A DNA stretch of 33,317 nucleotides, taken from positions 1 to 33,317 of the forward strand of contig CADBON010000170.1 in NCBI GenBank assembly GCA_902796315.1, written 5' to 3'. The stretch is from Oscillospiraceae bacterium (GTDB lineage Bacteria; Bacillota; Clostridia; Oscillospirales; Acutalibacteraceae). Under the pieces are notes generated by a model. The model saw nothing but the letters and a program-made list of their open reading frames with translations, was not told where the DNA came from and did not search any database. Of the stretch, positions 1-33,317 are shown in pieces. The number at the start of each line of letters is the position of its first letter. Positions within the stretch are counted from its first letter, which is position 1. Made by a program: the position numbers and the translations under genes.

Positions 1-1
1 G

Positions 2-412
2 CTGCGGCTGAACGCCCTGCGGCCGACGGTGCCGACCGCCTGGTGGACGGCCGCCGCGGGCACGGCGGTACTGGCGGCGCTGGGCGTACTGTTTTGGCTG
101 CCTGTCGCGGCGCGGTATGCGGCGGCGCCACTGCTGGCCGTTACCGACGGCACGCTGAAAGCTCGCGACGCCGTGCGGCAAAGCGTACGGCGCAGTGACG
201 GTCTCGCGGTACAATACGCGCTGTTCCGCGCAAGTTTTGGCGGCTGGGCGCTGCTGTGCGCAGTCCCGTTCGCCGCCGTCTATTGCCTGCCCTATTGCCG
301 GTTGGCGCCGCTCGTATGGCTGAAAAACGCCGAAAACGCGCCTATGCCAGCATATACAAGAGCGCCAACAGCAGTGTTTCGTCCGCCCCTTCCTCCGCCA
401 GCAGAAGAATGA
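2..412 (+). CDS. Hypothetical membrane protein, C-terminal fragment (5' end outside the window)
   Basis: The frame is open from the window edge to TGA at 410-412. Codons are GC3-rich until about position 330. There are two hydrophobic segments (AVLAALGVLFWLPVAA and GGWALLCAVPFAAVYCL). The last ~70 nt overlap the convergent minus-strand ORF 342-680 and lose GC3 bias, so the 3' end, and even whether this is a real gene, is uncertain. Confidence 0.4.
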   Translation: MRLNALRPTVPTAWWTAAAGTAVLAALGVLFWLPVAARYAAAPLLAVTDGTLKARDAVRQSVRRSDGLAVQYALFRASFGGWALLCAVPFAAVYCLPYCRLAPLVWLKNAENAPMPAYTRAPTAVFRPPLPPPAEE

Positions 413-680
413 TCGACAAAATCAGCGCGCTGTCCCTGTCCGCGACCGGGACGGCGCGCGACGCGTTCTGTGCGGACGATTCCGCCGCCGGGGCGGGGCG
501 GGACGCGTCCAGATAGCCGTCGGGCATAGGAATATGCTTCGGCGGCTGTTTTTCCGTCGTCGGCGATTTTTCCGCCGGCAGGGGCCCCGTCATCTCACGT
601 GTACGGCGCTGCATTTCCTCCACACGGCGGGCGGCGTCGTTTTGCATCTTCATGATTTCGGCGTAACTGTACTGCGCCAT
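342..680 (-). CDS. Small hypothetical protein (112 aa), third gene of a coupled three-ORF unit
   Basis: The ATG at 678-680 overlaps the stop of the upstream ORF by 1 nt (TAATG). The N-terminus is charged and helical (MQNDAARRVEEMQRRTREM). The middle is Pro/Ala-rich. The C-terminus is hydrophobic and acidic (ILSIILLLAEEGADETLLLALLYML). I recognise no family. Confidence 0.6.
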   Translation of the reverse strand: MAQYSYAEIMKMQNDAARRVEEMQRRTREMTGPLPAEKSPTTEKQPPKHIPMPDGYLDASRPAPAAESSAQNASRAVPVADRDSALILSIILLLAEEGADETLLLALLYMLA

Positions 681-1012
681 TACGGCAGCCCCCTCTCTTT
701 GAGCACGGGCAGCAGCGCCAGCAGACGCACGATCCGCGCCGCCTCGTCTGCTTTATGGCGCCGTTCTTCACTCAAGAGCGGTTTGAGCGCCATCAGAAAG
801 TCCACGCGCTCGTCGCGCCCGTTCAGTTTTTCGAGATAGGGCGTCAACTTCGTCAGCAGCGACAGATCCGGCAAGGCGGGCGCCGTACCGGCGGGCGCGG
901 TCGTTTCACTCTTGCCGAGCCCCGCCAGCAGCCCCGCCGCCGTTTGTTTGAGCAATTCCACGTCCCCGTCCGAAAGCGAGCCCAACAGCGCGCCGAGGTC
1001 GGGCTCACTCAT
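680..1012 (-). CDS. Small hypothetical protein (110 aa), second gene of the coupled unit
   Basis: This is a protein-like ORF. Its start overlaps the upstream ORF by 8 nt (1005-1012). The C-terminal motif ALKPLLSEERRHKADEAARIVRLLALLPVL resembles small conserved Clostridia hypothetical proteins, from memory only and with no family name. Confidence 0.65.
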   Translation of the reverse strand: MSEPDLGALLGSLSDGDVELLKQTAAGLLAGLGKSETTAPAGTAPALPDLSLLTKLTPYLEKLNGRDERVDFLMALKPLLSEERRHKADEAARIVRLLALLPVLKERGLP

Positions 1013-1256
1013 GCCCGTTCCCCAGGAACTGCGCGAACAGTTCTTTCGCCCGCTCGCTCTCGAGCAGTTTGCGCGTTTTTTCGCGATCCGCCAGCACCTC
1101 GCGCAGGGTTTGGGTCTGCCCTTCGCTCAGCGATCCCGCAAGGGCTTGTTCCACGTCGGTCTCGTTCCGCAGGCCGCCGTTTTCATTTTTCGCACGCAGT
1201 TTTTTCAAGAGTTCCGTCAGGTCCAACCGATTGTTTTCTTCATTTTTCAATTGCAA
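1005..1256 (-). CDS. Small hypothetical charged/helical protein (about 81-83 aa), first gene of the coupled unit
   Basis: There is no ATG. The candidate starts are TTG at 1256 or TTG at 1250. The latter lies 6 nt after GGTGA. The sequence is Lys/Glu/Leu-rich and predicted helical. The start codon is uncertain. Confidence 0.5.
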   Translation of the reverse strand: MQLKNEENNRLDLTELLKKLRAKNENGGLRNETDVEQALAGSLSEGQTQTLREVLADREKTRKLLESERAKELFAQFLGNGHE

Positions 1257-1279
1257 TCACCGCCGTCGCATTGTATAAT
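1251..1279 (+). promoter_or_regulatory. Sigma-A-type promoter candidate for the phosphoesterase gene
   Basis: TTGCAA (1251-1256), a 17-nt spacer, then TATAAT (1274-1279). It lies about 44 nt upstream of the ATG at 1323, inside a 66-nt divergent intergenic region. Confidence 0.45.
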
Positions 1280-1322
1280 AATGAGGTACATTAACGGTAT
1301 GCACGCAAAGAAGGGATTATGA

Positions 1323-1784
1323 ATGCGATTGCTCGTACTCTCCGACAGCCACGGTCGCCCCTCCCACCTGCTGGCGGCGGTGGAGGCGGAACCGAAGGCC
1401 GAACTGATCTACTTTTTGGGCGACGGCGAACGCGACCTTGAAATGGCGGGGCTCTGCCACCCCGACCTGAACGTCATCGCAGTGCGCGGCAACTGCGACT
1501 GGGGCAGCGACCTGCCCGCGCGCGATATCCGCACCGCGGGCGGCATCCGCGTGCTGGCCACCCACGGCTATGCCGAGCGCGTCAAGTACGGCCCTGCGGA
1601 ACTGGAGATGGCGGCGGCCGACGTAAAGGCCGATCTGATCCTGTTCGGCCACACGCACGAGCCGTACAATCAATACGTCGACGGGCGGCTGTATTTCAAC
1701 CCCGGCGCGCTCGCCGACGGGCGGTACGGCGTAATCGACATTGTGGGCGGGAACTGTATCGGTATCCATAAGACGGTTTATTGA
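1323..1784 (+). CDS. YfcE/MJ0936-family metallophosphoesterase (153 aa)
   Basis: Calcineurin-like phosphoesterase motifs appear in order: LVLSDSHG, GDGERD, RGNCD, GHTH. The size is typical for the YfcE family. A GAAGGGA RBS sits upstream. Confidence 0.9.
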   Translation: MRLLVLSDSHGRPSHLLAAVEAEPKAELIYFLGDGERDLEMAGLCHPDLNVIAVRGNCDWGSDLPARDIRTAGGIRVLATHGYAERVKYGPAELEMAAADVKADLILFGHTHEPYNQYVDGRLYFNPGALADGRYGVIDIVGGNCIGIHKTVY

Positions 1785-1809
1785 CAACGGCCCTGCGCCG
1801 TGCTACTAT
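1781..1809 (+). promoter_or_regulatory. Promoter candidate for the two membrane-protein genes
   Basis: TTGACA (1781-1786), a 17-nt spacer, then TACTAT (1804-1809) preceded by TGc (extended -10). It overlaps the stop of the phosphoesterase gene. Confidence 0.45.
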
Positions 1810-1841
1810 AAAAACAACTCGGTAATAAGGAGTGATTGCGA

Positions 1842-2648
1842 ATGGATTTCAAGTCCAACTGGCTGATGTACCTGCTTGCGGCGGGCGTCATCGGCTTCGT
1901 GGTCGTGGAATCGCTCTTCTTCCTCGTCAAAGCGTGGAAACGCGGCAAGGAACTGGGCATTTCCAAACAGACGCTGGTCAACACCGTCACCAACAGCGCC
2001 ATCTATTCCGTTGCGCCGGCGATCTCGATCCTGGCGACGGTCTTCGTGCTGGCGAACGCCCTCGGCAACGTACTGCCGTGGATCCGTCTGTCGGTCATCG
2101 GCAACCTGCAGTATGAGACGGTGGCGGCCACCTCCATCCTCTCCGAACTGGGCGGCAGTCTGACCGAAGAGGTCACCGACCCGGCCAAGTTCGCCGCCGT
2201 TGCCTGGGGTATGACCATCGGCTGCTGCCTGCCGCTGATCCTCGTCCCCATCTTCTGCAAAAAGATCCATAAAAAAGTCGGCGACGTCGTCAACAAGAGC
2301 AGCAGCGCTTCGGCCCTGGCCGACGTGGTTGCCGCCGCGGCGTTCATCGGTATCATCGCCGCGTTCGTTTCCAAGTCCATCAACGGTATCGAGGTCACGA
2401 AAACCCTCACGGGTGAAAACGTCGTCAGTTCGCGTGCGGGCTTTTTGTCCATCGCCACGCTGATCGTTTCCATCGTCGTCTATCTGTTGCTGGACACGCT
2501 CGCCACCAAAAAGCACCTGGTGAAGTTTTCCAACTTCGTGATGCCCATCGCCATGTTCACCGGCATGGGCGCCGCGGTGCTGATGACACAGCTGCTGCCG
2601 CAGAGTCTTGTGCTCTGGTCGTGGCCGTGGCTGCCGCCCGTACAGTAA
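1842..2648 (+). CDS. Multi-pass membrane protein of unknown function (268 aa)
   Basis: An AAGGAG RBS at 1827-1832 lies 9 nt before the ATG at 1842. The ORF track's TTG at 1836 is too close to the RBS. Several hydrophobic helices are present. I recognise no family with confidence. Confidence 0.8.
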   Translation: MDFKSNWLMYLLAAGVIGFVVVESLFFLVKAWKRGKELGISKQTLVNTVTNSAIYSVAPAISILATVFVLANALGNVLPWIRLSVIGNLQYETVAATSILSELGGSLTEEVTDPAKFAAVAWGMTIGCCLPLILVPIFCKKIHKKVGDVVNKSSSASALADVVAAAAFIGIIAAFVSKSINGIEVTKTLTGENVVSSRAGFLSIATLIVSIVVYLLLDTLATKKHLVKFSNFVMPIAMFTGMGAAVLMTQLLPQSLVLWSWPWLPPVQ

Positions 2649-2663
2649 AGGAGGCGCGCAACG

Positions 2664-3338
2664 ATGAAAAAAGACGTACCGTATTTCGATAAAGTCCACC
2701 GCTGGGGCCGTATCTGGACACTGCTGGCGCTGGTCGCCCTGTTCAGCGTACCGCTGGTCTTTTCGCTCGCGCACGACGCCTGGCCGGAGCCCGGCCCGTT
2801 CCTGAAGGGCCTGGTCGCCATTCTGCCGCTGTACTGGGTGTCGGGCATTATCGAGACCTTTACATACACGCCCATGATCGGCGCGGGCGGCACCTACCTG
2901 AGTTTCGTCACGGGCAACATTGCCAACCTGAAACTGCCCTGCGCCATCGCCGCGCTTGAAAAGGCCGACGTCAAGGGCACCAGCGATGAAGGTGAGGTCA
3001 TTTCCACCATCGCCATCGCCTCGTCCGCCATCACCACCACGGTCATCATTGCGGCGGGCGTGCTGCTGTTCAGTATCCCGGTGCAATGGCTGACCAAGAG
3101 CCCGGTCTTCGCCCCCGCTTTTCAGCAGATCTTCCCCGCCATGTTCGGCGCGCTGATGGCCTCGTACCTGCGCAAGCATTGGAAGACCGCGGCCGCCACC
3201 GTGCTGATTGGCTGCATCGTCGTGTTCTTCTCCCCCTCGATCGGCATCGGCATTCTGATCGTTGTCACCATCGTCGCCGCCGTGCTCACGTCCTTCCTCT
3301 TCTACAAGATCTCGACGAAAAAGAGCGCCGCGAAATAA
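2664..3338 (+). CDS. Multi-pass membrane protein of unknown function (224 aa), co-transcribed with the previous gene
   Basis: An AAAGGAGG RBS lies directly upstream, 15 nt after the previous stop. Hydrophobic helices run throughout. A terminator follows. Confidence 0.8.
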   Translation: MKKDVPYFDKVHRWGRIWTLLALVALFSVPLVFSLAHDAWPEPGPFLKGLVAILPLYWVSGIIETFTYTPMIGAGGTYLSFVTGNIANLKLPCAIAALEKADVKGTSDEGEVISTIAIASSAITTTVIIAAGVLLFSIPVQWLTKSPVFAPAFQQIFPAMFGALMASYLRKHWKTAAATVLIGCIVVFFSPSIGIGILIVVTIVAAVLTSFLFYKISTKKSAAK

Positions 3339-3353
3339 CCCGTAAAAAAAGCG

Positions 3354-3381
3354 AAACCCGACCGTTTGGTCGGGTTTTTCT
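3354..3381. terminator. Bidirectional rho-independent terminator between convergent genes
   Basis: The stem is AAACCCGACC / GGTCGGGTTT with loop GTTT. A T-run flanks it on the plus strand (TTTTTCTT) and an A-run lies upstream, which reads as a T-run on the minus strand. Confidence 0.75.
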
Positions 3382-3397
3382 TATGCCGGTATTGTCT

Positions 3398-3934
3398 TCA
3401 GCGGCCGATCATTTTTTCGGCCCGCAGCAGGATCACCTGCGTTTTGGCGTCGGGGATCTCCCCGTTCAGCACGCCCGCGACGGCGTCCGCCAGCGGCCGT
3501 TTTTCGACGTTGATGAACTCATCGTCATCCAGGTGCTGATCGCCCTCATGCAGGCCGGTAGCGAGATAGAGATGAATGACCTCGTCGATCATGGCGGGCG
3601 TCGTGTACAGCGAACCGATTTTTTTGACGGAATCGGCGGTCAGGCCCGTCTCTTCGCTGAGTTCGCGCGCGGCGGCCTCATCCGGGTCTTCGCCGTACTC
3701 GAGTTTGCCCGCGGGCGCCTCGAGCGTCACCGTGCCGAAGGGGTAGCGGAACTGTTTGACCAGCCACACGTTGCCGTCGCCGTCGACGGGCAACACGCAC
3801 ACCGCGCCCGGGTGACGAATGACCTCGCGCACGGCCTTGCCGCCGTCGGGCAGTTCGATTTCGTCGCGGTACAGTTTGATCAGGACCCCGTCGAACACCT
3901 GCTCGGACGAGAGCGTTTTTTCTTCGAGTTTCAT
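3398..3934 (-). CDS. nudF: ADP-ribose pyrophosphatase, Nudix hydrolase (178 aa)
   Basis: The Nudix box GKLEYGEDPDEAAARELSEETGL is present. The overall layout matches NudF/ADPRase. A GAGGAGG RBS sits upstream. Confidence 0.9.
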   Translation of the reverse strand: MKLEEKTLSSEQVFDGVLIKLYRDEIELPDGGKAVREVIRHPGAVCVLPVDGDGNVWLVKQFRYPFGTVTLEAPAGKLEYGEDPDEAAARELSEETGLTADSVKKIGSLYTTPAMIDEVIHLYLATGLHEGDQHLDDDEFINVEKRPLADAVAGVLNGEIPDAKTQVILLRAEKMIGR

Positions 3935-3960
3935 AGGCGCCTCCTCTGCGTCTGGGGCAT

Positions 3961-3988
3961 CAAAAAGGCGGCTGTCGCGACAGCCGCC
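3961..3988 (-). terminator. Rho-independent terminator after jag
   Basis: On the minus strand the hairpin is GGCGGCTGTCG/CGACAGCCGCC (a 22-bp perfect palindrome) followed by TTTTTG. It begins 10 nt after the jag stop. Confidence 0.7.
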
Positions 3989-3997
3989 TTTGTGTAA

Positions 3998-5665
3998 TTA
4001 CTGTTCGTTCGGGTCGTCAAAGAACTTGATTTCCTCGGGCTCGTTGCCGTTCCCGTCCACGATGTGCCAGACAGGGTCTTCCCCCTCGGCCTTCGGCTCG
4101 GCGGCAGGGGCGTCGCCCACAAACTCCAGCGTGGAATCGGCGGCGCCGGCATCGTCCAGGAAATGCCAGACGGGCTTCTCGGCCTTCGGCTCGTCGCTCG
4201 CGGCCTTTGCGGTGCCGGGCTCGACGAACTGCAGCGTGTCGTCGGTGTCAAACGAGATGGAGGCAAACTCCTCGGTCCCCTTTTCATCGACGGGCTCCGG
4301 GTTGGAGGGAATGTCGCCGAAATGAATGCCGGCGGCGGAATCCAGATGGAAGTCGATGGGCGCTTCGTCCGGATGCCGCTTTTCGACCGTCTCTTCGTTC
4401 AGGTCGTCATCGGCGGGCGGCGTTTCTTCAAACACAAACTGCACGGATTCTTCCTTCGCGGGGGTCGCCTCAACGGCGGGAGCCGCTTCCGCAACGGGAG
4501 TTTCGACAGCGGGGGTCTCCTCAACGGCGGGGGCCGCGGGGATTTCTGTGCCGGCGGGTGCAAGATCGGCGTACGCCTCCTCGGTACTCACCTGCTCAAC
4601 GGGAGCGGCGGGCTTGCGGGGCGGGAACTTCGGTTCGATTTTGCCGTAGCGGGCAGCCGCGACCTCGTCCACCTTCTGCTCGCGGTCATCGGCGATCTCG
4701 GGAACGTATTTCTCACGGCGCTCGCGGCCGCGGCGGTCGCGGCGATCTCGGCGGTCAAAACCGCGCTCGGGGCGCTCGGGACGCTCCACACCGCCCTCGG
4801 GAACGATAACCACGCGGCGGCGATCGCCCTCACCGACGGAGTGCGAGGTCACACCCTCGATCTCCTGCACGGCGGTGTGGATGATGCGGCGCTCGTAGGG
4901 GTTCATCGGTTCCAACTTGCAGCTGCGGCCGTATTTGACGGCGCGGGAGGCCTGGCGGCGTGCCAGCGAACGAAGGGTCTCTTCCCGACGGGCACGGTAA
5001 TCGCCGACGTTCAGCGCCACGCGCTTGTTGTTATTGTCGCTGCGGTTGACGAACAGGCGGGTCAGGTACTGAAGCGCGTCCAGCGTTTCGCCGCGGCGGC
5101 CGATGATGTTGCCGTAATCCTCTTCACAATTGATCTCAAAATAGATGTCGTCGTCCGTTTCTTTGCAGGTGACGTCGGCGCCCTCCACGCCCATCTTGCG
5201 AAGAACGTCCTCAAGGTAGGCGGTGGCGGCGGTCTTTTTCGCCTCGATACCGCTCAAGTCCACCTGCGGAGCCGGCGCGGGAGTCGCGACAGATTTGGGA
5301 GTGCGCTCTTTACGCGGCTCTTGCTTGCGGGACGCCTGGGCGGGAGCGGGCTTTCGGCCCTGCTGTTTCTGTTCGGGTTTGTTGGGTTTTTGTCCGCCCT
5401 TGGGTTTGGGTTCGGACTTCTGTTCGGGTTTGGGCTGCGGTTTGGGCTGCGGCTTTTCCTGCTTGGGGGCAGGCGCGGCCTTGCCGTCGTCATACCAGGC
5501 GCGGACCTTGGCGGGGGCGCCGCCGAACAGACCAAGCGTCTTCTTTTTGGGCATCTGCTGCACTTCACACTGAACGTCCGCTTCCAGCGGCGCGTTCAGC
5601 AACGCGATCGCCTGTTTTCGCGCTTCGTCGATCGTGGGAGCGGAGCCGATTGCTTCTTTTATCAT
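3998..5665 (-). CDS. jag: Jag/KhpB (SpoIIIJ-associated) RNA-binding protein with Jag_N, KH and R3H regions plus a ~265-aa C-terminal extension (555 aa)
   Basis: The N-terminus MIKEAIGSAPTIDEARKQAIALL is Jag_N-like. The KH-like core is IIGRRGETLDALQYL. The R3H-like motif is MNPYERRIIHTAV. The gene sits immediately downstream of yidC, as in other Firmicutes. Confidence 0.9.
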   Translation of the reverse strand: MIKEAIGSAPTIDEARKQAIALLNAPLEADVQCEVQQMPKKKTLGLFGGAPAKVRAWYDDGKAAPAPKQEKPQPKPQPKPEQKSEPKPKGGQKPNKPEQKQQGRKPAPAQASRKQEPRKERTPKSVATPAPAPQVDLSGIEAKKTAATAYLEDVLRKMGVEGADVTCKETDDDIYFEINCEEDYGNIIGRRGETLDALQYLTRLFVNRSDNNNKRVALNVGDYRARREETLRSLARRQASRAVKYGRSCKLEPMNPYERRIIHTAVQEIEGVTSHSVGEGDRRRVVIVPEGGVERPERPERGFDRRDRRDRRGRERREKYVPEIADDREQKVDEVAAARYGKIEPKFPPRKPAAPVEQVSTEEAYADLAPAGTEIPAAPAVEETPAVETPVAEAAPAVEATPAKEESVQFVFEETPPADDDLNEETVEKRHPDEAPIDFHLDSAAGIHFGDIPSNPEPVDEKGTEEFASISFDTDDTLQFVEPGTAKAASDEPKAEKPVWHFLDDAGAADSTLEFVGDAPAAEPKAEGEDPVWHIVDGNGNEPEEIKFFDDPNEQ

Positions 5666-5684
5666 ATCTGTTCACCTGATTTCT

Positions 5685-6662
5685 TTATGCGTTGTTTTCC
5701 ATTTCCACGCGCTTTTTGACGTTATTCTCGCGCGAGCGGCGGGTGACGGTCTCGTCGACCATCTGCTGGGCGATGACCTTTTTGGGGCTGTACGCGTTGG
5801 AAAGAATGATTTGCTGAATAAAGGACAGCACGTTGGAAATGATCCAGTAAAAACCGATACCGCACGGAAGTGCGAAGGTAAAGACCAGCGACATGACCGG
5901 GCTCATAAAGGTCATGCAGCCCATGGTCGGGTTTTTGGCCATCTCGGGGTTCTGCTTGCGCTGTTTCATATACATATAAACAGAGCTGAGCATAGCCGTC
6001 GCAAAAGCGACGATGGGGATGATCCAGTAATAGTCAAATGCCTTGAAGTTGGGCGTGTGCGCCAGATCGAAGATGCCGACGGCAAATTCTTTTTTGAACG
6101 CGACCAGACTGTTTAATTCCTCCGGATTCAGCACCTTGCTGAAAACCTCATAGATCTTGGCGTAGTTGTCGCCGGTGGGATCCAGCAGTTCCAGCAGCTT
6201 CAGTTCGCTGGAGCGGCCGGCGGCCGCAGACGTGGCTTTGGTCGCCGTGGTGGTGATAAACGACGCAAGGTCAGTCGACAACTGCGTGATTTTGTCGGAG
6301 GCGATCCGCAGCACCGTCGAAAGGGGCGTATAAATGACCTGATACAGGCCCATCATAACGCCGAGTTGGATCAGCATCGGCGCGCAGCCCATATTGGCGG
6401 CGCTGAAACCCTCACGCTGGTAAAGCGCCTGAGTTTCCTCCTGAATCTTCTGCTGATTGCCCGCAAACTTCTGTTTGATTTTGTTGACCTTGGTATTGAG
6501 GCGCACCTGTTTGGCGCTGTTCTTTTGCTGGCTGATGGAAGCGGGCAAAAGAACCAGACGGGTGATCAGTGTCAAGATCAGAATGGATACAAGATAACTG
6601 TTCGTCCACGAATAAAACAGGTTCAGTACAAAAGCAAACGGGAGGGCAAGAAAATCTCTCAT
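5685..6662 (-). CDS. yidC: Membrane protein insertase YidC/SpoIIIJ/OxaA family (325 aa)
   Basis: Typical segments are present (LTLITRLVLLPASISQQKNSAKQ, QALYQREGFSAANMGCAPMLIQ). The gene lies in conserved synteny with yidD, rnpA and rpmH. Confidence 0.93.
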   Translation of the reverse strand: MRDFLALPFAFVLNLFYSWTNSYLVSILILTLITRLVLLPASISQQKNSAKQVRLNTKVNKIKQKFAGNQQKIQEETQALYQREGFSAANMGCAPMLIQLGVMMGLYQVIYTPLSTVLRIASDKITQLSTDLASFITTTATKATSAAAGRSSELKLLELLDPTGDNYAKIYEVFSKVLNPEELNSLVAFKKEFAVGIFDLAHTPNFKAFDYYWIIPIVAFATAMLSSVYMYMKQRKQNPEMAKNPTMGCMTFMSPVMSLVFTFALPCGIGFYWIISNVLSFIQQIILSNAYSPKKVIAQQMVDETVTRRSRENNVKKRVEMENNA

Positions 6663-6703
6663 GGTTTCAATCCTTTCCGTTCGTGTGGGAAAGCAGGCGA
6701 AAC

Positions 6704-6937
6704 TTACTTTTTCGCCTTTTCTTTTTTGGGTGGGACGGGGTCCACACCGCCGGGGAAGAGGATGTTGCAGCGCGCAAGCCGCCCCAGTGCCAGCAGCGTA
6801 CCCTTCAGCGCGCCGTGGATGCGAATGGCCTCCAGCGCGTACTGCGAACAGGTGGGGTAATAGCGGCAGCGTGCAGGAAACAGCGGCGAAATATGCCGCT
6901 GATAAAACCCGATGGCGCGCATCAAAAATGCTTTCAC
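6704..6937 (-). CDS. yidD: Membrane protein insertion efficiency factor YidD (77 aa)
   Basis: The signature [27 protein letters not shown] is present. An ATGA overlap joins it to the rnpA stop. Confidence 0.93.
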
Positions 6938-7293
6938 CGCGGCTTTGCCTCCTTCAGAAGGCCCTCGGCGGCAAACATGGCGCGCATGGTGCGGGCGACG
7001 GCCGTACTCTTTTTATAGCGCGTGGCCGTGCGGGCAACAAGCACAAAATCGTAGCCCGGCTTCACCTGCGGACAAACCTCGCGAAAGGCGGCGGTCAAAA
7101 CACGCCGCGCCCGGTTGCGCGCGACGGCGTTGCCGATTTTTTTACTGGAAGAAACGCCTACGCGGCATTGTCCCGCGCGGTTTTGTGCGTAGTACACGAC
7201 CAGCGCAGGATCGACCACGACCTTGCCCCTGCGGTACAAACGGCGAAAGTCGGCGTTTTGCTTCAGTTTCAGAAACTCGGCCACGTCTCTCAC
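6934..7293 (-). CDS. rnpA: Ribonuclease P protein component (119 aa)
   Basis: This is a basic protein with an RNR-like motif ([16 protein letters not shown]). It starts 18 nt downstream of rpmH. Confidence 0.93.
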
Positions 7294-7311
7294 CCGGTGT
7301 GAACGCGGTGA

Positions 7312-7446
7312 TTAGTAGGTAAGCTGCTTGCGGCCTTTGCGACGGCGGCGGGCAAGAACTTTACGGCCGTTGCGGTCGCTCATTCTTTTGCGGAAGCCGT
7401 GCTCTTTCATGCGGTGTCTGACTTTGGGCTGATAGGTTCTTTTCAT
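7312..7446 (-). CDS. rpmH: 50S ribosomal protein L34 (44 aa)
   Basis: This gene is not in the ORF track because it is under 60 aa. My translation of the minus strand gives [44 protein letters not shown]. An AAGGAG RBS lies 8 nt upstream. Confidence 0.95.
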
Positions 7447-7552
7447 GATGTTCTACTCCTTTTATTTTCAGGCGCGGTTTACGGAAGAAAGAGAAGGGAA
7501 GTAAGCGCCACCTGTGATTGCGCATTCTATCCGAAGATAAACATACTGAAGT

Positions 7553-7581
7553 ATTATAATAAAAAGGCGGGCGGTTGTCAA
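7553..7581 (-). promoter_or_regulatory. Consensus sigma-A promoter for the rpmH operon
   Basis: On the minus strand: TTGACA (7581-7576), a 17-nt spacer, then TATAAT (7558-7553). It lies about 105 nt upstream of the rpmH ATG. Confidence 0.6.
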
Positions 7582-7626
7582 GACCTAAATCTTGTGCGTT
7601 TTCGCCGTGAACACGGTACGCGGGTG

Positions 7627-7655
7627 TTGCACTTTGCCGCGTTCTGTGTTATGAT
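7627..7655 (+). promoter_or_regulatory. Promoter candidate for mrp (divergent from rpmH)
   Basis: TTGCAC (7627-7632), a 17-nt spacer, then TATGAT (7650-7655) preceded by TGt (extended -10). Confidence 0.5.
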
Positions 7656-7688
7656 ATAAGATAGTATATAAAGGAGTTGAAGTTCCCT

Positions 7689-8522
7689 ATGGCAGAATGT
7701 AATCACGACTGCGGCAGTTGTTCGCAGAACTGCGGCGAGCGCACCGAACCCGAAAGCATGCTCGCCAAACTCAACGAGCTCTCGCACGTCAAAAAAGTGA
7801 TCGGCGTGGTCAGCGGCAAGGGCGGCGTGGGCAAATCCCTCGTCACCTCTCTACTGGCAGTCACAATGCAGCGCCGCGGTTTTCAGGCCGCCGTGCTGGA
7901 CGCCGACGTGACCGGCCCGTCCATTCCCAAGGCCTTTGGCATCAAGGAAAAGGCGCAGGGCAGCGACGTCGGCATCTTTCCCGCCAAGAGCAAGACCGGC
8001 ATTGAGATCATGTCGGTCAACCTAATGCTCGAAAACGACACCGACCCCGTCGTATGGCGCGGGCCGATCATCGCGGGCGTGGTCAAACAGTTCTGGACCG
8101 ACGTGGTCTGGAACGACGTGGACTTTATGTTTGTGGATATGCCCCCCGGCACGGGCGACGTGCCGCTGACGGTCTTCCAGAGTCTGCCCGTGGACGGCGT
8201 CATCGTCGTCACCTCGCCGCAGGAACTGGTGGGCATGATCGTTGAAAAGGCAACCAAGATGGCGGCGCTGATGAACATCCCCGTGCTCGCCTATGCCGAG
8301 AATATGAGTTATTACGAGTGCCCGGACTGCCACGCGAAGCACAACCTGTTCGGCGAAAGCGACATCGCGGCCGTCGCCGAGGCGCACGGCGTCGACACTG
8401 TCGCCCGGATCCCCATCGACCCGAAACTGGCGGCCGGCACCGACGCGGGCGTCATCGAACTGTTTGACGGCCCGTGGCTGGACGGCATCGCCGATAAACT
8501 GACCGCTCTGCTGGATGAATAA
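7689..8522 (+). CDS. mrp: Mrp/NBP35/ApbC-family ATP-binding Fe-S cluster carrier (277 aa)
   Basis: The deviant Walker A GKGGVGKS is present. The N-terminus is Cys-rich (CNHDCGSCSQNC). A C-terminal CPDC motif is present. The ATG at 7689 lies 12 nt after AAGGAG. The track's TTG at 7677 abuts the RBS. Confidence 0.9.
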   Translation: MAECNHDCGSCSQNCGERTEPESMLAKLNELSHVKKVIGVVSGKGGVGKSLVTSLLAVTMQRRGFQAAVLDADVTGPSIPKAFGIKEKAQGSDVGIFPAKSKTGIEIMSVNLMLENDTDPVVWRGPIIAGVVKQFWTDVVWNDVDFMFVDMPPGTGDVPLTVFQSLPVDGVIVVTSPQELVGMIVEKATKMAALMNIPVLAYAENMSYYECPDCHAKHNLFGESDIAAVAEAHGVDTVARIPIDPKLAAGTDAGVIELFDGPWLDGIADKLTALLDE

Positions 8523-10317
8523 CGTCGCCGTACTCGCCGCGGCCGACTCCTTCAAGGGGACGCTCACTTCGCGGCAGGTAAACGAGACGGTTGCCGCCGT
8601 GCTTACGGAGTGCGGCGGGTTTTCCGTCGTCTGCTGTCCCGTCGCCGACGGCGGCGAGGGCACGGCGGAAGCGCTGACGGACGCCCTCGGCGGTCAAACC
8701 GTCACCCTGCCCGTCACCGGCCCATTCGGTCAGACCGTCAACGCAAGTTACCGCCTGGCCGGCACGACCGCCGTGCTGGAAATGGCGGCGGCCTCGGGCA
8801 TCACCCTGCAGCCGAAAGAGGAACTTGATCCCCTCGTCGCCACGACCTACGGCACGGGCGAACTGCTGAACGACGCGCTCGCGCGCGGCGCCGAAAAGAT
8901 TTTGATCGGCATCGGCGGCAGCGCCACCAACGACGGCGGCGCGGGCGCTTTGCAGGCGCTGGGCGCAAAACTGTACGACGCCGAGGGGCGCGAACTGCCC
9001 CGCGGGGGCGCGGCTCTGCGCGATCTCGCCTCGTTTGACGCGACCGCCGTCCGCGAACGGTTCAAGGGCGTCGATCTGCAGGTGGCGTGCGACGTGACCT
9101 CGCCCCTCTGCGGGCCGAACGGCGCCACGGCGGTCTTTTCCGCGCAGAAGGGCGCAAGCGAAGCGGATAAGCGGCAACTGGAAACGGCGCTGCTGCATTA
9201 CGGCACGCTGGTCGACGCCGCACTCGGTCACCCCTTCAAAGACCTGCCCGGCACGGGCGCCGCGGGCGGTCTCGGCTACGCGCTGGTCGCTTTCTGCGGC
9301 GGCAAACTGCGCCGCGGTTTCGACGTCGTCGCCGACGCCGTCGGGCTGGAAGAAAAGATTGGCGCCTGCGACGTCGTGATCACCGGCGAAGGCCGCACCG
9401 ACGCGTCGTCGCTGTTGGGCAAACTTCCCGTCAGCGTGGCGGCGCTCGCGAAAAAGCACGGCAAAGAGTGCGTGCTGATCAGCGGCGATCTCGCCTGCGA
9501 CGAGGGCGCGCTCGACGCGGCCTTTTCCGCGCATTTTCGCGCACGGCGTGAAAACGACACCCCCGACGAGGCCATGGCGAACGCCATCCCGCGTCTGCGT
9601 GACGCGGCGGCAAGAGCGGCGCGTTTTTTGCACAACGAACGCCGCTATAAGACCCTGCTGCTCGACCTCGACAACACCCTGCTCGATTTTGCGCAGTGCG
9701 CCTACCATTCGATGAAACGCGGCTTTGAGGAACGCGGACTCCCCTTTTCGGACGACTCGTTCGCGATTTTCGAGCGTGAGAACAACAAGATCTGGAAAGA
9801 ACTCGAAGCGGGCGGTTTTCCCAAAGACTACATCCGTCAAAACCGCTGGAACCGCATTTTTGCCGCTCTCGGCATCGACGCCGACGGCCCCGCGTTTGAA
9901 GAGGTGTTCGAAGGCGGCCTCGCCGATTTCGGCATCCCGATGGACGGCGCGCAGGACCTGCTCGAGTATCTGGCGCCGAAGTACGATCTGTACGTCGTTT
10001 CCAACGGTTTTCGCGCCATTCAGAAAAGCCGCCTGAAACTCAGCGGTTTTGAAAAATACTTCAAGGGTGTGTTCCTGTCCGAGGATCTGGGCGTGAGCAA
10101 GCCCGCCGCGGAATATTTCGACGCCTGTTTCCGGGCGATGGGAAATCCCGCCAAAGAGACCGTACTGCTGGTTGGCGACAGTCTGACCGCCGACATTTCC
10201 GGCGGCGAACGGTACGGGATCGACACCGTGTGGGTCAACCTGTTCGGCGAGAGCGCCGGCGACCTGCACCCGACGTTTGTCATCCGTTCCCCCGCGGAAC
10301 TGAAAAGTTTGCTGTAA
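8515..10317 (+). CDS. glxK: Fusion protein: glycerate kinase domain (aa 1 to ~375) plus HAD-superfamily YjjG-like phosphatase/nucleotidase domain (aa ~378-600)
   Basis: The N-terminal half carries ADSFKGTLTS, GIGGSATNDGGAG and ITGEGRTD, typical of the glycerate kinase family. The C-terminal half has HAD motif I (DLDNTLLD), motif II (VVSNG), a Lys motif (SKPAAEYF) and motif IV (GDSLTADISGG). An 8-nt overlap with the mrp stop (ATGAATAA) is present. Confidence 0.88.
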   Translation: MNNVAVLAAADSFKGTLTSRQVNETVAAVLTECGGFSVVCCPVADGGEGTAEALTDALGGQTVTLPVTGPFGQTVNASYRLAGTTAVLEMAAASGITLQPKEELDPLVATTYGTGELLNDALARGAEKILIGIGGSATNDGGAGALQALGAKLYDAEGRELPRGGAALRDLASFDATAVRERFKGVDLQVACDVTSPLCGPNGATAVFSAQKGASEADKRQLETALLHYGTLVDAALGHPFKDLPGTGAAGGLGYALVAFCGGKLRRGFDVVADAVGLEEKIGACDVVITGEGRTDASSLLGKLPVSVAALAKKHGKECVLISGDLACDEGALDAAFSAHFRARRENDTPDEAMANAIPRLRDAAARAARFLHNERRYKTLLLDLDNTLLDFAQCAYHSMKRGFEERGLPFSDDSFAIFERENNKIWKELEAGGFPKDYIRQNRWNRIFAALGIDADGPAFEEVFEGGLADFGIPMDGAQDLLEYLAPKYDLYVVSNGFRAIQKSRLKLSGFEKYFKGVFLSEDLGVSKPAAEYFDACFRAMGNPAKETVLLVGDSLTADISGGERYGIDTVWVNLFGESAGDLHPTFVIRSPAELKSLL

Positions 10318-10342
10318 AATACTGTAACCGGGAGTGTTCACA

Positions 10343-12523
10343 ATGCAACTGCTGCACAAGGGCGTGGATATGCTCAAGAGCGTCAAAACGTACTGGAAAC
10401 GACCGCCGGAAGGCAAGTACATGACGTTCCGCGAGATTTTCGCCTACTCCATCGGCGGCATCGGCGCGTATTCCATCTTCACGATGGCCCAGGCGCTGCT
10501 GCTGTCGACCACCAACGTCATCATCGGCAACACCATCGGCATTCAGCCGATGCATATGTACGTGATGTACCTCATCTCGGTCATCACCAACATCCCGCTG
10601 ACGATGGTGCGCGCCAATATGGTCGACAACGTCAAATACAAGTCGGGCAAATACCGTCCGTATCTTTTGCGGATGGGCATTCCGACCGTGGCGATCTCGA
10701 TGCTGTTCGTTTTCACGCCGTATGCGAAGTTCGGCTACCTCGTCCGCTGTGTGCTGATTTTCATCTATAACTTCGGCCTGCAGTTCTTCTACAATTTCTT
10801 CTACGACGCGTACGAGAACCTGATCCACGTCCTCTCGCCCGACACGCAGGAGCGTACCAACGTGACCGCGATCAAGAGTATGATCTACTCGCTGTCGCCG
10901 ACCGTCACCAACTTCATCACGCCCATCATCGCCGAAAAGGTCGCCGACGGCAATATGTACGACCTGCGCGTGTATCAGTGGCTGTACCCGTTCATCGCCG
11001 TCATCGGCGTGGGTTTGATCCTGCTCGTCTATGCACGGACCGAAGAAAAGATCGTCGTCGCCAAGACGCATAAAATGAAGATCCGCTTCACGGACGCGCT
11101 CCGCGAAGTCGCCAAAAACAAATACTTCTGGATCATTTCCCTCGCCGGCTGGCTCGGCTTTTTGGAGAGCTGCACCTACGTGGTGCTGCAGTGGCTTTAC
11201 AACTACGCCCACCTCTGCACGCCCGAACAGTACGCCTTCGTCACGCTCATCCGCGGCACGGCGTACAGCTGGGGCATGATCCTCGCCCCCTTTGCCATCA
11301 AGCGATGGGGCAAAAAGCGGGTGCTGATCGTCACCAACCTGTTCAACATTCTCGCGCTGGCGCTGGTCTATCCGCTGATGCACAACATCTGGACGGTGCT
11401 GTTCTGTATGTACCTCAACTCCGTCGCCGACTCGTTCATCCTGGTCCTCAACCCCGCCATTCAGGCCGATATCCGCGACTATCAGCACTATAAGAGCGGC
11501 GAGCGCATCGACGGTATGTTCGGCGCAGTCGCGATGATCGGCTCGTTCATCACCATGGCGACCAGTTCCGTCCTGCCCGCCGTTTATGAGAAGTACGGCA
11601 TTTTCAAAGGCAACGGGTACGAGAATATGTACGATGTGCTGTACGATCCCAACATCCTCTACCGCCTGGTCGGCGTGCTGGTCATCCTCTCCGCCGTCGG
11701 CGCGGCGCTGAACGTCATCCCCTATTTCTTCTACGATCTGACCGAGACCAAGCAGCGCGCGGTCATCAAGATCTTGCAGATCCGCGCCATGTTTGAGGAT
11801 TACGGCAACGGGGTGCTGACCGACGACGATATGAAAAACACCGTTGAACTGATCCGTGATTCGGAAACCGCCGTGCGCGACGGCCGCAGGGACGTGCGCG
11901 CGCTGCGGGCGCAGGGCGCCGGACGAAAAGCCGTCCGCGAGGCCGAAAAGCACAACGAGAACGTTGAGATCGCCGAGGCGGTCCTGCACGAGGTCGAGCG
12001 GTTTGAGACCCCCGCCGAAAAAGCCCGCCTTGCCTGGGCGCAGAAAATCGAGGCCGCCGGCATTGAGGGGATCGCCCGTCTGAACAACGACAACGTGGTT
12101 CAGGCCCGCGCCCTGCCCGCCGGCACCAAAGAAGAAAAGCAGATCCGCAAGCAGGCCGTCGCCGACGCCAAACTCGGCGTGCGCTGCCGCAAAGCCGCCG
12201 CCAAATATTTCCCGAACGGCATCCCCTTTGCGGACGAAGAAAAACTTGACTCCCTGATCGAAACCGAGCGTGAACTCGATGAAAAGAAAGTCAAGTTATT
12301 GAAAGAGAAAGCGCCGAAGGCCGAAGTCGAGGCCGTGTCCGCCGAACTGGCCGCCGTGTCGAAAGAGATCAAAAAACTGTCGGACGAGGGCGCCAAGATC
12401 GCGGAATGCACCAAGGTCTATACCGACGCGTGCAAACTGCTGCGCCAGGCCGCCAACTACGAGAAGTTCGGCGAGATCGACCGTCTGTATTCCGAAAAAC
12501 TGTTGCCCGAGACCGAAATCTAA
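10343..12523 (+). CDS. GPH/MFS_2-family (MelB-like glycoside-pentoside-hexuronide:cation) symporter with a ~250-aa C-terminal helical extension (726 aa)
   Basis: About 12 hydrophobic segments have a GPH-like loop (DNVKYKSGKYRPYLL) and a mid-loop (RDYQHYKSGERIDGMFGA). The ATG at 10343 lies 8 nt after GGGAG. The tail beginning around aa 470 is Lys/Glu/Ala-rich. Confidence 0.85.
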   Translation: MQLLHKGVDMLKSVKTYWKRPPEGKYMTFREIFAYSIGGIGAYSIFTMAQALLLSTTNVIIGNTIGIQPMHMYVMYLISVITNIPLTMVRANMVDNVKYKSGKYRPYLLRMGIPTVAISMLFVFTPYAKFGYLVRCVLIFIYNFGLQFFYNFFYDAYENLIHVLSPDTQERTNVTAIKSMIYSLSPTVTNFITPIIAEKVADGNMYDLRVYQWLYPFIAVIGVGLILLVYARTEEKIVVAKTHKMKIRFTDALREVAKNKYFWIISLAGWLGFLESCTYVVLQWLYNYAHLCTPEQYAFVTLIRGTAYSWGMILAPFAIKRWGKKRVLIVTNLFNILALALVYPLMHNIWTVLFCMYLNSVADSFILVLNPAIQADIRDYQHYKSGERIDGMFGAVAMIGSFITMATSSVLPAVYEKYGIFKGNGYENMYDVLYDPNILYRLVGVLVILSAVGAALNVIPYFFYDLTETKQRAVIKILQIRAMFEDYGNGVLTDDDMKNTVELIRDSETAVRDGRRDVRALRAQGAGRKAVREAEKHNENVEIAEAVLHEVERFETPAEKARLAWAQKIEAAGIEGIARLNNDNVVQARALPAGTKEEKQIRKQAVADAKLGVRCRKAAAKYFPNGIPFADEEKLDSLIETERELDEKKVKLLKEKAPKAEVEAVSAELAAVSKEIKKLSDEGAKIAECTKVYTDACKLLRQAANYEKFGEIDRLYSEKLLPETEI

Positions 12524-13983
12524 AACCGTATCTCCACCCGGTGGTCGCCCGCCGGAGCGGTGATCTTCACAAGTTTTGCCCCGCCGTCGTACTCCGTCAC
12601 GGTTTCACAAACGCCGTCACAGAGTACCGCGGCGGGTTTGTGTATATAGACAAGGGTCTCGCCCTCACCGGCGGCGGTGTAATCGAGCGTAAACACGCCG
12701 TTCCCGCGGTCAAGGCCGTATTTGTTGAGCGTACCCGCGACCGCGACGGGCGCCGTTCGGCTCAGCATTTCCATCAGCCGCGCGTCCAGATCGTCGCCGT
12801 GGTAATCCCAATAGACCTGCCCCCACCGGTTCTCGTCGAAAAAGTCCAGCAGTTCATACGCGTGCGGGAACCACGACGTGTCGTTGTTGTCGCTGCAGCC
12901 GCCCCATTCGCCGATGATCATCGGCACACCCAGCCGCTTTTGCGCGTTGCCCTGTTCGGTAAAAAAGGCCTTGACGCGGTCGGCGTCGGCATAGCGGTAA
13001 AGGGGCGTGTCCACGGTCATATCATAGGCGTGCGGGCCATAGCACTGCAGCGGCTCGCGTTCGCCGTTGACGAGGATGGGCGGCACCGACTGGCGTGCGC
13101 CGCCATTGCACAGCGTGGTCTGCTCCATCATCAGGATCCCGTTCGGCGTCACCTCACGGATGGCCGCCGCCATTTTGTTGAGGAAGGGCCAGTAGTACAC
13201 CCGGTCAAATTCGGCGGAAAGGCCGTCCACCCTCTGCATAATATCGCGGATGGCGTTCCCCTTCACCGCGCCGAGCAGGGCGGGCACGTCGCGTTTGAGA
13301 AGCGCGGCGGCGATGGCCTTGCGGTTGATTTTGGGACTGGTAAAAACCTGCCCCGCGGCGCTGCGCACGAGCGCACGCACAAGTTTGGTGCCGAACGAAC
13401 CGGGGAAGGGCTCGTTCAGCAGATCAAAGCCGAACAGCGCGGGTCTGTCGCCGTAGCGGGCGGCCAGCATTTGCCACAGGTCGGCGAAACGGTCCTGCAG
13501 GCCCCTGCCCCACACGGGATCGTTGTGCCAAAAATGGTCAAAGGCGCTGTGTACCCATTTGCCGAAAACGTAGGCCTCTCCCCAAACGAATGTTGCGGGC
13601 TGCGGAACGTGCCCGTCGGTCAGCGTTGCCCACGAGGGCGCACCGTCGCCGCCGCCTACGCCGCCGTAGCCGGAGTACAGATCCTGATGCATATCCAGCA
13701 GGATGTATACGCCGTATTTCTCCGCAAGGGTAAAGATCTCGTCGATGGAGCGCAGATAACTCTCGTTATACTCCTCCAGATGCGGCTCCAGATTCGCCCA
13801 CGTCACCGCCAGGCGGATGAAGTTAAACCCGCGCGCGGCGTACTTTTGAAAGAACGCCTCGTCCAACGGGTAGCGAAACCGCTCGCACCCGATCAACTTG
13901 TCATCGATGTTCATACCGTTGAAAATGCGCACGCGGCCGCAATCGTCAACGAAATTCAGCCCTTCGGTCAAAATCTTATCCAT
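12520..13983 (-). CDS. Glycoside hydrolase family 5 enzyme, intracellular (487 aa)
   Basis: The GH5 acid/base motif is DLLNEPFPG. The nucleophile motif is MIIGEWGG. There is no signal peptide. The ATG at 13983 lies 5-6 nt after GGAGGT, which I prefer over the track start at 14007. Confidence 0.88.
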   Translation of the reverse strand: MDKILTEGLNFVDDCGRVRIFNGMNIDDKLIGCERFRYPLDEAFFQKYAARGFNFIRLAVTWANLEPHLEEYNESYLRSIDEIFTLAEKYGVYILLDMHQDLYSGYGGVGGGDGAPSWATLTDGHVPQPATFVWGEAYVFGKWVHSAFDHFWHNDPVWGRGLQDRFADLWQMLAARYGDRPALFGFDLLNEPFPGSFGTKLVRALVRSAAGQVFTSPKINRKAIAAALLKRDVPALLGAVKGNAIRDIMQRVDGLSAEFDRVYYWPFLNKMAAAIREVTPNGILMMEQTTLCNGGARQSVPPILVNGEREPLQCYGPHAYDMTVDTPLYRYADADRVKAFFTEQGNAQKRLGVPMIIGEWGGCSDNNDTSWFPHAYELLDFFDENRWGQVYWDYHGDDLDARLMEMLSRTAPVAVAGTLNKYGLDRGNGVFTLDYTAAGEGETLVYIHKPAAVLCDGVCETVTEYDGGAKLVKITAPAGDHRVEIRF

Positions 13984-14013
13984 AACGCACCTCCGTGTGT
14001 CTGCCATAGGATC

Positions 14014-14979
14014 CTATTCGCCGTAGGTCAGCGCGTCGGTATTTTCGGCGCTGTATTCCACCTGCTGTGACCAGCGGCGCACGCTTTCGCGCAGGTCGTC
14101 CGCCGTCAGCGCGCCGGTCTCGCGCAGTGTCGCGCCATCCCACAGCCGCAGGTACAGCACCGCCTCGACGCAAAAACGCATGACCTCGGCGTAGCGGCCG
14201 TCGAAAAAACCGCGCGAGAGGTGACGAAAGATCAGATAGGCGAATACCTTTTTATAATGGGCGTCATACGCCGGCCCGGGCAAGTGCGGACGTGCGGCGC
14301 TCACAAGGCGCGCGGCCTGCTGCTCCCACTCCCGGTCGATGGGCTCGGTCGCGGCGTAGCGGCGGGCGATCTCCTCAAAGGGGCGCGCCGCAAGCGGCTG
14401 TTCCAGCGACCAATCGGCGGTCATCACAACGGCCTTGCCCAGCGTATCGCGCAGCGAACGGCCGCCGTCGAAGATCTCGCGGAACAGGTCGGCGCGAAAG
14501 TCACAAAATTCGTCGTAAAAATCGGCGTCGTCCCGTTCGCGGTCCGTCAGGCCGTCGTCCGCGCCGTCATCCACGGTGACAAGCGTCAGACGGTCGCCGC
14601 TTTCCAGCAGACGGCAGACCTCTTCGCAGGCAAGGCCGAGCCCGCGCTCGGTGCGGCCGGGAAACTCGCGGTAAAACCGCGGGTGCTCGCGGCAAACGTC
14701 GCAGAGCGCGTCGTGCCCGAGCGCGCTGTAAATCTCGCAGAGGTTGTCCGCGTCCAAAAAGGGACAGCGCCCCTCCCCCGTCATGGCAAAACAGCGCGAA
14801 CCGTCGGGCGAAACGGTCATACAGCGGCGCATTTTTTCGCCGAGCGCACCCTCCAGCCCCTCGTAAAACGAGGCGGTGTCGGGGTCGACGTCCACCTCCC
14901 AGCCGAGGCAGCAGTTGTGCGCGCACGCCCCCGCTGTACAGCGGAACGCCTCGTAAAAATCGGGTTGAATGAACTTCAT
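14014..14979 (-). CDS. FliB-like (flagellin lysine-N-methylase family) Cys-rich CxxCxxCC-type protein (321 aa)
   Basis: The N-terminus FRCTAGACAHNCCLGWEVDVDPDT matches the FliB/YkgJ-type Cys pattern. A second Cys cluster is CPFLDADNLCEIY...CDVCREHPR. An ATGA overlap joins it to the trmO stop. The product assignment is from memory of the family pattern. Confidence 0.65.
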   Translation of the reverse strand: MKFIQPDFYEAFRCTAGACAHNCCLGWEVDVDPDTASFYEGLEGALGEKMRRCMTVSPDGSRCFAMTGEGRCPFLDADNLCEIYSALGHDALCDVCREHPRFYREFPGRTERGLGLACEEVCRLLESGDRLTLVTVDDGADDGLTDRERDDADFYDEFCDFRADLFREIFDGGRSLRDTLGKAVVMTADWSLEQPLAARPFEEIARRYAATEPIDREWEQQAARLVSAARPHLPGPAYDAHYKKVFAYLIFRHLSRGFFDGRYAEVMRFCVEAVLYLRLWDGATLRETGALTADDLRESVRRWSQQVEYSAENTDALTYGE

Positions 14980-15653
14980 TTCGTCACGTCCGTAACCGTC
15001 AGCACGTTTCCGCTGACGGTGAATTTTACGTCATAATCGCCAAAGCGCAGGCCGTACACCCGCTCCGGGTCGTCCTGGTACGAGGGGCGCGGGTCCAACG
15101 CCAGCGCCTCGCACAAAGGATTGCGCAGAGCTGCGGGCAGGCGGTTTTCCAAATCGACGGGAATGCGCACCGTCAGGCGGTCAAACGCGCGATCGTCGGT
15201 GAAGCCGCCCGTGGCGTCCTCCACCCGATCGGCGTAGGGCACGTAGGGTTTGACGTCGTAAATGGGCGTGCCGTCCACCAAATCGGCGCCGCCGACCACC
15301 AGTACCGTGCCGTCGGTCGCCGTCTCTTCGATCTTCAGCAGTTTTACGCACGAAAGGCCGATGGGATTGGGGCGGTTGGGCGAGCGCGTGGCAAACACGC
15401 CCAGCCGTTCGTTCCCGCCCAGGCGCGGCGGGCGCACGGTGGGCGACCACTTTTCCGGCCGCGGGTTTTCGGAAAACCCCCAGATCAGCCACAGGTGCGA
15501 AAAGCCCTCCAACCCCCGCAGGGCGTTGGGGTCGCGGTATTCCGGCGCAAAGACGACCTTCGCCGTCAGCGCCGGTGCAAGCCCGCTCTGCCGCGGCACG
15601 CCGAACTTGGTTTTGAAATCGCCGCGCAGTACGGCGATCGGTTCTATGGTCAT
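14976..15653 (-). CDS. trmO: tRNA (N6-threonylcarbamoyladenosine(37)-N6)-methyltransferase TrmO/YaeB family (225 aa)
   Basis: TsaA/YaeB-like segments are FGVPRQSG, FSHLWLIWGF, GVFATRSPNRPNPIGLS and GTPIYDVKPY. The internal ATG at 15653 has a GGAGGA RBS 6 nt upstream. The longer track ORF (to 16142) overlaps the upstream membrane gene and is Arg/Gly-rich junk. Confidence 0.9.
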   Translation of the reverse strand: MTIEPIAVLRGDFKTKFGVPRQSGLAPALTAKVVFAPEYRDPNALRGLEGFSHLWLIWGFSENPRPEKWSPTVRPPRLGGNERLGVFATRSPNRPNPIGLSCVKLLKIEETATDGTVLVVGGADLVDGTPIYDVKPYVPYADRVEDATGGFTDDRAFDRLTVRIPVDLENRLPAALRNPLCEALALDPRPSYQDDPERVYGLRFGDYDVKFTVSGNVLTVTDVTK

Positions 15654-16237
15654 ACCGTTTCCTCCGTTGGTTTCATTTGCTCGCTGCACCACACCGCCGC
15701 GGCCATCGCCGCCAGGCAAAGCACGTCCACGACCATCATCGCGACGTTCGGCTCGACGCACCGTGCGTTTTCGACAACCATCATCACCGTTACCGCAAAG
15801 AACGGCGCCAGCATACAGCCGTACAACAGCCGTTTGCCGCGGTTCCTGAGCCGCTTCGCGACGTAGCACCACAGCGCTGCCATCGCGCCGAGAGCGGTGT
15901 ACGCAAGTCCGTCGACGAGATCCGACAGGGCGTTGGTCGCGAACATTTCCGGGTCGTGCATCCGCACGGCCGCCACGGCACTGAACGCCGTCGTGTACCC
16001 GTAGTAGCCCAGGCACAATCCGGCGAAAAACAGCAGCACACCGCCGGCGATCGCCTTCGGCTCCGCCGTCTTGCGCAGAAGCAGAAGGACGATGATCAGC
16101 GGGTAAACGTCGAGATTGCCGCCGAGGACCGACAGGTTGCACATCCCCCTGCCGAGCGGCGTGGCGGTCAACTCCCCGAGCAGTTGTGCGGCAACGCCGA
16201 AAGCGACGCCGATCAGAAAAAAGCGAAGAATTTTCAT
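15650..16237 (-). CDS. Hypothetical multi-pass membrane protein (195 aa)
   Basis: There are about five hydrophobic helices. An ATGA overlap joins it to the trmO start. I chose the start MKILRFFLIG at 16237, and its RBS is weak. Confidence 0.7.
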   Translation of the reverse strand: MKILRFFLIGVAFGVAAQLLGELTATPLGRGMCNLSVLGGNLDVYPLIIVLLLLRKTAEPKAIAGGVLLFFAGLCLGYYGYTTAFSAVAAVRMHDPEMFATNALSDLVDGLAYTALGAMAALWCYVAKRLRNRGKRLLYGCMLAPFFAVTVMMVVENARCVEPNVAMMVVDVLCLAAMAAAVWCSEQMKPTEETV

Positions 16238-16250
16238 AGTCGTCTCGTTA

Positions 16251-16290
16251 AAGAAAACCGCGGGCCAAGGCAATCGCCTTAGCCCGCGTT
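16251..16290 (-). terminator. Rho-independent terminator of the hydrogenase operon
   Basis: On the minus strand the hairpin is CGCGGGCtAAGGC gatt GCCTTgGCCCGCG, followed by GTTTTCTTT. It begins about 83 nt after the hydA stop. Confidence 0.7.
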
Positions 16291-16372
16291 TTGAAGCAGT
16301 TACAGCGGAAAAGATGCAAATCGTTCAAACGCCTCATCCGCACGCCCCAAAGCGGGGGCCTCGTTCGGTCGC

Positions 16373-18142
16373 TTAATACTGTTTGCGTGCTTCGTAGTAA
16401 GTGTGCAGGATCTCGTGCGCCTTATGGCTGCCGGGTTCGCCGAAGAACTCGTCGTACACTCTGGTGATGTCCGGGTTCAGGTGGCTCTTGCGCACGGGCA
16501 GGTTTTCGTCGTCCTTATACAGACCGGCGGCACGCACGGCGCGAACGTCGGTGAAGTTGCGGACGGAAGCGGGCACGATGGGCTGGCCGCCGCCGTTGAC
16601 GCAGCCGCCCGGGCAGGCCATGACTTCGATGAAGTCATACTGCTTCTCGCCGCTCTTGACCATATCGAGCACCTTGCGGGCGTTGATCAGGCCGCTGGTA
16701 ACGCAGACGCGGATCGTAACGCCGTTGATGGTGAGCTCGGCTTCCTTAATCTCCTCGGTTCCGCGGATGGGCTTGAAGAGGTCGAAGTTCTCCAGCTCTT
16801 CGCCGGTAAGGGCGTGATAGGCGGTACGAAGGGCCGCTTCCATAACGCCGCCGGTCGCACCGAAGATGGTGCCGGCGCCGGAGCCGAGACCGAAGGGCGA
16901 GTCGAACTCATCGTCGGGGATGGCGGTGAAGTTGATGCCGGCTTTGCGGATCATACGCGCCAGCTCACGGGTCGTGAGCGAAGCGTCGATGTCGCGCAGG
17001 CCCTCGACGGCCGTCTTGTAATCGCTGCGCTCCGCCTCAAACTTCTTGGCGGTGCAGGGCATGACGGAAACGGAGAAGATCGACGCGGGATCCCAGCCCA
17101 TTTTCTCGGCATAGTAGGTCTTGGCGACAGCGCCGAACATACCCTGCGGAGATTTGCAGCTGGAAAGGTTCGGGATGAACTCGGGATAATAATGCTCGCA
17201 GAAATTGATCCAGCCGGGCGAGCAGGAGGTGATCAGCGGCAGTTTGCCGCCGTTTTTGAAGCGATCGAGGAACTCGGTGGCCTCTTCCATAATGGTCAGG
17301 TCGGCGCTGAAGTTGGTGTCAAACACGTTCTCAAAGCCAAGCATACGCAGAGCGCGGACCATTTTGCCGGTGACGATCGAGCCCATGGGCATACCGAACT
17401 CTTCACCAAGGCCGACGCGGACGGACGGAGCCGTCTGGACGATAACGTGAAGGTCGGGATTGTTGAGCGCCTCAAAGACCTTTTGGGTGTCGTCACGCTC
17501 GGACAGGGCGCCGGTCGGGCAGTAGTTGATGCACTGGCCGCAGTTGACACAGGCCACGTCGCCCAGGCCCCACTCAAAGGCGGACCCGATGTGGGTGTCG
17601 AAGCCGCGGGCGTTGGCACCGATCACAGAGCAGCCCTGCAGTTTTTCGCAGGCGGCCACACAGCGGCGGCAGAGAATGCACTTCTCGTTGTCGCGGTACA
17701 TATGCACGGCACTGCGGTCGATCTCATAGGGAACCGTGTCGCCGGCCATGGCGTTCTCGTCCTCAATGCCGTACTCGTTGCACAGTTTCTGCAGTTCGCA
17801 GCTGCCGTTGCGCACGCAGGCAAGGCACTCTTTTTTATGGGTGGAAAGAATCAGTTCCAGCGTCATTCTGCGGTTTTCACGGACCTTCGGGGAGTTGGTG
17901 AAAATCGCCATCCCGTCGTTGGCGGGGAACACGCAGGAGGCAACCATGTGCGCCGGACGGCCGGAATCGGGGGCCTCTTGGACCTCGACCAGGCAGATGC
18001 GGCAGGCGCCGATGGCGTTGATGTCTTTCAGATAGCACAGCGTCGGAATTTCAACACCGGCGGTATGGCAGGCCTCCAGAACGGTGCTGCCGGCCGGTAC
18101 TTCATATTCGAAACCGTTGATTTTAACGCGGATCGTATCCAT
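16373..18142 (-). CDS. hydA: [FeFe]-hydrogenase catalytic subunit, M3-type (589 aa)
   Basis: The N-terminus has 2Fe-2S ferredoxin-like Cys residues. A His-ligated cluster region (HKKECLACVRNGSC) follows. Two 4Fe-4S motifs are present (CILCRRCVAAC and CVNCGQCINYCP). The H-cluster motifs are TSCSPGW (P1 variant), MPCTAKKFE (P2) and EVMACPGGCVNGGGQP (P3). Confidence 0.95.
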   Translation of the reverse strand: MDTIRVKINGFEYEVPAGSTVLEACHTAGVEIPTLCYLKDINAIGACRICLVEVQEAPDSGRPAHMVASCVFPANDGMAIFTNSPKVRENRRMTLELILSTHKKECLACVRNGSCELQKLCNEYGIEDENAMAGDTVPYEIDRSAVHMYRDNEKCILCRRCVAACEKLQGCSVIGANARGFDTHIGSAFEWGLGDVACVNCGQCINYCPTGALSERDDTQKVFEALNNPDLHVIVQTAPSVRVGLGEEFGMPMGSIVTGKMVRALRMLGFENVFDTNFSADLTIMEEATEFLDRFKNGGKLPLITSCSPGWINFCEHYYPEFIPNLSSCKSPQGMFGAVAKTYYAEKMGWDPASIFSVSVMPCTAKKFEAERSDYKTAVEGLRDIDASLTTRELARMIRKAGINFTAIPDDEFDSPFGLGSGAGTIFGATGGVMEAALRTAYHALTGEELENFDLFKPIRGTEEIKEAELTINGVTIRVCVTSGLINARKVLDMVKSGEKQYDFIEVMACPGGCVNGGGQPIVPASVRNFTDVRAVRAAGLYKDDENLPVRKSHLNPDITRVYDEFFGEPGSHKAHEILHTYYEARKQY

Positions 18143-18154
18143 TTCTGCTCCTCC

Positions 18155-19954
18155 TTATTTCTTCGAGATCGCGTGGAACGCGCAGTTGTCGATGCACGTG
18201 CCGCACTTGATGCACTTCGTCTGGTCAATGACGTGGGGCTCTTTGACCGCGCCGGAGATGGCGTTGACCGGGCAGTTGCGGGCGCACTTGGTGCAGCCTT
18301 TGCAAAGCGCGGGATCGATCTCGAACCGGACAAGGTTCTTGCAGACGTGGGCGGGGCACTTTTTGTCCACAACGTGGGCAATGTACTCGTCCTTAAAGCG
18401 CTGGTAGGTGGACAGAACGGGGTTGGGAGCCGTCTGGCCCAGACCGCACAGGGAGTTCTCTTTGATGTAGTAGCAAAGTTTCTCCATACGGTCAAGGTCT
18501 TCCATCGTGCCGTTGCCGGAGGTGATCTTTTCGAGCAGTTCCAGCAGGCGGCGGGTACCGACGCGGCACGGCGTGCACTTGCCGCAGCTCTCGTCGACCG
18601 TGAATTTCAGGAAGAACTTGGCGATATCGACCATGCAGGTATCTTCGTCCATGACGATCAGTCCGCCGGAGCCCATCATGGCGCCCTTGCTTCTCAGGTT
18701 GTCATAGTCGATCGGTTCGTCCAGCAGTTCCGCGGGGAGGCAGCCGCCGGAGGGGCCGCCGGCCTGAGCCGCTTTGAACTTTTTGCCGTTCGGGCAGCCG
18801 CCGCCGATGTCGTAAATGACTTCGCGCAGAGTGGTGCCCATGGGGATCTCGACAAGGCCGGTGTTGTTGATCTTGCCGCCCAGAGCAAAGACCTTGGTGC
18901 CCTTGCTGCCCTCGGTGCCCATGCTGTTGAAGAACTCGGCGCCCTTCAGGATGATCTGGGGAATGTTCGCAAAGGTTTCGACGTTGTTTTCGGTGGTGGG
19001 TTTGCCGAACAGACCCTTGACCGCCGGGTACGGAGGACGCGGACGGGGTTCGCCGCGGTTGCCTTCGATGGAGGTCATCAGCGCGGTCTCTTCGCCGCAG
19101 ACGAAAGCGCCGGCGCCGAGACGGATGTGCAAGTCAAAATCAAAGCCGCTGCCGAAGATATCTTTACCGAGCAGGCCGTATTCACGGGCGTCCTTAATGG
19201 CCTTTTCCAAACGCTTGACGGCGATGGGGTACTCGGCGCGGACGTAAACGTAACCCTGGGTCGCGCCGGTGGCGTAACCGCAGATGGTCATGGCTTCCAC
19301 GATGCAGTGCGGGTCGCCTTCCAGCACGGAGCGGTCCATGAACGCGCCGGGGTCGCCTTCATCGGCGTTGCAGACGACATACTTCTGGTCCGCTTTGTTC
19401 GCCGCGGTGAAGCTCCACTTTTTGCCGGTGGGGAAACCGCCGCCGCCACGGCCGCGAAGGCCGGAATCGGACACGACCTTGATGACCTCTTCGGGCGTCA
19501 TTTCGGTAAGGGCCTTGCCGAGCGCGGCATAGCCGTCCATCGCGATGTATTCATCAATGCTTTCGGGGTTGATCACGCCGCAGTTGCGCAGCGCAACACG
19601 CTTCTGCTTCGCGTAGAAGGTGGTGTCGCTCAGCGAAACGTTGCCGTTTTCGACCGCCGCGTCCGCCGCGGCCTCGTCGTAAACGAGACGGCTGACAACT
19701 CTGCCCTTGAGAAGATGCTCTTCAACGATCTCTTTGACGTCGGCTTCCTTCACCTGACTGTAGAAAGTGCCGTCGGGATACACGATCACCACGGGACCGA
19801 GGGCACACAGGCCAAAGCAGCCCGTTTGAACGATCTTGACCTCTTCGCTCAAGTCGTTCTTGGCGATCTGATTCTCGAACTCGGCGATCAGCTTTGCGCT
19901 GCCGGAAGACGTGCAGCCGGTGCCTCCGCAGATCAGTACTTGCGCACGAACCAT
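18155..19954 (-). CDS. hydB: NuoF-like NAD(P)H-binding flavoprotein subunit of the bifurcating hydrogenase (599 aa)
   Basis: An N-terminal thioredoxin-like 2Fe-2S domain is present. The FMN site is GRGGGGFPTGKKW. The NADH site is NADEGDPGAFMDR. The N3 cluster motif is SCGKCTPCR. The C-terminus carries two 4Fe-4S motifs (CKGCTKCARNCP and CIKCGTCIDNC). Confidence 0.95.
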   Translation of the reverse strand: MVRAQVLICGGTGCTSSGSAKLIAEFENQIAKNDLSEEVKIVQTGCFGLCALGPVVIVYPDGTFYSQVKEADVKEIVEEHLLKGRVVSRLVYDEAAADAAVENGNVSLSDTTFYAKQKRVALRNCGVINPESIDEYIAMDGYAALGKALTEMTPEEVIKVVSDSGLRGRGGGGFPTGKKWSFTAANKADQKYVVCNADEGDPGAFMDRSVLEGDPHCIVEAMTICGYATGATQGYVYVRAEYPIAVKRLEKAIKDAREYGLLGKDIFGSGFDFDLHIRLGAGAFVCGEETALMTSIEGNRGEPRPRPPYPAVKGLFGKPTTENNVETFANIPQIILKGAEFFNSMGTEGSKGTKVFALGGKINNTGLVEIPMGTTLREVIYDIGGGCPNGKKFKAAQAGGPSGGCLPAELLDEPIDYDNLRSKGAMMGSGGLIVMDEDTCMVDIAKFFLKFTVDESCGKCTPCRVGTRRLLELLEKITSGNGTMEDLDRMEKLCYYIKENSLCGLGQTAPNPVLSTYQRFKDEYIAHVVDKKCPAHVCKNLVRFEIDPALCKGCTKCARNCPVNAISGAVKEPHVIDQTKCIKCGTCIDNCAFHAISKK

Positions 19955-19974
19955 AGTATTTACCTCCTATACCC

Positions 19975-20340
19975 TTAGATATCCTTAATCACGTAATCCG
20001 TGATGACCTTGCCGCCCTTGAGATGCTTCTCAACAACTTCTTTGGCCTTTTCGGGCGTCATCTTAACGTAGGTCACCTTTTCTTTGCCGGCCTCGAAAAC
20101 CTCTACGACGGGCTCGAACTGGCAGATGCCGATGCAGCCGGTCTGGGTAACGGTCACCTTATCGGACAGACCTTCCCGGTTGACCTCTTCCACGAAAGCG
20201 TTCAGCACCGGACGGGCGCCCGCTGCGATGCCGCAGGTGGCCATACCGACCACGACGCGGATGTCGCCGCTGCCTTCGCGCAGAACGACTTTGTTCTGCA
20301 TTCTCTCTCTGATTGCCGCAAGTTCCTCTAAAGATTTCAT
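19975..20340 (-). CDS. Thioredoxin-like (2Fe-2S) ferredoxin-domain protein (121 aa), HydD-like
   Basis: The motifs GMATCGIAAGA ... TGCIGICQFEPVV are typical of this domain. The gene lies directly upstream of hydB. Confidence 0.85.
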   Translation of the reverse strand: MKSLEELAAIRERMQNKVVLREGSGDIRVVVGMATCGIAAGARPVLNAFVEEVNREGLSDKVTVTQTGCIGICQFEPVVEVFEAGKEKVTYVKMTPEKAKEVVEKHLKGGKVITDYVIKDI

Positions 20341-20375
20341 TTGCTTCTATCCTTTCTGCTTCAATATTTCTGAAT

Positions 20376-20948
20376 TTATATAGAAGGGCAGGGGTTTCCG
20401 TTTGCCCCGTCATACTGTTCTTTGAGATAGTCCGCGATCCAGGCGACCACCTCCGGGTGAGAGAGCGGTACGCCCCCGAGCGCTTCTTTCAACTCATCGG
20501 TATCCAAACGCACCTCGCCGCCGGGCAGCGTGTGGGTAAAGACCCAGCGGATCTCCGGCGCGCCCTGGATGAGCACCGTCAGCGTGGAGATCACGTCGCC
20601 CAAAGGCGTATAATCGATGCTCGTCTTGTAAAACAGCGCGGATGTCGTTGTTCCGTGGTCGGTCGGGAAGTTTTCGCTGTCGCGCGAGACGATGGAAAAC
20701 TCACCGCCCGTCTGCTCGCACGCCAATTTGAACAGCGGGATGCCGAGCCCCACGTTGCGCGTGGTACGCGTGGTGGTGAACGGATCGGTGACCGCGGCGA
20801 GGAAATCGGGTTTCATCCCGCAGCCGTCGTCCGAAATGCTGACAAAGAGCGTTTCCGTCGTTTCCTTCAGTTCGATGCGAACGGTTTCCGCGCCGGCTTT
20901 GACCGAATTCTGCGCAATATCCAGAATATTCAGTGATATCTCTTTCAT
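20376..20948 (-). CDS. GHKL/histidine-kinase-like ATPase-domain protein without a DHp/phosphoacceptor domain (190 aa)
   Basis: The N-box is NILDIAQNSVKAGA, the G1 box is DDGCGM and the G2 box is GLGIPL. There is no upstream dimerisation/His domain. An ATGA overlap joins it to the PHP gene stop. Confidence 0.8.
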   Translation of the reverse strand: MKEISLNILDIAQNSVKAGAETVRIELKETTETLFVSISDDGCGMKPDFLAAVTDPFTTTRTTRNVGLGIPLFKLACEQTGGEFSIVSRDSENFPTDHGTTTSALFYKTSIDYTPLGDVISTLTVLIQGAPEIRWVFTHTLPGGEVRLDTDELKEALGGVPLSHPEVVAWIADYLKEQYDGANGNPCPSI

Positions 20949-21682
20949 ACGGCCCTCCCGAGAAGGTCGAAGAGCGCCTTGACAACGCCCTCTTCGTCCG
21001 AGGGTTCCGCGTCCAACTCAAGGAACGCGCTTTTATCCCGAATGCTCCAAAGATTGTGCGCGTCGGAGGAAACGAGGATGCGTTTGCTTTGCAGAGCCGG
21101 ATAGCGTTCACGGTAGGAAGCGATCTTTTCCGCGTCGGCCAGTTCCGCGTTGAGAAAGCCCGGCTCCGGCGGGAAATCGCCCAGCACGGCGATCGCGCCG
21201 TTGGCCTCCCGGTCCACGTGCGCCGGGTAGCACACGCCGCCGAACCGTGCGACCGCTTCGGGCACTTCCCCGATCATCAGCGACGTTGCCGCCGGCAGGT
21301 AATCCGCCAGTTTTCCGACAAGCTCGTCATTCTCGTCAAGGATCAGCTGTGAACCGAAGATCCGCTCGTTGTTCGGAACGTGCATCCTGCGCGCGTCCAC
21401 AAACGCATCAAAGTCAGCCGCCGCCTGCGGCGAGGGAAAAAGGCAGACCACGTGGATATCCTCCGCCGTGGTGAGTTCCATCCCGCAGATGGGGATCAGC
21501 CCGTTCCGGCGCGCCGCTTGGGCGAAGGCCAAGCCGTTTTTGCAGCTGTTGTGATCCGTGAGCGCCACGATCTGCAGCCCCGCCAAAAGCGCCATACCGG
21601 CGATATTATTCGGCGTCATATCGTCCTCAGCGCAGGGCGACAGACAGGAATGAATGTGAAAATCGTAATAGAACCTGTTCAT
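20945..21682 (-). CDS. PHP-domain (polymerase/histidinol phosphatase-like) phosphoesterase (245 aa)
   Basis: The motifs DFHIHSCLSPCA, ALTDHN and SSDAH are present. The start at 21682 forms an ATGA overlap with the stop of the upstream DRTGG gene, which I prefer over the track start at 21733. Confidence 0.85.
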   Translation of the reverse strand: MNRFYYDFHIHSCLSPCAEDDMTPNNIAGMALLAGLQIVALTDHNSCKNGLAFAQAARRNGLIPICGMELTTAEDIHVVCLFPSPQAAADFDAFVDARRMHVPNNERIFGSQLILDENDELVGKLADYLPAATSLMIGEVPEAVARFGGVCYPAHVDREANGAIAVLGDFPPEPGFLNAELADAEKIASYRERYPALQSKRILVSSDAHNLWSIRDKSAFLELDAEPSDEEGVVKALFDLLGRAV

Positions 21683-22005
21683 ACGGCCGGCCCGAGCAGC
21701 GCCGCAAGCCGAAAGGCGGAAAGGTCCGAACAAAGAACGTTTACGCTTTTTTCTTCCGCCGTGCGGACAAGCTCCTCATCAAGGGTAACGCCCTCCGCGA
21801 GCAAGACCGTACTCACGTCCGAGAGGGACGCCACGGCCACGGTGTTCACGTTGCTCATAATCGTGATCCACACCTGGTCCGCCTGCGCGCGACCCATGAC
21901 CCAGCTGAGCAGGTCGCCCACGTATCCGCCGCTGACCGTTCTGTCCGGCTGCGGCATGGCGACGACGCCAAAGCCAAAGGTTTCCTGCAATTCGCGCACG
22001 GTCAT
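21679..22005 (-). CDS. DRTGG-domain protein (108 aa), second copy
   Basis: GYVGDLLSWVM ... WITIMSNVNTVAVASL ... VLLAEG resembles the DRTGG fold and the paralog at 23780-24127. The start at 22005 forms an ATGA overlap with the stop of the HydS-like gene. The track ORF reaching 22458 overlaps that gene. Confidence 0.75.
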   Translation of the reverse strand: MTVRELQETFGFGVVAMPQPDRTVSGGYVGDLLSWVMGRAQADQVWITIMSNVNTVAVASLSDVSTVLLAEGVTLDEELVRTAEEKSVNVLCSDLSAFRLAALLGPAV

Positions 22006-23276
22006 TCTTGCTTGGCCTCCCCGTTCTGTTTTTTCTGTTCCAGCACCAGGCAGGTACGCTCCTTCCCGGCTACGCCGCGAACGACGTCCTCGGCGTACGC
22101 GCGGCAGGTGGGTGAACCGCACGCGCCGCAATCGATGCCCGGAAGCGTCTGACACAAAGACTGTATCTCCGCCATCATGCGCATGGATTCGCCGATATTT
22201 GCGCTCAGGCGAGAGATCGGCGTGTAGGTGGGCAGACTGTCGGAAATGTATTCCGGCGGGATGAAGTTCTGATCCGCCGGCAGGAAATTCTTTGAAACGG
22301 GCAGATAGCGGCGTACCGACTGCAGGCGGGTCTTGGCGATAAACGGATTTTCGATCGTCATCACGCCGCCCACACAACCGCCGATACAGGCGTCGAGTTC
22401 CACGAACTCGATCTGCGGAATGTTGCCGTTTTCGATGGATTCCAACACCTGCATACAATTCTCAATGCCGTCGGCAAAGAGGTAATTGTCGTTGAGGATC
22501 GCCGTGGATTCTCCGCCGGAGGACGCCCAGCCAATCCCGATCATTCCCGCCTCGCTCGTAACGGACGGGGAAACGGATCGCTTCATGGCGCCGATCAACT
22601 GAAAATAAATATCGTTGAGCGCGACCACCACGTCGATATGGCTCTTATAATCGCCGAACCCGTTGCGGATGTAACTGACCTTTGCCGCGCAGGGGGAGAT
22701 GAAAAACACCGCAATATCCTCTTCCGACAGTTCGGGGTGCTGCTGCTGCGCCTGTTTTTTCGCCTCGATGGCGGCAATCTCCATCGGCGGGAGGATCGGC
22801 AGAATGTTATCTTTCAGATACGGGAACCGCAGAGAGATCAGTCGGGTGATCACGGGGCAGGCGGACGAGATCACGGGTTTTTTGATACCCTCGGCTTTGA
22901 GATAGATCCGCGTATAAGCGGAAACGAGCTCCGCGGCCTTCGCCACTTCATAGACCTCGTCGAAGCCGATGCTCAAAAGGCCCTGCAGAACGTCGTCGAC
23001 GTCTTCCAGATCGTTGAACTGGCCGTACAGAGAGGGCGCAGGCAGCGCGATCTTCCATTTATAATGCATATAATGCTCCAACTTGGAGCACATCGCTTTT
23101 TTCGCGTTGTGCTGGCAGACACGGATGCATTCGCCGCAGTCGATACAGCGGTCGGTGTTGATCTCGGCGTGACCGTCCAGGATGCGGATCGCTTCCGTCG
23201 GGCAGCGCCGAACACAGGTGGTGCAGCCGGTGCATTTTTCTACGTCCAGCACCACGGAGTGCATGTAAGAATTCAC
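22002..23276 (-). CDS. HydS-like putative sensory [FeFe]-hydrogenase homolog (424 aa): 2x[4Fe-4S] ferredoxin, compact H-domain, C-terminal 4-Cys Fe-S motif, no PAS domain
   Basis: The ferredoxin motifs are CTGCTTCVRRCP and CIDCGECIRVC. The P1-like motif is SSACP, with Ala in place of the proton-relay Cys. The P2-like motif is SPCAAKVS. The P3-like motif is ELDACIGGCVGG. The C-terminal Fe-S motif is C-x7-CGACGSPTC. Confidence 0.88.
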   Translation of the reverse strand: MNSYMHSVVLDVEKCTGCTTCVRRCPTEAIRILDGHAEINTDRCIDCGECIRVCQHNAKKAMCSKLEHYMHYKWKIALPAPSLYGQFNDLEDVDDVLQGLLSIGFDEVYEVAKAAELVSAYTRIYLKAEGIKKPVISSACPVITRLISLRFPYLKDNILPILPPMEIAAIEAKKQAQQQHPELSEEDIAVFFISPCAAKVSYIRNGFGDYKSHIDVVVALNDIYFQLIGAMKRSVSPSVTSEAGMIGIGWASSGGESTAILNDNYLFADGIENCMQVLESIENGNIPQIEFVELDACIGGCVGGVMTIENPFIAKTRLQSVRRYLPVSKNFLPADQNFIPPEYISDSLPTYTPISRLSANIGESMRMMAEIQSLCQTLPGIDCGACGSPTCRAYAEDVVRGVAGKERTCLVLEQKKQNGEAKQE

Positions 23277-23285
23277 AACATCACC

Positions 23286-23714
23286 CTACTGATTGATATA
23301 CACGGTCATCGTGATGGTCGTGCCCTCCCCGACGACGGAATCGATGCTCATTTCGTCGGTATACCGCTTCATGTTCGGCAGACCCATGCCCGCGCCGAAA
23401 CCCAGCGAACGCACGGAGTCCGTTGCGGTGGAGTAGCCCTCCTGCATCGCGAGCTCCACGTCCGCGATCCCGGGGCCGTGGTCGACCAGACGGATCACGA
23501 CCTTGTCCTCATATACCTCCACGTCGGCAGCACCGCCGCCGGCGTGAATGACCATATTGATCTCGCCCTCGTACATGGCGATGGAAAGTCTGCGGATGGT
23601 ATCGGGCGGAAGCCCGAGCCGCCGCAGCATCTTTTTGAGTTCAACCGACGCCTGACCGGCGGAAACGAAATTTTCGCCGTCGACGTCGTAATGAAAATTC
23701 AGAGATTCACTCAT
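23286..23714 (-). CDS. RsbW/SpoIIAB-like small GHKL ATPase (anti-sigma-type Ser/Thr kinase fold, 142 aa)
   Basis: The N-box is EGEINMVIHA, the G1 box is DHGPGI and the G2 box is GFGAGMGLPN. It is a single-domain protein. It ends 9 nt before the start of the HydS-like gene. Confidence 0.8.
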   Translation of the reverse strand: MSESLNFHYDVDGENFVSAGQASVELKKMLRRLGLPPDTIRRLSIAMYEGEINMVIHAGGGAADVEVYEDKVVIRLVDHGPGIADVELAMQEGYSTATDSVRSLGFGAGMGLPNMKRYTDEMSIDSVVGEGTTITMTVYINQ

Positions 23715-23779
23715 GGATGCGACAGTGCGCGGTCCTCCGGCGGCCGCCGGAAAAAGAACGCGTTTTCCTTTCCGTTGAT

Positions 23780-24127
23780 TCAGACCTTGGCGCCGTTGAG
23801 ACCGTTCGTGTATAGCGTGCCGCAGGCCTCATACATACGTTTTGCGCAAGCAAGCAGCACGATGCCGCTTTCTTTCGCAATCTCGATCATTTCGGGCGTG
23901 GGCCGTTTGGAACGGACGAAAACGACACAGACCATGTCCATCATTTCCGCCGTACGGATCACCTGCGAATTCACAAGCCCGGTCAGCAGAACGGCCTGAT
24001 CCTTCACATAGGCCAGCACGTCGCTCATCATATCGCTGCCGCAGGCCGCGTGTACGTCCCGATCGAGCAGTTCTTCTCCGCAGAGAACGTCCGCCTCCAG
24101 CAGATCCCGGATTTTACTGATTTTCAT
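23780..24127 (-). CDS. DRTGG-domain protein (115 aa), first copy
   Basis: SDMMSDVLAYV ... AVLLTGLVNSQVIRTAEMMDMVCVVFVRSKRP ... GIVLL fits the DRTGG-domain pattern. The gene starts 32 nt after hydC. Confidence 0.8.
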   Translation of the reverse strand: MKISKIRDLLEADVLCGEELLDRDVHAACGSDMMSDVLAYVKDQAVLLTGLVNSQVIRTAEMMDMVCVVFVRSKRPTPEMIEIAKESGIVLLACAKRMYEACGTLYTNGLNGAKV

Positions 24128-24159
24128 ATGGGTCCGTCCCTTACAGAATAATGATTATG

Positions 24160-24654
24160 TTACGCGTACTGCGCCAGAATACCGGGAACGTCGTCGGGGG
24201 TCACTTTGCCGTACACTTCGCCGTTGATGGTGAAGACGGGCGCAAGACCGCAGGCGCCGACACAACGGCAGGCCTCGATGGAGAATTTGCCGTCCGAGGT
24301 GCATTCACCCTCGTCAATGCCGAGTTCTTCTTTGATCTTGTCAAGCACCTGCTGCGAGCCTTTGACGTAGCAAGCGGTGCCCAGGCAGACCGAGATCGCG
24401 TACTTGCCTTTCGGGGAAAGAGCAAACTGTGCATAGAACGTCGCCACGCCGTAGACTTTCTCCAGCGGGACGTCAAGCCCTTCGGCGATGCGAACCTGCA
24501 CCTCGCGGGGAAGGTAGCCGTAAATATCCTGCGCCACCTGCATGACGTGCATCAACTGGCTCTTGTCGCCGTTCACTTCGGCGATGGCTTCCTTGAGTTT
24601 GGCCGCCTGTTCTGCAGTCTCCTTAAAAGGAATGCTGCTGATTTTTTTGACCAT
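24160..24654 (-). CDS. hydC: NuoE-like [2Fe-2S] subunit of the bifurcating hydrogenase (164 aa)
   Basis: The motifs CLGTACYVKG ... CRCVGACGLAP are the NuoE 2Fe-2S Cys pattern. The ATG at 24654 lies 7 nt after GGAGGA, which I prefer over the track start at 24708. Confidence 0.92.
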   Translation of the reverse strand: MVKKISSIPFKETAEQAAKLKEAIAEVNGDKSQLMHVMQVAQDIYGYLPREVQVRIAEGLDVPLEKVYGVATFYAQFALSPKGKYAISVCLGTACYVKGSQQVLDKIKEELGIDEGECTSDGKFSIEACRCVGACGLAPVFTINGEVYGKVTPDDVPGILAQYA

Positions 24655-24724
24655 TCGGAGTTCCTCCTGTTCGTATTTTTTCGCGAAGGCCGCGTTTCGC
24701 CCTCGCATTCATTACCAAGTATGT

Positions 24725-24753
24725 ATTATACCATTTATACCTTTTAATGTCTA
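24725..24753 (-). promoter_or_regulatory. Promoter candidate for the hydrogenase operon
   Basis: On the minus strand: TAGACA (24753-24748), a 17-nt spacer, then TATAAT (24730-24725) preceded by TGg (extended -10). It lies about 70 nt upstream of the hydC ATG. Confidence 0.55.
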
Positions 24754-24901
24754 CTGGAAAAATGCACTTTTTCGCACTTTTTGATAATTTTTTAACGGTT
24801 TCTCCCCATTCCCTAAAAAATATCCTAAACAGAGGCAGTTTTTTCGACAATCTTACGGAAACGCCCTCCCCTTTCTCACCGCTGCTTCCGAACGAAAAAG
24901 G

Positions 24902-24934
24902 CAAAAAAGAAAGACTCCCGGAGAGCCGGGAGTC
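24902..24934 (-). terminator. Rho-independent terminator of the cohesin/Fn3 gene
   Basis: On the minus strand: GACTCCCGG ctct CCGGGAGTC followed by TTTCTTTTTTG. It begins 16 nt after the stop. Confidence 0.8.
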
Positions 24935-24949
24935 TTTAGGGTTTCGGAA

Positions 24950-27406
24950 TCACGCACCGACGGTGATCGTCTGCGCGGTGAACGGGCTTCTGTTGGAGCC
25001 GCTGTTAGCGCGGACGGTGTAATAATAGGTAGCGCCGGGAGTGACGTCGGCGTCAAGGACCGACAGTTCGGCGTCCGCCGACAGCACTTCGAGAGTGGAC
25101 CAGGCGTCCGAGGCGTTCGCCTTTTTATAGACGGTGTAAGAGGTAGCGCCTTCGACCGCGGTCCAATCAATGCTGACGCCGTCGGCCGTATTGGTCAGAT
25201 CAAACGTCGGGGCCGCCAGGAAGTAGGAACGCGGAATGCTGCTCAAGCCGCTCCAGGTCTTTTTGGTGGCATTGTACGCACGTACGCAGTACTCATAGCA
25301 AGCGCCCTGTTTCAAACCGCTGGCGTCACTGTACGTTCTTTTTGTGGTGGTGGTCAGCGCTTTCCATGCGACCAGCACTTTGCCGGAAGCATCGACCTGG
25401 CGACGGAACACTCTGTACTGCGAAGCACCCTTTACAGCGCCCCATGTGACCTTAAAGCCCTTATTGATCTGTGCCATTTTGACAGCGCCGGGCGCCGCCA
25501 CATAGTTGATGCTCTTGGCAGTGTATGCGCTCTTGGTTCCGATCGCCGTGTAGGCGCAGACGGTGTAATAATACAGCTTGCCGTTCGCGGCAGTGGTATC
25601 GGTATAACTCAACTTGGTCACGGTCTTGAGCTTCGTCCAGGAATCGGTGGGTTTCAGACGGCGGTACACGTTGTACTTGGTAGCGCCGGTGATCTTGTTC
25701 CACGAAACGAGCACGCCGCTCGTCGCGTTAGCAAGTTTCACGGTCGGGGTCGCCAGGAAGTAGGCGGCGTTCGTCTTCAAGCCGCTCCACGCTTTTCCGG
25801 TCGCGTTATACGCTCTGACGCAGTATTGATAGCGCTTGCCGGTCTTCAGACCGCTGGCGTCGGAATACGAAAGGTTTTTGGTGGTGGTCAGCGTTTTCCA
25901 GCCGGTCAGGGCCTTGCCGGCGGCGTCCAGTTCGCGGCGGAACACGCGGTACTGCGAAGCGCCCTTGACGGTCGTCCACGTGACCTTAAAGCCCTTGGCG
26001 ACCTGCTGCAGCTTCACGGAAGAGGGCGTCGCTACGAAGAATACCGACTTCGAGGTGAACCAGCTGCTGGTGGTATCGGAGTAGGCGCGAACCGTATAAT
26101 AGTTGGTTTTCCCGTTCGCTGCACCTGTGTCGACGTAGGAGGCGGCGGCAGTAGCCGAAACGGTCTTCAAAACTTTCCAGGAATCGGTGGTCTTCATACG
26201 GCGGTACACAATGAACTTGGTCGCGCCGGCGGACTTCGTCCAGGTGACGATCACGCCCTTTTCACCGTTGGCAAGCTTAACAGTCGGATTGACGATATAG
26301 GTCTTAGCGGCAGTAGCGCTGTAAGCACTGAAAGTGCCGGCCGTTTTGTCGCTGGTGTTGTTATCATAATACGTAAAGACCGTGTATTCGTAATTCTTGC
26401 CGGAAACCAGGTCTTTGCTCGTGTCGCTGAAGGTGCGGACGCTGGCACTGGCCGTGTCGCCGAGTTTGGTCCAGCCGGTGGCGGGATCGCCGTTCGCATC
26501 CAGTTGACGGCGGAAGACACGGTACAGCGTCGCTTTGCTGACCGCGTTCCAGGTCACCTTAATGCCGCCGGTGATGGGAGCCAGGTTGATCGTCGTGGGG
26601 GCGGCAACGTACATGGTGGAAACCCCGGCAGCGTTGTAGCCGGCGGAAAGGCCGCTGGCATTGATCGCACGAACCGTATAATCATACGAGGTGCCCTGCG
26701 TGACGGATTTATCGGTATACACCTGTTTGGTGCCGGAAGCAGGCGTGACATCAAAGGTCGTAGAGCCGGCCCAGCTCGAGGCGCCCGCCGCTCTGCGATA
26801 TACGCGGTAAGAATCGGCGCCCTTGACGGCATTCCACGTCACGGCGATGCCGCCGTCCGCGTTCTTGGCGCTGACGAGTTGGACATCACTGAGTGTAACG
26901 ACCGACTTGGTGCCGATCTGGGTCTTGGTATCGCCGCCGCCGTACAGGTTGCTCTCGGTAAGCAGCAGCTGGTTGCAGTAAGCCTTGACCGTGGTCTTGG
27001 GCCGTGCGTTGCCGATCACCTTGAATGTGGCGTAAAAGACCTGCGTGGACTTGGTCACGGAAACGGCCTTGGAGCCGGTAAACGACAACGCATAAAGGTT
27101 GTCGGATCCGCTCACGGCGCCGTGCGCTTCCACGCCGAAATTCGCGGCGGCGGAGCTCAAGCCGGCCTTGCTGTCCTGCGGCTGCAGAACGGCGGGGTCA
27201 TACTCCAGCCAAATCACCGCGCCGAACAGTTTTTTGCTCGCGTTAAGATTGACGCTGAACGTAATCTCATCGTTCACACTGTTCGTCGACGTGAACGTAA
27301 AATAGTCTGCCGGGTTCACATCGGCGGCGTCCGCAGCAACGGAGAAGCAGACGACGCAGGTGAGGACCATCAGAAGGCAGAGGACAGATGAAATCGCTCT
27401 TTTCAT
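24950..27406 (-). CDS. Secreted protein: signal peptide, cohesin-like N-terminal domain, then seven Fn3-like modules (818 aa)
   Basis: The signal peptide is MKRAISSVLCLLMVLTCVVCFSVAADA. The cohesin-like segment is ITFSVNLNASKKLFGAVIWLEYDPAVLQP. Seven modules of 85-104 aa each carry W-x2-V-x-GA-x2-Y-x-V(Y/F)(R/K)(R/K) and YxYxVRA motifs. I see no LPXTG, SLH or dockerin. Confidence 0.88.
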   Translation of the reverse strand: MKRAISSVLCLLMVLTCVVCFSVAADAADVNPADYFTFTSTNSVNDEITFSVNLNASKKLFGAVIWLEYDPAVLQPQDSKAGLSSAAANFGVEAHGAVSGSDNLYALSFTGSKAVSVTKSTQVFYATFKVIGNARPKTTVKAYCNQLLLTESNLYGGGDTKTQIGTKSVVTLSDVQLVSAKNADGGIAVTWNAVKGADSYRVYRRAAGASSWAGSTTFDVTPASGTKQVYTDKSVTQGTSYDYTVRAINASGLSAGYNAAGVSTMYVAAPTTINLAPITGGIKVTWNAVSKATLYRVFRRQLDANGDPATGWTKLGDTASASVRTFSDTSKDLVSGKNYEYTVFTYYDNNTSDKTAGTFSAYSATAAKTYIVNPTVKLANGEKGVIVTWTKSAGATKFIVYRRMKTTDSWKVLKTVSATAAASYVDTGAANGKTNYYTVRAYSDTTSSWFTSKSVFFVATPSSVKLQQVAKGFKVTWTTVKGASQYRVFRRELDAAGKALTGWKTLTTTKNLSYSDASGLKTGKRYQYCVRAYNATGKAWSGLKTNAAYFLATPTVKLANATSGVLVSWNKITGATKYNVYRRLKPTDSWTKLKTVTKLSYTDTTAANGKLYYYTVCAYTAIGTKSAYTAKSINYVAAPGAVKMAQINKGFKVTWGAVKGASQYRVFRRQVDASGKVLVAWKALTTTTKRTYSDASGLKQGACYEYCVRAYNATKKTWSGLSSIPRSYFLAAPTFDLTNTADGVSIDWTAVEGATSYTVYKKANASDAWSTLEVLSADAELSVLDADVTPGATYYYTVRANSGSNRSPFTAQTITVGA
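24953..26884 (-). repeat. Array of seven tandem Fn3-like coding modules, including an imperfect ~530-nt two-module duplication (R3-R4 versus R5-R6, 25208-26284)
   Basis: I set module boundaries by counting: aa 175-270, 271-374, 375-461, 462-554, 555-639, 640-733 and 734-818. R3/R5 begin TVKLAN... and R4/R6 contain KGFKVTW..VKGASQYRVFRR. DNA near 25380-25470 and 25910-26000 is visibly similar. Confidence 0.8.
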
Positions 27407-27466
27407 AATTTGACCGATCCTTTCGAAAGCAGGGCGCTATGCACCCTTGGATTTCAAGACATATTA

Positions 27467-27496
27467 AATATAGCACAGTTCAGGGCGTTCTGTCAA
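27467..27496 (-). promoter_or_regulatory. Promoter candidate for the cohesin/Fn3 gene
   Basis: On the minus strand: TTGACA (27496-27491), an 18-nt spacer, then TATATT (27472-27467) preceded by TGc. Confidence 0.5.
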
Positions 27497-27581
27497 CCAA
27501 ACAAGGCAAAAAGAAGATGGAAAACTTGCTAATAAATTGTAAACTTTTTGTATACCATCAAATAAAAGGAGCCCGGGTTTT

Positions 27582-27622
27582 AGCAAAGAGAGAGGCAGCA
27601 CGGTCAACCCGTACTGCCTCTC
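27582..27622 (-). terminator. Weak terminator-like hairpin after the 27658-28137 gene
   Basis: On the minus strand the stem is GAGAGGCAG / CTGCCTCTC with a 15-nt loop, then TCTTTGCT. The T-run is poor. Confidence 0.35.
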
Positions 27623-27657
27623 GCGGTATGAAAGGAGTTTCCCCTGTTTTTCGCGAT

Positions 27658-28137
27658 TTACCGTACCGTCATTTCGTGCCGCACGAAGGTGAGCACATCC
27701 TCATCGTCGCGCTTGAAGGTGCGCACCGGCACCGACACCAGCCGGCTGACCGTACCGCCGGAGAGCGCCACCAGCACGCGCAGCGCGTCGCTTGCTTTTT
27801 TGGCGACGCGCCCCTCGCCGAAAACGATGCACGAAACGTCTTTGGCGCGCAGGGTATGTTTTTCAATGAATTGGCCGACGACGGGATACACCCCGCTCAG
27901 GCAGCCGTCACAGGCGATGATGATCTTGTCGTACGCCTCGACGGGCAAATCGTAACTGCGGGGAACGCCGGCGGAGCGCCCGCAGTAATTTTTGATTCGT
28001 TTCAGCAACGGGGACGCGTTGGACAGTTCCCGCAGTTCCAGTACGTCGATGGAACTGGACGCGCTTTTGGCGCAGAGGGACGTGACCGCTTCGTCACCCG
28101 AACAATGCACAAGCAAAGTTTTCACCGGACACCTCAT
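27658..28137 (-). CDS. Hypothetical protein (155-159 aa), possibly a flavodoxin-like fold
   Basis: The ORF has GC3 bias. An alternating beta-alpha-like pattern is present (KTLLVHCSG ... KIIIACDGC ... VSCIVFGEG). There is no canonical FMN-binding motif. The alternative GTG start at 28125 lies 5 nt after GAGGT. The product guess is weak. Confidence 0.6.
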   Translation of the reverse strand: MRCPVKTLLVHCSGDEAVTSLCAKSASSSIDVLELRELSNASPLLKRIKNYCGRSAGVPRSYDLPVEAYDKIIIACDGCLSGVYPVVGQFIEKHTLRAKDVSCIVFGEGRVAKKASDALRVLVALSGGTVSRLVSVPVRTFKRDDEDVLTFVRHEMTVR

Positions 28138-28189
28138 TCTCCCGTGCAGAGCCGCACACGGTTTTATCGAAAAGCCCGTTCAACGAAAA

Positions 28190-28233
28190 ACTACATATAG
28201 ATGAACGTGCACATAACTACAACTATATGTAGT
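28190..28233. repeat. Perfect 11-bp inverted repeat ACTACATATAG-N22-CTATATGTAGT in an AT-rich intergenic island
   Basis: I read this directly from the sequence. The loop contains GTGCAC. Related half-sites ACTACAT (28277-28283) and ACTATATAT (28309-28317) lie nearby. It overlaps a weak TTGTAG-N17-TATATG promoter-like pair on the minus strand. Confidence 0.8.
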
Positions 28234-28404
28234 ATAGCATAGTTGCACAACGAATGGCAGGTTTTTTTAGCAGTGTACTACATTTTCTGCGTTTTGCACA
28301 AACCGACCACTATATATTGTGCTTTTTATACAATGTGACGGCATATTCCGCTTTTCGGCGCGAAAACCGTTGATCTCGCCGGACGGCCGACGGAAAAACA
28401 AGGC

Positions 28405-28435
28405 ACGGAAAAACCCGCAGCGGGGTAGCTGCGGG
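28405..28435 (-). terminator. Rho-independent terminator downstream of rqcP
   Basis: On the minus strand: CCCGCAGC tacccc GCTGCGGG followed by TTTTTCC. It lies about 170 nt after the rqcP stop. Confidence 0.65.
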
Positions 28436-28603
28436 CCTTTCCTGATAGGGGTAAATATGGAAATAAGGAGATAGGAATGAAAACTTCTGAAACGTCTGAC
28501 TTCCGTTTCATTGCTTGCAGTATAGCAGTTAAAGATAAATTCCGTGTGACGGATATATTAACAATCTGAAAAGGAGAATGAACGTTTCGTGAACAACCGC
28601 GTG

Positions 28604-28846
28604 TCAGGAAATGACCTCGTACATGGCGGCCGCCTCGTCTTTTTTGGCGTACTCATTGACGGAAAGCACGCGGTACTTCGTCAGATTCGCGCCCATCTGA
28701 ATGGCGATCACGTCGCCCTCTTTCACCTCGAGCGAAGCGCGGGCGACCTTGCCGTTGACCTCGACGTGCTTGGCGTCACAGACCTCGTTGGCGACGGTGC
28801 GGCGCTTGATGATGCGCGACACTTTTAAATACTTATCCAGTCTCAT
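28604..28846 (-). CDS. rqcP: S4-domain RNA-binding protein RqcP/YabO (Hsp15-like, 80 aa)
   Basis: MRLDKYLKVSRIIKRRTVANEV ... closely parallels B. subtilis YabO (MRLDKFLKVSRLIKRRTLAKEV...), as I recall it. The internal ATG at 28846 has an AAAGGA RBS. The longer track ORF (to 29248) overlaps the cyclase gene. Confidence 0.85.
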   Translation of the reverse strand: MRLDKYLKVSRIIKRRTVANEVCDAKHVEVNGKVARASLEVKEGDVIAIQMGANLTKYRVLSVNEYAKKDEAAAMYEVIS

Positions 28847-28866
28847 ATACACAGTCCTTTCGCAAA

Positions 28867-29472
28867 TCAGCGCGAGCCGGTCCAGAACAGGTGGTCCTTC
28901 ACCAGCAGCGCGCGGCAGGGAGCCGCCTCCACACCGCCGATCTTCAGCGGTTGGGCAAGCAGAAAATAGCGGCCGGGTGCGGCGTCGGCAAGGTCCAGTC
29001 CCTCCAGGATCGCCACGCCGGACGTGAACAGGGCGCGGTGTACGGGGCCGTTGCTGCCGTGCACGCCAACGGAGGCGCTGTCGGTGCCGAACAGACGGCA
29101 CCCGATATCCTGCAGAACATACGCGCTGCTCTCCATCAAATAGGCGAGCCCGCCGCCCTTGATGAGCAGGCGCTCGCAGCGGCGCGGAAAATGCTCCTCG
29201 GCCCAAGCACCCGAAATCGGCCCGGGAGGGGCGTCGATCACGGTGCACTCGCCGACGAACAGTTCCGGCGGCAGGGCTTCGATGCTGTCGCCGCCCTCTA
29301 AAAAGTGGGACGGCGCGTCGACGTGCGTCGCGGTGTGCAGGCAGGTATAGACCGCCGTCACGTCACAGTGACCGCCGGCGCTCATACTCTCCACCCGATC
29401 GACGCGGGTTTCCGGGTCGCCGGGATAGGGCAGCGTTTTGAGCAGATCGCGCGAAATGTCGATGAGTTCCAT
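28867..29472 (-). CDS. Cyclase-family protein (kynurenine formamidase-like, 201 aa)
   Basis: The metal-binding motif is HTATHVDAPSHF (HxGTHxDxPxH-like). The start at 29472 follows a GGAAGGGGGA RBS. It lies 19 nt after hisS. Confidence 0.85.
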   Translation of the reverse strand: MELIDISRDLLKTLPYPGDPETRVDRVESMSAGGHCDVTAVYTCLHTATHVDAPSHFLEGGDSIEALPPELFVGECTVIDAPPGPISGAWAEEHFPRRCERLLIKGGGLAYLMESSAYVLQDIGCRLFGTDSASVGVHGSNGPVHRALFTSGVAILEGLDLADAAPGRYFLLAQPLKIGGVEAAPCRALLVKDHLFWTGSR

Positions 29473-29491
29473 ACGCGTCCCCCTTCCGCGG

Positions 29492-30847
29492 TCAGCCGCG
29501 GCCGCCGAGCAGGCGGTCGATATCCGGCTGGGTGAGCGAACCGAAGTCCGCACCCGCGACGGCGTCCGTCAGCCGCCGCATCAGCACGTCGGAAAAACCC
29601 TCGCAAAACGTGTCGAGCGGGAGTTCGGTCTCGTCGGAGGTTTCCATGTTTTTCAGTTTCACCGTGCCGGCTTCCAGTTCATTATCGCCGATAACGGCGG
29701 TGTATTGCGCGCCGATCTTGTTGGCGTACTTCATCTGCGCCTTGATCGAGCGGCCGACGGTGTCCACCGTCACGCTGTACCCCTCGGCCCGCAGGTCGGC
29801 GGCAAGCGCCATCGCTTTCAGCAGAGCGGCCTCCCCTGCCGTCACCAGCGCCAGGTTGCAGGGCGGCGCTTCGGGGAAGGGCGCGCCGACGGCGTCCATC
29901 GCCATCTGCAGGCGCTCAAGGCCCACCGCGAAGCCGCAGGCGGGCATCGGCGATCCGCCGAGTTCTTCCACCAGACCGTCGTACCGTCCGCCGCCGCAGA
30001 GCACCAGACCCTGCGTTTGCGGGTGATGGCTGACGAACTCAAACACCGTGCGGGTATAATAGTCCAGACCGCGGACGATGCGCGGGTTGACCTCGTAGGA
30101 AATGCCGAGCGCGGTCAGGTACCCCTTGAGGTTTTCAAAATGCGCGCGGCAGTCGTCGCAGAGATAGTCGAGCATGGCGGGTGCGTCCGCGGCGATCGCC
30201 TGACAGTCCGGTACCTTGCAGTCCAAAATCCGCATCGGGTTGCGGTCAAGTCGCGTCAGGCAGGTGTCACAGAGACGGTCTTTCTTATCCTCAAAATAGG
30301 CGCGCAGGGCGTTGCTGTATGCGGCGCGGCAGGTCGGGCAGCCGATGGAATTGATCTCCAGCGTATAGTCCGACAAACCGAGCGCGGCAAAGAACGAATC
30401 CGCCAAAGAGATGATCTCGGCGTCCTGCGCCGCGGAAGCGGCGCCGAAGCACTCCACACCGAACTGATGAAACTCGCGCAGACGGCCGGCCTGCGGCTTT
30501 TCATAGCGGTAGCAGGAGGTCAGGTAGCAAAGCTTCTGGGGTAGCGGCTCGTTAAAAAGGCCGTGTTCCAAAAACGCGCGCACCGCGCCCGCCGTGCCCT
30601 CGGGGCGCAGCGTGATGGAACGGTCGCCCTTGTCGGTGAAAGTATACATTTCCTTCTGCACGACGTCGGTGGTCTCACCCACCCCGCGGTCAAAAAGCTC
30701 GGTGTACTCAAAGACCGGGGTGCGCATCTCGCGAAAACCGAACGCCGCCGCCGTATCCAGGGCGGTGCGCTCGATATACTGATTTTTGTGACTTTCGGCG
30801 GGCAGGGTATCTCGGGTACCCTTGATCGCCTGAATGGTTGCAGCCAT
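29492..30847 (-). CDS. hisS: Histidine--tRNA ligase (451 aa)
   Basis: Class II aaRS HisS signatures are present: KGTRD, FRYEKPQAGRLREFHQ-type motif 2 (CYRYEKPQAGRLREFHQFG) and GGGRYDGL. Confidence 0.95.
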   Translation of the reverse strand: MAATIQAIKGTRDTLPAESHKNQYIERTALDTAAAFGFREMRTPVFEYTELFDRGVGETTDVVQKEMYTFTDKGDRSITLRPEGTAGAVRAFLEHGLFNEPLPQKLCYLTSCYRYEKPQAGRLREFHQFGVECFGAASAAQDAEIISLADSFFAALGLSDYTLEINSIGCPTCRAAYSNALRAYFEDKKDRLCDTCLTRLDRNPMRILDCKVPDCQAIAADAPAMLDYLCDDCRAHFENLKGYLTALGISYEVNPRIVRGLDYYTRTVFEFVSHHPQTQGLVLCGGGRYDGLVEELGGSPMPACGFAVGLERLQMAMDAVGAPFPEAPPCNLALVTAGEAALLKAMALAADLRAEGYSVTVDTVGRSIKAQMKYANKIGAQYTAVIGDNELEAGTVKLKNMETSDETELPLDTFCEGFSDVLMRRLTDAVAGADFGSLTQPDIDRLLGGRG

Positions 30848-30863
30848 AGTAAAAACTCCTTAT

Positions 30864-30906
30864 GAAAAAAATCGGGCGCAAGGTCACGGCACGCCGCGAC
30901 CCTGCC
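30864..30906 (-). terminator. Terminator/attenuator-like hairpin between mgsA and hisS
   Basis: On the minus-strand RNA there is a ~12-bp stem (GCAGGGUCGCGG cgug CCGUGACCUUGC, with G-U pairs). Six nt later comes UUUUUUU. The spacer before the U-run makes it atypical. Confidence 0.3.
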
Positions 30907-30923
30907 ACCCGAAAAAGCGCGCG

Positions 30924-31328
30924 TCAGTTTTTGGGATTGACAATGTCACGCCAGTCAAGGTCGCCGCGTTCGAGCGAATGGATCAGCGCCTCGGCCGTGG
31001 CGATATTGGTGGCGACGGGGATGTTGTGCACGTCGCACAGACGCAGCAGGTTCGTTTCGTTCGGCTCACCGGGTTTCGGGTTCAGCGGGTCGCGGAACAG
31101 AAGCAACAGGTCGATTTCGTCACAGGCGATGCGCGAGCCGATTTGCTGGGCGCCGCCCTGTGAACCGCTGAGGTACTTTTCGATATTCAGGCCCGTGGCC
31201 TCGGCAACGAGTTTGCCGGTAGTACCCGTGGCGCAGATGCTGTGTTTGCTGAGAATGCCACAGTACGCAATGCAGAACTGGGTCATCAGTTCCTTCTTGG
31301 AATCGTGAGCGATTAACGCGATATTCAA
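30924..31328 (-). CDS. mgsA: Methylglyoxal synthase (134 aa)
   Basis: NIALIAHDSKKELM aligns with the B. subtilis MgsA N-terminus (MKIALIAHDKKK) as I recall it. Other matching segments are ATGTTG and GPLGGDQQ-like SGSQGGAQQIG. I prefer the TTG start at 31328, which lies 8 nt after AAGGAGG. The track's GTG at 31337 abuts the RBS. Confidence 0.9.
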   Translation of the reverse strand: MNIALIAHDSKKELMTQFCIAYCGILSKHSICATGTTGKLVAEATGLNIEKYLSGSQGGAQQIGSRIACDEIDLLLLFRDPLNPKPGEPNETNLLRLCDVHNIPVATNIATAEALIHSLERGDLDWRDIVNPKN

Positions 31329-31360
31329 ATCGGACACCTCCTTACGATTGGAGAGACTTT

Positions 31361-31389
31361 ATTCTATCACAAAAGTTGTGTGAATTCAA
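31361..31389 (-). promoter_or_regulatory. Promoter candidate for mgsA with an inverted repeat filling the spacer
   Basis: On the minus strand: TTGAAT (31389-31384), a 17-nt spacer, then TAGAAT (31366-31361) preceded by TGa. The spacer is TCACA-N7-TGTGA (31367-31383). Confidence 0.5.
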
Positions 31390-31410
31390 TAAAAACTTAT
31401 TCGGCAACTG

Positions 31411-33003
31411 TCAGCCGTTCAGCGCGGCAAAGTTTTTCTTGTTGGCGGCGTACAGATTCTTATAGACCGCAAAGGTCTTGTCGTACACGGCCTTGTTTGC
31501 CGCGTTCGGCGTAAAGGTCTTGGTGACGGGGATCAGCTTCTTGGCCTCGGCGATGTGTGAGATCTTGCCGACGCCCATCGCTACCAGCACCGCCGCGCCC
31601 ATCGCGCCGACGTTCTGGGGCCCGTCGACGGTCTCGACCGTGCGGCCGAGCACGTCCGAAAGGATCTGGCAAGTGACGTCCGAAAGGGCGCCGCCGCCGA
31701 CGAAGCGGATCTTTTCGCTGGTCTTGATCTTCTTCTCCTCCGTTTCAAGGAACCAGCGCATATGATAGCACACGCCCTCGATCACGGCGCGCATCATTTC
31801 GCTCTTGCCGGTCTCAAGACTGATGTTAAAGAACATACCGCGCGCATTGGGATCTTCGAACGGGCAGCGGTTTCCGTGCAGCCACGGGGTGAAGATCACG
31901 CCGCCCGCGCCGGCAGGCACGGCGTCGATCACTTCACTCATATAATCGTACAGACTGGTGTATTTTTTCTCATACCCGTCGGTAATATGCTTTTTGTCGA
32001 GATAGATGCCGATCTCATCCAGCGCGAGGTGGTCCTTGACCCACTCCAGGCATTTGCCGGCCGTTTCAAGTTCGGCAAAGTAGTTATAAACGCCGTCCTC
32101 GGCGCCGGTAATGGCGGCGATCATCGCCGAGGCGTCGACCAGACTGCGGTCCACCACGGTGGACACCCAGCCGGATGTGCCGTTGTAAATATGCGTGTCG
32201 CCCTGTGCGGCGCTGCCGGCGCCCACGCCGATCAGCGCGGCGTCCATGCCGCCGCCGTACACGTCGATCCCCTCGCACAGGCCGAGTTCCGCGGCCGGTT
32301 CGGTCTTCAACTGGCCGATCTTGCCGTAGCAGGGAAGGATCTGCGGCAGGTGGTCGATCTTCACGCCGAGCATTTTGCACATCTCGGGGCTGAAGCATTT
32401 CTTTTTCAGGTCATACAGTTCGGTACCGAAGGCCGAATCGGGCGTCATGCAGAAAACGCCGGTCATGCGGGCGATGAAATATTCTTTCACGTCCAGCCAT
32501 TTATGTACGCGCGCAAACACGTCGGGCTCGTGCGCTTCCACCCATTTGTATTTCCAGACCGGGTCCTTGACCGAGGCGGCCACGGCGCCGGTGATCTTCA
32601 GGGATTTGAGCAGTTTCGGCACGTTTGCGCCGGCGATCTGCGGGCCGTAGGCGATGCCCTTTTTCAGTTCCTCGCGGGCGCGCTGATCCATATAACTCAT
32701 GGCGCGGCGAACGGGTTTGGCGTCCTTGTCGACAAGCACCACGCCCTGCCCCTGGGCACAGAACGAGATGCCGCAGATGTCGTGCGGGTCGACGCCGCTT
32801 TTTTCCAGCACCCTGGCAGTGGTGTGGCACATAGCCGACCACCATTCCTCGGGATCCTGCTCGGCGCCGCCGTCGGGCAGTACGTAGAGAGCGTAACCCT
32901 CCGACGCGGCCGCGGTCAGGCGGATGCTGTCGGCGAGTTCGAAGATGCAGGTTTTGACACCGGTGGTGCCGATGTCGTAGCAAAGCGCATATTGTCCGGC
33001 CAT
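31411..33003 (-). CDS. FGGY-family carbohydrate kinase (xylulokinase-like, 530 aa)
   Basis: The N-terminal YDIGTTGVKT is the actin-fold phosphate-1 motif. The C-terminal FVGGGALSD is present. The ATG at 33003 follows a GGAAGGGGA RBS. Confidence 0.88.
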   Translation of the reverse strand: MAGQYALCYDIGTTGVKTCIFELADSIRLTAAASEGYALYVLPDGGAEQDPEEWWSAMCHTTARVLEKSGVDPHDICGISFCAQGQGVVLVDKDAKPVRRAMSYMDQRAREELKKGIAYGPQIAGANVPKLLKSLKITGAVAASVKDPVWKYKWVEAHEPDVFARVHKWLDVKEYFIARMTGVFCMTPDSAFGTELYDLKKKCFSPEMCKMLGVKIDHLPQILPCYGKIGQLKTEPAAELGLCEGIDVYGGGMDAALIGVGAGSAAQGDTHIYNGTSGWVSTVVDRSLVDASAMIAAITGAEDGVYNYFAELETAGKCLEWVKDHLALDEIGIYLDKKHITDGYEKKYTSLYDYMSEVIDAVPAGAGGVIFTPWLHGNRCPFEDPNARGMFFNISLETGKSEMMRAVIEGVCYHMRWFLETEEKKIKTSEKIRFVGGGALSDVTCQILSDVLGRTVETVDGPQNVGAMGAAVLVAMGVGKISHIAEAKKLIPVTKTFTPNAANKAVYDKTFAVYKNLYAANKKNFAALNG

Positions 33004-33043
33004 AAAGATTTCCCCTTCCGAAGTCAACATAATTTCATTTTGT

Positions 33044-33078
33044 ATTATATCATTATTAACTGTTAACTTTCAACAGTT
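33044..33078 (-). promoter_or_regulatory. Promoter candidate for the FGGY kinase with an overlapping 7-bp inverted repeat
   Basis: On the minus strand: TTGAAA (33073-33068), an 18-nt spacer, then TATAAT (33049-33044). The inverted repeat AACTGTT-N7-AACAGTT (33058-33078) overlaps the -35 and the spacer. Confidence 0.5.
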
Positions 33079-33140
33079 TTTTGCGTTTTTGCGCCAACTT
33101 TTTTCTTCTCTTTTACAATTTTGAAGCAAAAACCGGGTTT

Positions 33141-33192
33141 CGTAAAAAAATTTTAAAAAAACTCTTGACTTTTTTCGGTCCCGTGCTATAAT
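33141..33192 (+). promoter_or_regulatory. Strong sigma-A promoter with an A/T-rich UP-like element directly upstream of 5S rRNA
   Basis: The UP-like tract is GTAAAAAAATTTTAAAAAAACTC. TTGACT (33165-33170), a 16-nt spacer, then TATAAT (33187-33192) preceded by TGc. Confidence 0.6.
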
Positions 33193-33227
33193 AGACGAGC
33201 ATTTCGAAGGACGAACAATTCTTCACA

Positions 33228-33317
33228 GTTGGTGTTGATGGCGCTGAGGGTCCACCCGTTCCCATCCCGAACACGGTAGTTAAGCTCAGCCGCGCCGAAG
33301 ATACTCGGAGGGAAGCC
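33228..33317 (+). rRNA. rrf: 5S ribosomal RNA, 5' ~90 nt (truncated by the window end)
   Basis: The universally conserved 5S core CCACCCGTTCCCATCCCGAACACGGTAGTTAAGCTCAGCCGCGCCGAAGATACTCGG is present. The 5' end is approximate (+/- 3 nt). Confidence 0.9.

Follow-up and report, generated by a model that had tools for sequence, protein, structure and literature searches.

A putative signalling cassette of the group D (M2e) HydS type in the electron-bifurcating HydABC operon of a Clostridia bacterium

What are six additional genes doing between the subunit genes of an [FeFe]-hydrogenase that bifurcates electrons? In the window, that is, the whole stretch of 33,317 nucleotides analysed here, the minus strand carries ten co-directional genes from 16373 to 24654, bounded by one strong promoter-like site and one terminator-like hairpin, in the order hydC, DRTGG-1, GHKL-142, HydS, DRTGG-2, PHP, GHKL-190, 2Fe-2S ferredoxin, hydB and hydA. 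The host is a Clostridia bacterium of the gut or rumen. The locus combines an electron-bifurcating HydABC operon with a putative signalling cassette of the group D (M2e) HydS type. At slightly less than an even chance, the cassette is best read as a modular ATP-dependent phospho-switch, resembling partner switching, that would tune HydABC to the H2 (and probably redox) status.

The hydrogenase itself is readily recognized. The hydC gene (24160-24654, whose ATG at 24654 has the ribosome-binding site AGGAGG 8 nt upstream) encodes the [2Fe-2S] subunit that resembles NuoE in bifurcating HydABC (2Fe-2S_thioredx, 174 bits), hydB (18155-19954) the NuoF-like FMN/NADH subunit, and hydA (16373-18142) a catalytic subunit of the bifurcating type, scoring 871 bits against the NCBIfam model of NADH-dependent [FeFe] hydrogenase, NF040763 (cut-off 765). 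A thioredoxin-like [2Fe-2S] ferredoxin ('HydD', 19975-20340) was assigned by profile searches. The six open reading frames that the sequence-only reading had placed between hydC and this ferredoxin are all present on the minus strand, and Pfam searches bear out their content. DRTGG-1 (23780-24127) is a 115-aa protein with a single DRTGG-fold domain (Pfam DRTGG, 26.8 bits for a cut-off of 25.2 bits), GHKL-142 (23286-23714) a one-domain serine-kinase/ATPase of the SpoIIAB/RsbW type (HATPase_c_2, 49 bits), and HydS (22002-23276) a putative sensory [FeFe]-hydrogenase with two Fer4 domains, Fe_hyd_lg_C (98.5 bits) and the FeS domain PF04060. They are followed by DRTGG-2 (21679-22005), a 108-aa paralogue of DRTGG-1 falling under the cut-off at 22.2 bits, the metal-dependent phosphoesterase PHP (20945-21682; Pfam PHP) and GHKL-190 (20376-20948), a CA domain of the histidine-kinase type (HATPase_c, 49 bits).

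HydS provides the key to the class of the locus. Its GTG start is backed by the N-termini of homologues, it shares 48% identity with Thermoanaerobacter HydS, and it displays the motifs SSACP, SPCAAK and ELDACIGGC as well as a C-terminal Cx2Cx4Cx16C (C383/386/391/408). Every cysteine of the H-cluster and of the accessory clusters is present, in support of the H-cluster protein that had been proposed. The group D substitutions of the active site, C299 to Ala and M353 to Ser, are also found, and the protein matches the group D definition by C299A, M353S, no PAS domain, Cx2Cx4Cx16C and a location beside HydABC (PMC8163306). The cassette is not a new one but belongs to the known group D/M2e HydS locus type (PMC3561251, PMC8163306); M2e "sensory" hydrogenases with kinases and a bifurcating HydABC as neighbours have been on record since 2010-2012. 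Its function was correctly said not to be established in the literature (PMC8163306, PMC13104023). TamHydS, which has been characterised at the biochemical level, behaves like a sensor, with a low turnover, a high affinity for H2 and an H2-induced structural change (PMC8163306, PMC13104023).

The co-occurrence with hydABC on which the sequence-only reading had staked its proposal is conserved. In a neighbourhood survey of 169 loci, the six-gene order is near-fixed across Clostridia and in every informative relative, with DRTGG-1 adjacent to GHKL-142 in 162/167 cases, GHKL-142 to HydS in 142, HydS to DRTGG-2 in 133/138, DRTGG-2 to PHP in 136/137 and PHP to GHKL-190 in 115/133. Within Oscillospirales, 39 complete loci show the ten-gene order of the window, and all loci truncated at a contig end agree with this order, L059 being the exception. 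The embedding of the cassette inside the operon holds for the window but not as a general rule, the placement of hydC being specific to this Oscillospirales lineage: hydC follows PHP in five other lineages examined, including Thermoanaerobacter and Caldicellulosiruptor, and in one gut group five cassette genes diverge from hydC-GHKL-Fdx-hydB-hydA. HydS is absent from five loci and the last GHKL gene stands after hydC in several lineages; therefore, the cassette is modular rather than one indivisible unit. The three ATGA overlaps (22002-22005, 21679-21682 and 20945-20948) can be read directly in the sequence, and they exceed chance because relatives share overlapping junctions (HydS/DRTGG-2, 58/78; DRTGG-2/PHP, 61/76; PHP/GHKL-190, 51/73), which bears out the translational coupling as described. 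DRTGG-1 and GHKL-142 mostly overlap in relatives too (65/76), whereas a 65-nt gap separates them in the window.

Domain searches agree that neither the ten genes nor their neighbours in the window encode a receiver, a STAS, a sigma-factor or a DNA-binding domain. The conclusion formerly drawn, that a partner-switching circuit is unlikely, was premature. Indeed, the best PDB matches of GHKL-142 are SpoIIAB (2e-6) and RsbW, and its conserved N, G1 and G2 boxes, with all SpoIIAB kinase boxes kept, mark it on sequence grounds as SpoIIAB/RsbW-like with an intact ATP-binding site. DRTGG-1 occupies the position held by the STAS antagonist in the spoIIA and rsb operons, and it is fused in frame to GHKL-142 in three divergent lineages (L086/L089, L103/L107/L116 and L138) that share 41-49% identity between groups and have variable linkers; the 90%-identity cluster of the L086 fusion includes a second member of 269 aa from an independent Logan assembly.

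The AF2 model of DRTGG-1 (pLDDT 88.5) has the DRTGG/HPr-kinase-N fold, with 2IOJ as the best PDB match (TM 0.82). The invariant motif D-[ML]-M-S-D-V-L places Ser35 at the start of the modelled helix 34-40, directly after a strand. This Ser is found in 155/161 DRTGG-1 sequences, and the four sequences with Ala instead are precisely the kinase-less paralogues located between hydC and hydB, a hint from sequence comparison that Ser35 may be a phospho-site. The four loci are related, so the correlation probably reflects one evolutionary event and to that extent counts against the phospho-switch. DRTGG-2, a paralogue by hhalign (probability 98.4%), carries the motif G-D-L-L-S-W-V-M. In the proposed switch, HydS would bind H2, shift its conformation and modulate the DRTGG-1/GHKL-142 pair, GHKL-142 would phosphorylate the invariant Ser at the helix N-terminus of DRTGG-1, and perhaps also DRTGG-2, in the way SpoIIAB acts on Ser58 of SpoIIAA, and PHP would reset the switch. 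The circuit would differ from a partner switch in having DRTGG in place of STAS and PHP in place of PP2C. STAS and DRTGG have no fold relationship, and this also counts against the phospho-switch, as does the nature of the known DRTGG relatives. Because these relatives, in CBS-pyrophosphatase and at the HPr kinase N-terminus, act as regulatory or oligomerisation domains, DRTGG-1 may serve to regulate the kinase instead of being phosphorylated by it. The fusions to GHKL-142 fit either role.

PHP has a complete set of catalytic metal ligands and a conserved CxxxC (C13, C17), its invariant residues being H9, H11, C17, D43, H44, E69, H77, H155, D207 and H209. Its nearest kin are not known protein phosphatases: among solved structures, EndoQ, 3E0F, TM0559, RNase AM/YciV and Cv1693 come closest, no CpsB/YwqE-type protein phosphatase appears among the matches, and pAp phosphatase and the N-terminal PHP domain of TrlF are likewise among the nearest. 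This kinship with nucleic-acid and nucleotide phosphoesterases counts against the phospho-switch and favours a sensor of nucleotide or energy state, to which HydS would add H2 information. The DRTGG proteins would then be small-ligand adaptors (for an adenine nucleotide, NAD(H) or an Ap4A-type compound), the GHKL proteins ATP-driven conformational switches, and PHP the hydrolase of a nucleotide or short oligonucleotide signal. DRTGG domains do occur in the nucleotide-regulated CBS-pyrophosphatase and in the regulatory N-terminus of Pta, the module is also found without HydS, and the conserved DRTGG-1 residues D32/S35, T49-G50-L51-x-N53 and R72-x-K74 lie at or near strand-to-helix junctions of the model, where Rossmann-like folds usually have their ligand pockets and where a pocket may be predicted here. 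However, genes for a cyclase or synthetase that could make a signal nucleotide are missing from the cassette, its DRTGG proteins have not kept the DR and TGG residues after which the domain is named, GHKL-142 keeps every SpoIIAB kinase box, and a Ser-to-Ala change confined to kinase-less paralogues better fits phosphorylation. Such a sensor is rather improbable.

The output half of the phospho-switch would consist of DRTGG-2, PHP and GHKL-190 and would act at the protein level on the NuoE/NuoF-like HydC/HydB module. Residues 1-105 of GHKL-190 form a CA domain (KinB CA domain, 7e-11) with an ATP lid of the histidine-kinase type; a Pfam search finds no HisKA/DHp domain, and the conserved C-terminal domain of about 85 aa has no PDB match. 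In its H-[ILMV]-D-x-x-P-x-G motif, the highly conserved His is a Ser in the window. By its position after hydC in several lineages and by domain description, GHKL-190 resembles A. woodii HydE, a protein that is not part of the active enzyme and fails to purify along with it, and for which Poehlein et al. saw room for a role in either assembly or signalling (PMC3315566). This behaviour, the missing phospho-acceptor His domain and the Ser in place of the conserved His all count against the phospho-switch.

Assembly is the role foreseen if the GHKL ATPases are chaperone-like and, with the DRTGG, PHP and HydS-like proteins, aid folding, cluster insertion or assembly of HydABC without any signalling. 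A weak match of GHKL-190 to HATPase_c_3 (MutL/Hsp90-type) and two radical-SAM genes of HydE/HydG-like appearance, one with a BATS domain, following one HydS-less cassette speak for this role, as does the option of assembly allowed for A. woodii HydE (PMC3315566). Against it, HydABC of several species has been assembled heterologously or purified without cassette proteins, GHKL-142 is specifically anti-sigma-kinase-like, and the cassette is also found away from any hydrogenase structural gene. Signalling rather than assembly is further favoured by the sensor-like kinetics of TamHydS (PMC8163306) and by HydS-less cassettes beside regulatory genes, one in Nitrospirota (L111) next to genes for a histidine kinase with a HAMP domain, for a sigma-54 response regulator and for a single-domain receiver, another (L120) next to receiver::GcvH-like and receiver::HydC fusions. 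A pure assembly role is thus highly improbable.

The protein-level control of HydABC suggested earlier receives indirect support from other lineages, through the receiver::HydC fusion and the DRTGG-like genes that four loci carry between hydC and hydB; together with the lack of a DNA-binding gene in the cluster, these argue for an output at HydC/HydB. Physical coupling within the cassette shows in the DRTGG-1::GHKL-142 fusions and in a PHP::GHKL-190 fusion (L119). The receiver::HydC and PHP::GHKL-190 fusions are known from one locus, and so one lineage, each, and this counts against the phospho-switch.

With a transcriptional output, the HydS sensor would instead employ GHKL-142 either as a true anti-sigma factor or to regulate a transcription factor encoded elsewhere; DRTGG-1 would be the antagonist of GHKL-142, and H2 would switch hydrogenase and fermentation genes at other loci or in the same operon. 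The best matches of GHKL-142 are indeed anti-sigma F and anti-sigma B factors, the succession of DRTGG-1, the kinase and the gene after it parallels spoIIAA-spoIIAB-sigF, and the Nitrospirota module is co-operonic with its sigma-54 enhancer-binding response regulator. In Parabacteroides distasonis, where it stands alone, and in Ruminiclostridium herbifermentans, the cassette lies far from any hydABC, which speaks for a transcriptional output and also counts against the phospho-switch. A transcriptional output is presumed for the group C HydS of Ruminococcus albus (PMC5707799, PMC6776011), and an AraC-type regulator adjoins TamHydS according to Land et al. (PMC8163306). However, genes for a sigma factor, a STAS protein or a DNA-binding protein are absent from the window cluster and its flanks, and none was seen among the ten operon genes of the 80 close relatives, GHKL-142 falls far under the NCBIfam SpoIIAB/RsbW equivalog cut-offs (56 vs 135 bits), and the receiver::HydC fusion and hydC-hydB paralogues point to protein-level contact. 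The promoter of the operon also looks sigma-A-type. A transcriptional output appears unlikely.

This promoter-like site (24725-24753, minus strand), upstream of hydC, combines TAGACA, a 17-nt spacer, TATAAT and an extended TG (11/12 matches), and is the sole strong one on the minus strand within 15800-25200. Strong minus-strand terminators (stems of 12-13 pairs) are restricted to 24937-24910, ending the upstream gene, and to the intrinsic-terminator-like hairpin after hydA (16259-16288; 13-bp stem with 10 GC pairs, then a T-rich tail), and no terminator-like site was found on this strand from hydC through to where hydA ends, as had been stated. A weak Rex-operator-like palindrome (24781-24798, TTGATAATTTTTTAACGG) lies upstream of the -35 element at a distance of about 28 nt and differs from TTGTTAAN4TTAACAA by 3 mismatches; it is the single match in the window, yet 29% of shuffles also yield one. 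Related operons are preceded by Rex-like boxes more often than expected (47/146 loci for 9.5 expected) and a rex gene abuts the L086 cassette, both of which favour a transcriptional control of the operon separate from the cassette, plausibly by Rex.

For the signalling pathway of this HydS class, the five small partner genes are the best candidates.

The hydrogenase locus consists of ten genes, all carried by the minus strand, and Pfam and NCBIfam searches bear out the positions and identities that the sequence-only reading had assigned to them. The series opens with hydC (24160-24654), encoding a NuoE-like protein with a 2Fe-2S_thioredx domain (174 bits). The six-gene cassette follows, with DRTGG-1 (23780-24127; DRTGG domain PF07085, 26.8 bits, above the cut-off of 25.2), GHKL-142 (23286-23714), a 142-aa SpoIIAB/RsbW-like protein with an HATPase_c_2 domain (49 bits versus a Pfam cut-off of 27.4), HydS (22002-23276; two Fer4 domains, Fe_hyd_lg_C and a PF04060 FeS domain), DRTGG-2 (21679-22005; DRTGG, 22.2 bits, below the cut-off), PHP (20945-21682; PHP domain, 35.5 bits versus a Pfam cut-off of 26.4) and GHKL-190 (20376-20948), a 190-aa HATPase_c protein without HisKA. 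The line ends with a thioredoxin-like 2Fe-2S ferredoxin (Fdx, 19975-20340), the NuoF-like hydB (18155-19954; Complex1_51K and NADH_4Fe-4S) and hydA (16373-18142), which reaches 871 bits against NF040763, the NADH-dependent [FeFe] hydrogenase model (cut-off 765). By domain content, HydABC belongs to the group A3 bifurcating enzymes, in which HydA combines a 2Fe-2S domain, NuoG-like 4Fe-4S domains and an H-domain and is accompanied by a NuoF-like HydB and a NuoE-like HydC.

One strong promoter-like site, with 11 of 12 matches and a TG element, stands upstream of hydC (24753-24725). On the minus strand, strong hairpin-plus-T terminators are found only at 24937-24910, at the end of the upstream gene, and at 16288-16259, after hydA. 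No terminator-like site of this strand was found from hydC to the end of hydA, in line with the sequence-only reading, and the three ATGA start/stop overlaps said to chain the last four genes of the cassette are also seen. A single transcript of about 8.5 kb fits this layout. DRTGG-1 and GHKL-142 are separated by a 65-nt spacer (23715-23779) containing the GC-rich palindrome CCGGCGGCCGCCGG, unlike in 65 of 76 relatives, in which the two genes overlap. This palindrome was rejected as an RNA element since its fold is no better than that of shuffled sequences (z = 0.39), and no Rfam family is found in 16000-25200 of the window. A 1191-aa ORF antisense to hydA and hydB (16403-19978, plus strand) and other long antisense ORFs are coding artefacts of high GC content rather than genes.

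The cluster is bordered by genes for a surface protein with cohesin and fn3 domains, an unannotated membrane protein and TrmO, and neither the cluster nor these adjoining genes encode a receiver, STAS, sigma-factor or DNA-binding domain, in line with the sequence-only reading. The surface protein (24950-27406, minus strand) is a secreted protein of 818 aa with an N-terminal cohesin domain and many fn3-like repeats of about 85 aa. Together with a GH5 cellulase at 12520-14007, it suggests a fibre-degrading, cellulosome-like lifestyle. The window also carries jag (KhpB) and yidC (3998-6662, minus strand), a pair usually located near the chromosomal replication origin.

HydS displays eight cysteines for two N-terminal [4Fe-4S] clusters (C15, C18, C21, C25, C44, C47, C50 and C54), the H-cluster cysteines C140, C196, C297 and C301 in motifs L1, L2 and L3, and a C-terminal Cx2Cx4Cx16C motif (C383, C386, C391 and C408) matching PF04060 with 44 bits. 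In 62 diverse homologues, some of them only 28% identical, these cluster cysteines never vary, save C18 and C408, which at least 90% of the homologues keep. The active-site motifs are SSACP, with Ala139 in place of C299, SPCAAK, with Ser194 in place of M353, and ELDAC, with Asp295 in place of M497, and no PAS domain is matched in Pfam. According to Land et al. (PMC8163306), M2e or group D enzymes are recognized by the absence of Cys299, the replacement of Met353 by Ser or Thr and a variable Met497, a signature that the window HydS, judged by its residues, fits exactly. H-cluster binding and sensor-like H2 kinetics have been shown for TamHydS only (PMC8163306, PMC13104023). The Thermoanaerobacter HydS is 48% identical to the window protein. 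No group C or D HydS structure is found in the PDB, where the best sequence matches are other [FeFe]-hydrogenases (about 1e-14). The family is large, with at least 8000 database clusters matching at E <= 1e-20 and 399 clusters at 50% identity matching at E <= 1e-30, and its members are carried by at least 598 species-level genomes.

The closest known systems are the group D loci of Thermoanaerobacter mathranii (TamHydS), C. thermocellum (Cthe_0335) and Caldicellulosiruptor (Csac_1857), which share with the window the HydS architecture, the active-site substitutions and the same ten genes (two DRTGG, two GHKL, PHP, HydS, hydC, Fdx, hydB and hydA). They differ in gene order. In the thermophiles, a five-gene module ended by PHP and a gap of 110-170 nt precedes hydC-GHKL-Fdx-hydB-hydA, whereas in the window hydC stands at the front and the six genes lie between it and Fdx-hydB-hydA behind one promoter. 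The group C (M2f) HydS/HfsB systems, namely Thermotoga maritima HydS, Ruminococcus albus HydS and Thermoanaerobacterium hfsABCD, are also proposed H2 sensors, like those of group D (PMC5707799, PMC6776011). They resemble the window in having a low-activity H-cluster protein with an N-terminal 2x[4Fe-4S] region and a C-terminal four-Cys cluster, encoded with Ser/Thr-kinase-type and phosphatase genes beside hydrogenase genes. However, group C has a PAS domain and a PP2C-type phosphatase, whereas the window has no PAS, PHP for PP2C, and two DRTGG proteins. In the HoxBC-HoxJ-HoxA system of Ralstonia eutropha, a weak [NiFe] regulatory hydrogenase likewise serves as H2 sensor, with a GHKL-family kinase controlling hydrogenase genes (PMC5707799), but the hydrogenase class is unrelated, and HoxJ is a full PAS histidine kinase acting with the response regulator HoxA, domains that the window does not have.

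Close relatives were retrieved with a 15-sequence HydS alignment, whose matches are restricted to Oscillospirales. The best 80 of the at least 598 genomes are all Oscillospirales-type gut or rumen MAGs (HydS identity 55-83%). All ten genes stand in the window's order in 39 of these loci, and the junction overlaps are conserved among close relatives. Loci truncated by contig ends agree with this order, except one (L059) in which hydC comes after PHP. Thermoanaerobacter, Caldicellulosiruptor, a Tepidanaerobacteraceae MAG and another Bacillota MAG follow the order DRTGG-1, GHKL-142, HydS, DRTGG-2, PHP, gap, hydC, GHKL-190, Fdx, hydB, hydA. Directly upstream of DRTGG-1 in the Thermoanaerobacter locus L083 lies a 263-aa gene without Pfam match (8412-9203), which may be the 'AraC family regulator' mentioned by Land et al. 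In Ruminiclostridium herbifermentans (L085), the five-gene module is alone and is followed by a 1023-aa HisKA_7TM-GAF-GGDEF-EAL protein (13152-16223), with no hydABC within 10 kb. In Petroclostridium (L088), the cassette is split between HydS and DRTGG-2 by a sugar-gene island of DeoR, aldolase, PfkB and DUF4432 (10579-14593).

A metagenome scan seeded with a DRTGG-1::GHKL-142 fusion provided 80 further loci, annotated with our own HMMs, and taxa were assigned by exact-sequence look-up. Human gut contigs show a divergent layout, with hydA-hydB-Fdx-GHKL-190-hydC on one strand facing the five-gene module on the other. Elsewhere, the six genes are followed by hydC-Fdx-hydB or stand alone, and five loci have DRTGG-1, GHKL-142, DRTGG-2, PHP and GHKL-190 without HydS. 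The stand-alone six-gene cassette is that of Parabacteroides distasonis, where at least 1000 contigs carry it among housekeeping genes, with gyrA, TPR and M24 peptidase genes at its sides. In one member of this group (L129-L156), L150 (locus 8001-11772), HydS is broken into the ORFs 8793-9311 and 9321-10172, through either pseudogene formation or faulty assembly. Over the 169 surveyed loci, DRTGG-1 is followed by GHKL-142 in 162 of 167 cases, HydS by DRTGG-2 in 133 of 138, DRTGG-2 by PHP in 136 of 137, PHP by GHKL-190 in 115 of 133 and GHKL-190 by Fdx in 97 of 124; GHKL-142 precedes HydS in 142 loci and DRTGG-2 in 5. The cassette junctions, for which a neighbourhood survey had been suggested, are thus mostly kept. 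The description of a cassette embedded in a hydrogenase operon holds for the window; since arrangements vary across lineages and the placement of hydC is lineage-specific, the embedding is a lineage trait and the underlying unit is modular.

Within this unit, one pair stands out, DRTGG-1 with GHKL-142. The best PDB matches of GHKL-142 are SpoIIAB (1TIL/1L0O, 2e-6) and RsbW, and its N, G1 and G2 boxes are kept (EGEINMVIHA, DHGPGI and GFGAGMGLPNM). It scores far under the NCBIfam equivalog cut-offs (TIGR01925, 56 bits versus a cut-off of 135). The two proteins are fused in one uninterrupted ORF in three groups of loci (L086/L089, L103/L107/L116 and L138), mutually 41-49% identical and with variable linkers of 20-30 residues, and the 90%-identity cluster of the L086 fusion holds another protein of 269 aa, which comes from a separate Logan assembly. 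Because the groups are divergent, the linkers vary and this second member exists, independent assembly errors are unlikely. DRTGG-1 and GHKL-142 very probably act as a physical pair. Three other candidates were set aside: GHKL-142::HydS fusions in L011 and L024, whose translation shows stop codons, and a fusion in L164, whose contig carries several frameshifted genes.

The DRTGG-1 model (pLDDT 88.5, pTM 0.84) is matched in Foldseek by 2IOJ, the DRTGG protein AF1212 (TM 0.82, E 2e-6), and also by the DRTGG domain of CBS-pyrophosphatase and the N-terminal domain of HPr kinase (3L2B/3L31, 1KO7). As far as the model goes, DRTGG-1 has the DRTGG/HPr-kinase-N alpha/beta fold. The residues behind the family name, DR and TGG, are not kept in the alignment, in which TGGDRSD and LTGN of AF1212 face TGLVNSQ and VRSK of the window. 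DRTGG-2 is a clear paralogue (hhalign probability 98.4%), sharing with DRTGG-1 the motifs G-x-D-[ML]-[ML]-S-x-V-[LM] and [LI]-T-x-x-x-N. The Ser of D-[ML]-M-S-D-V-L, Ser35 in the window protein, is present in 155 of 161 DRTGG-1 sequences. It is replaced by Ala in four DRTGG-1-like paralogues, exactly those without adjacent kinase (L128, L155, L159 and L165), which belong to a second operon ordered hydC-like, DRTGG-1-like, hydB-like (about 1000-2200, minus strand). The model has a strand leading straight into helix 34-40, with Ser35 at the helix start, a placement that recalls SpoIIAA Ser58.

These features bring the locus close to the partner-switching modules SpoIIAA/SpoIIAB/SpoIIE and RsbV/RsbW/RsbU. 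Common to both are a one-domain GHKL serine kinase of HATPase_c_2 type, a small alpha/beta protein encoded directly upstream of the kinase and translationally coupled to it, a conserved Ser of the small protein at a helix start, and a dedicated phosphoesterase encoded in the operon. The window differs by its DRTGG rather than STAS fold, its PHP rather than PP2C enzyme, the lack of a sigma factor and a phosphorylation that is only predicted. Two further systems offer analogies rather than family membership. HPr kinase/phosphorylase joins a DRTGG-like N-terminal domain, by fold match, to a kinase domain, resembling the DRTGG-1::GHKL-142 fusions, but its catalytic domain has a P-loop rather than GHKL fold. 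Mitochondrial PDK/BCKDK are GHKL kinases that phosphorylate Ser and thereby switch a redox enzyme complex. BCKDK is among the weak matches; these kinases have an additional helical domain at the N-terminus, and their homology ends with the ATP-binding fold. The fusions would fit equally well with DRTGG-1 being a regulatory domain of the kinase instead of its substrate.

In PHP, the metal ligands H9, H11, E69, H77, H155, D207 and H209 (HxH, E, H, H, DxH) are invariant in 31 sequences. Beside the HxH ligands lies an HSCLSPC motif (residues 12-17), whose Cys17 is present in all 31 sequences and whose Cys13 is kept in at least 85% of 77 Oscillospirales-clade sequences; as a CxxxC pair, the two might bind additional metal or respond to redox state. 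Compared by profile with the PDB, PHP retrieves EndoQ (4e-9), 3E0F, TM0559, RNase AM, the pAp phosphatase Cv1693 and PolC, and further hits are TrlF, CehA and RNase RNM. No CpsB/YwqE protein phosphatase is among the PDB matches. Among solved structures, profile similarity places PHP nearest to phosphoesterases of nucleic acids or nucleotides and not to protein phosphatases of the CpsB type. This affinity is a main weakness of a phospho-switch, and the same matches may be set beside a reading of the cassette as a nucleotide or energy-state sensor, which, next to the conserved Ser and the SpoIIAB-like kinase, is regarded as rather improbable.

Residues 1-105 of GHKL-190 are a genuine histidine-kinase CA domain (profile versus PDB: KinB 7e-11, ZraS, WalK), and the conserved C-terminal 85 residues have no PDB match. 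As the sequence-only reading had noted, no DHp domain is apparent, Pfam giving no HisKA match. With a CA domain, no HisKA and no receiver in the window, GHKL-190 falls outside the classical definition of a histidine kinase; receivers beside its gene occur only in other lineages. A C-terminal H-[ILMV]-D-x-x-P-x-G motif was rejected as an H-box phospho-acceptor, its His being Ser in the window and in Thermoanaerobacter and the region being predicted as strand and loop. The single-sequence AF2 model (pLDDT 38) is unusable. One PHP::GHKL-190 fusion is found, in L119.

On position and description alone, GHKL-190 corresponds to HydE of A. woodii, which is encoded between hydC and hydD, the gene for a small ferredoxin-like protein, and is absent from the purified enzyme (PMC3315566). 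It was described as an ATP-binding-domain protein for "assembly or signalling" (PMC3315566). The GHKL gene occupies the same place in Thermoanaerobacter-type loci as in the A. woodii order hydC-hydE-hydD-hydB-hydA1, whereas in the window it follows PHP with an ATGA overlap. An assembly role finds an echo in that description and in L122, where two radical-SAM genes resembling HydE/HydG, one with a BATS domain, follow a cassette that has no HydS. Signalling is favoured over it, in the form of a two-part module, and assembly is held to be highly improbable.

The surroundings of other cassettes without HydS offer further clues to mechanism. In the Nitrospirota locus L111, a HAMP histidine kinase and a sigma-54 response regulator precede the cassette, the latter overlapping DRTGG-1, and a single-domain receiver overlapping GHKL-190 follows. 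In L120, the genes after the cassette encode a receiver::GcvH-like protein (3730-4509), a 288-aa receiver::HydC fusion (4577-5443), Fdx, HydB and HydA. The N-terminal receiver of the HydC fusion has the canonical DD, D, T and K residues, and three contigs carry this fusion, whose cluster has one more member. These loci bear on the idea that the cassette acts on transcription through an unlinked sigma or transcription factor. The SpoIIAB-like kinase and the sigma-54 regulator would suit it, no cognate STAS antagonist or sigma factor for GHKL-142 is encoded in the window cluster, and the receiver::HydC fusion points to the enzyme itself; this route is considered unlikely, if a serious contender.

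Transcription may have its own regulator. Rex-operator-like palindromes (TTGTTAAN4TTAACAA) occur in the 300 nt upstream of the operons in 47 of 146 loci with at most three mismatches, versus 9.5 expected, and in 21 of 146 with at most two, versus 1.0 expected. L087 has a perfect site, and in the Tepidanaerobacteraceae MAG (L086) a rex gene (7548-8180) overlaps the first gene of the cassette. The window box (24781-24798, three mismatches) is not significant as stand-alone evidence, 29% of shuffles also matching, and counts only within the cross-locus enrichment.

The preferred reading remains a partner-switch-like phospho-switch acting on HydABC, held tentatively and with somewhat less than even confidence. 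From the anatomy of the locus, which is observed directly, we infer phosphorylation, the substrate of PHP and the target. HydS would sense H2 and would usually join the input pair, formed by DRTGG-1 and GHKL-142. DRTGG-2, PHP and GHKL-190, which keep closest to hydC, Fdx and hydB, would form the output part, acting at the protein level on the HydC/HydB module, with DRTGG standing in for STAS and PHP for PP2C, and Rex would be in charge of transcription. Besides the affinities of PHP and the alternative reading of the DRTGG-1 fusions, the main weaknesses of the model are the cassettes that lie apart from hydABC and the probability that the Ser-to-Ala change and the receiver::HydC fusion each arose only once. 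A broader proposal is more doubtful, namely that DRTGG-GHKL-DRTGG-PHP-GHKL might be a hitherto unrecognised signalling module across Bacillota, Bacteroidota and Nitrospirota, in which DRTGG would replace STAS as phospho-serine switch and PHP would replace PP2C, with group D HydS (H2) or a membrane histidine kinase as input and post-translational control of the bifurcating enzyme via HydC/HydB as output. If true, such a module would supply the signal-transduction route still missing for the sensory hydrogenases of group D.

The locus is of a known type with a lineage-specific gene order, because the link of M2e hydrogenases with kinases and bifurcating HydABC (Calusinska et al., Carere et al., PMC3561251; PMC8163306), the histidine-kinase-like ATPase beside TamHydS (Land et al., PMC8163306) and A. 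woodii HydE had already been reported. The searchable literature assigns no role to the DRTGG, PHP and GHKL partners, the 13 papers that mention the DRTGG domain all do so in other contexts, no publication linking the DRTGG domain or a 'histidine kinase-like ATPase' to hydrogenases was found, and the interaction partners of group D HydS were still being asked for in 2026 (PMC13104023). The conserved partners at the locus are obvious candidates for relaying the HydS signal. This question becomes directly testable through the fusions with the kinase, the Ser/Ala pattern, the cassettes of other phyla that lack HydS or stand alone, and the receiver::HydC fusion, and the comparative data single out the pair of DRTGG-1 and the SpoIIAB-like kinase, together with Ser35, for direct testing. 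In many gut, rumen and biofuel Clostridia, H2 is evolved mainly by bifurcating HydABC, and H2 partial pressure steers those fermentations between acetate and ethanol. With the same cassette in the common human gut species P. distasonis, any mechanism found would reach beyond Clostridia.

Follow-up and report, generated by a model that had tools for sequence, protein, structure and literature searches.

A Group D (M2e) putative sensory [FeFe] hydrogenase without a PAS domain, encoded in a conserved electron-bifurcating hydrogenase operon of an Oscillospiraceae bacterium

Results and Discussion

hydS lies in a conserved ten-gene operon

The window, i.e. the whole 33,317-nucleotide stretch of Oscillospiraceae bacterium DNA analysed here (assembly GCA_902796315.1, contig CADBON010000170.1), carries on its minus strand a cluster of ten genes encoding, in the order of reading, a NuoE protein, a DRTGG protein, an RsbW-like kinase, HydS, another DRTGG protein, a PHP protein, a GHKL ATPase, a ferredoxin, HydB and HydA. 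These genes and the putative signals flanking them are as follows:

24725–24753, minus strand: promoter-like site TAGACA-17-TATAAT with TG, just 5' of the first operon gene
24160–24708, minus strand: hydC, NuoE-like [2Fe-2S] subunit of bifurcating hydrogenase (Pfam 2Fe-2S_thioredx, E 2.9e-51; NCBIfam NuoE/HoxE-like)
23780–24127, minus strand: DRTGG-domain protein 1, 115 aa (Pfam DRTGG, E 4.9e-6, and a weak Hpr_kinase_N match; in 31/31 related loci)
23286–23714, minus strand: RsbW/SpoIIAB-like GHKL serine-kinase-type protein, 142 aa (Pfam HATPase_c_2, E 7.5e-13)
22002–23276, minus strand: hydS, Group D (M2e) putative sensory [FeFe] hydrogenase, 424 aa
21679–22005, minus strand: DRTGG-like protein 2, 108 aa (translation nested in a longer ORF; in 31/31 loci)
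20945–21682, minus strand: PHP-domain metal-dependent phosphoesterase, 245 aa, a candidate phosphatase (Pfam PHP, E 1.9e-8)
20376–20948, minus strand: stand-alone GHKL ATPase, 190 aa (Pfam HATPase_c, E 9.3e-13)
19975–20340, minus strand: small thioredoxin-like [2Fe-2S] ferredoxin, HydD-like, 121 aa (Pfam 2Fe-2S_thioredx; NCBIfam fdxn_Clost-like)
18155–19954, minus strand: hydB, NuoF-like FMN/NADH subunit, 599 aa (Pfam Complex1_51K and NADH_4Fe-4S; NCBIfam nuoF_fam)
16373–18142, minus strand: hydA, catalytic Group A [FeFe] hydrogenase, 589 aa (Pfam Fe_hyd_lg_C, E 5e-102, and Fe_hyd_SSU)
16259–16288, minus strand: intrinsic-terminator-like hairpin 3' of hydA, 13-bp stem with 10 G-C pairs and a T-rich tail

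The genes are joined by overlapping start and stop codons, and the cluster is flanked by one promoter-like site, which as a consensus match only agrees at 11 of 12 positions and is the best of the region, and one terminator-like site. From these signs in the sequence, hydS is predicted to be co-transcribed with the electron-bifurcating HydABC and five small signalling-type proteins. The ten-gene cluster was kept in all the 31 loci that had enough flanking sequence, Thermoanaerobacter among them. The listed ATG of hydC probably lies upstream of the real start, the orthologues being 160–164 aa long.

The gene for the RsbW-like protein ends 9 nt before hydS. The NCBIfam models nearest to this protein were SpoIIAB and RsbW, both below their cut-offs, and its nearest solved structures were also SpoIIAB and RsbW. 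The orthologues of DRTGG-like protein 2 are encoded by genes of 108–111 aa, with a weak DRTGG match in two of the related loci (L001 and L005). The PHP gene overlaps each of its two neighbours by 4 nt, and a 245-aa orthologue was found in related locus L004. In the 190-aa GHKL ATPase, stretches resembling the N, G1 and G2 ATP-binding boxes of GHKL proteins could be recognised by eye, and the closest solved structures were catalytic domains of histidine kinases. The PDB sequence searches with the PHP, GHKL and RsbW-like neighbours returned generic family matches only. Among the operon genes, Pfam and NCBIfam detected no DNA-binding protein, transcription factor, sigma factor or STAS protein, and no hydEFG maturase genes were found among the scanned ORFs of the window.

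The assignment of hydA was supported by the NCBIfam model FeFe_hydrog_A6 (871 bits against a cut-off of 765) and by its best PDB match, HydA1 of A. woodii (E 2e-197). The P1 motif of this HydA reads TSCSPGW, and the literature search for TSCSP returned one unrelated mention only, in Melainabacteria hydrogenases.

HydS retains all the H-cluster ligands and has lost the proton-relay cysteine

The original prediction had placed a HydS-like ORF at 22002–23276, and this was found to be the real coding frame, on the minus strand; the plus-strand reading of the same interval is riddled with stop codons and was rejected. The gene starts with GTG, and its stop codon is shared with the overlapping ATG of the next ORF (ATGA). 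The ATG at codon 5 was rejected in favour of GTG because the homologues begin with MNYYKHSV or MTKYKHSV, in register with MNSYMHSV. Public data hold one identical protein and at least 8000 homologues of the same architecture, which places this architecture far beyond chance, and the HydS family is very large. The closest 120 homologues are 407–434 aa long, and most of the 150 nearest cluster representatives have ~410–460 aa, barring truncated fragments and fusions. The AlphaFold (AF2) model of HydS had a pLDDT of 89.4, and its best 50 Foldseek matches in the PDB were all [FeFe] hydrogenases. Three regions were delimited in the protein:

23103–23255, minus strand: HydS residues 8–58, two ferredoxin-type [4Fe-4S] motifs (Pfam Fer4 and Fer4_10)
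22365–23051, minus strand: HydS residues 76–304, compact H-domain (Pfam Fe_hyd_lg_C, E 6e-28; alignments with PDB hydrogenases and TamHydS; conservation counts)
22050–22145, minus strand: HydS residues 378–409, PF04060-type [4Fe-4S] site D382-C383-x2-C386-x4-C391-x17-C409 (Pfam "FeS" at 378–404, E 1.6e-11; spacing statistics)

The residues expected from the first reading of the sequence were compared with solved [FeFe] hydrogenases, and their conservation was counted over 125 diverse relatives. Two N-terminal CxxCxxCxxxCP motifs are present as claimed, at residues 15–26 (C15, C18, C21 and C25) and 44–55 (C44, C47, C50 and C54), with cysteines kept in 109–125 of the relatives. The H-domain is indeed compact, the Fe_hyd_lg_C match spanning 229 residues, and it holds the P1-like SSACP at 137–141 (A139, C140), the P2-like SPCAAK at 194–199 (C196) and the P3-like ACIGGCVGG at 296–304 (C297, C301) where these had been predicted. 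In the HMMER alignment, SSACP fell on TSCCP, ISPCAAK on IMPCIAK and ACIGGCVGG on ACVGGCIGG. The check by alignment, which the original prediction had proposed, thus bore out the claim that all the H-cluster ligands are kept: C140, C196, C297 and C301 align with C300, C355, C499 and C503 of CpI, and these cysteines are kept in 122–124 of the 125 relatives.

The proton-relay cysteine (C299 in CpI) is gone, as had been proposed, and A139 stands in its place, equivalent to A137 of TamHydS from Thermoanaerobacter mathranii. SSACP is present in 119 of the 120 closest homologues. Across the 125 relatives this position is Ala in 45, Ser in 26, Phe in 15 and Thr in 12, and Cys is not among its six commonest residues. 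The original prediction named alanine at this site as the hallmark reported for the sensory HydS of Thermotoga maritima, and it is in print for both TmHydS (A131) and TamHydS (A137; PMC10407848). The position of CpI M353 is taken in HydS by S194, which precedes P and C196, and P2 reads [ST]-P-C in 108 of 125 relatives (Thr 58, Ser 50). D295 occupies the position of CpI M497. A putative proton path formed by S253, E256, D269 and E293 corresponds to S249, E252, D265 and E289 of TamHydS, and E256, E293 and D269 were found in 95, 114 and 88 of the relatives, respectively.

The databases name one homologue RnfB (JGI) and many others "4Fe-4S binding protein" (NCBI), and the NCBIfam scan gave HydS no name, no curated model, hydrogenase models included, being above its cut-off. 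PF04060 and Fer4 are also the domains of RnfB. These facts would suit a different reading, in which HydS transfers electrons through its Fe-S clusters in the manner of RnfB or Narf, no longer binds the [2Fe] subcluster and keeps the hydrogenase motifs as relics. We consider this highly improbable. The 229-residue Fe_hyd_lg_C domain sits between the Fe-S domains of HydS, the four H-cluster cysteines and the P1–P3 motifs are near-invariant across the family, and the structure matches are hydrogenases. In RnfB, PF04060 stands at the N-terminus ahead of the ferredoxin domains; in HydS this order is reversed, the H-domain is inserted, the operon is hyd and not rnf, and the NCBIfam RnfB models all scored far under their cut-offs. 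Furthermore, the orthologue TamHydS incorporates [2Fe]adt, and the H-cluster that results is spectroscopically normal (PMC8163306). Many of the family entries now named "4Fe-4S binding protein" or "RnfB" could be corrected.

The C-terminus carries a further Fe-S site and no PAS domain

A C-terminal cysteine set formed by C375, C383, C386 and C391 had been predicted. The last three are at the positions named, but C375 was rejected as a cluster ligand because it is not conserved, its column being mostly L, Y, E, R or T in the 125 relatives; the correct fourth ligand is C409. A cysteine equivalent to C409 was found in 120 of the 125 relatives, and the C-terminal cysteines overall in 118–120. The motif is generally Cx2Cx4Cx16-17C, and the x17 spacer of HydS, as against the published x16, is common to 58 of the 120 closest homologues. 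In TamHydS the cluster is formed by C379, C382, C387 and C404, with D378, E392 and D393 conserved (PMC13104023); C404 is equivalent to C409 of HydS, and the three acidic residues have their counterparts in D382, E396 and D397.

HydS ends 15 residues past C409. The claim that it has no PAS or other output domain held in the Pfam search, where none was detected at E values up to 0.01, and in the AlphaFold model, which leaves no space for a PAS domain as only coil and three helices follow residue 322. The N-terminal clusters, Ala at C299 and the C-terminal Fe-S motif are common to Groups C and D (PMC8163306), and HydS might on these grounds be taken for a Group C protein of the TmHydS type stripped of its PAS domain by truncation, frameshift or assembly error. 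The probability of this is negligible in our view. The hydS reading frame closes at a stop codon that runs into the start codon of the conserved DRTGG-like gene behind it, and no PAS-coding remnant was found downstream of hydS. The lengths of the 120 closest homologues and of the 150 nearest representatives agree with that of HydS, and Pfam found no PAS domain in the 30 longest of these 150. In addition, HydS has E256 and D269, which are exclusive to Group D, and Ser where CpI has M353.

HydS belongs to Group D (M2e) of [FeFe] hydrogenases

Group D proteins have been described as having two N-terminal [4Fe-4S] clusters, a C-terminal Cx2Cx4Cx16C motif, no PAS domain, loss of C299 and replacement of M353 by Ser or Thr, with genes in an operon with a Group A enzyme and a histidine-kinase-like ATPase as neighbour (PMC8163306). 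The E252/E289/S249/D265 path is exclusive to this group, and the activity is low (PMC10407848). HydS carries a hydroxyl residue, S194, at M353, and its gene shares the operon with hydC, hydB, hydA and the genes for two GHKL proteins. HydS is 48% identical and 66% similar to TamHydS over 418 residues (E 1e-132), as compared with an E value of 1e-7 against the Group A HydA of the window; its best [FeFe]-hydrogenase chain in the PDB was 9rkm (E 2.7e-14), closely followed by 8zqd (CbA5H). From these sequence comparisons HydS is almost certainly an [FeFe] hydrogenase of Group D, structural subclass M2e, and an orthologue of TamHydS.

The TamHydS reference (Tam-HydA, WP_013150113) was taken from the supplement of PMC6984386. 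The machine-read text gave 434 aa against the 435 stated, with misreads at 'CPTEAIRVRDGK' and 'ANSGGE', and was checked against a clean 435-aa homologue of Thermoanaerobacter type (P0271). The two proteins agree in the order of domains (two [4Fe-4S] motifs, compact H-domain, C-terminal [4Fe-4S] site and no PAS); they have VISSACP and FFISPCAAKV in common letter for letter, ACIGGCxGG varies by a single Val-for-Ile exchange, and the same ten genes surround hydS in Thermoanaerobacter. On the other hand, TamHydS has 435 aa against 424 in HydS, whose C-terminal helix is shorter, and the spacer before the last cysteine is x16 in TamHydS and x17 in HydS. The CpI M497 position is Leu in TamHydS and Asp in HydS. 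TamHydS residues E122, K126 and R32 are replaced by I124, A128 and L33. E122 and K126 are remnants of the Group A proton path, and their absence from HydS counts against the overall explanation preferred below, as does the x17 spacer. The hydC gene heads the operon here and follows the PHP gene in Thermoanaerobacter, and the host is an uncultured mesophile of the gut or rumen, an Oscillospirales-type bacterium of ~59% GC, while that of TamHydS is a thermophile.

The Group C (M2f) sensory proteins, namely TmHydS of Thermotoga maritima and HfsB/HydS of Thermoanaerobacterium and Ruminococcus albus, were compared by their published descriptions. hfsB encodes a PAS-containing Group C protein. Group C resembles HydS in the N-terminal clusters, the Ala at C299, the loss of the Group A proton path, the C-terminal four-Cys cluster and the presence of Group A hydrogenase genes nearby, and is likewise presumed to be regulatory (PMC8163306, PMC10407848). 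It differs in the PAS domain that follows the Fe-S motif, often with kinase or phosphatase partners, which HydS does not have. At the M353 and M497 positions TmHydS carries Gly and Ser (PMC8163306), and HydS Ser and Asp. Group C does not conserve the path of the E252/D265 type (PMC10407848). With Group A (CpI and the window HydA), HydS shares the H-domain fold, all four ligating cysteines and an N-terminal domain of ferredoxin type, but it is only 22% identical to the window HydA. It has SSACP in place of TSCCP with its proton-relay Cys, S194 and D295 in place of Met at M353 and M497, no Fe_hyd_SSU, an H-domain ~58 residues shorter (229 against 287 by the same Pfam model) and an additional C-terminal Fe-S domain.

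The original prediction had set this protein apart from HydS-type proteins by its lack of a PAS domain. The lack is real, but its rarity was overstated because PAS-less HydS is already an established class (M2e/Group D, model TamHydS; PMC8163306, PMC13104023), of which the present protein is an ordinary member. The finding thus re-derives the published Group D definition from raw sequence and adds little new to it beyond one more uncharacterised orthologue, from a gut/rumen lineage of fibre-degrading Clostridia.

HydS may signal through the proteins encoded next to it

The idea that any signal of HydS would have to be handed to separate neighbouring proteins has been strengthened, since the neighbours are kept in 31/31 loci and some are fused to HydS. 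A DRTGG-like domain is joined to the HydS C-terminus in five cluster representatives, and an RsbW-like kinase domain is joined to HydS in P0169; the fusions come from independent lineages and several assemblies, and support the passing of a signal to these neighbours. The strictly conserved ten-gene operon therefore offers concrete candidates for the signalling route of PAS-less HydS, which the natural fusions back. The best overall explanation, which we regard as probable, is that this Group D HydS senses H2 and acts via its neighbours to tune HydABC; for the role of H2 sensor acting through neighbouring proteins taken by itself, the balance is at or slightly above even. The lack of a transcription factor, sigma factor or STAS protein in the operon speaks against this explanation.

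A competing explanation is that HydS is a slow catalytic or accessory redox subunit of use to HydABC. It might, for instance, provide an additional H2/H+ site or a point where electrons enter and so tune bifurcation, the GHKL, DRTGG and PHP proteins serving assembly or some other process. The place of hydS within the hydCBA operon, translationally coupled to its neighbours and not in a separate regulatory unit, and the lack of a DNA-binding output protein in the operon are in its favour. The purified bifurcating HydABC(D) complexes, solved structures included, are not known to contain a HydS-like subunit. The Group A proton pathway is entirely absent from HydS, and the linkage and fusions of HydS are with kinase-type and DRTGG domains and not with HydA, HydB or HydC. 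Furthermore, the activity reported for TamHydS is only ~0.1 μmol H2 per mg per min (PMC10407848). We consider the accessory role unlikely, although far less so than the RnfB-like or truncated Group C readings.

By analogy with TamHydS, whose own sensory role is putative, we infer that HydS would form a normal H-cluster with slow H2 turnover, high H2 affinity and stabilised reduced H-cluster states. In the sensory reading, the binding or oxidation of H2 at the H-cluster would alter the redox state and conformation of HydS. The DRTGG proteins and the RsbW/SpoIIAB-like kinase, which are tightly linked to HydS, could sense this change, with the PHP phosphoesterase as a possible opposing phosphatase. 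HydABC, encoded in the same operon, would in this way be adjusted in activity or amount to the prevailing H2 pressure. Given that no DNA-binding protein is encoded in the operon, the output is most likely post-translational or of the partner-switching kind. Signalling by the obvious redox relay is unlikely. How rumen and gut Oscillospirales regulate the H2 output of their bifurcating hydrogenases is relevant to hydrogen and methane fluxes.

A more specific form of this proposal, which we advance tentatively and hold to be somewhat less probable than its negation, is that Group D HydS has no PAS domain since it signals via a dedicated, undescribed set of partners, in an H2-responsive, partner-switching-like phospho-relay acting post-translationally on the co-transcribed HydABC. 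The set may comprise the two DRTGG proteins, the RsbW/SpoIIAB-like GHKL kinase, the PHP phosphoesterase and the second, stand-alone GHKL ATPase. Its conservation extends from Thermoanaerobacter to the Oscillospirales of the gut, and some lineages have HydS fused with parts of the set. In the open-access literature we found no paper linking DRTGG domains with hydrogenases. The arrangement resembles the RsbW/SpoIIAB modules in having a ~140-aa HATPase_c_2 kinase-type protein beside small single-domain proteins and a phosphoesterase gene; it differs from them in that the STAS antagonist, PP2C phosphatase and sigma factor are missing, and DRTGG proteins and a PHP enzyme are found instead.

HydS has the motifs of an H-cluster protein and lacks an output domain

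The hydS ORF (22002..23276, minus strand) begins with GTG and encodes 424 aa; a plus-strand reading of this interval was rejected, its frame being riddled with stop codons. The N-terminus carries two CxxCxxCxxxCP motifs (C15/18/21/25 and C44/47/50/54), and the P1, P2 and P3 motifs are SSACP at 137-141 (A139, C140), SPCAAK at 194-199 (C196) and ACIGGCVGG at 296-304 (C297, C301). All the residues named in the original prediction, including C375, C383, C386 and C391, were found at their assigned positions in the translation. The Pfam scan placed Fer4-type domains at 8-58, Fe_hyd_lg_C at 76-304 (E 6e-28) and PF04060, a "putative Fe-S cluster" domain, at 378-404 (E 1.6e-11), and returned no domain of the PAS, GAF, kinase or phosphatase type. 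The HMMER alignment with solved [FeFe] hydrogenases set SSACP on TSCCP, ISPCAAK on IMPCIAK and ACIGGCVGG on ACVGGCIGG. Thus, the Cys residues map to H-cluster ligands as predicted, and judged by its sequence HydS has everything needed to bind an H-cluster and, in addition, three accessory [4Fe-4S] clusters. With these ligands in place, an RnfB-like protein devoid of the [2Fe] site is essentially excluded. In public databases, members of the family carry uninformative or wrong names, among them "RnfB" and "4Fe-4S binding protein" (the homologue P0022 and many others).

The AlphaFold2 model of HydS (58-sequence alignment; mean pLDDT 89.4, pTM 0.88) contains, past residue 322, three helices that surround the Cys loop, an extended linker and nothing else. 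As modelled, the protein leaves neither fold nor room for a PAS domain, so the predicted lack of a PAS or other output domain was borne out by both the Pfam scan and the model. All 50 of the best Foldseek matches in the PDB were [FeFe] hydrogenases; by sequence, the best [FeFe]-hydrogenase chain in the PDB was 9rkm (E 2.7e-14) with 8zqd (CbA5H) a close second, and no Group C or D structure was among the matches of either search.

The C-terminal cluster was examined in a family alignment of 125 sequences (HydS, TamHydS of Thermoanaerobacter mathranii and 123 cluster representatives at 50% identity). C383, C386 and C391 of the predicted Cys set were kept in 118-120 of the 125. The C375 column holds mainly L, Y, E, R or T, and C375 was rejected as a ligand; the real fourth ligand, overlooked in the prediction, is C409, equivalent to TamHydS C404 and present as Cys in 120/125. 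The motif is therefore Cx2Cx4Cx17C. Among the 120 closest homologues, the spacer before the last Cys is x17 in 58 and the canonical x16 in 56.

HydS fits the PAS-less Group D

Class M2e, which is phylogenetic Group D, has been described with two N-terminal [4Fe-4S] sites, an H-domain, a C-terminal Cx2Cx4Cx16C cluster and no PAS domain; C299 (Clostridium pasteurianum CpI numbering) and the Group A proton pathway are lost, Ser or Thr replaces M353, and the genes form operons with those of Group A hydrogenases and adjoin one for a histidine-kinase-like ATPase (PMC8163306). A putative proton path exclusive to this group has also been reported (PMC10407848). The characterised model enzyme is TamHydS, whose sequence was taken from the machine-read supplement of PMC6984386. 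That text contains small errors: it runs to 434 aa where 435 are stated, and reads "CPTAIRVRDGGK" for CPTEAIRVRDGK and "ANSNGGE" for ANSGGE. Residue numbers based on it are sometimes shifted by one; the published numbering was recovered through P0271, a clean 435-aa homologue 97% identical to the machine-read sequence. HydS and TamHydS share 48% identity and 66% similarity over 418 residues (E 1e-132), against 22% identity (E 1e-7) between HydS and the Group A HydA of the same window.

Group D markers in TamHydS and HydS
CpI C299 position: TamHydS A137; HydS A139
M353 position: TamHydS Ser; HydS S194
Putative proton path: TamHydS S249/E252/D265/E289; HydS S253/E256/D269/E293
C-terminal cluster: TamHydS D378-C379/C382/C387/C404; HydS D382-C383/C386/C391/C409
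Other conserved residues: TamHydS E392/D393 (PMC13104023); HydS E396/D397

None of the published Group D markers is missing from HydS, and the marker residues are conserved across the family. The replacement of the proton-relay Cys by Ala was confirmed; HydS lacks the Group A relay and carries the Group D alternative. The TSCCP motif and Met of Group A are absent, as is the PAS domain by which Group C is defined in published descriptions. HydS is thus almost certainly a Group D member; it matches the published definition point by point and is an uncharacterised addition to an already-known class. It differs from TamHydS in minor ways: the x17 spacer, a shorter C-terminal helix, the substitution of E122, K126 and R32 by I124, A128 and L33, an Asp at the variable M497 position and an operon headed by hydC. 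No NCBIfam model reached its cut-off on Group D.

The absence of PAS is usual in the family, and some relatives are fused to operon neighbours

Public data already contain a protein identical to HydS. The same domain set is found in at least 8000 homologues, the 120 closest of which are 407-434 aa long; when 1.84 billion cluster representatives were searched exhaustively with HMMER, 399 clusters were found at E <= 1e-30, and species-representative genomes gave at least 555 matches. The closest named genomes among the matches listed were Acutalibacteraceae, Ruminococcaceae and Oscillospiraceae MAGs of rumen and gut Clostridia (up to 81% identity). From the 150 nearest representatives the 30 longest were scanned, as the likeliest to carry an additional domain; none (0/30) had PAS. 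The lack of PAS in HydS is therefore not unusual across its relatives, and a truncated Group C protein is likewise essentially excluded. The premise that HydS-type proteins carry PAS disregarded the published PAS-less class; apart from it, the reasoning of the prediction was sound.

Eight of these 30 relatives are HydS fused to products of neighbouring genes: DRTGG-HydS (P0145, P0205), HydS-DRTGG (P0140, P0147, P0198, P0235, P0246) and an N-terminal RsbW-like kinase (HATPase_c_2) joined to HydS (P0169). Since several recur in independent assemblies, including the NCBI genome record MCB6993385.1 ("bacterium 210820-DFI.6.37") and a contig of 347 kb, they are real genes and not assembly artefacts. 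These natural fusions point to HydS and its operon neighbours being physically associated.

hydS is conserved within a ten-gene hydABC operon

The gene hydS is the fourth of ten tightly packed, co-oriented genes, flanked by a promoter-like site and a terminator-like hairpin.

Features of the putative hydS operon, in order of transcription
24753-24725, minus: near-consensus promoter-like site upstream of the cluster
24160-24708, minus: HydC, NuoE-like
23780-24127, minus: DRTGG protein 1
23286-23714, minus: RsbW/SpoIIAB-like HATPase_c_2 protein
22002-23276, minus: HydS
21679-22005, minus: DRTGG-like protein 2; its ATG overlaps the hydS stop codon
20945-21682, minus: PHP phosphoesterase
20376-20948, minus: stand-alone GHKL ATPase
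19975-20340, minus: small [2Fe-2S] ferredoxin
18155-19954, minus: HydB, NuoF-like
16373-18142, minus: catalytic HydA; scores 871 bits (cut-off 765) with the NCBIfam model "NADH-dependent [FeFe] hydrogenase, group A6"
16288-16259, minus: strong terminator-like hairpin downstream of the cluster

The same ten genes surround the HydS orthologue in gut and rumen Oscillospirales MAGs, and the Thermoanaerobacter orthologue has the identical set with only hydC placed differently (after the PHP gene; first in the window and in Oscillospirales operons). Of 86 loci fetched, 31 had flanks sufficient for judging gene content; all ten genes were present in 31/31 and the window's order in 29/31. Thus, hydS is co-conserved and putatively co-transcribed with HydABC and five signalling-type proteins, three of which occur fused to HydS in some relatives. 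Some gene limits in the mechanical ORF list need revision: the 108-aa DRTGG-like gene (21679-22005) was concealed within a longer TTG ORF, the PHP gene probably starts at 21682 (245 aa) and not 21733, and the 182-aa hydC ORF probably begins too early, the promoter-like -10 element ending 17 nt 5' of its listed ATG and hydC orthologues having 160-164 aa.

Possible function of HydS

What is said of HydS function rests on homology to TamHydS, whose own sensory role is a proposal. In TamHydS, a normal H-cluster forms spontaneously, turnover is low, H2 affinity is high, and the enzyme is CO-tolerant with stabilised reduced H-cluster states (PMC8163306, PMC10407848); H2 alters its secondary structure but does not reduce the C-terminal cluster (PMC13104023). 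We slightly favour HydS as a sensor acting through its neighbours. HydS would undergo H2-dependent redox or conformational changes, which the DRTGG proteins and the RsbW-like kinase would read. Some PHP-family enzymes are protein phosphatases, and the PHP enzyme is a candidate phosphatase here. No DNA-binding protein is encoded in the operon, so HydABC would probably be controlled post-translationally, or the output would be a partner-switching step. The main rival, which we consider rather unlikely, is that HydS is part of the HydABC system, as a slow subunit with an accessory or catalytic role; the place of its gene inside the hydCBA operon could accommodate this reading, and the fusions to DRTGG and kinase partners sit better with the sensor. 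The partner module is strictly conserved; its composition and the gene fusions go slightly beyond the open literature searched, in which no DRTGG-hydrogenase link was found.

Other features of the window

The P1 motif of the window HydA (16373-18142, minus; residues about 305-311) is TSCSPGW where the canonical form is TSCCPxW, with Ser where CpI has the [4Fe-4S]H ligand C300. When P1-type motifs were sought by regex in six-frame translations of the related loci, TSCSP was found in 49/49 with a detected motif (L005-L086), Thermoanaerobacter included. The solved HydA1 of A. woodii (7q4v) has TSCSP as well, whereas T. kivui HydA1 and CpI have TSCCP; the variant was noted in Melainabacteria in a 2013 paper.

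Several long minus-strand ORFs (8.4-12.5 kb and 1806-3179) gave no Pfam match in the minus-strand scan. A TrmO tRNA methyltransferase homologue (14976-16142, minus) has an N-terminal extension of ~180 residues without a Pfam match. A Jag/KhpB and YidC pair (3998-6662, minus) was also found, as was an Mrp/NUBPL-type Fe-S carrier ATPase (7677-8522, plus); the genes of the pair usually lie close to the replication origin. Cohesin, GH85_C and fibronectin-III domains occur together in an 818-aa protein (24950-27406, minus), and a GH5 cellulase is encoded at 12520-14007 (minus). The two suggest a fibre-degrading organism that may form cellulosome-like assemblies, in keeping with the MAG relatives from rumen and gut.
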